This document shows positions 1 through 64,000 of a stretch of 64,000 nt of DNA, in pieces. How positions within the stretch are numbered: the first letter of the stretch is position 1; each line of letters begins with the position of its first letter. The position numbers were made by a program, and so were the translations under genes. Below the pieces are notes generated by a model, which had not been told where the DNA came from, made no database searches, and saw only the letters and a program-made list of their open reading frames with translations. This DNA comes from Macrostomum lignano. Lineage: Eukaryota. Where the stretch lies: NCBI GenBank assembly GCA_002269645.1, contig NIVC01002405.1:113448-177447 (forward strand). The letters are read 5' to 3'.

Positions 1-12
1 GAAAACGACAGC

Positions 13-605
13 GTGGTTGCTGCGGAGTGGGGTGGTTGCTGCGGAGTGGGGTGGTTGCTGCGGAGTGGGGTGGTTGCTGCGGAGTGGGATGGTTGCTGCG
101 GAGTGGGATGGTTGCTGCGGAGTGGGGTGTTTGTTGCGGAGTGGGGTGGTTGTTGCGGAGTGGGGTGGTTACTGAGGAGTGGGGTGGTTGTTGCGGAGTG
201 GTGTGGTTGTTGCGGAGTGGGGTGGTTACTGAGGAGTGGGGTGGTTACTGAGGAGTGGGGTGGTTGTTGCGGAGTGGGGTGTTTGTTGCGGAGTGGGGTG
301 GTTACTGAGGAGTGGGGTGGTTACTGAGGAGTGGGGTGGTTGTTGCGGAGTGGTGTGGTTGTTGCGGAGTGGGGTGGTTACTGAGGAGTGGGGTGGTTAC
401 TGAGGAGTGGGGTGGTTGTTGCGGAGTGGGGTGTTTGTTGCGGAGTGGGGTGGTTACTGAGGAGTGGGGTGGTTACTGAGGAGTGGGGTGGTTGTTGCGG
501 AGTGGGGTGGTTGTTGCGGAGTGGGTGGTTGTTTCGGAGTGGGGTGGTTGTTTCGGAGTGGGGTGGTTATTGAGGAGTGGGGTGGTTGCTGCGGAGTGGG
601 GTGGT
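13..605. repeat. G-rich 19-bp minisatellite (GCGGAGTGGGGTGGTTGYT / GAGGAGTGGGGTGGTTACT), ~30 copies
   Basis: Tandem unit read directly from the sequence; it explains the repetitive ORFs at 13-676. Confidence 0.95.
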
Positions 606-1017
606 TTCCATACAAAGCTAGTATGAAGATATATTTTAGAAGGATTTGGTATTACTGGCAATCAAGAAAAAATTAGACACAGAGGAATTTATGACCGTTG
701 AGGCAGAAAGATATTCGACACGGAGTTGGTAGCAAACTGCTGCAAGGACGGGGTTGGCGAGCTGGGGTTAGTAAGTTTTTTATTCGGCACAAAAAAAACT
801 TGGATTTTGAAACTGTGGCCGGCGACCTCAAAAAGGGCTTTTTATTTAAAGACGCCAGCAATGCTTTTTACTCGCCAAGCATTTACGTTGGCATATGGCT
901 AACCTTCACAAACACTTGTGGGTGGGTGCTGGGGCTGCTTTTCCATTCAGATACGATTGTTGACAGTGATGCTAAATATAGGTCTAATGGAATTTGAATG
1001 TTTAACTAGCGACATGC

Positions 1018-1478
<461 letters not shown>

Positions 1479-2214
1479 AAGGATAGAAGTGTCTCAGTGT
1501 CGTGACGCCTACCTGTTGTTCGAATCCTCAATAAGCCCTCTCTTGTCAGATTAGCCGAGAAAGACACTGCGATATCTGATGCAATGACCTCAAACCGACC
1601 AGCTGTTTCTCCTTCTCAAAGAGTTTGATTTGCGTCCACGCTGCGGGGAAGGTCTGTCGGGCCCTCGTGCTCCTCCTGTTGTCTCAATTTCATGCCAGAA
1701 TATTTTGGCTTCAATGCCAGGCCGCCCGGATTGGCCGAAACTGATGAATTAAAAGTGGGGCAGAAGGGAGAGTGGGTAGGTCTCTAAGCCAAGTATTAGA
1801 GCTGGACAGGCATTCATTTGCAGTGCTCTGCGGTACCCACCCACCTGGTGAGTGCGGAAGGCGATGGGGCAGGGAGGCGAATTTGCGTGAGCGCACACGG
1901 GGGCAGCAGGCAGAAGCAGATATTGCTACTGCTGCACCGGGGGGGGGGTGGGCAGCTCAAGTTAGGCAGGCAAGCAGGCGCCAAAAGTGAAAAAAGAACT
2001 GAGCGCCCGCACAGAGCCGAACACGGAGGGTCCCGGCGCCGCCCCCGTAGCTTCTTTTTCTGCTGCATTTTATTGTTTCCGCTCTGAGGTAAACAGGCGG
2101 GGCAGCAGTGAGATTAAAACTATTCGATGCGGCCGCGTGAACTAGAAAGGACATTGAAATGAGAAATTGCAAATAGCTTAACTTTTTTGAGTTTCATCTC
2201 AGCTCGTTATTCCT

Positions 2215-2695
2215 TCTGTCTCCCTCTACTGACTACTTCTCTAACCCTGTCTCTCTACTGACTACTTCTCTAACCCCTGTCTCCCTCTACTGACTACTTC
2301 TCTAACCCCTGTCTCTCTCTACTGACTACTCCTCTAACCCCTGTCTCTCTCTACTGACTACTTCTCTAACCCCTGTCTCTCTCTACTGACTACTCCTCTA
2401 ACCCCTGTCTCCCTCTACTGACTACTTCTCTAACCCCTGTCTCTCTCTACTGACTACTCCTCTAACCCCTGTCTCTCTCTACTGACTACTCCTCTAACCA
2501 CTGTCTCTCTCTACTGACTACTTCTCTAACCCCTGTCTCCCTCTACTTACTACTTCTCTAACCCCTGTCTCCCTCTACTTACTACTTCTCTAACCCCTGT
2601 CTCCCTCTACTTACTACTTCTCTAACCCCTGTCTCCCTCTACTGACTACTTGTCCAACCCCTGTCTCGATCTCTACTGACTACTTCTCTAACTCA
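2215..2695. repeat. ~32-bp pyrimidine-rich minisatellite (CTGTCTCTCTCTACTGACTACTTCTCTAACCC), ~15 copies
   Basis: Tandem unit read directly; period checked at 2280/2312. Confidence 0.93.
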
Positions 2696-3235
2696 TGTCC
2701 CTTTAATGACTACTTTTTAACATCGTATCTCCCTTTTCTTTCAATCTTAATATTCGCTCTCAATGCATGTCACAAAAAGGCCAAGACATGCTTAAATGAG
2801 TGCCTATAAAATACCACGGAACATTTTTGCCCCCACATTAGAAATTGAAAATCAATTTTCAATATATACTACTGACAATTGCCCAACTCAGTAGGCCAGT
2901 TCGGGTAGTCATTCAATTATTTAGTTTGTTATTGTCAGCGGAAAACGTTGCGAAAATCAGGATGAAGTTGAGGCAGGCAGACAGGCAGATAACAGGGGAG
3001 GCCAAGCATGGCTGCGAGAGGCACAAGCAACACAGCGCATTTGCCTTAACGCAAAAGCCCGACTTTCAAGGCTAGCATTTTGGAACACACTATCCATAGC
3101 TACAAGATTCGTACCTGGCGCGCGCACCCGCTTATCTACTGATCGCTGGCCCCAGATAGACCCCCATTTTTAAACTGGCAGGCGGGCAGCTCGGACTGGA
3201 AAGTCAGCCGGCCAGCCACAGTACAAACCGAGCCA

Positions 3236-4618
3236 ATGGACCAGCTGAGCATGCAAGAGAAGGTGCGCCGCCTCGAGCAGGAGCTGCAGTTCCGCGTCCC
3301 GGGCAGCTTCAGCTTCGGGGCCGTCGGCGGCGGCTTCAACGTCCGCGGCAGCTGCGAGGCCTTGAACTATCGCTCGGCATATTACACCACCGCCCCGCCT
3401 GCGCCGCCAACCATTCAGTCGATGCAGACGCACGAGGCTCCGCCACCGCCGCAGCAGCCGCAGCCGCCGCCCGGCCTCCTGTGCGTGAGCAACGTGGCGA
3501 GCATCCAGGACGAGCCGCAGCAGGCGCCAGCTGCAGACGATGAAGCCGCTTCTTCTAGGGGCAACAGCCGACTCGTCAGCCAGGTGTTCAGCGACTTCAC
3601 CGAAGACGAGGAGAGCGACGGGGGCGGAGGTGACGGCAGTGGACCTGGGCGACGCTCGGAGAGTCCCGCGAGCGACTTCGAGGAGGTGCCGATCGACACC
3701 GCTGACGGAGGCGGCGGCAGTCGCATCGGCGCCTGGCGTTCAGCGGCTGCTGCAGCGGCCGCCGTCATGTCCGGACGGCCAGCCAGCAGCAGCGGCGGCG
3801 GCGGCGGCGGCGGCGGCGGGCGATCAACGGCAAAGTCGGCCGCATCGACAGCTGCCGCGGCAGGCCTCAGCGAGTACATCGACGTGAACATCAGCGACAC
3901 GAAGCACCCGCCAGCGGTGCTGCCGCCACAGCCGGAGGGTCTTGCTGGCAATCGGCTGAAGCGGCGGAAGGTGTTCGAGAGCCTCCTGGCCACCGAGGCT
4001 TCCTACCTGGCTTCGCTGAGGGAGCTGCTGGATGTGTACGAGCAGCCGCTGCTGAAGCACAAGCCCAAGCTGCTGCCGAGGAGAGCCACCAGACTGATCT
4101 TCTACAAGGTTGTCCGCAGTAGCAGTAGCAGTAGCAGTAGCAATAGCAGTAGCAGTAGCAGTAGCAGTAGCAGTAGCAGTAGCAGTAGCAGTAGCAGTAG
4201 CAGTAGCAATAGCAGTAGCAGTAGCAGTAGCAATAGCAGTAGCAGTAGCAGTAGCAGTAGCAGTAGCAGTAGCAGTAGCAATAGCAGTAGCAGTAGCAGT
4301 AGCAGTAGCAGTAGCAGTAGCAGTAGCAGTAGCAATAGCAGTAGCAGTAGCAGTAGCAGTAGCAGTAGCAGTAGCAATAGCAGTAGCAGTAGCAGTAGCA
4401 GTAGCAGTAGCAGTAGCAGTAGCAGTAGCAGTAGCAATAGCAGTAGCAGTAGCAGTAGCAGTAGCAGTAGCAGTAGCAATAGCAGTAGCAGTAGCAGTAG
4501 CAATAGCAGTAGCAGTAGCAGTAGCAGTAGCAGTAGCAATAGCAGCAGCAGCAGCAGCAGCAGTAGCAGTAGCAGTAGCAGTAGCAGTAGCAGTAGCAGT
4601 AGCAGTAGCAGTAGCAAT

Positions 4619-4650
<32 letters not shown>

Positions 4651-7600
4651 CAGTAGCAGTAGCAGTAGCAATAGCAGTAGCAGTAGCAGTAGCAGCAGCA
4701 GTTGCAGAAGCAATAGCAGTAGCAGCAGCAGTTGCAGAAGCAATAACAGTAGCAGCAGCAGTTGCAGAAGCAATAGCAGCAGCAGAAGTTGCAATAGCAG
4801 TAAGCAAGCGCAATTCCCCATCCCCAGGTGCGCGAGCTGCACCAGATCCACCGCATCCTACAGATCTCGCTGCACGCCGCGGCCCTGTCCTGGGACACCA
4901 ACGAGCAGGTTGGCCACATCCTGACCGCCTCCTTCTCCAAGAGCCTGGTGCTGAAGACCTACGCCGCCTTCATCAACACGTATCCGCGCGGCCTGGAGCT
5001 CGTCAGGCGCCAGATGAAGGACAACGCGCCGTTCGCCAGCTTCCTCGGCACGGCGCAGCGGCGCAGTTCGCACAAGCTGCCTCTGCTGGGCATCCTGGTG
5101 CGTCCGGTGCAGCGCTTCCCCCAGCTGCTGCTGGTGGTCAAGGACCTGCTGAAGTACACGGAGCCCGACCATCCTGACCGGTACGACCTGCTGTACGCGC
5201 AGACTCAGATCGAGCACCTGGCCAGCCAGCTCAACGACATCAAGCGCGACAGCGAGCAGCTCATCTCGGCGCGCCAGATGCTCCGCGCCCTGGGCGTCCA
5301 CTCCAAGTCGGCGCTGAAAAACTCGCGAATCCGCATCGTCCGCGAGGATGACGTCAGCGAGCTCCGGGCAGACCGGCAGCAGCAGCACGCGGGCGGCATG
5401 CGGATCATCCTGACGACCTACTATGTCCTCTGCACGGGTGCCAGGCGCCGCGGCGGCCCACAGGAGCTGCTGTGGTACACCAAGCTGGAGGATGTCCGCC
5501 TGTCCGGGACCTCGCTAACGCCTGACATGAAGGTCTGTTCGAATTGAATTTTAGTTCAGTTTGCAGTCAGCAATTTCCAGGGGCGTCGCTATGGATTTTA
5601 TGGTGGTGGGGGACCGAACTAAGAATTCTACACGTACGTGTACATTATTTTCAGAATTGGTGTTGTCAGCGCTTATTTTGGCGCCGCAGGCACTCATTTT
5701 GGCGCCGCAGGCTCTCATTTTGGCGCCGCAGGCACTCATTTTGGCGTCGCAGGCACTCATTTTGGCGCCGCAGGCACTCATTTTGGCGCCGCAGGCACTC
5801 ATTTTGGCACCGAAGGCACTCATTTTGGCGCCGCAGGCACTCATTTTGGCGTCGCAGGCACTCATTTTGGTGCCGCAGGCACTCATTTTGGCGCCGCAGG
5901 CACTCATTTTGGCGCCGCAGGCACTCATTTTGGCGCCGCAGGCACTCATTTTGGCGTCGCAGGCACTCATTTTGGTGCCGCAGGCACTCATTTTGGCGCC
6001 GCAGGCACTCATTTTGGCGCCGCAGGCACTCATTTTGGCGCTGCAGGCACTCATTTTGGCGCCGAGGGACTCATTTTGGCGCCGAAGGCACTCATTTTGG
6101 CGTCGCAGACACTCATTTTGGCGGCGAGGGACTCATTTTGGCGCCGAAGGCACTCATTTTGGTGCCGCAGGCACTCATTTTGGCGTCGCAGGCACTCATT
6201 TTGGCGCCGAGGCACTCATTTTGGCGCCGAGGGACTCATTTTGGCGCCGCAGGCACTCATTTTGGCGCCGCAGGCACTCATTTTGGCGCCGAGGGACTCA
6301 TTTTGGCGCCGAAGGCACTCATTTTGGCGCCGCAGGCACTCATTATGGCGCCGCAGGCACTCATTTTGGCGCCGCAGGCAATCATTTTGGAGCCACAGGC
6401 AATGATTTTAGCGCCACAGACAATAATTTTGGCGTCACAGGCACTCATTTTGGCGTCACAGGCACTCATATGGAATTATTATGGGAATTATTGATTTCCA
6501 TAACGGATCACAAGGTTGGGTGGGGGGGGGGGCAAAGCATTGGAATATACCAGCTTCTCGTGACTAAACTGTATTTTGCCTAACCGGCAATTTGAGAAAG
6601 TGGCATCAGAGGGGATGTTGAACCATCCGAGTCTAAGAATGGAAGCAGGACTATCAGCGGATGGCTCTGTTTGCAGTCTTGGTGATTACTGATGACTTCC
6701 TGACTAAGTTGGCATCCTCAAAAGGTGCAAAACAGGGAACTGATCAAAGTTCGCCAACCCATTCGCGACAGGTGAATCTGGAGGAGGTCAGCAACTACCT
6801 GAGGATTGTGTCGCAGCGCAGCACGGAGGTGCCAGAAGAGCTGGAGGAGATCTACAACAGCCTGCACAGCCTGCTGCACGATCACGCGGTCCTGGTGAAG
6901 ATCCTCAGCCTGGTCTCCACTCTCAACTTCATTTACCCGGACGTGCGGGAGGACCGGCTGCAGGCGCTGCTTGGCAACATGCAGGTGGCCATCCAGCAGA
7001 AGAACGAGGAGCTGCGCGTGGCCCAGGGCACCGTGCTGGCGCTCACCGTCAGACGGGGCATCCTCGGCGGCGGCGGCGGTGAAGTCAGCCAGTCGATCAG
7101 CAGGAAGGCATTCGACATGCGCAACAGCAGGGCCAGAGACGACTGGACCAGCGAGTTCACCATCCTGAGGCTGGCCCTGCAGCCGGAGAACAATGCGGCG
7201 TGGATCACCGAGATGCTGGACGACTTGGGCCTGCAGTCGCATCAGCGGACGCCGCTGCTGGTTGGCGTCAAGGCGTGCGACCTGAGCAGGTCGATGTTCC
7301 AGGTGGGCTGCTGGGGGCTACGCGGGTTTGCAGTGCGAACGCTTTTTTGAGAAAATTTTCTAGGGAGGAGAAAATAGCCGAAGATGTACATTTGCTAGGG
7401 GGAGAAAATAGCCGAAGATGTACATTTGCCAGGGAGGAGAGAAAATAGCCGAAGATGTACATTTGCTAGGGGGAGAAAATAGTAGCAGATGTACATTTGC
7501 TAGGGGGAGAAAATAGTAGCAGATGTACATTTGCCAGGGAGCAGAGAAAATAGCCGAAGATGTACATTTGCTAGGGGGGAGAAAATAGCCGAAGATGTAC

Positions 7601-10428
7601 ATTTGCTAGGGGGAGAAAATAGCCGAAGATGTACATTTGCCAGGGAGGAGAGAAAATAGCCGAAGATGTACATTTGCTAGGGGGAGAAAATAGTAGCAGA
7701 TGTACATTTGCTAGGGGGAGAAAATAGTAGCAGATGTACATTTGCCAGGGAGCAGAGAAAATAGCCGAAGATGTACATTTGCTAGGGGGGAGAAAATAGC
7801 CGCAGATGTACATTTGCTAGGGGGAGAAAATAGCCGCAGATGTACATTTGCCAGGGGGGAGAGAAAATAGCCGAAGATGTACATTTGCTAGGGGGAGAAA
7901 ATAGTAGCAGATGTACATTTGCCAGGGAGCAGAGAAAATAGCCGCAGATGTACATTTGCCAGGGGGGAGAGAAAATAGTAGCAGATGTACATTTTCCAGA
8001 GAGCAGAGAAAATAGCCGCAGATGTACATTTGCCAGGGGGAGAGAAAATAGCCGAAGATGTACATTTGCTAGGGGGAGAAAATAGTAGCAGATGTACATT
8101 TGCCAGGGAGCAGAGAAAATAGCCGCAGATGTACATTTGCTAGGGGGAGAAAATAGTAGCAGATGTACATTTGCCAGGGAGCAGAGAAAATAGCCGCAGA
8201 TGTACATTTGCTAGGGGGAGAAAATAGTAGCAGATGTACATTTGCCAGGGAGCAGAGAAAATAGCCGCAGATGTACATTTGCTAGGGGGGAGAGAAAATA
8301 GTAGCAGATGTACATTTTCCAGAGAGCAGAGAAAATAGCCGCAGATGTACATTTGCCAGGGGGAGAGAAAATAGCCGAAGATGTACATTTGCTAGGGGGA
8401 GAAAATAGTAGCAGATGTACATTTGCCAGGGAGCAGAGAAAATAGCCGCAGATGTACATTTGCTAGGGGGAGAAAATAGTAGCAGATGTACATTTGCCAG
8501 GGAGCAGAGAAAATAGCCGCAGATGTACAATTGCTAGGGGGGAGAGAAAGTAGCTGAAGATGTACATTTGCCAGGGAGCAGAGAAAATAGCCGTAGATGT
8601 ACATTTGCTAGGGGGGAGAGAAAATAGCAGAAGATGTACAATTGCTAGGGGGGAGAGAAAATAGCCGCAGATGTACATTTGCTAGTGGAAGAGAAAGTAG
8701 CTGAAGATGTACATTTGCCAGGGAGCAGAGAAAATAGCCGTAGATGTACATTTGCTAGGGGGGAGAGAAAATAGCAGAAGATTTAGCCAAAATAGCCGAC
8801 TCCGGGCAATACCGCAGGTGACCTGCGCCACCCCGGTGTGCCTGCTCAACGGCAGCATCCTGAAGACGCACATCTGGTGCGCGGCCAGTGACGGCAGCGT
8901 GGCGGTGTTTTCACTCTACAACCAGAGCCTGGAGATGACGGAGACTTTCCGCCCGGTGGACGCCTACGTGACGGCAGCCGCGGTGGTGCCCGGCTGCCCG
9001 ACCTCCAGCCAGAACAAGGAGGACGAGGTGTGGATGGCCACGGACACGGCCGAGATCTTCCTGCACAGCACCGTTGAGTCGAAGCGCCGCGAGCCTCGCA
9101 AGAAAGTTGACGTGCCCGCCACGGTGACCAGCATGCTGTGCTGGGACAAGAGCATCTACTGCGGCGACGTCAGCGGCAACCTGCTGTGCTTCAACCAGAA
9201 CCTGCTGGGCAACTGGAACCTGCAGGACCCGGAGGTGCAGAGCATCGCCGACTGGCCGCTGCGAAACCTCACCGTAAGTCAAGACGGCCAGCAGCTGCTG
9301 ATGAGCAGCGGGCCCTGCATCATCTCCCTCGGCCTGGAGAGCCTGCGTCAACTCAGCCGCACCGACCTGTCGCTGGAGGACGCGGACGACAACGATGAGG
9401 CCACGAAGATGGGCGGCAGCGGCGGTGGTCACGTGCGCAGCTTCCTGCTGGCTGGCGAGGGCCTCTGGGTCTGCTTTGAGAACCGGCCGTACGTGCGGCT
9501 GTACTACCGGCCGGACATGCGCCTGGTGCAGACCTTCGACATCCGGCCCGCCTTCGCTAAGGTCAACGCCAAGACGCACCGCCATCCGGAGAGCACGGTG
9601 CCGGCCGCCACCGCCGTGGCCGTGACCCGAGGCCTGCTCTGGGTCGGCACCTCGGTCGGCCTGCTGTACCTGCTCAGGACGCCCCGACTCGACGGCGGAG
9701 TCCCCGTGGCCTTCGGTCCGCCACTGATCTGCTGCCACTCGCACCGCGGCCCGATCACGGCGCTGCTCACCTACAGGAACATCAAGGACACGGTCGTGTC
9801 CACCGTCACCTTCGACGAGCAGGAGGCGGAGTCGGAGCCGGGCGCCGGCGAGGCAGACGGACGGGCGGCAACGCCATCTGACGCGGAGTCCTCCGGCGGG
9901 CTGGACAGCTCCGGCTCCACCAGCGGCCTCTACCGACTGAAGATGGTCGTCGACGAAGCCGAAGCAGCCGATGCCGCCGATGATGCCGCCGCCGCAGCTA
10001 TACGTCGAAAGTCGACCGCCGTGGCCAGGGTGTCGGTGGCGCCGAACATGCAACGCTGGGCATCTAACCCCAACCTGCTGATCAGCGAACGGCTGCGCAA
10101 CCAGCAGCTGCACACGCCAGAGACGGATGTGCGGAAGCTGTACGGCTCGCTGCTGCAGCTGGACTCTGGCTGCTCCCACCTGGTGGACATTGACTTTGGC
10201 GACGCTGCTGAAGCTTCGTCAGTAGTCGGGGCAGAGGACGAGAAGCTCAGCGACATAGAGGAAGAGGAGGCGGTGAACGACGTCGTGGACGCGGCGGCGG
10301 CTGCCATCGGGCGGGTCGGGCCGGAAATCGTGGTGTCCTTCGGCCCGGGCTACCGGGACATGCTGCACCGGCCGCAGTGCCCCGGGGAGGAGGGCGCCAG
10401 CCTGATGGCCTTTTACTCGACATCCTAG
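3236..10428 (+). CDS. Rho guanine-nucleotide exchange factor, ARHGEF10/ARHGEF17 family (DH-PH-like region, coiled segment, C-terminal WD40-like propeller)
   Basis: Exons 3236-4108, 4828-5532, 6772-7302, 8818-10428; all introns GT-AG and phase 0; 1239 aa from the ATG at 3236. DH motifs RRKVFESLLATEASYLASLRELL and LLVRPVQRFPQLLLVVKDLLKYTEPDHPD; propeller motifs GLWVCFE, LLWVGTSVG, CHSHRGPITALL. An in-frame acceptor at 3180-3181 suggests further upstream exons. Confidence 0.88.
4118..4800. repeat. (AGT/AGC)n trinucleotide array filling RhoGEF intron 1
   Basis: Direct. It lies between the donor at 4109 and the acceptor at 4826-4827. Confidence 0.97.
5676..6470. repeat. 21-bp minisatellite (GGCGCCGCAGGCACTCATTTT), ~37 copies, RhoGEF intron 2
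   Basis: Tandem unit read directly. Confidence 0.97.
7355..8790. repeat. 34-37-bp minisatellite (GGGGAGAAAATAGCCGAAGATGTACATTTGCTAG), ~40 copies, RhoGEF intron 3
   Basis: Tandem unit read directly; palindromic core ATGTACAT. Confidence 0.97.
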
Positions 10429-10657
10429 CCTAGTGCCAGGGCTGTGCAAGACCAACCGAACTCTGTATTTTTATCCAGACTGCTAATTCCCATTTTGATT
10501 TCGCAATTAAAACTGCAATGGCTGCAAGTCTTCCATTTGATTTCCTGAAATTTTCTACTAAAGCAGAAGCAAACTAAAATAATATGCATTTGCGATAATC
10601 TGAACTCAATGAAGCAGTGAGCCAGACTGGCAGACATCCTCCTGTATCTGAGGGTGG

Positions 10658-11445
10658 CAGTGAGTTAGGGTGTCAGTGAGTCAGGGTGTCAGTGAGTCAG
10701 GGTGTCAGTGAGTCAGGGTGTCAGTGAGTCAGGGAGTCAGTGAGTCAGGGTGTCAGTGAGTCAGGGTGTCAGTGAGTCAGGGTGTCAGTAGTGAGTCAGG
10801 GTGTCAGTGAGTCAGGGTGTCAGTAGTGAGTCAGGGTGTCAGTGAGTCAGGGTGTCAGTAGTGAGTCAGGGTGTCAGTGAGTCAGGGTGTCAGTGAGTCA
10901 GGGTGTCAGTAGTGAGTCAGGGTGTCAGTAGTGAGTCAGGGTGTCAGTGAGTCAGGGTGTCAGTGAGTCAAGGTGTCAGTAGTGAGTCAGGGTGTCAGTG
11001 AGTCAGGGTGTCAGTAGTGAGTCAGGGTATCAGTGAGTCAGGGTGTCAGTGAGTCAGGGTGTCAGTGAGTCAGGATGTCAGTAGTGAGTCAGGGTGTCAG
11101 TGAGTCAGGGTGTCAGTGAGTCAGGGTGTCAGTGAGTCAGGATGTCAGTAGTGAGTCAGGGTGTCAGTGAGTCAGGGTGTCAGTAGTGAGTCAGGGTGTC
11201 AGTAGTGAGTCAGGGTGTCAGTAGTGAGTCAGGGTGTCAGTGAGTCAGGGTGTCAGTAGTGAGTCAGGGTGTCAGTGAGTCAGGGTGTCAGTGAGTCAGG
11301 GTGTCAGTAGTGAGTCAGGGTGTCAGTGAGTCAGGGTGTCAGTGAGTCAGGGTTTCAGTGAGTCAGGGTGTCAGTGAGTCAGGGTGTCAGTGAGTCAGGG
11401 TGTCAGTGAGTCAGGGTGTCAGTGAGTCAGGGTGTCAGTGAGTCT
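10658..11445. repeat. 16/19-bp minisatellite (GTCAGTGAGTCAGGGT), ~45 copies, between the convergent 3' ends of the RhoGEF and AGO genes
   Basis: Tandem unit read directly; each unit contains TGAGTCA. Confidence 0.96.
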
Positions 11446-12040
11446 ATGACCGGTAGTGATCATAATTGATATCAGCGCCAAATAAACATGAAAACAAAAC
11501 ATACAATGAATTTAGGATAATGTGACAGCACAATCAGCAGCTGTAATTAATCTCGCCCAGAGCAGCAGCAGAACAAAGTACGAGTATATATTTAAAGTTA
11601 AACGAGCAGACAAACAAAGCTGCCAGCCTACAATGATCAACAGCTGACATGCGGGCCTCAGCAGCCAGAGATCTCGCATCAATAAGAAAATGGTACAAAT
11701 AAGTTCAACGCGCTTATATTGTAAAAACTGTAAGCCATTGGGAAAACAATGCATAAATTAAAAGGAATAAACAAAAAAACACAGGGACAACCGGACATGG
11801 ACAGACGGGAATACAGAGACATAACTATTGCGCAAATTGACTATTAATAAATGTTATTGACAATAAAATTAATGCATATAAAAAACCGCAGACAAGATGA
11901 ATAACCAAGAATGCTTTCGTTTTCAAATTGCAGCTTAATTTTTCGCATAATAAAAAAACTGAGGGAATGCAGGTAAAAAAACCGAGATAAGTTAATAACA
12001 ATGGGATATGTTGAGCATTCCAGCTGCCCAGAGCAGCGCA

Positions 12041-15000
12041 TCAGGCAAAGTACATCACCCGCATGGTCTCCGGGTGCACCGTGACCGCCCGCAGCATTGC
12101 CGTGGGGGTCCGCTCGTCAGAGTTGCCGCTCTTCTGCGAGCCCTCGCCCGAGTCGATCTCCTTCTCAACCAGGTGGTAGCGAGCTCGAAAGGCCACCAGG
12201 TGAGCATAGTAGGCTGGGGCCGGGATGCTCACGGAGCGGGTGCAGCGGACGTAGGTGTGGCACAGCTGGTACGTCAGCACCTGCAGCTCGTCAGCCGTGA
12301 ACCGGTTATCGTCCCACAGCACGTGATAGTGCGAGGGTCGGCTCGTGCCCTGCGGAGCGGATCGGGCGACTCTCAGTGAGACTGAAGGGCGACTCTCAGT
12401 GAGACTGGAGGGCGACTCTCAGTGAGACTGGAGGGCGACTCTCAGTGAGACTGGAGGGCGACTCTCAGTGAGACTGGAGGGCGACTCTCAGTGAGACTGG
12501 AGGGCGACTCTCAGTGAGACTGGAGGGCGACTCTCAGTGAGACTGGAGGGCGACTCTCAGTGAGATACTGGAGGGCGACTCTCAGTGAGACTGGAGGACG
12601 ACTCTCAGTGAGAGACTGGAGGGCGACTCTCAGTGAGAGACTGGAGGGCGACTCTCAGTGAGACTGGAGGGCGACTCTCAGTGAGAGACTGGAGGGCGAC
12701 TCTCAGTGAGACTGGAGGGCGACTCTCAGTGAGAGACTGGAGGGCGACTCTCAGTGAGAGACTGGAGGGCGACTCTCAGTGAGACTGGAGGGCGACTCTC
12801 AGTGAGAGACTGGAGGGCGACTCTCAGTGAGACTGGAGGGCGACTCTCAGTGAGACTGGAGGGCGACTCTCAGTGAGACTGGAGGGCGACTCTCAGTGAG
12901 ACTGGAGGGCGACTCTCAGTGAGAGACTGGAGGGCGACTCTCAGTGAGAGACTGGAGGGCGACTCTCAGTGAGAGACTGGAGGGCTAAGCTATCCAAAGC
13001 TAGACTCACCTGAATGCCAGCGTGGCTGCACAGGTAGAAATCGAACTCGGTGGGATGCGTGATGGTCTGATCCACCGTGGTGCCGGCCGGGATGTTGCCG
13101 CTGCGGCCCATTCGGTCTTTGGTGTCGGCGCAGAACAGGCGGGTGTGGTGGCGCTTCTGCACCACAACAAAGGTGATGCCGGGCTGGTAGCCCATCTCCA
13201 GGCGGGTGCAGGCCTCCCGGATGGCGCGCAGCTCGTGGGACTGGACCACCTGACGAGGGTGGTGATGACGTGTGCAGATGGTTGCGGGAAGGCATTTTGG
13301 GACTGTGGCTATTCTAACCCTGGGTTTCCAGCAGGCAACCGGGGTTTCCAAAAGTCATCCAGGGTTTCCAGCAGGCGACCGGGGTTTCCAAAAGTCATCC
13401 AGGGTTTCCAGCAGGCGACCGGGGTTTCCAAAAGTCATCCAGGGTTTCCAGCAGACAACTGGGGTTTCCAAAAGACATCCAGGGTTTTCAGCAGGCGACC
13501 GGGGTTTCCAGCAGGCGACCGGGGTTTCCAAAAGACATCAGGGTTTCCAGCAGGCTTCCAGTGTCGCAAACATATTTTTCAGTCATGTCAGATAACAAAA
13601 ATCTACCTGGATTCAGACGCATGCCTACAAGATTGCAGACTTTTAAGCCCAGGTAAAATGCTCACCTGGAACTGGCCCTCGCTCACTCCGTCCCTGTAGT
13701 ACACAATCCTGGTCGGCTTGAACCGGGTGCTCCTATAGAAGTGCAGCAGCAGTTCGCGGACCATGGCGGTCAGCTCGGTGATTTTCTCTTCCCGATGGCC
13801 CTGAACTCGGACAGTGGCCGCGTACCGGCTGGGGTGGGCGTCCATGCTGGCCACCACAGCTGCGATGGACGGCTTGGAGCGGTCGCCGGCCGGCGGGTGG
13901 GTCACGTCGCCGCCCATGAAGATGACGGGCTCGCGGAAGACGCCCGGACGAACGCCCGGCACCAGGATGGAGTTGATGCCGCCTAGTTTGACGTTGATCT
14001 TCAGGCAGAGATTGCTGAGCGTCTGCGGCGAAGTCTTGATCACGTTCTTAGCCTGCACGCACTGAGTGGCCAAGCCGAACAGGATGTCGCCCACTCGCTT
14101 GACCTCGGCGTACACCTGGTGATTTGCCCCCACCATGTGTCAGAGAGCATTTATTTAGATTAGCGATTCTACGACTCCAGCCCAGCAGGACTCATGCACA
14201 CGCTCCCAGAGGGTGTACAGCGACCCTGACTTTCTAATCGTCATTAAACCTGTCCTAATGGCAGAAGTGCAACCGACAGCTCAGCCGCAGCTATTGCATG
14301 GCGCATCTGAAGACTGCGTGTGGCTGTTCAGTCCAACGACTGGGGGGTCGCCACACCCTCAATTACCCCAGCTAATTCTGGTGCAAGACCTTTACAGCTG
14401 GGTGAACTGAAGCAATGCAGAGTTAAGTGTCTTGCTCAAGGACACAAATTGTTCCGACTGGGTCGAGAATCGAAACCCCCACCTCTAACCACTAGGCTAC
14501 AATGGAGGTTGGCAACTAAACCTATCACAAATGGGTGAACTCTGGGAGCACAACTTGCGATCATCTAGACAGGGCATTAATGAGATCTAATAGGAATCTT
14601 CAAATGTTTGTCAGAAACCCATAAATTCTACTCACCGGCGTCTTGCCCGGCAGCACCACCACAATGAGCTGCAGGCCGTGAAAGTTGTTCTTCAGGTAGC
14701 GGAACATTGGCTCCACCTGGTCCTGGCCGTTGGCGTACTTGCAGAAGCAGGGCTGGCCGGTGATGGCCATGCCGGCATCCTGGCTGATCTTCTGCAGCTG
14801 CTGGGTGAACTGCCTCAGCGAGTCCTCGCGCACTGTGCGCTGCGGAGCGAAGCAGGCGATGGCCCACACTTTGATCTCGATGCCGGCAAAGAACTGCTTG
14901 CCGCGCATGTCCCAGACCCCCTGCTGCGGCAGCGCCTGCGCCTTGGACCGGCCGCCGTATTGGATCTTGGGAGCCGGCAGCACCCGGCCTCCGATATCTG

Positions 15001-18000
15001 CCATGCGAGTTTGCACCTGCGAGCGGGCGGCGGCATTGAGAAATGGAGAGTCAATTCATTGCAATTAGAATATTGACTGGAAAATTCCACTATAATGACA
15101 CGAAATCTCAATGCAAACAGGAGATTCCACAATCCTGACAGGAATTCCAACAACCCTGACAGGAATTCCCACAACCCTGACAGGAATTCCCACAACCCTG
15201 ACAGGAATTCCCACAACCCTGACAGGTATTCCCATAACCCTGACAGGAATTCCCACAACCCTGAAAGGAAACCCCATAACCCTGACAGGAATTCCCACAA
15301 CCCTGACAGGAATTCCCACAACCGACAGGAGACCCAACAACCCTGACAGGAATTCCCACAACCCTGACAGGAATTCCAACAACACTGACAGGAATTCCCA
15401 CAACCCTGACAGGAATTCCCACAACACTGACAGGAATTCCCACAACCGACAGGAGACCCAACAACCCTGACAGGAATTCCCACAACCCTGACAGGAATTC
15501 CAACAACCCTGAAAGGAAATCCCATAACCCTGACAGGAATTCCCATAACCCTGACAGGAATTCCCACAATCCTGACAGGAATTCCCACAACCCTGAAAGG
15601 AAATCCCATAACCCTGACAGGAATTCCCACAACACTGACAGGAAATCCCATAACCCTGACAGGAATTCCCACAACACTGACAGGAAATCCCATAACCCTG
15701 ACAGGAATTCCCACAACACTGACAGGAAATCCGATAACCCTGACAGGAATTCCTTCAACACTGACAGGAAATCCGATAACCCTGACAGGAATTCCCACAA
15801 CACTGACAGGAAATCTGATAACCCTGATAGGAATTCCCACAACCCTGACAGGAATTCCCACAATCCTGACAGGAATTCCCACAACCCTGAAAGGAAATCC
15901 CATAACCCTGACAGGAATTTCCACAACACTGACAGGAAATCCCATAATCCTGACATAAATCGCATAAAACTGACAGAAAAGTCTCCAACTTTTGATAAAT
16001 AATTCAATAATCTGTCCTATCCTGGCTAGACTTGCTTCTTTTTCTAGGAATACTCGTAAGAAACCAGAAAGTTACATTAAGCAGTCCTAATGTGTTTCGG
16101 TTGAATGTGCTCAAGTAAAACAGCATTATTAAGCACACGGCAATCCATAAACGCACTCCATAATTCACAAACCTGAATGCCAAAGGTCTGCAGGTGACTG
16201 TCGTGACTAAAATTGGCCTTCCGCACCAGGTTGTTGATCTCGCGCTCCCGGTCCGGGGCGGACCTGGCCGTGGCCTTGATCATGGTGGACGTCTGCGAGT
16301 CCGTCAGCTTCTTGATGCAGCGCTGGCCGCTGACAATGTTGCACACCTCCAGTGGCAGGTAGGTGTGCTTGTTCTCCAGGCCCACCTGGAAGAATAACAG
16401 CGATACTTATACATATAGTTTATTGTTGTCACAATGGAACAAGTGGTTCATAGAGGCCAGTCACAATGGAACAAGTGATAAAAAAGTCTTACCTGCAGAC
16501 AGGGCAGCATGGGGTACCGCAGCTTCATCTTGTACCGCTCAGCAAAGTACTTGGCCACCGTGCACTCAAGAGTCTGGCCGTTCTCCATCTGCAGCGGGAA
16601 GCTCTGCGTGCTGGCCGAGCGCCTGGTGACGTTGCAGACGCGGTACTTGCGGCGCATCTGGCCGCAGTGGGTGATCTCAATCTTCAGGCCTTTGATCTCC
16701 TTGGTGAACTTCACCCTGTTGCAGTCGCTCAGCGGCTTCTTGTTGTACTCCTCCAGATCACGGATCTGCCGATTACAGAGCGGATTTTGGTAAATTCCTA
16801 CAGCATGCTACTAAAAGCAGCAATGTGAAAATCATACTCGTTAAAAAAATGGAGAATTTTTACCTGAATCTCCAGCACATCGCACAGAAACTCGCAAACT
16901 GTCTGCGCTTTGTAGAACGCGGTGGCGGACACGTCAATGTTGAGCATCATCTTCCAGTGGCTGGGCCGCACGCTCTGGTGGAAGCCGAACCACACCTCCC
17001 GGCCGCTGCCCAGCGGATGGTCGTTCATCTCAGGCGGCTGGAAGAACGACCGGCCAACCGGGGTGTACTGGAGGCTGGGCAGGTGCCTCATCACCACGTC
17101 CAGGGCGTTCACCGCGTCGGCTGGAATGTTCTGGCGTCGGCCTTCAAGGGCCTCCTCGAGAGCGAATAGCGACACTTCGCCCAGGTACTTCATCATCACC
17201 TGGATGAAGGAGAGTTGGGTTGCTAGTCTGGTCTACTCGTACAGGGATGCTGGAATAAAATGGATTGCTAATCTAGCCTATCATGGGTGCAGGAATAGAA
17301 TGGATTGCTAATCTAGCCTATCATGGGTGCAGGAATAGAATGGATTGCTAATCTAGCCTATCATGGATGCAGGAATAGAATGGATTGCTAATCTAGCCTA
17401 TCATGGAGGCAGTAATAGAATGGATTGCTAATCTAGCCTATCATGGATGCAGGAATAGAATGGATTGCTTATCTAGCCTATCATGGATGCAGGAATAGAA
17501 TGGATTGCTAATCTAGCCCGCAGGAAAAGAATCAGCCTCAGTACCTTGAACACGCGGTCCTTGCTGCCCTCGCCGGGCAGGGTGACCTCCAGCTCAAGCC
17601 GGTCGGTTCCAAACGGCAGGGGGTCCCTGGTGTACAAATTCTTGCGACCATCGAACACCGGACGCTGGTTGAAGAAGTACTTCTGATGGTGCATCGAGTT
17701 CACCATGATATCAACAATCTCGCGGTTAATGCGCCTCGGACACTTGTCAGGCATGATTGACACGTCGTAGTGATGCAGGAAGCCCTTGGGTAACTTAATC
17801 TCAAAGTGGTTGGCCCGCAGGCCGATGTGGCGGCCCTCCATGCCGCGGCCCGGCCGCACAGGCGGCTGGAAGATGATGGACGGCGGCGAAGGCTCTCCCG
17901 ACTCGCTGCCGCCGGCGCCGCCGCCTCCGCCGCCGAAGCCGGAGCCACCGCCGGAAGAGCCGGACGTCAGCGGGCCGTTCCCGCCACCACCCATGCTGCC

Positions 18001-20173
18001 GCTGCCGCCAGCTCCGGCGCTGTGGACGCTGCCAGCTCCCGAGGAAGGCGGCTGGGGCGGCAGCTGGTGCTGGAGAGGCCCCATGTTAAAGGGCCCGCCG
18101 CTGCCACTTCCACCTGGCAGCATCAGCGGTGTCTGTGCGCCTGGCACTAATTAGAGGCAAAGGAATGGCAATGTGTAAGCCACCAATAGTTTTCAGGTTA
18201 AACAGAACTATGAAATTAACTAGTTGGGGCTACTCAACTGTCTGATTATTTATATTAATATCTATTTTGCTGGAATAGGCTAGGGGGCTAAAAGAGTAAA
18301 GAAGAGAAAGTAAAAGGAATAGCGAAGAGAGGAGAGAGTTGATAGAAGAGATGAGAGTTGATAGAAGAGATGAGAGAGTTGATAGAAGAGAGGAGAGATG
18401 ATAAATAGGAGATTACAAATTAGAGATGATCAAGAGAAGAGGAGAAAGTAGAGATAGTATTATAATCTAAATCATAATATCTTAAAAAATATAAAATTTT
18501 GTTCTGGAAACTGTAACATGCTTACAGTTATGTGGCACTTTAAATAGTTCTATACACCAATATGCCAATTTTATATACCAAAGTTTATTGTACACCAGTG
18601 CAGTATGTATGCCAAGAAAAAGGGTACAGTTGAAATCATCATATTCAAAATCATCATATGATGATAATGACTTGACCTAATCTGTAAAACTTTAACATTT
18701 AAATATCTTTGCCTGTATTCTAAAATCTAAAGTCATACTAAAACAGAAACTTGTTAATAATAGAGGATAGATGTAAACAAAACTGGAGTAAATTTGTGTA
18801 AAATTAGATTTGAGGCAAGCATTGATCTCATTGGCAGAATGTCAGACAATGTTTGTTGAAAACATGTATTGGCAAACTCTGGCCTCTGCCTCTCTCTATA
18901 TCCCTTAGATCATTCCTCTCTTTTTCCTCTCTTCTCTCTTATTTTTGTCTCTCCTCTCTTCTTGTCTCTTCCTTCTCTTCTTGTCTCTTCACTCTTTTTT
19001 TCCTCCTCGTCTCTGCTCTTTACTCTCTCCCCTATTTGGTCATTTAGGCCCACTTGTACAATTCTTTAGCCCACCCTAGGTTAAAACACCCTGGCTTCCA
19101 CATTGCATTTTCAATACTGTGACATAATTTAAGTCAGTGTCAAAATTTAGCCAGTACACAGACTGAATAAATAAAAGCCTAGTGTGATGCAATCTATTTT
19201 AGAATTAGAATTCAACCAGTCAGTTTTTTTTAGCATTCTTACAATGCATTTTAATTCAAAAGAGCTGCTTGACCTTTGTAAAAAAGCATGTTTTTTAAAT
19301 ATCAAATCCCTTTAGCATCGAGCAATTTCTTTCAATCAAACAATCAAACAAACAAATTTCAATCAAACAATTACATGTACTATCATGGGAAAATTTCTTA
19401 TTGAACAGTGCAAGTCTCGTGAAAATTGGTCAAGCCATCTTTTCTAAAAATGATTATATACCTAGATAGATAGATACTTACTGGCAAACATGCAAACCTT
19501 AGAGATTTAGTATATTTAGATGTCTATATTTGTATACTGTATTGTATTTGTGCTATATTTGGATTTTTATATTATTAAGACTTTATACTAGGCTATAAAA
19601 CTATTTATTTATCACATATTGAAGAATGAGTCAACTTATATAATAAATATTTGAGTCATCTTTCTTGGATATAAAATCTAATAAAATAAAATAGGCCTAA
19701 CATATCTTTAGAAGCTTAAAAATAATTTTATGCATGCTAATCTAATAGCTATATTGCAAATTAGTATCCTAATGATTGAAGTTTAAAAAAATATATTTGC
19801 CTCTAATAATAGAATTATTAAACCATTATAACATGATTTTTCTCATTCCTAGTTTGAACTTAAAGCCTATAGGTTGTCTCTTCCCTGCAAAAATTCTGGA
19901 TCTGTGTCATCTTTGTCATTTGACAAAGATTATTATTAAATCCACTATATGAAACTTTAAAAAATGCAACAAAAGTAGGCCATAGTAAAAGTAAGCATAA
20001 CTAAAAGTGATTTAATTTATATTTGCTGAATAAAAACTAACAAATTTGGGTTGGGCATACTTACTGAAAGACACTGCTCGCTGATTAAAGTCTTGGGCAT
20101 TTTGATAAAGTGCACTATTATTGCCATTGGCATTAGCTGGAAAGAGAGAATTACCACCAAGCATCATGGCCAT
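12041..20173 (-). CDS. AGO: Argonaute, miRNA/AGO-clade, slicer-type (N, PAZ, MID and PIWI domains)
   Basis: Exons (-) 20173-20065, 18146-17545, 17199-16864, 16765-16493, 16385-16173, 15016-14636, 14115-13666, 13249-13010, 12349-12041; total 2913 nt, 970 aa, all GT-AG. Motifs [82 protein letters not shown]. The first exon ([12 protein letters not shown]...) is the least certain. Confidence 0.96.
12365..12985. repeat. 23/25-bp quasi-palindromic minisatellite (GCGACTCTCAGTGAGACTGGAGG), ~26 copies, last AGO intron
   Basis: Direct; period 23 (12366/12389). Confidence 0.96.
13320..13560. repeat. 40-bp minisatellite (GGGGTTTCCAAAAGTCATCCAGGGTTTCCAGCAGGCGACC), ~6 copies, AGO intron
   Basis: Direct; period 40 (13341/13381/13421). 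Confidence 0.92.
14235..14501 (-). mobile_element. tRNA-derived SINE, copy 1, in an AGO intron
   Basis: Minus strand reads GTAGCCTAGTGGTTAGAG (A-box-like), GGTTTCGATTCT (B-box-like), then TGTGTCCTTGAGCAAGACACTTAACTCTGCATTGCTTCAGTTCACCCAGCTGTAAA. It aligns by eye over ~270 bp with 22764-23075. Confidence 0.8.
15125..15965. repeat. 21-bp minisatellite (CCCTGACAGGAATTCCCACAA), ~40 copies, AGO intron
   Basis: Tandem unit read directly. Confidence 0.96.
17258..17518. repeat. 40-bp minisatellite (TGGATTGCTAATCTAGCCTATCATGGATGCAGGAATAGAA), ~6.5 copies, AGO intron 2
   Basis: Direct; period 40. Confidence 0.95.
18280..19079. mobile_element. Possible foldback/MITE-like element in AGO intron 1
   Basis: Left end CTAGGGGGCTAAAAGAG; reverse complement of the right end CTAGGGTGGGCTAAAGAAT. 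A GA-rich left arm (18295-18460) faces a CT-rich right arm (18880-19030). No TSD found. Confidence 0.35.
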
Positions 20174-21555
20174 AGCAAATTTAGAAATCTTTACTTTGAG
20201 TCGGTGTTAATGGGGAACAATTGATTTCAATACAATGATTTTTTAGGACAACAGTGAAAAGTAGGGCCTATGATATAATAATAAAAAAGTAATAATATTT
20301 TTACTATCCACCACCGAACGCGCTGACGACGACGAGGAGAATAAAATTTTTGTTAACTGTAACCAACGTTCAAAAATACATTTTAACTTTGATTTTATTT
20401 AGTTATCAAAAGGGAAAAACTGTGCCTAGGTATGTGAACATTTTGTTTATATGCTAATATTTCACGAATATTAACAAACTACTTTACCCTCACTTATTTC
20501 GAAGGACTGAATATGCGCGTTTCTGTTGTTTAGTTGTTACCGTCACTATTAAAAAGCAAGGTCTTTTAAAATAACTAGTAACAATTATTTATTTTTTAAA
20601 TTATTTATGCTAAGTTTCTAAGCACGATTTGTTCGTGCGTGACTTATTTTTTTCTTGCTTTTCTTGAGTGCTCCACCACGCAAACCTTCACTCCCTAAAC
20701 TGACGTTTAGATGAACTCTTATCTTTCTAGTTAGTAATGTTAGAAATAATTTGATAGCCAATAGACGGATCTATATTCTGAAGACTTGTCGAAACGAGCC
20801 TAATTTGTTAAAATCTTTTTTTTCTAAACCTAACTAAATTTTGATGCAATGTCGATTAAAACATTGCAGTTCAACATAATGATAGCGCAAAGAAATTTTC
20901 GCCAGCCTTTTCGTTCATTGTGTGCATTCAAGTCTAATATAGATACAAATGATAATGTATATAAGGTAGGCTCAAAGGAATTTCACTAGGCCTATATTTT
21001 GCATGTTCTGTAATGTAACTATAAATATAATTAGCCAGCAGTTGGTTCAAAAAGTTGCAAATTTAGAGTTGGTTAATTCTAATAAAAACTCTTAGCCAAG
21101 AAACAAAATCTCTATGCAAAGATATAAAATAAACTATATAATTAGAACTAGGTACTATTAATAATACTAATTAAGAATTTATGGCTTACATTTATTGCTA
21201 TGCTAGATATTTTTGTTTTGAGTAGGAGAGCCTAGTATTTGATAGGCCTAACAAATATAAGTTGATGTAAAACATGAAAATCTAAGTCAATGCTTTATGG
21301 TGGTAATGCTGACAACCTTGAGACTGGCATCATTGGCAGATGCTGCAAGGATTCTGTCATTATGCCAGTTATGCACTAGGTCAACCATAAACAGCTTCTT
21401 CTCTAAAAAGATAATGGTCTATCCAGCACCATGGCCTTTGATCTAGTTGAGCAAATCATGCAACTGCTGCAATTACCACTTGCACCTTAGTGACAAGTTG
21501 CTTTGCAAACCAAGTCCAGATGCAAGTCAGCCTTTACTAGTTTATGCATTGACAT

Positions 21556-22047
21556 CACACTCCGGATCATGTAGTATACGCCTGAAAATTTGGGCATGCA
21601 TTGGCCTTGCATGCCAAAATTAGGCGTGCACAGTTGGCATGCATCACTCCTGAGAAAAAAGTATGCGTGTGCACCTGGCATGCACTTTATAGAATCATGT
21701 GTAAGAGTCATTGTAAAGTAGAAAAAAGATGAAAAAAAGTTCATTTTTAGGCACAAATTTCAAGCTTTTGGGTTTTTTCCAGTTCGTAAAAGAGTATTTA
21801 AACAAATCTTTGCATGTATAAACTTTCCGCTATAAATAGTATTGCCGAATATGCTTTAAAAGCAACAAAATTATCTAATAAGGGTCTATTATGCAATTTA
21901 AAAAAGTCTTTGTCACAACATAAAAAAGGTCATTTATTGTTGCAACACTAGCGTATTTTTGAAAATGGGCATGCACTAATTTTTTGGCGTGCATTTATAA
22001 TTATTTAATTTTTGTTCAGGCATGTACCCAGCATGATCTGGACTATG
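21556..22047. mobile_element. Non-autonomous DNA transposon (MITE), 492 bp, imperfect ~40-bp TIRs and a perfect 10-bp TSD
   Basis: GCATTGACAT occurs at 21546-21555 and 22048-22057. Left end CACACTCCGGATCATGTAGTATACGCCTGAAAA; reverse complement of the right end CATAGTCCAGATCATGCTGGGTACATGCCTGAACAA. Confidence 0.75.
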
Positions 22048-22763
22048 GCATTGACATTGGCATCATTCTATGCTTAGCTGTCAGTTTCCTAATTGACTGC
22101 TAAGGATCAGGGCAAATCTTGGTTTTCTTGATAGCAATTATCTTGGCAATGCAAGTAGATCATAGGAAACCACTCCTTGGCTTATGGCACATATAGCCCT
22201 AGTGCTAGATTGTTGCTTTCACTTTGTAAACTATTGCCAATCAGTACTTAAGTTGTGTATAGATTGTCTTTGGAGGCAGGCTCACATGGAATAGCTTGGT
22301 AGCACTTTGCCGCAAAGCTTGCTGCTTGCTCATAGTCAAAGAAAATAGGAAAAATACTATATTAAAGCCAAAAAGATTTAGAATTCTTTCCTTCATAGAT
22401 GCAAAGATTAATTTGAAATTTTCCAAGAAATTATCCAAAAATTTTTTTTCATTTTATTATACCTAGTAGTAGTAATATAGTACTAAAAAGACTAAAATCT
22501 GGCAAACAGATTTGGCAGCCAACCAAGGTAAGTTGCAAAAATGCCCCACTAAAAGGAATACAGACATAGTACTAATTAGATGATAAGGCATTTCGCCTTA
22601 ATAGGACATGATTGTTACTCCTGCCATTTACCCAAAATTGCATTAATTTTGCTTTACTTTCTTTTTTAAGTAAGTTGCATTTTTGGCCAAAGACTATGTT
22701 GCATTTTTTGTTAAAACTAAGTTGCATGACCAACCAAGTTTTGGAGGTTGCGCATGTATAGGT

Positions 22764-23075
22764 TGTAGCCTAGTAGTGGTTAGAGCATTAGATAGGCCTA
22801 CTAGTATACTTATAACTTGAAGTTTGGAAAGTTCAATTCCCAATCCCACTAAAACAATTTGTGTCATTGAGCAGGACACTTAACTCTGCATTGCTTCAGT
22901 TCACCCAGCTATAAAATAGGTACCAGAATTGTGCCTAGCTATGGTAATTGAGGGTGTGTGGTAACCCCCAGTCTCTAGACTAAATAGCCATCTGTAGTCT
23001 TCCAATATACCACACAGTAGCTACAGCTAAGCTGTCATGTCAATTGTATCTGTCCCAATCAGGGCAGTGTAATTA
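22764..23075 (+). mobile_element. tRNA-derived SINE, copy 2 (more diverged)
   Basis: A-box-like TAGTGGTTAGAGC, B-box-like GTTCAATTCC and the same central GAGCAGGACACTTAACTCTGCATTGCTTCAGTTCACCCAGCT as 14235-14501. Confidence 0.8.
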
Positions 23076-23537
23076 ATTATTATTATTAATATTATCTAGG
23101 GGACAAGAATACCAAAAGCAGTTAAAATATCTAGTTATAAAGTAGAACTGAGCTTGGTTCCAATGGAGGTGGCTGGTGGCACCCTATGCTTATATTTGAT
23201 TTTAACCTATTTCTTTACTGCTCTCTCATTAGCTGAGCTAGATTGGGCCTGTCTCCTAGGCTGAGTTTTGTCCATCTTGCATTCAATTCAAGTGTGCATA
23301 TTGAGTTAAATGCTTATAATTCATTCTTGACCCCATATGCCCCTGTGGCTGCAAACCCCAAGGAAAGAAAGGAACTTTTTTGCTGTCACGTTTAAGTTAC
23401 ATTGTGTAGACAACTGCTGAAAAAAAGAGTGGATTCCGAAATTTTCAAAACTTTAATTGCAACTGACATTATGCCAGTGACATCTGTATATAGTAATAGC
23501 TAGACTATATATTGTGTATTGTTTCTATAATTTTTAG

Positions 23538-26500
23538 ACTAACTATGCCAACATGAAGAAGCTGGTATCTGATCTGGAATCCAAGATTCAGCATGTTTTA
23601 AAAGGTGAGTTTAAAATTTCTTAGTTAAAGTTGGGGAATTTGTTGCTAATTACACAGTTGCTAATTAACTTGGGCTCAACTAGGCGGAGGTGAAAAGGCT
23701 CGTGAGCGGCATCTGAGCCGTGGCAAGCTGCTGCCCAGAGACCGGATTGGCCACCTGCTGGATCCCGGATCTGCATTCCTTGAGCTGTCGCAGCTGGCAG
23801 GACACGAGCTCTATGGCAAAGAGGAGGTGCCAGCTGGTGGTATCATCACTGGCATCGGCCAGGTTAGTGGGTGAGTCAGCCTTGTTAACCTTATTCATCT
23901 GTCACTAATTTGTCAGACTGCCAGGCACTAATTGGTGTGATTTTCAAATGCTTTCACAGAGTCGAATGCGTGATAGTCGCCAATGACCCGACTGTGAAGG
24001 GCGGCTCCTACTACCCAATCACGGTGAAAAAACACCTGCGCGCCCAGGAAGTGGCTCGCCAGAATCGCCTGCCTTGCATTTATCTCGGTGAGTTTTTGAC
24101 TATTTTGACACAATTCTGGAACCATCCTGATTCTGAACTCTACTTCCGGTTCAATTCCGAAGTTGACTTAATTGCACCATTTCCCTCCAGTCCTATTCCA
24201 ACCTTTGCTTCCGGTTATATTCTAACCCCTACTTCCGGTCCCATTCTAACCTCTACTTCCGGTCCCATTCTGACCCCCACTTCTGCCCCCATTCTTACCT
24301 TTACTTCCGGTCCCATTCTTACCTTTACTTCCGGTCCCACCGTCCCATTCTGACCTCTACTTCCGGTCCCATTCTGACCTCTACTTCCGGTCCCATTCTG
24401 ACCTCTACTTCCGGTCCCATTCTGACCCCTACTTCTGGTCCCATTCTTACCTCTACTTCCAGTCCCATTATGACTTCTACTTCCGGTCAGTCACACCAAT
24501 GTTTTAATTTAAACTCAGATGTGCATTTTCTTGCTATTACCAGAGCAGATCCCAATTCCCACCCCGCCCTCAGTGGATTCCGGCGGCGCTAATCTGCCCA
24601 GGCAAGACGCAGTTTTCCCCGACCGGGACCATTTCGGCCGCATCTTCTACAACCAAGCCACCCTTTCCAGTCAGAACATTCCCCAGGTGGCTGTGGTCCT
24701 GGGCTCGTGCACCGCTGGCGGCGCCTACGTGCCCGCGATGGCTGATGAGAGCATCATTGTGCAAAAGCAAGGCACCATCTTCTTGGGAGGACCGCCGCTT
24801 GTAAGTCTGCCAGGCCTGCTTGCATCGCCTCCTAGGTTTTCCATTGATAATGGCCCATTGGGTCCACTTATCTTTTGAATAATGATGGCCTGTAATTTAT
24901 TTCTATAGCAGCTCTGAGAATCGCCCTCCAATCTCAATGAGAATCGCCCTCCAATCCCAATGAAAATCGCCCTCCAATCTCAATGAGAATCGCCCTCCAA
25001 TCCCATTAAGAATCGCCCTCCAATCTCAATGAGAATCGCCCTCCAATCTCAATGAGAATCGCCCTCCAATCCCATTAAGAATCGCCCTCCAATCTCAATG
25101 AGAATCGCCCTCCAATCCCATTAAGAATCGCCCTCCAATCTCAATGAGAATCGCCCTCCAAACTCAATGAGAATCGCCCTCCAATCCCAATGAAAATCGC
25201 CCTCCAATCTCATTGAGAATCGCGCTCCAAACTCATTGAGAATCGCGCTCCAATCCCAATGAGAATCGCCCTCCAATCTCATTAAGAATCGCCCTCCGAT
25301 CCCGCCATTGAAGGTGAAAGCTGCCACAGGCGAGGAAGTGTCGGCGGAAGCTCTGGGCGGCGCCGATCTGCACTGCCGGCAGTCGGGTGTCACGGACCAC
25401 TACGCCCAGGACGATGAGCACGCGTTGCACCTGGCTAGGCGGGTGGTGGCCCGGCTCAATCGGCCCGTGCAGCCCGCGACTCCCGCCTTCAGCGAGCCGC
25501 TGTATCCGGTGGATGAGATCTACGGCATTGTGGGAGGCAATCTGAAGCGGAATTTTGATATGTAAGTTCTGAGCCGCTGGTTACTGACTGCTCACTTAAT
25601 CAACGTAACTCTGCTGTAGTCTGTTAGTCACTGATAAATGGTCCGCACTGAATGCAAATAACTTTAGATTAACACAAATGTAAGGTCGTATCGGTCATTG
25701 TCTGTAAGATGGCATTGGCCACTGCCTGTAGGTGACATTGGTCACTGCCTGTAGGTGACATTGGTTACTGTCTGTAAGGTGGCATTGGTCACTGCCTGTA
25801 GGTGACATTGGTCACTGTCTATAAGGTGGCATTGGTCACTGCCTGTAGGTCACATCGGACACTGTCTGTAAGGTGGCATTGGTCACTGTAAGACTGTCTG
25901 TATTGTAGGTGACATTGGTCACTGTCTGTAAGATGACATTGGTCACTGTCTGTAAGGTGGCATTGGTCACTGTCAGACTCTCCGTATTGTAGGTGACATT
26001 GGTCACTGTCTGTAAGGTGGCATTGGTCACTGTCAATAAGGTGGCATTGGTCACTGTCTGTAAGGTGGCATTGGTCACTGTCTGTAAGGTGGCATTGGTC
26101 ACTGTCTGTAAGGTGGCATTGGTCACTGTCTGTAAGGTGGCATTGGTCACTGTCTGTAAGGTGGCATTGGTCACTGTCTATAAGGTGACATTGGTCACTG
26201 TCTGTAAGGTGGCATTGGTCACTGTCTGTAAGGTGGCATTGGTCACTGTCTGTAAGGTGGCATTGGTAACTGTCTGTAAGGTGGCATTGGTCACTGTCTG
26301 TAAGGTGGCATTGGTCACTGTCTGTAAGGTGGCATTGGTCACTGTCTATAAGGTGACATTGGTCACTGTCTGTAAGGTGGCATTGGTCACTGTCTGTAAG
26401 GTGCATTGGTCACTGAATCACTAGCAACTATGGTTGAATCCAAATAAAGTCGTATCGCTCAGCAGCCTCTCGCATTCGCCTCTGCAGTCGCGAGGTCATC

Positions 26501-27517
26501 GCCCGCGTTGTGGACGGCAGCGAGCTTGACGAATTCAAAGCCATGTACGGCGAAACCCTCGTCTGCTGCTTCGCGAGCATTCACGGCCGCACGGTGGGCA
26601 TTCTGGGAAACAATGGAGTGCTGTTTAGCGAGTCCGCTGTTAAGGTGAGGTTGCGCTTGGCTCATTTCTGAATAAACTCTATTCGTAGATTAAGGTTAAT
26701 CTACTTTTTATGGGTATGTTCTATGGGTATATTCTGTGTGTTTGGGGACATGGGTGTTTTGTGGTCGGTGTAGAGGGTTCTTGATGGAGGTAACTGGATT
26801 TTTTGGGAAGAGTATGGGCATTTTTAAGAAGGCCGTATGCATGTTGGTGAAGGCTATGTGCATTTTGGGGAAGGGATGTGCATTTTGGGGGAGACTATGT
26901 GCATGTTGGGGAAGGGGATGTGCATTTTGGGGGAGACTATGTGCATGTTGGGGAAGGGGATGTGCATTTTGGGGGAGACTATGTGCATGTTGGGGAAGGG
27001 GATGTGCATTTTGGGGGAGACTATGTGCATGTTGGGGAAGGGGATGTGCATTTTGGGGGAGGCTATGTACATTTTGGGGGAGGCTATGTGCATTTTGGGG
27101 GAGACTATGTACATTTTGGGGGAGGCTATGTGCATTTTGGGGGAGACTATGTGCATGTTGGGGAAGGGGATGTGCATTTTGGGGGAGACTATGTGCATGT
27201 TAGGGAAGGGGATGTGCATTTTGGGGGAGGCTATGTACATTTTGGGGGAGACTATGTACATTTTGGGGGAGGCTATGTGCATTTTGGGGGAGACTATGTG
27301 CATGTTGGGGAAGGGGATGTGCATTTTGGGGGAAACTATGTGCATGTTGGGGAAGGGGATGTGCATTTTGGGGGAGGCTATGTACATTTTGGGGGAGGCT
27401 ATGTGCATTTTGGCAAGGCAATCTGCAGAGGCTGCAGCAGGCAGGATTCTCACGCCTCGCAACCGGCCGCCACCCGAGCAGGGCGCGCACTTCATCCAGC
27501 TGTGCTGCCAGCGCGGC

Positions 27518-27549
<32 letters not shown>

Positions 27550-28893
27550 CTTCATGGTTGGCCGCGAGGCCGAAGCTGGCGGCATCGCCAAGCATGGAGC
27601 GAAGCTGGTGACCGCCGTGGCCTGCGCCCGGGTGCCCAAGATCACCCTGATTGTCGGAGGCAGCTACGGCGCCGGCAACTACGGCATGTGCGGCCGCGCC
27701 TACGACCCCCGCTTCCTGTTCATGTGGCCCAACTCGCGTATCAGCGTTATGGGCGGCGAGCAGGCCGCCAATGTGCTGGACCAGATCCAGCGGGAGCAGC
27801 GGCAGAGGGAGGGCCGCGACTGGACCGAGGCGGAGTCCAGGTGCGAGTTATCCTCATTCGCCCCGTTCACCGATTCACCAGTTCACCCCGTTCACTAATT
27901 CACCAGTTCACCCCTTTACATCGATTCACCAGTTCACCCCTTTACATCGATTCACCAGTTCACCCCTTTACATCGATTCGCCACACTTCACCCATTTTAC
28001 CGAGTCACCAATTCATCCCGTTCACAGATTCACCAGCTCACCCGTTCACAGATTCACCAGCTCACCCGTTCACAGATTCACCAGTTCACCCGTTCACAGA
28101 TTCACCAGTTCACCCGTTCACAGAATCACCCGTTCACAGATTCACCAGTTCACCCCTTTTACATCGATTCACCAGTTCACCCCTTTACATCGATTCGCCA
28201 CACTTCACCCATTTTACCGAGTCACCAATTCATCCCTTTCACAGATTCACCCGTTTACCCGTTCACAGATTCACCAGTTTACCCGTTCACAGATTCACCA
28301 GTTCACCCCGTTCACAGATTCACCAGTTCACCCCGCTCACAAATTCACATGTTAAAATATCAGAGCGTTTAACATTTCAATAGTTTACGGTTTACTACGC
28401 TCACTGATTCACTCGTTCACCACTTTCACAAATTCACCTGTTCACAGCTTAATTATTTCACCAATTACGCTGGAACAGCTACGGCAGAAATGCACGCCAT
28501 TCAACTAATTCGCTAGTTTAAATTAATTTCACACAGCTGTTAAACAGCAAATCACAGATGATCACAAATGTACATTTAGTTACTATCCACATTCACTACA
28601 TTCACCGCTTCACAGAGCTATTGAACTTCTCACATTTACAGTTCAATTCACATTCGAGCTTGAGTACACTGTTCACATTCACGACAGTGTATACTATCAC
28701 AACTCGCAGAGCCCTTCGCGAGCCGGTGCTGGCCAAGTACGAGCAGGAGGGCCACCCCTACTACAGCTCGGCCAGGCTGTGGGATGACGGCATCCTGGAT
28801 CCTCAGCAGACCCGCTCCGTGCTGGCGCTGGCCCTGTCCGCGGCCGCGAACTCGCCAACTGAGGCCACTCGGTTTGGCGTCTTCCGCATGTAG
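23538..28893 (+). CDS. MCCC2: Methylcrotonoyl-CoA carboxylase beta chain (carboxyltransferase); the 5' exon with the mitochondrial presequence was not located
   Basis: Exons 23538-23604, 23684-23870, 23960-24087, 24574-24800, 25314-25561, 26488-26644, 27482-27840, 28710-28893; 518 aa. Motifs [85 protein letters not shown]-terminus FGVFRM*. Confidence 0.97.
24215..24490. repeat. 24-bp minisatellite (CCCATTCTGACCTCTACTTCCGGT), MCCC2 intron
   Basis: Tandem unit read directly. Confidence 0.93.
24915..25300. repeat. 23-bp minisatellite (GAGAATCGCCCTCCAATCTCAAT), ~17 copies, MCCC2 intron
   Basis: Direct; ends ~13 nt before the acceptor. Confidence 0.95.
25700..26412. repeat. 24-bp minisatellite (GGCATTGGTCACTGTCTGTAAGGT), MCCC2 intron
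   Basis: Direct; source of the HLTDSDQC-repeat ORF. Confidence 0.95.
26865..27415. repeat. 42-bp (2 x 21) G-rich minisatellite (CATTTTGGGGGAGACTATGTGCATGTTGGGGAAGGGGATGTG), MCCC2 intron
   Basis: Tandem unit read directly. Confidence 0.94.
27860..28345. repeat. Degenerate ~20-30-bp minisatellite (CACCCGTTCACAGATTCACCAGTT), last MCCC2 intron
   Basis: Tandem unit read directly. Confidence 0.9.
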
Positions 28894-29569
28894 CCACCGC
28901 CTTACTAAGGAAATCTCGTGTAGCAGCCGATATGTATCGAAAATCAATTTTGCTGGCGTCGGTTTTCAAAACAATTAATTAAACTTCCATTGTGCATTAA
29001 AGATTGTTTCAATTTGTTGTTAGTAGCGATTTCTTACATCACCGATATGTATCGAAAGAATTATTTGCTTGCCAAGAAGTTACTCTGCGTTGCAGGTTCA
29101 TTCAGTTTAAGTCAGTGTACCCTTATAGTAATCTTATTATTCTTATTAGATATTAGATTATAATTGTGCGCGCTAATCCTCTAGTACATTCAAGATTAGT
29201 TGGAAAAATCGATCAAGTTAGCATTGCGTTTCAATTCGTTTGTTCGCGTCTTGGTTAGTGTGTATAAGTACATATAATAAAAGTACATTCTGCCTGCTAG
29301 GCAAAAATAAACATTTACCGGCCAGGTTTCTGAGAAATTATTAATTAGCTGATCTCGGCATTCCACACCAAACTATATTTGAATTGTTTTGAGCATGAAT
29401 TTGATGTTTTTTTAATGCTCATATTCTACTTTTGAGTAGTACCTCACGTATGGCGTTTGTAGCTTGAATTCAGCATAAACTAACATCTGGTACCGGAATT
29501 GAGGACTCGGAACAGGGACTCTTGGATTGAAGTCTGTATCTTCGGGTGGGAAATCGGGTCAGGAACTGG

Positions 29570-29778
29570 GATCTTTTGCTTGGGAGTCGGGATAAGGAAC
29601 TGGGATCTATTGCTTGGGAGTCGGGATAAGGAACTGGGATCTATTGCTTGGGAGTCGGGATCAGGAACTGGGATCTTTTGCTTGGGAGTCGGGATCAGGA
29701 ACTGGGATCTTTTGCTTGTTTTCGGGATCAGGAACTGGGATCTATTGCTTGTAATCCGGATCAGGAACTGGGATCTAT
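29570..29778. repeat. ~31-bp minisatellite (GGGATCAGGAACTGGGATCTTTTGCTTGGGA)
   Basis: Tandem unit read directly. Confidence 0.88.
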
Positions 29779-29923
29779 GATAAGAAATCTGAAAACTGGT
29801 TAAACTAGTATTTGGCCTAAGTTCCTAAAATTTCCAAAAAATCATGCCTACATTTTTCCTAGAAACCACCATCTGAGACACAAACGTGCATTTAACACCT
29901 GCTCCCCAACCTCGCTGCGCCAG

Positions 29924-30679
29924 AATCCCCCAGCCCAGCCGCTGCGGCCCCCAGACTGGCTGGCAGAGTCTGACCGCCTGTCCGCCGTTCTCGACCAGTG
30001 GCGCCGCTCGCTGCCCCCGCCGCCGCCGCGGCCTCCGACTTTGTCGCCGACATTGCCGGAGCTTCGGGCCCGACTTTGCCGCCTGCGAGACCTCCTAAAC
30101 GAAGCCCGCTCAGCGCTGTTGCAGGCTGCCGCCTCCCTGACGTCGCCAGCGGACGAGGCGGCTTTGGCCCGCCTTCGAGCCGAGCTGGACGCGGAGCGGC
30201 GCTGGCTGACCGCCCCCGGCCTGCTCGCCGGCGCCCGCCGGAAGCTCCGCCAACGGGCCAAGCTTCGCCGGCTTCACCGACAGCGGCGGGAGCGGCGGGC
30301 TGAGGCTCTGGCCGACGTCGAAGCTGCTCTGGCGGTCGCTGATGCGGGCGATGACGCAGCCTTGACTGCTGAGCCGGCGCAGCCAGCTTCCGTGGAGTCC
30401 GAACGGCAGGCTTCATCGGCTCTGTCGCCGCGGCGCCGCCAACTGCGCCGGCTGGCTGCGGACCGCCTGGCCGCCCTGTCGGACCTCCTGCCGGCGGCCC
30501 GGGAGCTGCGCCGCCTCCGCTGTCTGGAAGCGGCCAGACGGCGGCCCGCTGCGGCCGCAGCTGCAGCAGAGATCGGCGCCGAAAGCGAAGCGGACGAGGC
30601 CGACTGGGCAGCGGCGGCGCGGCGGCTCGAAGAGCTTCGATGCCAGCTGACGCAGATGCAGCCTTCGTCGACGAGCTGA
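29924..30679 (+). CDS. PDCD7: PDCD7 (U11/U12 snRNP 59K)-like Arg/Ala-rich coiled-coil protein; no in-frame ATG in the open frame
   Basis: GC-rich open frame NPPAQPLRPPDWL...PTLPELRARL...LRAELDAERRWLTAPGLLAGARRKL...ARELRRLRCLEAARRR. From memory this resembles PDCD7 (...EVRARL...LRAELAERLQPLTQAAYVGEARRRL...LEKLRKLRKEAAARKG). Candidate acceptor CTCGCTGCGCCAG ends at 29923. Similarity judged by eye, not searched. Confidence 0.55.
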   Translation, partial: NPPAQPLRPPDWLAESDRLSAVLDQWRRSLPPPPPRPPTLSPTLPELRARLCRLRDLLNEARSALLQAAASLTSPADEAALARLRAELDAERRWLTAPGLLAGARRKLRQRAKLRRLHRQRRERRAEALADVEAALAVADAGDDAALTAEPAQPASVESERQASSALSPRRRQLRRLAADRLAALSDLLPAARELRRLRCLEAARRRPAAAAAAAEIGAESEADEADWAAAARRLEELRCQLTQMQPSSTS

Positions 30680-30734
30680 ACTGTTCGACACTCGCGTCAT
30701 CTTATTCCGCTAAATATTTTTGTTGGTTTGTTAG

Positions 30735-30990
30735 AACCCCGCAAGTTAAGCAGAGTTGGCCGCGGTTAGTACGCAGCTGAGAGGCTGTTTTCCCCTTAAG
30801 CGAGTGGCATATGAGGCTGAGCTTCAGAGTTCACCCTGCTGTGCTGTGATTGGGCAGCTCTGAGCTGCGGTAGGAATACAGAGTGACAGGCCAGATGTAC
30901 GAGCGTATGTAGAATCTACCATGTGACCTCGGGGCAGAGGAGGATAGAGAAGAGAGAGAGAATAGAAGAGAAAATAGAAAGAAAGCTGAG
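30735..30990 (+). mobile_element. 5S rRNA-derived SINE-like element (SINE3-type head), GA-rich 3' tail
   Basis: AGTTAAGCAGAGTTGGCCGCGGTTAGTACGCAGCTGAGAG resembles the 5S internal control region AGCTAAGCAGGGTCGGGCCTGGTTAGTACTTGGATGGGAG. It is followed by GCTTCAGAGTTCACCCTGCTGT (30821-30842), shared with the tRNA-SINE. The 5' and 3' ends of 5S are missing. Confidence 0.6.
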
Positions 30991-31610
30991 AAGACAAACC
31001 TCAAACCCCAGAGTTTGCCAACCTGGTTAGTTTTGGCAGTCAATTGTCGTAGACCCCATCTGCAGAGGGTGAACCACTAACCATTTTGCCACCTTGTCAA
31101 ACATATTCCTGTATCTTGCAAATGCATTTTGAAATTGGGTTTTTAATGACAAAAACACGATCATAGTTTTCGATGCCTACGTGTTTTATCCAATTCGACA
31201 TACGCACGAAATATATTGAAAGTGCTTCTGCACCTCATCATGTACTTTTGCACTAGTTCGCACGAAATACGCGAAATAATACGGCTAGTTACTGCTGCAA
31301 ACTTCCCCTAGGCCTAGAGAACTGATTAGCTGGCATAAAAATTCTTTCAATTAAATATCAATTAGGTTTTCGCAATCGCCAGACAAATCGATCAGATCGG
31401 CTGGCGAGGCTGGCGTTTGCGGCGCCTTTGATGCGGCAGGTAGCGGCTGACAGGCCAGCAGTCGGAGTAACAGGCGCCTCAGCCGCCTCTCCCTGCACTG
31501 GCCGCGGACCGGCAGGAACCAGACGATGCGCTTGTGCGCCAGGCAGCGGCGCCGCGCCCGCTGCCACCACCAGCTGGAGCTGTGGGCCGACAGCGCGCCG
31601 GTCGGGTCTC

Positions 31611-34600
31611 TCAGTGCCGACGGCGACGCAATCGCTGTTCTCGTCGACTCTGTGGATGAAGACGTGGGCCGAGTCTGACCGGTGCTGGCTGCCGGGGTAC
31701 CGGTGATTGCTCCGATTGAAGCACCGGTGCTGGCTGCCGGGGTACCGGTGATTGCTCCGATTGAAGCACCGGTGCTGGCTGCCGGGGTACCGGTGATTTC
31801 TCCGATTGAAGCACCGGTGCTGGCTGCCGGGGTACCGGTGATTGCTCCGATTGAAGCACCGGTGCTGGCTGCCGGGGTACCGGTGATTTCTCCGATTGAA
31901 GCACCGGTGCTGATGCCGTGGCCGCCGCGGCTGCAACGCGAGCTGCGAGAGCTGGCAATTGCGTCTATAAAATTGGCACCATGAAAAACATAAACAGATG
32001 ACTGCAGTAGTTGGCCTTCAGAGCATGCAGATCCGCGGTACCAACCAATTCTTGGCCCCTTCAATAGTTTCCGTAAAATGCGTTTCCCTGTGGTGAACCG
32101 CTACCTTAATGCTATGCTAAAATGTGTGCGTACTCGTTGGATCAGCAGAATGGGCATGACTGCTTGCCTGCTTTGATTTACAACAGTTCCTAAAGCCCCC
32201 TGCAAACTACCGCGATGGGCCTTCCAACTGAAATTGTCTAGTAAGTCGGCCACAGGCCGGCACGCACCGCCGCTGTCACTAATCAACGATCGCAACCGTT
32301 TAATGGAGCTTTCGCAGCCTTCGCCGCCACCGCTGCGGCCTTGGCCTCTTCCGCTACTGAGAGACATTTGCTGAATGCATTCGGTCAACGTTCGGCTGGA
32401 GTGACTCCTCTGCGACGGCCGAGGAGTCGTCGGCGGTGGTGATGAAGGTGGTGGTGTTGGGGCAGGATGAGGTGGAGACAACGGAGGCGGCGCCGCAGTC
32501 AAAGGAGGCGCTCTGGTGCCACTGGTCATTGTCGACCCTGAGCCGCATTGGGCGGCCATGCTGCGACTCAACGTTTGGCTTTGCTGCTCAGCCGCTGCTG
32601 CTGCCGATCCTGACGATGCCGCATGCGGCGAGCCTGCGGGTTGGCGGCGAGGGCGACACTAAGCCTCTCTGTTTATCGTCATTCTGAGCTTGCAACTGGC
32701 AAATTAGAGTCGGTGGACTATTACATGTTGGTTGCAAAACGCTAAAATTGTCCTTAACAATACAATAAATTACGGTAACACCTTGTTGACAGTTTCATAA
32801 AACAGGAATGTGGCAAAAGTGCCACTGGACTGATCTGAGGTTGCTTGGGCACGTTGGTTATTTCTTATGTATGAACCTCATTGATTGCTCGTCCTCGCGT
32901 GTACGTGTATCGTGTACTAATGTACGTCGTACCTATTAAATATATATACGCGTGCGCTGACTAGCAGTCGCTCAAGCTTTCTCGTAAGTCGTAAAGTTCT
33001 GACTTACTTAACCAGTGGAGTTCGCGTGAGATATTACAAGTAACTTCCACATTCCTTAAGCCGTAATTATGTGCTGCACTGCTCTGCTGGCTTTGCCGAT
33101 TGGGCCGTGTTATGTAAGACCAATATACCATCGGGTTATCCCTTCTCTTTTATCCAAAGGGGATTTTCCCCATCTTTCTCATCTTCAAAGTCCCATCTCT
33201 AGTTCCCCTTCTCCTCGGCCCACCACGCTGTCATGCAGTCGCCTCTAGACCTAAAGTGTTTTCACGCGAGTGGGGTGGCGAGTGCAGCAGAGGGACACTA
33301 GCGTTGCCTCAACTCTAATTTGAGAATTGTCGCAGTACAATACAAACAAATCAACGCGTTCACCCAAGGAATAGTTGGCTATAAGCTACTATCAGTAGGC
33401 AACGTCAGTTTGAATCCTTATTGTATGTCTTTACTCACAGAGCCCGAGCCTTGCATTCCGGTTGCTGCTGGCGGTGGTTCGGCCGCCGTGCAGCCACCAG
33501 CGACCATCTACGACTCCGCAGTTGGCCGCACCTCCGCCACTCTTAGCTGCAGCTCCGGCATTTGCGCTGCCTGTGGAAGCTTCGCCTTCGATCTCGTCTC
33601 TTTCGCTCTCACTAAAGTACATGCTGATCCTGTCCTGTGAAGGTGGCAGTGACGCAATAGGAGCTATTGTGACGGCAGCGGTGGCTTCTGCTTGGCGTTG
33701 ATCTCGGTGCGATGATGTCGCCTTGGCTGGAGGCGTTTTCGGCTTCAATGTCCCCATCGTCGACGACGGACCTCTGGCGAGTGGATCCTCATCAAGCTGC
33801 TGCAGCCGTCTGTCCAGCAATCTGGTAGAGTTTGAGAAGACAAGTGGAAGAGAACGAGTCAGGTGGATCAGTGGGATGAAGCTTAATTTGGCTGCCGCGA
33901 TCAGGTAGACAGATTGATTCAGCAGGGCATCAGATTTCTACCAAGAGCCAGCATTTATTTGCTCAGCCCTAGAGAAGCAGCTGTGTCGACAAACAGTCTC
34001 AATTGTCAATTTTAAAGAAGACCACTTGCAGATGCTCAGCACGGAACTCATAATCAACCCCGCATTAATCATTGATCCATCTTCTGATGCTCTATTTATG
34101 CAGAATGGCGAAAATGTTGGATTTTTATCCCAGTTTGACTGGATTTTCGTGATTAAAATGTCAAAACCAAAGTCGAGCTCGTCGTGCCCCGCATATTTAA
34201 TTTGGCTGCTCGGTTCATTTAGACTGACTTATTCTTGAAAATTTAACTGACAGCTAGACTTAAATGATCCAGTAGTTTCAGCAATTATCCTGACATGGCA
34301 ATCTACATGTAAGACAGACATGACAAGATGTCTTAAAGGAGTGAGTAGGACATGGCAAGATGTCTAAGGAGTGAGTAGGACATGGCAAGATGTCTAAGGA
34401 GTGAGTAGGATATGGCAAGATGTCTAAGGAGTGAGTAGGACATGGCAAGATGTCTAAGGAGTGAGTAGGATATGGCAAGATGTCTAAGGAGTGAGTAGGA
34501 CATGGCAAGATGTCTAAGGAGTGAGTAGGGCATGGCAAGATGTCTTCGAAGGAGTGAGTAGGACATGGCAAGATGTCTAAGGAGTGAGTAGGACATGGCA

Positions 34601-36002
34601 AGATGTCTAAGGAGTGAGTAGGACATGGCAAGATGTCTAAGGAGTGAGTAGGACATGGCAAGATGTCTAAGGAGTGAGTAGGACATGGCAAGATGTCTAA
34701 GGAGTGAGTAGGACATTGCAAGATGTCTAAGGAGTGAGTAGGACATGGCAAGATGTCTAAGGAGTGAGTAGGACATTGCAAGATGTCTAAGGAGTGAGTA
34801 GGATATGGCAAGATGTCTAAGGAGTGAGTAGGACATGGCAAGATGTCTTCGAAGGAGTGAGTAGGACATGGCAAGATGTCTAAGGAGTGAGTAGGACATG
34901 GCAAGATGTCTAAGGAGTGAGTAGGACATTGCAAGATGTCTAAGGAGTGAGTAGGACATGGCAAGATGTCTAAGGAGTGAGTAGGATATGGCAAGATGTC
35001 TAAGGAGTAAGTAGGACATGGCAAGATGTCTAAGGAGTGAGTAGGACATTGCAAGATGTCTAAGGAGTGAGTAGGACATGGCAAGATGTCTAAGGAGTGA
35101 GTAGGATATGGCAAGATGTCTAAGGAGTAAGTAGGACATGGCAAGATGTCTAAGGAGTGAGTAGGACATGGCAAGATGTCTAAGGAGTGAGTAGGACATG
35201 GCAAGATGTCTAAGGAGTGAGTAGGACATTGCAAGATGTCTAAGGAGTGAGTAGGACATGGCAAGATGTCTAAGGAGTGAGTAGGATATGGCAAGATGTC
35301 TAAGGAGTAAGTAGGACATGGCAAGATGTCTAAGGAGTGAGTAGGACATGGCAAGATGTCTAAGGAGTGAGTAGGACATGGCAAGATGTCTAAGGAGTGA
35401 GTAGGATATTGCAAGATGTCTAAAGAGTGAGTAGGACATGCAAAAAATCAGTAGAAGCCGGAACCGTAGGTAAAAGTTTGAACAGATGGCATCACATGCA
35501 CTCCAGCCCGCACATGCACCGCACACATGCACAGAGCGCACCCGTTCAAGTCGTCCCTGCTGGCCATCGCATCGCAGACGGCGCCCTCCTCTCCGACAAC
35601 AATTCTGCCGGCAAAGCGCGGCTGCAGGAGCTCCAGTTGGCGCAGGCAGTGTTGAATGACGGCAGCGGACTGGGCCGCCAGTCGCAAGCAGCAGTACATC
35701 ACCGGGGCCGACTGTCCGTCAACCCGGCAGCGCAGCAGGGAGCCGCCGACGCAGAGCTCGCAGGAGAACCTGGCCAGCACCGAGCGGATGGCGGCGTCCT
35801 GTACGATTCGAGTGACTTCGCCGGGGCCCGAGACAGCGAGAAGGAACTGCTGTACTTGTGGCGGAGGCGACGATGGCAACGGTTTTTGTCTCCGATATCT
35901 GGAGTGCGAGCCGATTGATGGCACCGCTGCGACTTCAAGGTGCTGCTCCCGCTTATGGCGTCTTCGCGAAGTCTTTGGATAATCGTGGAGAAAGTCCATC
36001 AT
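31611..36002 (-). CDS. Uncharacterised 4-exon protein (~565 aa) with a C-terminal 14-aa tandem repeat
   Basis: Exons (-) 36002-35542, 33821-33439, 32633-32134, 31964-31611. GT-AG sites join in frame (phases 2, 1, 0; 1698 nt) and codons are GC-rich like the other genes. No family recognised. Confidence 0.55.
31680..31915. repeat. 42-bp exonic tandem repeat (APVLQSEQSPVPRQP-type in the modelled frame), ~5.5 copies
   Basis: Direct; lies in the last exon of the orphan gene model. Confidence 0.9.
34315..35440. repeat. 30-bp minisatellite (GGACATGGCAAGATGTCTAAGGAGTGAGTA), ~37 copies, intron 1 of the orphan gene
   Basis: Tandem unit read directly. Confidence 0.97.
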
Positions 36003-36719
36003 TTGCTTTGTCGTGCAAGTCTGACAGCGGCAGCTGCAGTTGGAGCCCCCAGGTGTGCCAACTGCCGCACGCAGGCTACACGGGGAAGTTTTTCCATAGA
36101 CGCATAACTTTCTTATTCATTGAAGAAATCATCGAGTGCGATTTGAAGGAATAAATGTAAGATTAATATATAGCTGCTGCGTGCTTTAATGGTATTGGTT
36201 ACATTGTAATATTATGAATTACCATGGACAAAAGGTTGCAGTTGCATAAGATGCACGTTGAGGAGAGGAGAGAGGAGGAGAAGAGAGAGAAGAATAGAGG
36301 AGAGCTTTAAATGACTCAAAAAGGGACATGGAACCACCAAGAAAATGGAAACTACTAGACCTGCGGCAATTTTCAAAATGAAATGATTTCTCGAATGTCC
36401 ACGGATCAAATCAAGCATTTCTTGAGTGAGCCGGACGCATTCCCTGATTCTAAGATTTCTAGCTACGATCAAAATTCTTTATTCAAAAAATCTATAATGT
36501 TGTGAAAGAATTGGTTGATGCCGGTTTTAGCGTCTCCAACATTTGCAAGGACGCAAACAGACGCCGACGGTGAAACGTTATTTGAGATTTGGTTCCGACG
36601 AGATGAAGATATGCGGGGCATGTCCGAATCCGATAGCCTGGCACCTGCACTGCATCGTGTGGTACTTTGTCGTATTACAATGTAATATTATTATTCAAAG
36701 ACACATATCTTATCCCTCT

Positions 36720-37113
36720 GGCATCGTTACCTCCAGGAGAAAATCCGCAGTGAGGAATGCCCTTTCTGCCTCTCCGGTGTCGAGAATGCGGAGCACTTCA
36801 TCTGTGAATGCCCCGCCTTTACTCAGGACAGGCTCACCTACCTCGGCCCAAACCCGGACCTCTCCGACGTTTTCAGGCCCGAGAATCTCTGCCAGCTCGT
36901 CCGCTACCTAAGGGCTACCGGGCGAGCGACAATCCACCTCCTGGACTCTCCGGAGGGGGACTGCGCTGCGGACGCCGGCGCCACCGGAACTCCCTGCGCG
37001 ACACCGCAGCACTAGCTGCCCGTGGTCGCCAGGGGTTAGCGAAATGGGCGGCAACGCCTCCTCGCTGTTTCCGGACGCACGGAGCCCCCTGCAGCTAAGT
37101 CAAAGTAAGTAAG
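36720..37113 (+). mobile_element. 5'-truncated non-LTR retrotransposon (LINE) 3' end with a 14-bp TSD
   Basis: TSD TATCTTATCCCTCT at 36706-36719 and 37114-37127. Frame 36722-37017 encodes EECPFCLSGVENAEHFICECPAF (CCHC zinc knuckle typical of ORF2 C-termini). Tail is (AAGT)n. Confidence 0.88.
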
Positions 37114-38637
37114 TATCTTATCCCTCTTGTCTACTTTGATGTCTCACTCATGCCTCCTCTTTTATCTCTCATATCCATTCTAATCTCTTCTCTCTCCACT
37201 ATTATCTATACTTTCTCCACACCCTCTTATCTATCCTCTCCACTCATATCTTCCTCCCTCTTTCCTCTTTTTTCAAGAGATGTTTCATTAAATGAATCAT
37301 GCTCAAACAACACGGGTGTATCAAAAGGTCGATAGTCGCTCAGGTAGATACTGAACTCAGAAGTTGACGCATTCGACTTTCACACACCCCGCTCCACCTA
37401 CAGAGAAAGCATCTTTGCAGCCCCCGGGGGCAGGTCTGCTACACGAGACCGGGCCATGATTTGGCTCATTTCGGCGGCCGTCCAATCCAAAGTTCGCCAG
37501 CACCCGTGACAACCGATATAAAAGCCTGATGCGGCGGCCCCCGGCGGTCTCTTCCCTGCTCTCCACGCGAAGGTCTGCTAAAACAAAAAAGTGAAATCAA
37601 AGGAAGCAAGAGAAAGTTGACAAACTTGCCCTGTGCATCCGGGAGCAACTTTCTAAGAAGCATTCAAACAATTTTTCCGACCAAGGTGCGAAGCGTTTTG
37701 TTACATCTCAGAGACAAACAAGAAAGGTGAGAGCTGCAAGGGACTCCCCAGTCTCCCTTGTATCAAAAAGTGCACAGATTGCTAATCTACGCACATGGTG
37801 CGTGGCTGTCATATTTATGAAACAAACAGTAATTTAACGAGAAATATGTAAAAATGTAGCAGGGATTTTCCATTCTGAACTGGCTTTTCAGTCGATCTCC
37901 CAGTTTGCCTGTACCGGCTCTCCCTCAGCCTTCCTCCCCCCCCCCGAGCCTGCCCGCCCATCTGCCCATGCATATCTTCCATCGTCGACGAAGGATCAAC
38001 ACTGCCTGCAGCCAATGCGTCGGTAGCATTGAGAACTCCTGCACCCGTGGGCCCTGTTCGAGCCATCAAGTAATCGAATAAAGAAAAATTTCACAAAAAA
38101 TCCATTTGAGATCGGCGTGTCTGGCGGTCGCACCTCGGTCCTCGATGGTGATCCCATGGCTCTGCGCCACCATTACTGGACCAAAAAAATTGCCATCTTC
38201 TCACTCTGCTAGACTCGGCTCCCAGGTCTGCTTTCGCGCCTTGTCTGTTTCTCTGTGACGAGCGGAATATTCCATGCTCTCCGCTATTCAATAAAAAATA
38301 CTGCAAAATATTTTTGCTACATCTGGACTGGATGCTTGTAATTCGTGCGAAATTAGAAAAATGGTAAATCAATGAAGGCTCTGTTGAAAAAATGGATATT
38401 TCAGTCCTCATTTACTACTTACTCTCCCTCTCTGTCTCTCTCTCTCTCTCACCCTCCTCTCCTATCCCTCTTTCTTACTTTACTCCTTTCTCTCCTACAT
38501 TACCTCTCGCATGCGCCCAGTTAAGAAAATACTAAATAAACCAATCTAAATTAAGAGAATATTATATAGATTTAAATTAGAGTTAAATTGAATAGTAAGA
38601 GAAGTGGGTGATGCCACAGGGCCCAAACCAGTTATGT

Positions 38638-38715
38638 ATAAGACATTAAGACATTAAGGTCATTAAGGACATTAAGACATTAAGACATTAAGACATAAGA
38701 CATTAAGAAATTAAG
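38638..38715. repeat. 8-bp tandem repeat (TAAGACAT)n
   Basis: Tandem unit read directly. Confidence 0.85.
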
Positions 38716-40285
38716 GGGGTTGAGTCCAGAATAATTAAAGAAGGGGTGGAGTGCGCTACTGAGTAGAGGCAAGAATGGAGAGCCAATCAGAAGGTGGCGA
38801 GGGAGAGAGATAATAATAACAAGATCGAATTAGACAAGAAAGAGAGAGATAAAACAGAGTAAACAGAGACAAGTGAAGGTGAACTGAAGAAATGACTAAG
38901 AAAGTCGTCGTGACAAAAATAAAAGAAACGAAACGAAATAGAAAAGACCGCTTTTCATGTCGGATCGGCCGATGCATATTGGTGGCGTGATTTAGGCAAA
39001 ATTGGCGAACTCTAGCCAATGATTTGTAGCAGCGTTAACGCCTAAATGATAAAGACAGACAAGACGAGACACACGACAGTGCTTGTAGCAATGTAAAATG
39101 AGCAATGTACAATCGGGTAAGAGGTTAAGGGTGTCGTGAGCGCGCACTTGGGGGGCAGAGAAATTCGGGGCGGGGCAGACTGGCGGAGGGGGGTTGGGGA
39201 ACGGCGCGAGAAATGGTGGGGGGCGGCCATGGCCGCCACTCTATCCCTTCGTTTTACCACTCGCTCTGGCTTCTAGTGAAATATCGATTTTTATAACCGC
39301 CTCATGACACCAGGCAGCATTGAAAACCGCCACCCTACACTTTGGCCCTGCAATTGACGCAAGGTTTTCTAACTTTCGCTCAGGCGCACAGCGTGGCGGT
39401 TTTTAATGTTGCTGATTGATTGACTTTGATTTAACTGCAGAGGTCCAGATTCGACCCGACACAGGGGACGCAGGGGAAGGCGCCTTCTATCTCGCTCTTC
39501 ACGGCATGCTGAACTTGCTTTCGCGAGCAGACCACAAGTTCACGGCTGATACAATGCACGTGAAGTCCAGCTGCTTTAACTGATCTACAGCGTCCCTTGA
39601 TCTCAGAGCTGTCTTCAAAGACAAGCTGAGCTTGTCTTCTTGCAAGCCAAACTTAGGAATTCGCTAGTAACAAGCCAGGCTTGACTAATTCGAATTTGCT
39701 ATGCAGCTTGTTCGAAATTTAAAAGTACGATTGATAAGTACGCACTCTCAGGGCTCATTTTTAGTGGCGCTTGTTTGTTTGGTGAGGGGCATTGTTCCTT
39801 CAGAACGGGCACCTCGTGTAAATGCAGCGGCGGTATCAGTATCCACCAGTAGCAGACTCGAGCACTTTTGCGTAGCACTGTGCCTCCTACCATCACTAGG
39901 AGTGTAATGCATTCCACTGAGCATTGGCAAGTTTGGGCGGGACACCCATTCACCACCCAATATAAGTTCCCGAATGGATATCTGTAGCCCGGAGTGGCGA
40001 ATCAATTGTATTACGCGACTCCAGAGAGCGAGATCCCTCTGTCTGGCAGAAAGATGAGAGCAGCCTGCTAGTGCAGGTTCCCCTGATCCTTGGCTTGTAT
40101 CTCTCCAGTGACCAGTCCCGCCTTGATATTGAATTTAATAACGAATTTTTGCGCAGAATAAGAATTGAGAGAAGAGAGATAGACAGAGAGCAGGGTTTAG
40201 CAGACGGACTCAAATTCATTTAACGATTTCTTTTTTGTCCAGCATTAAAAATAATCAATTTGATCTTTCTAAAACTGTCTGCAGG

Positions 40286-40840
40286 ATGCTGACTCTGAAG
40301 CTGTTCCGCCTTGTCATGGCGGTGCAGTGCTGCCTGCTGCTGGGCGCCCTGATTGGCTGCTGCGATGCCCGAGAAGACGACAACGATGAGCTCAGCTTTG
40401 TTGAACGGCGAGGCGCTTACTACGGCCTGTTGGGCAAGCGAGGCCCTTACCATCGCCTTCTAGGAAAGCGAGCTGGATATCGCGGCCTGCTCGGAAAGCG
40501 AGCTGGATTCCGAGGCCTGCTCGGAAAGCGAGCTGGATATCGCGGCCTGCTCGGAAAGCGAGCTGGATATCGCGGCCTGCTCGGAAAGCGAGCTGGATTC
40601 CGAGGCCTGCTCGGAAAGCGAGCTGGATATCGCGGCCTGCTAGGAAAGCGAGCTGGATATCGCGGCCTGCTCGGAAAGCGAGCTGGATTCCGCGGCCTGC
40701 TCGGAAAGCGAGCTGGATTCCGCGGCCTGCTCGGAAAGCGAGCTGGATACCGCGGCCTCCTGGGCAAGAAGCGAGTTTATCAGCGCCTGTTAGGCAAGCG
40801 AGACGGAAGCCCGTCGCATGGCGCGGCTCTGCAGGAGTAG
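40286..40840 (+). CDS. Neuropeptide precursor (prohormone): signal peptide plus 13 amidated peptides (6x AGYRGLLa, 4x AGFRGLLa, GAYYGLLa, GPYHRLLa, VYQRLLa)
   Basis: ATG at 40286 directly after the acceptor CTGCAG|G; 184 aa. Hydrophobic Cys-containing signal peptide, acidic spacer, peptides each followed by G-KR amidation/cleavage sites. AATAAA at 40998. Confidence 0.95.
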   Translation: MLTLKLFRLVMAVQCCLLLGALIGCCDAREDDNDELSFVERRGAYYGLLGKRGPYHRLLGKRAGYRGLLGKRAGFRGLLGKRAGYRGLLGKRAGYRGLLGKRAGFRGLLGKRAGYRGLLGKRAGYRGLLGKRAGFRGLLGKRAGFRGLLGKRAGYRGLLGKKRVYQRLLGKRDGSPSHGAALQE

Positions 40841-42470
40841 AGACAAAGCCAAGCTAGGACAGAGAGAGAAGAGAGGAGAGGAGAGAAAAAATATACATTG
40901 TCTGGATGCCATACAAAAATTAACAATATACTGAACCCACACAAGCGTGAGACAGGTTAAATCGACAGCTTAAAATATACAAAATTATTTTATTCGAAAT
41001 AAATTTGTCACATGGAAAGTGCAACAACCATTGCAACACCGCAGTACATGGAGCTGTGGACTCGTCGCTTTGCTTTTCTAACTGTGACGAAATAAAAAAT
41101 CAGGAATAATCAGAGACCGAAAGCTACCGGTAAGATGGATCAAGAGACAAGCAGTTGGATTAGAGACAGGCTAATCATAATAATTACGAGTATAATGATC
41201 AGCGAAAGGTTGACAGACCAGACTGACCAGAGAATAATCAGAGAACAGAATGAATAGACAGGCAAAACCTGATCAAAGCCTGCTGCTGCAGACAATAACA
41301 ATGTCAACCGATATCGAAGATTTCCCCAACATCAGACTTCAGCATCGCTATCAAGATAAAGTCACATGACCCGATTTGCTTCACTTGATCAGGTTTAAAA
41401 AGTAGACTAAGGCATAATGCACGTATGCGGTCAGCATTGAATTCAACTCGTTAATTATTAATACTTCGATGTATTTAGTTTTCATGTTAATAATTTGAGA
41501 CAGAAAAATGAGAGCTGTCTCAATTAAACTTGCTCAAATTTACTAGATGACCAGTGATTTTAGAGACTAGATTACTAGGATACAAGGGGGTACACATTTT
41601 ATGAGTCACATGATCAGAGAATTCAATCACAAGAGTAGCAAATAGCAAAGGTTATGAAGAGCGGAATAGACAAAGCCAGTAAAAACGGGTATAGAGCAAA
41701 CAGGAGAGCCGAATAATAAAAATTCATCAAATTCGTTTCCTTGCTGCGTAAAAAGGCACATAAATAATCGCAGCATAATACTAAATCAAGTAATACTAAT
41801 CGAGCATTGTGATTAAATTAAAAAGTTGCACAAAACAAAAAATAAAATAAAAAGTTGACCAAAAACATTGTAATACAGGAAGAGCAGAGCAGGTGTATAT
41901 AGAAGTTATAAAATAAATAGATAAGGCGGTGTAATATAAATGAAACATTCGAATGAGATTCAAAAGCTAACAATTAAGTAACACTGGCAGTTTTAATAAA
42001 ACGGGTAGCAGTGAGTTTCGGTGCATGTATTTATCATAGATCAGAGGCTAGAGAAGTTATTGACCACCCGGAGAGGTGCAACATCGGCGGAATATTCAAA
42101 ATTTTAGTACAAGAACCTTTGCCGATATGTTGCGTAAAAACTTTATCGAGGTATAATTTCCAAATTCAAATCTCGCAGTGGCCCGATTCGCGCCAAAGAT
42201 TCTGCATGATAACAAGACAAGTACAAATGATAAGTCCAAAGGCACACACAAACTCGGATGAGAGTGCACTTGCACTTCAAGTACTGTGAGTACTGTGCCT
42301 AGCCCTCATCGGCGGAATTCCTCACAGAACTGACGCGAAGTGTTTATCAGTATTTATTTTAATACGATGCACCTGCATGGCAGCCCACTCTTATTTATCA
42401 GTATAGTACTGACAACACACATATTGATCCTGATTGTTTTCGTCGTACACAAATGTTGATTGAGCATTCT

Positions 42471-42566
42471 GTGAACTCTGAATTTAATATGGCCGGGCCG
42501 TGGGATTCGAACCCGGGGACTATGGTTCGAAGATCGGTTGCGTTACCGCTGCACCACTATGTGCGC
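42471..42566 (-). pseudogene. tRNA-like relic / SINE head (not a functional tRNA)
   Basis: A box TGGTGCAGCGG and B box GGTTCGAATCC are present, but the acceptor and anticodon stems do not pair. It is followed by TTCAGAGTTCAC, shared with the 30735 element. Confidence 0.65.
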
Positions 42567-42684
42567 CACTAATTTCCTATCTCGATCGCATCTAAATATG
42601 CTCGGCGAAGAGTAGCTCTATGAATAAATTTCGCTCTAGCTTCGGTCCCAGCCATACTACTCACTCGGCCGAGTAAGCAGGCAG

Positions 42685-59748
<17,064 letters not shown>

Positions 59749-62700
59749 TGCTAAGAGCTGTAAGATGGTGGAAAATCAAATATATTGTCTAGGATAAATT
59801 AGGCACAAATTTGGCATTGCTTCCTAATTACAAAATTACAATATAAGGGACAAACTCATTTAAAAAACAGCCTAATTGAAATACTACATAAATTAATAAT
59901 ATACATTATAGTTTAGAACTATGTTAATAGACAATACATGTAGTTCATACAAGCTGTATGTGTAGATATTTTAGCATCATACTGAATAATATATTTTAGA
60001 GGCTTACAAGAGAAGGGCACAAGAGAAGGGTACCATTTATTTGTTAGACAGTTCTTATATATAGCATTACATTGTATTGGGGAATCGGGCATATGGAGGT
60101 GCACACACAGAAGCATGAGTCATTTTTCCTAGACACATCCAAGCTGGCTGACTTGGTGGAGTCACCCTACTAGCCAGGCATACTGGAGCCTGTGTGCAAA
60201 CGCCCTAAGCTCTCGATCCCGACTATGCTACAATATTATGTTTTTCAATAAAAAATTATTTTTATCTACAACTATATAAATATAACCACAGGTATTAAAC
60301 ATAGAGAGAAAATTTTCCTCGGGTCACATTGTGTAATTATCTAAGAAAGGAATTTATTCCACCTAAATATAAGTTATCAGACAATAATAATAATTATTAA
60401 AATAAATGTACAAATATATGCAGCTAAAGTTTTTGAAGGTTATCAGGATTTTTTCTTTGCTATCTTAGTAACTTCTCAATATATGTAATTCAGTATGCTA
60501 AAAAAATTTCCTCATCATTGCTATTGCCAAAAAGGCTATATTGGTTCATTTAAAGAAAAACAAACTTTTAGTATTGCAATGGATTGTAATAAATTGTAAT
60601 GGAATTTTCTTCTACTAATAGTTTCATTGAGCATCAAATACTTATAAAGAGAAATCATAATTTAATTCAATAACATGGGTCATAAGCACTAAATGTTGAA
60701 GTATAAGTAACTAAAGTAAGGAAAGCTACAGGTAAGAAATTAAAAAGCTGTTTGCAATGGTTTATAATTAAAAAAACGAAATGACCGAACTTGGAGTGTA
60801 ATAATTTAAAAATAATATCAAAGTATCAATAAAATTTTATCTAGAATGAAAAAGAATTGTCACTTAAAAAATTAAAGGAGAACTAGCGGCACTTCCCTTT
60901 CGTATTTCAATTCTTGGAAGTTGTCGCATTGAAAAAACAAATTTCGTGAACTTTAAACTTGGCACTATTTTGATAGCGCATTAAAATTCACTTTACAGTG
61001 ATAATTTTAGCAATAAAGCATCTTTAGTTGTTGAACTTTAGTAGACAATTTTCAATTTATAATTATTTGAAGGTTAAAGTTTTGTTATAATGTCTTAACT
61101 CCGGCACTTCGTAGTTAATACTTATGGTAATAGTTATCTAGATATTGCATTCTCTTTTGCCGCAATTTCCGCTCCATTTCAATTTAATCATACAATACAG
61201 CGCAGCAACCAAAAATACAAAAATCACTTTTGAAGTTTTATTAAAGATGAATGTTTGTTTATTTACAAAGACACATTGTACAGACTTCGAAGATTCATTA
61301 AAGCAATTTAAAGCCGCAAAAGGCAGCTAAAAACGGGTCATTCTGCTCGAAGCAAGAAAAACTAGTTCTTCGTTTTTCATTTTTTACTCATGTTTGCCCT
61401 TCCTCGATCAATTTTGTGCAGCAACTGTCTCTATCATATCATATGTTTCTATTCGTAAGCCGGTGGTGCTCACTCAAAAATGTTTTTAAAGCACTCAGCA
61501 AAATGAACTAAAAATGTCGCTTCTTAGAATTATTATGATTTTTTATATGTAATAAGTTGCATACCAAAACAGTACAACATTATGTACATGTAGTTTACTC
61601 ACAACAAAAGTCCGCAATGATAAGATATCAACATTTAGACTCTTTTTTTGCAGAAACTATATGAATAATGCACCTAAAAATACATTTAAAGCAGATCAAT
61701 TATAAAACCAAAACATTTAGCAAGCTTCTTAACAAAGCTCACGATTCTTAAGCACGTTACCAACTTTTCATTGAACCACTGTAAAATCCAGTCATTCCTA
61801 TTCAGCAAAGATTGTTATACCGCTCGTAATGATTGAAATTAACGGGCCAGTGTATATGTACCAAGTTATCCTTCATTAGATTGACGGCTAAGAGAGGAAG
61901 AGAGGTAATTACCACAGCTCATGAGAATTCTACCGTTAACAATGCACCCGATCCACTCGCGCCGCATTACAGTAACATAATGTATTTGCACGCATGAAGT
62001 CTCACAACAACTGCACTCAGCTGAGCCATCCGTCAGCCAGCTGAGCCTAAATGGGCCTCATCGATAGCAAAGCGGCGAGCCGGGCACAAATAACACGAGC
62101 GCTACAATAGATCGCTGCTGGATTTGGGCGGACAAACGCACTTGCCCTTACAATCAATTCAAACTGCATAGAGAGGTTGAAATTGAATTTCGAAATCCAG
62201 CTGGACTGACGCAATTATACGCAGAAAAATTGCACTTAATGCTCGGCTTCTGGGTCAGTTGGGTAAATGCGCCGGCTGGAGGATGGTTTGCATAATTTAA
62301 AACGAGTTTGATTTGCATTTGAAACGGTATTTCCTCGCGGCCTGATGCGCTATATAGTCGTAATTCTTCGTGACGCTAAAATCGCAGCCAACCGGAGCCC
62401 AAAGGAACAAGTCAGAAGCCAAAATATTGAATGCACTGAAGCCACTGACGGACGTGCCACGAAGTAGCCGGGGTTTTAACCCGATAAATGGGCAGAGAGA
62501 GTATAATGTGGACAAAGACACACTAGTACACTAACACAAAGACTAAAAGAGTTGCTAGATAATATTAACCAGGAATAGAAGGCGATACTACAAGAGAGTT
62601 GGGACAACAAATCATGTATTCATGCTTGGATTAAAGCAATTCCAGAGTAATAATAACAAGCTGCTATGTCAGTTCTTACAGTCAATTGGGGCACTGCATT

Positions 62701-63300
62701 CGGGTCGGAATAGCGAGGCGGGGTGAACTGACATCATTCAGAATGCAGAACTGGCGACTGCAACTGAGGTCTTTCTGTTCAGAGGTCGAAGTAACAGAAG
62801 GACACAGAACGAATTGGAGTGGAGAAGGAGATAGAAGAAATAGAAGGCTGTAGCAAAAGACATGAAGCCTCCGGTCTCGATTGCAAATTAACAATGGACA
62901 TTAAAGGGAATATGAAATTGTGTTCGCGATGGTGGACAGCTGCATGGACAACAAACGTATGCATCAGTCTAGGGGGTTAATTTAGGACAAACATCATAAG
63001 CTGGTTTTTTAATAAACTCAATTGGTTACTAACTATCCTTGACTACTCGTTCGCTAAAATTCGTATGATTTTTGCGCCCGACTTTTCCACAGCATGGGAG
63101 TCCTTTTTATGTAGTGATAATAATGCGTGCATCTCCACATCTAAAAGAAAAGGAAGAATTCCCAAAAAAAAATTTGCGGGAAGATTGACAACAGAGAAAC
63201 GAAAATATCTGCTCGTTCTGTGTTTTGTGTCCGAGATTCCGGATAGGTCACACGTGAATGAGGTCGGACAGTTTCATTTCTTTTTTCACATCACTCCGCG

Positions 63301-63460
63301 TCAGTCTTCCGGGTGTCGGCACAGATGACAGCGGGCCATCTCCTCGTCGTACTCTTCCAGCTGGATGGTGACCTCCGTGATGTTGAACTGTTCGCGGACA
63401 AGGATGCGGGCCTCCTTTAGAATCTCTGGCTCTGCTGACTTTGATGACTGCTGCTCTTGT
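63301..63460 (-). CDS. Last exon of an SLC30/ZnT cation-diffusion-facilitator zinc transporter (ZnT2/3/8-like); the rest of the gene lies beyond the window
   Basis: C-terminus ILKEARILVREQFNITEVTIQLEEYDEEMARCHLCRHPED* matches the ZnT pattern xTIQxExY...CxxCxxP. The exact acceptor (63461 or 63432) is uncertain. Confidence 0.8.
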
Positions 63461-64000
63461 CTGGAAAGTAGATCAGAGATGATTCGGCATGTCTTTGCTT
63501 TGTCAAATCTCTCTGAGTTCGTTTGAAGTCGCTTTCCAAATGTATGGCACAGGCCTATGAGCAAGTCCTGCTCGCCACCGCTTTGAACATTATTTGCAAA
63601 AAAGGCTCAGCCTTTAAGGCCGAAATCATTTATTACCGAAAGAGCTTACGGCAGGCGGGGTCTGCATTTACCATTAGGTTTAATGTAGCTTCTCGTGCAG
63701 ATGATTCAAAATTCTTAGTGCAACATTTTCGTTTCCAGGCTTCTAAACTCGTTACAAAATCTACTTGTAACTCAACCGAAAAAAAGAAAACGCTTCTGAG
63801 AATTCTTCTCAACTCTTCGCTAAAGGAGACTCAATATGATTTTGAAGGAAACTAGAAAAAAAGATTAAATAATATAACATCATGCAGGTACAGAGTCTTT
63901 CATGCCGCATCAATGAACTATTGCAGACGAGTGGCTAAATTGAAGCAGATAAATGTACATGTAGGACGGTTAATGTTAGAAAGAAGGAATGAAAGCTGAG

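Follow-up and report, generated by a model that had tools for sequence, protein, structure and literature searches.

BOX15_Mlig014178g1 of the flatworm Macrostomum lignano is a likely neuropeptide precursor gene for N-terminally extended FRGLLamide-type peptides

BOX15_Mlig014178g1, a gene of the free-living flatworm Macrostomum lignano, very probably encodes a precursor of peptide hormones or neuropeptides, as judged from the organization and conservation of its sequence. The open reading frame (ORF), its motif architecture, the gene model, the signature of selection, and the match of the peptide core with a known peptide were established directly. The core peptide, FRGLLamide, is already known; what appears to be new is the M. 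lignano precursor gene with its large recent tandem expansion. The assignment names a gene listed as "hypothetical protein" and gives it a likely function, in a model used for regeneration and transgenesis, and it would extend planarian FRGLLamide, a peptide confirmed by mass spectrometry (MS), to an early-branching flatworm lineage. It also bears on potential drug targets, the orphan peptide receptors of parasitic flatworms. Coordinates below are those of the window, the 64,000-nucleotide stretch of M. lignano DNA that was analyzed; the gene, its TATA box, and its poly(A) motifs lie on the plus strand.

Gene model and precursor architecture

The prohormone coding sequence at positions 40286 to 40840 is complete by ORF translation (184 amino acids plus a stop codon), and its start codon at 40286 stands in the context GAAAGGATGC, with an A at −3. 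The GenBank model over this ORF is BOX15_Mlig014178g1 (protein PAA58165.1, "hypothetical protein," partial), and the ORF constitutes its exon 2. Exon 1 (161 nt, positions 37566 to 37726) was placed by tblastn with the N terminus of PAA58165.1, which matched at 100% over positions 37566 to 37727, and it is separated from exon 2 by an intron of 2558 bp with GT...AG ends (positions 37727 to 40284; donor AAAG/GTGAG, acceptor TCTGCAG/G). Exon 2 begins at 40285, a single base ahead of the ATG. An ATG and an in-frame stop codon are both absent from exon 1, which is why GenBank reads it as a 5′-partial coding sequence; the first AUG of the mRNA is the one at 40286. Exon 1 is most simply a 5′ untranslated region (5′ UTR), not a coding extension, and, going by the gene model and the first AUG, the mRNA has just one coding exon, preceded by a noncoding one. 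Positions 28001 to 50840 of the window are 100% identical to contig NIVC01002405.1 of assembly GCA_002269645.1 (Mlig_3_7), and by coordinate offset the window makes up the final 64 kb of that contig. Because GenBank annotated this assembly from transcripts aligned with the genome, the gene model is RNA based. As judged from the model, with its GT-AG intron, the mRNA is transcribed and spliced.

Reading of the flanking sequence revealed a TATA box, TATAAAAG (positions 37517 to 37524), which precedes the annotated transcript start by 42 nt and marks a putative promoter; a CCAAT motif occupies positions 37482 to 37486. On the 3′ side, the first AATAAA after the stop codon (positions 40998 to 41003) is a candidate poly(A) signal, and a second AATAAA lies at positions 41091 to 41096, both recognized by motif only. 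The intron contains a small TAAGACAT array (positions 38639 to 38715). The neighboring genes encode a carboxyl transferase (upstream) and a KY/transglutaminase-like protein (downstream).

The product starts with a predicted signal peptide, MLTLKLFRLVMAVQCCLLLGALIGCCDA (positions 40286 to 40369), called from hydropathy and the −3/−1 rule only. Kyte-Doolittle means over 9 residues reach 2.0 to 2.9 across residues 9 to 18, the hydrophobic core spans residues 9 to 24, and residues 5 and 8 are basic. The predicted cut follows C-D-A, with the small residues C and A at −3 and −1, and hydropathy then drops sharply into the acidic spacer; signal cleavage is predicted to occur after Ala28. Translation of the remainder gives an acidic spacer, REDDNDELSFVERR (positions 40370 to 40411), that ends in the first dibasic site (RR), directly ahead of two divergent 5′ units, GAYYGLL-GKR and GPYHRLL-GKR (positions 40412 to 40471). 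These are followed by a core of ten tandem 30-bp units, the last of 33 bp (positions 40472 to 40774), which encode AGYRGLL-GKR six times and AGFRGLL-GKR four times, arranged as Y F Y Y F Y Y F F Y; the tenth unit ends in GKKR. A divergent 3′ unit, VYQRLL-GKR (positions 40775 to 40801), and a C-terminal tail, DGSPSHGAALQE, with the stop codon (positions 40802 to 40840) complete the precursor. All 13 units end in GKR or GKKR. Translation and hydropathy thereby bore out the signal-like N terminus, the acidic spacer, and the 13 Gly-dibasic peptides described in an earlier note on this DNA. The precursor has no match in Pfam, as is expected for such precursors.

Selection on the repeat and unit copy number

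The window is rich in tandem repeats: 39 arrays cover 20,114 of its 64,000 bases (31%), the period is a multiple of 3 in 15 of the 39, and many give rise to spurious ORFs of >100 amino acids. In such surroundings an open frame over a repeat is no evidence of coding, and the evidence has to come from the pattern of selection and the gene model. The abundance of such arrays, together with the identity or near identity of 5 of the 10 core units, which leaves little time for selection to act, would fit an array that is a neutral minisatellite, open by luck in an expressed exon, with "peptides" that are not functional products. We regard this as extremely improbable, given that the diverged units keep LLGKR. 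Pairwise comparison of the LLGKR codons among the 8 distinct unit sequences gave 52 synonymous differences and 0 nonsynonymous ones, and 3 and 5 different Leu codons, respectively, are used at the two Leu positions; amino acid variation among units is confined to the N-terminal half of the peptides. This 52:0 pattern indicates a selected coding repeat, with purifying selection on the peptide C terminus and the processing site. Three further observations argue against a neutral array: the frame opens with a signal-like sequence, its start codon being the first AUG of the mRNA, the peptide core is that of a planarian peptide confirmed by MS, and the same architecture is found in a second M. lignano gene (BOX15_Mlig004832g1). 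In a six-frame scan of the whole window, no stop-free stretch other than the precursor ORF, with its 13 G[KR][KR] motifs, contained more than 3 of them; this pattern is not due to chance. The earlier note had read the locus as a multicopy amidated-peptide prohormone, and this reading is upheld by the signal-like N terminus, the Gly-dibasic sites, the transcript-based spliced model, and the purifying selection on the processing motif.

Ten near-identical 30-bp units with a higher-order repeat had also been claimed; the repeat is real but modest. Tandem Repeats Finder (TRF) reported a 30-bp period with 10.1 copies and 93% matches, and a 90-bp period as well. Mean identity between units is 0.943 at a lag of 3, compared with 0.915 at a lag of 1 and 0.908 at a lag of 2, and units 1 to 3 differ from units 4 to 6 by a single base. 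The DNA sequence is identical within three sets of core units: 1, 3, 4, and 7; 2 and 5; and 8 and 9. The ten-unit core is best explained by recent tandem duplication, in part of 90-bp blocks.

In the deposited protein PAA58165.1 we count 8 core units (Y F Y Y Y F F Y), compared with 10 in the genome. The deposited protein is recovered exactly when 60 nt are removed from any start between 40540 and 40599 (60 placements). A real intron was rejected as the cause of this 60-nt gap in the coding sequence, as 0 of the 60 placements have GT...AG ends; for the same reason, the gap is attributable to the alignment of an 8-unit transcript with a 10-unit genome. An exact-sequence lookup of the 184-amino-acid product found no database record because the deposited model lacks these 60 nt of the array. 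The difference between 8 and 10 units may reflect copy number variation, and it may equally be an assembly artifact, e.g., a collapse in short-read transcript assembly. It is the sole observation bearing on the proposal in the earlier note that tandem expansion tunes peptide dosage, which is plausible but weak. The difference warns against taking the copy number of repeat-encoded peptides in this genome from short-read transcript assemblies.

Proposed processing and function

The architecture suggests the following route to mature peptides. The 184-amino-acid product would enter the secretory pathway by way of the predicted signal peptide, which would then be removed; a PC2-type convertase would cut after each KR, KKR, or RR site, a carboxypeptidase would trim the basic residues, and peptidylglycine alpha-amidating monooxygenase (PAM) would turn the C-terminal Gly into an amide. 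The convertase, carboxypeptidase, and PAM steps are established prohormone biochemistry. The expected products are six copies of AGYRGLL-NH2, four of AGFRGLL-NH2, and one each of GAYYGLL-NH2, GPYHRLL-NH2, and VYQRLL-NH2, which would most likely act on at least one G-protein-coupled receptor. Cleavage, amidation, neuronal expression, and a receptor are thus what we infer for the products of BOX15_Mlig014178g1. M. lignano has an essential PC2 homologue with expression in the nervous system; its knockdown is lethal during development. In planarians, MS detected FRGLLa as an intact amidated peptide that had not been cut at its internal Arg (Collins et al. 2010, PMC2953531). Since that peptide survives with the internal Arg uncut, the AG[Y/F]RGLL heptapeptides are, by analogy, probably final products.

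A processed and secreted precursor could also serve outside the nervous system, in gland, gut, or reproductive tract, with pheromone-like, antimicrobial, or exocrine products. Several planarian prohormones are indeed expressed outside the central nervous system (CNS), in the pharynx, gut, glands, testes, and copulatory apparatus, and the literature searched yielded no expression, in situ, peptidomic, or receptor data on this gene. We nevertheless consider a nonneuronal role very unlikely: short, C-terminally amidated, multicopy peptides are typical of neuropeptides, expression of the related npp-2 extends across the planarian CNS, and direct reading of the peptides reveals neither the amphipathic nor the cationic length typical of antimicrobial peptides. 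A neuropeptide precursor is the reading that we prefer.

Relatives in M. lignano and in other animals

The only close database match to the precursor is PAA58165.1, the gene's own annotation. A full HMMER search over 1.84 billion representatives gave 298 hits; a word-indexed protein search, which is insensitive to a repetitive query, gave the gene's own annotation only and missed the paralogue found by HMMER. This paralogue, PAA49395.1 (BOX15_Mlig004832g1, M. lignano), encodes AMYSGLLGKR units. It likewise has a 30-bp unit period, with the last 15 nt of the unit identical (CTGCTCGGAAAGCGA), and a single coding exon with a splice acceptor just upstream of the ATG, and its signal/spacer/first-peptide region aligns with that of the Mlig014178 product at 35% identity; its motif is YSGLL, whereas that of Mlig014178 is [Y/F]RGLL. 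In the genome it has ∼16 units, and a 1-nt deletion in the assembly breaks the frame, which explains why PAA49395.1 is deposited as partial. A third M. lignano precursor, npp-9, gives the peptide GAYSGFLG, described as "buccalin-like" (McVeigh et al. 2009, cited in PMC9114394). The peptide is identical to the first peptide of our precursor, GAYYGLLG, at 6 of 8 positions, and the two have the motif aromatic-x-G-[L/F]-L-Gly in common. The GAYSGFL unit is absent from both the Mlig014178 precursor and PAA49395.1, and npp-9 is therefore a different gene. The sequences suggest that M. lignano has at least three related precursors (Mlig014178, Mlig004832, and npp-9) with the motif [Y/F]-x-G-[L/F]-L-amide.

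HMMER also retrieved a JGI metagenome protein (976-bp contig) with 10 copies of GS[M/L]RGLLGKR. Metagenome scans with this GS[M/L]RGLLamide protein and with a degenerate DNA pattern (RGLLGKR-x3-RGLLGKR) both gave no matches. Most of the 298 hits were rejected as homologues, being unrelated multicopy precursors (GSEFLamide, FRxDLamide, FGLamide, and tachykinin-like) or low-complexity proteins; these hits matched through their 10-residue period and GKR sites. The best-scoring precursors after the RGLL and SGLL ones were annelid [F/Y]RxDLamide precursors (E values down to 7e-17). In the cluster with Lamellibrachia satsuma KAI0242534.1, units such as AGFRTDLGKR and AMYRADLGKR have a 10-residue period and the AGFR/AMYR half in common with the M. 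lignano precursors, but annelid precursors end in -DL-amide, with an occasional FRGGL, and the score is driven by period and GKR sites. We treat this resemblance as a lead only, and the sequences give no sign of common descent.

The earlier note had put the RGLLamide peptides forward as a candidate new ligand set and did not recognize them. The novelty does not hold: FRGLLamide was both predicted and detected by MS in 2010, as a product of Schmidtea mediterranea secreted peptide prohormone-13 (Smed-spp-13, UniProt E3CTK4), which is predicted to yield two copies (Collins et al. 2010, PMC2953531). The peptide was found as KK.FRGLLa.GKR by liquid chromatography-electrospray ionization-tandem MS (LC-ESI-MS/MS; PEAKS score of 84) and by MALDI (PMC2953531, Table S3), with an observed mass of 603.45 and a calculated mass of 603.37 (PMC2953531). 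The npp-9 peptide, published and close to the first peptide, further weakens the claim of novelty. The main texts of the literature searched contain no AG[Y/F]RGLL peptide and name neither Mlig014178 nor Mlig004832; earlier M. lignano npp lists may include the precursor.

The sequence FRGLLGKR, in which Gly and a dibasic site come after FRGLL, occurs exactly in four M. lignano units, identical to the spp-13 pentapeptide with its GKR, and the six Y units (YRGLLGKR) differ by the replacement of Phe with Tyr. Both precursors combine a signal peptide with an acidic spacer and carry their peptides at the C-terminal end. They differ in copy number, with 2 copies in spp-13 and 10 + 3 in BOX15_Mlig014178g1, and in the N terminus of the peptide, as the spp-13 pentapeptide directly follows KK/KR, whereas the M. 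lignano peptides carry an AG extension. In alignment A1, the G-L-L-G-K-R columns are invariant and elsewhere just four scattered single residues agree, so that similarity to spp-13 is undetectable in this alignment outside the peptide of 5 to 8 residues and its processing site. Because similarity is confined to these parts, homology and convergence are inseparable here. We interpret the M. lignano peptides as N-terminally extended FRGLLamides and the precursor as a putative member of a flatworm family, its orthology to spp-13 being unproven.

The earlier note had stated that flatworm NPP-2 peptides end in RG(L/M)Iamide and had suggested a related branch. The ending is correct, as Smed-npp-2 encodes seven copies of RGLIamide behind a Cys-rich N-terminal spacer (PMC2953531) and Schistosoma mansoni npp-2 encodes RGMIamide, npp-2 being restricted to flatworms; the link is plausible but unproven. 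The R-G-[L/M]-[L/I]-amide C terminus, with its R-G-aliphatic-aliphatic-amide ending, and the multicopy layout are common to npp-2 and the M. lignano precursor, as would be expected if the peptides were orthologous to npp-2 rather than to spp-13. We judge such orthology decidedly unlikely. S. mediterranea has npp-2 (RGLIa) and spp-13 (FRGLLa) as separate genes, and the C terminus of the M. lignano peptides matches the spp-13 pentapeptide at 5 of 5 positions compared with 3 of 4 for RGLI. Moreover, npp-2 peptides are tetrapeptides that end in -LI or -MI, lack an aromatic residue, and stand directly between KR sites behind a Cys-rich spacer that is absent from the M. lignano precursor, whereas the M. 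lignano peptides end in -LL, have 6 to 7 residues, and contain an aromatic residue. On these sequence grounds, spp-13 is the closer match.

Myomodulins end in [L/M]-R-[L/M]-amide, as in the myomodulin-type peptide AVRLMRLa of Smed mpl-1/-2; the outer M. lignano peptides have H-R-L-L and Q-R-L-L, and the core has R-G-L-L. Allatostatin-A peptides carry the motif Y/F-x-F-G-L-amide. The M. lignano peptides agree with molluscan buccalin and arthropod allatostatin-A at positions −5 (aromatic), −3 (Gly), and −1 (amidated Leu/Ile) and in the multicopy layout. They differ at −2, which is Leu in M. lignano ([Y/F]-x-G-L-L) and Gly in F-x-G-G-[I/L]-amide and Y/F-x-F-G-L-amide; the Biomphalaria buccalin consensus given in PMC9114394 is FxGGI-Gly. 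In the HMMER search, FGLamide (allatostatin-A-type) precursors scored no better than unrelated families. A single M. lignano polypeptide nonetheless carries both GAYYGLL, near the GAYSGFL of npp-9, and [Y/F]RGLL, whose core is that of SPP-13. The precursor might accordingly be a linking form, with the RGLL/RGLI/RGMIamides of spp-13 and npp-2 derived from the bilaterian buccalin/allatostatin-A family; going by the sequences we think this rather unlikely. The bridge is worth testing because the two peptide types co-occur and because an allatostatin-A/buccalin-like receptor reported for S. mansoni (Smp_203500) has no known endogenous ligand. If it is true, the orphan allatostatin-A/buccalin-type receptors of flatworms, the schistosome one included, would be receptors for these peptides. 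Mlig014178, Mlig004832, and npp-9 form a graded peptide series that may connect families found only in flatworms to buccalin and allatostatin-A.

Copy number of the core units

The precursor open reading frame (ORF; window 40286-40840, + strand) holds ten tandem AG[Y/F]RGLL-GKR core units, whereas two of these are absent from the deposited protein, PAA58165.1 (gene BOX15_Mlig014178g1). The 60 nucleotides (nt) absent from the PAA58165.1 model can be placed in 60 equivalent ways across window 40540-40658, and intron-like GT...AG ends were found in none of the 60 placements. The transcript behind this annotation therefore has 8 core units and the genome 10.

The paralogous precursor Mlig004832

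The second M. lignano precursor, Mlig004832 (PAA49395.1), lies at positions 6001-6795 of L002, its genomic stretch on NIVC01003891.1, and carries an array of ∼16 [A/D]MYSGLL-GKR units. Its GenBank annotation ends after 180 amino acids because a 1-nt deletion in the assembly shifts the frame near L002 6595, where GGAAGCGA is found and GGAAAGCGA would be expected. Read with this frame shift taken into account, the array runs on to ...SGSFASSKENNIRD*.

Tandem repeats and neighboring genes

Thirty-nine separate tandem arrays, with periods of 4 to 45 bp and many with higher-order periods, make up 31% of the window; they lie mostly within introns of the genes neighboring the precursor, and many of them give rise to long spurious ORFs. 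AT-rich blocks were seen at window 18000-23900 and 60000-62000 (GC of 0.32 to 0.39, versus 0.45 to 0.60 elsewhere), and neither contains long ORFs.

One large gene on the + strand (window 3236-10428) has RhoGEF and WD40 beta-propeller exons; a long Ser-rich stretch at 4116-4785 lies within a (GCAGTA)n array and probably belongs to an intron, not to coding sequence. An Argonaute gene (window ∼12900-18150, − strand), with ArgoN, ArgoMid, and Piwi domains each on its own exon, has introns packed with 20- to 40-bp minisatellites. The carboxyl-transferase gene (Pfam Carboxyl_trans; window ∼23900-28900, + strand), which on reading of the ORF translations resembles the methylcrotonoyl-CoA carboxylase beta subunit, has 21- to 24-bp arrays between its exons. 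KY-like/transglutaminase-like coding exons (window ∼42700-59100, − strand) occur twice, at ∼47.6 to 48.1 kb and ∼57.2 to 57.9 kb, which points either to duplication within a single gene or to a pair of genes in tandem; the GenBank model at this locus is a 1,496-amino-acid product with two Ig-like_KY matches.

Related precursors from other sources

Among the proteins from a HMMER search with the window precursor, P0003, from a 976-bp JGI/IMG metagenome contig, has ten GS[M/L]RGLL-GKR units and shows that putative RGLLamide-type precursors are also present beyond the two flatworms M. lignano and Schmidtea mediterranea (spp-13, FRGLLamide). Its source contig was not recovered in two metagenome scans.

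Other proteins, including P0008, P0010, and P0022, are annelid multicopy [F/Y]RxDLamide precursors, and Lamellibrachia satsuma KAI0242534.1 belongs to one cluster of these. Among their units are AGFRTDL, AMYRADL, and FRGGL, which resemble the M. lignano peptides in the N-terminal half.
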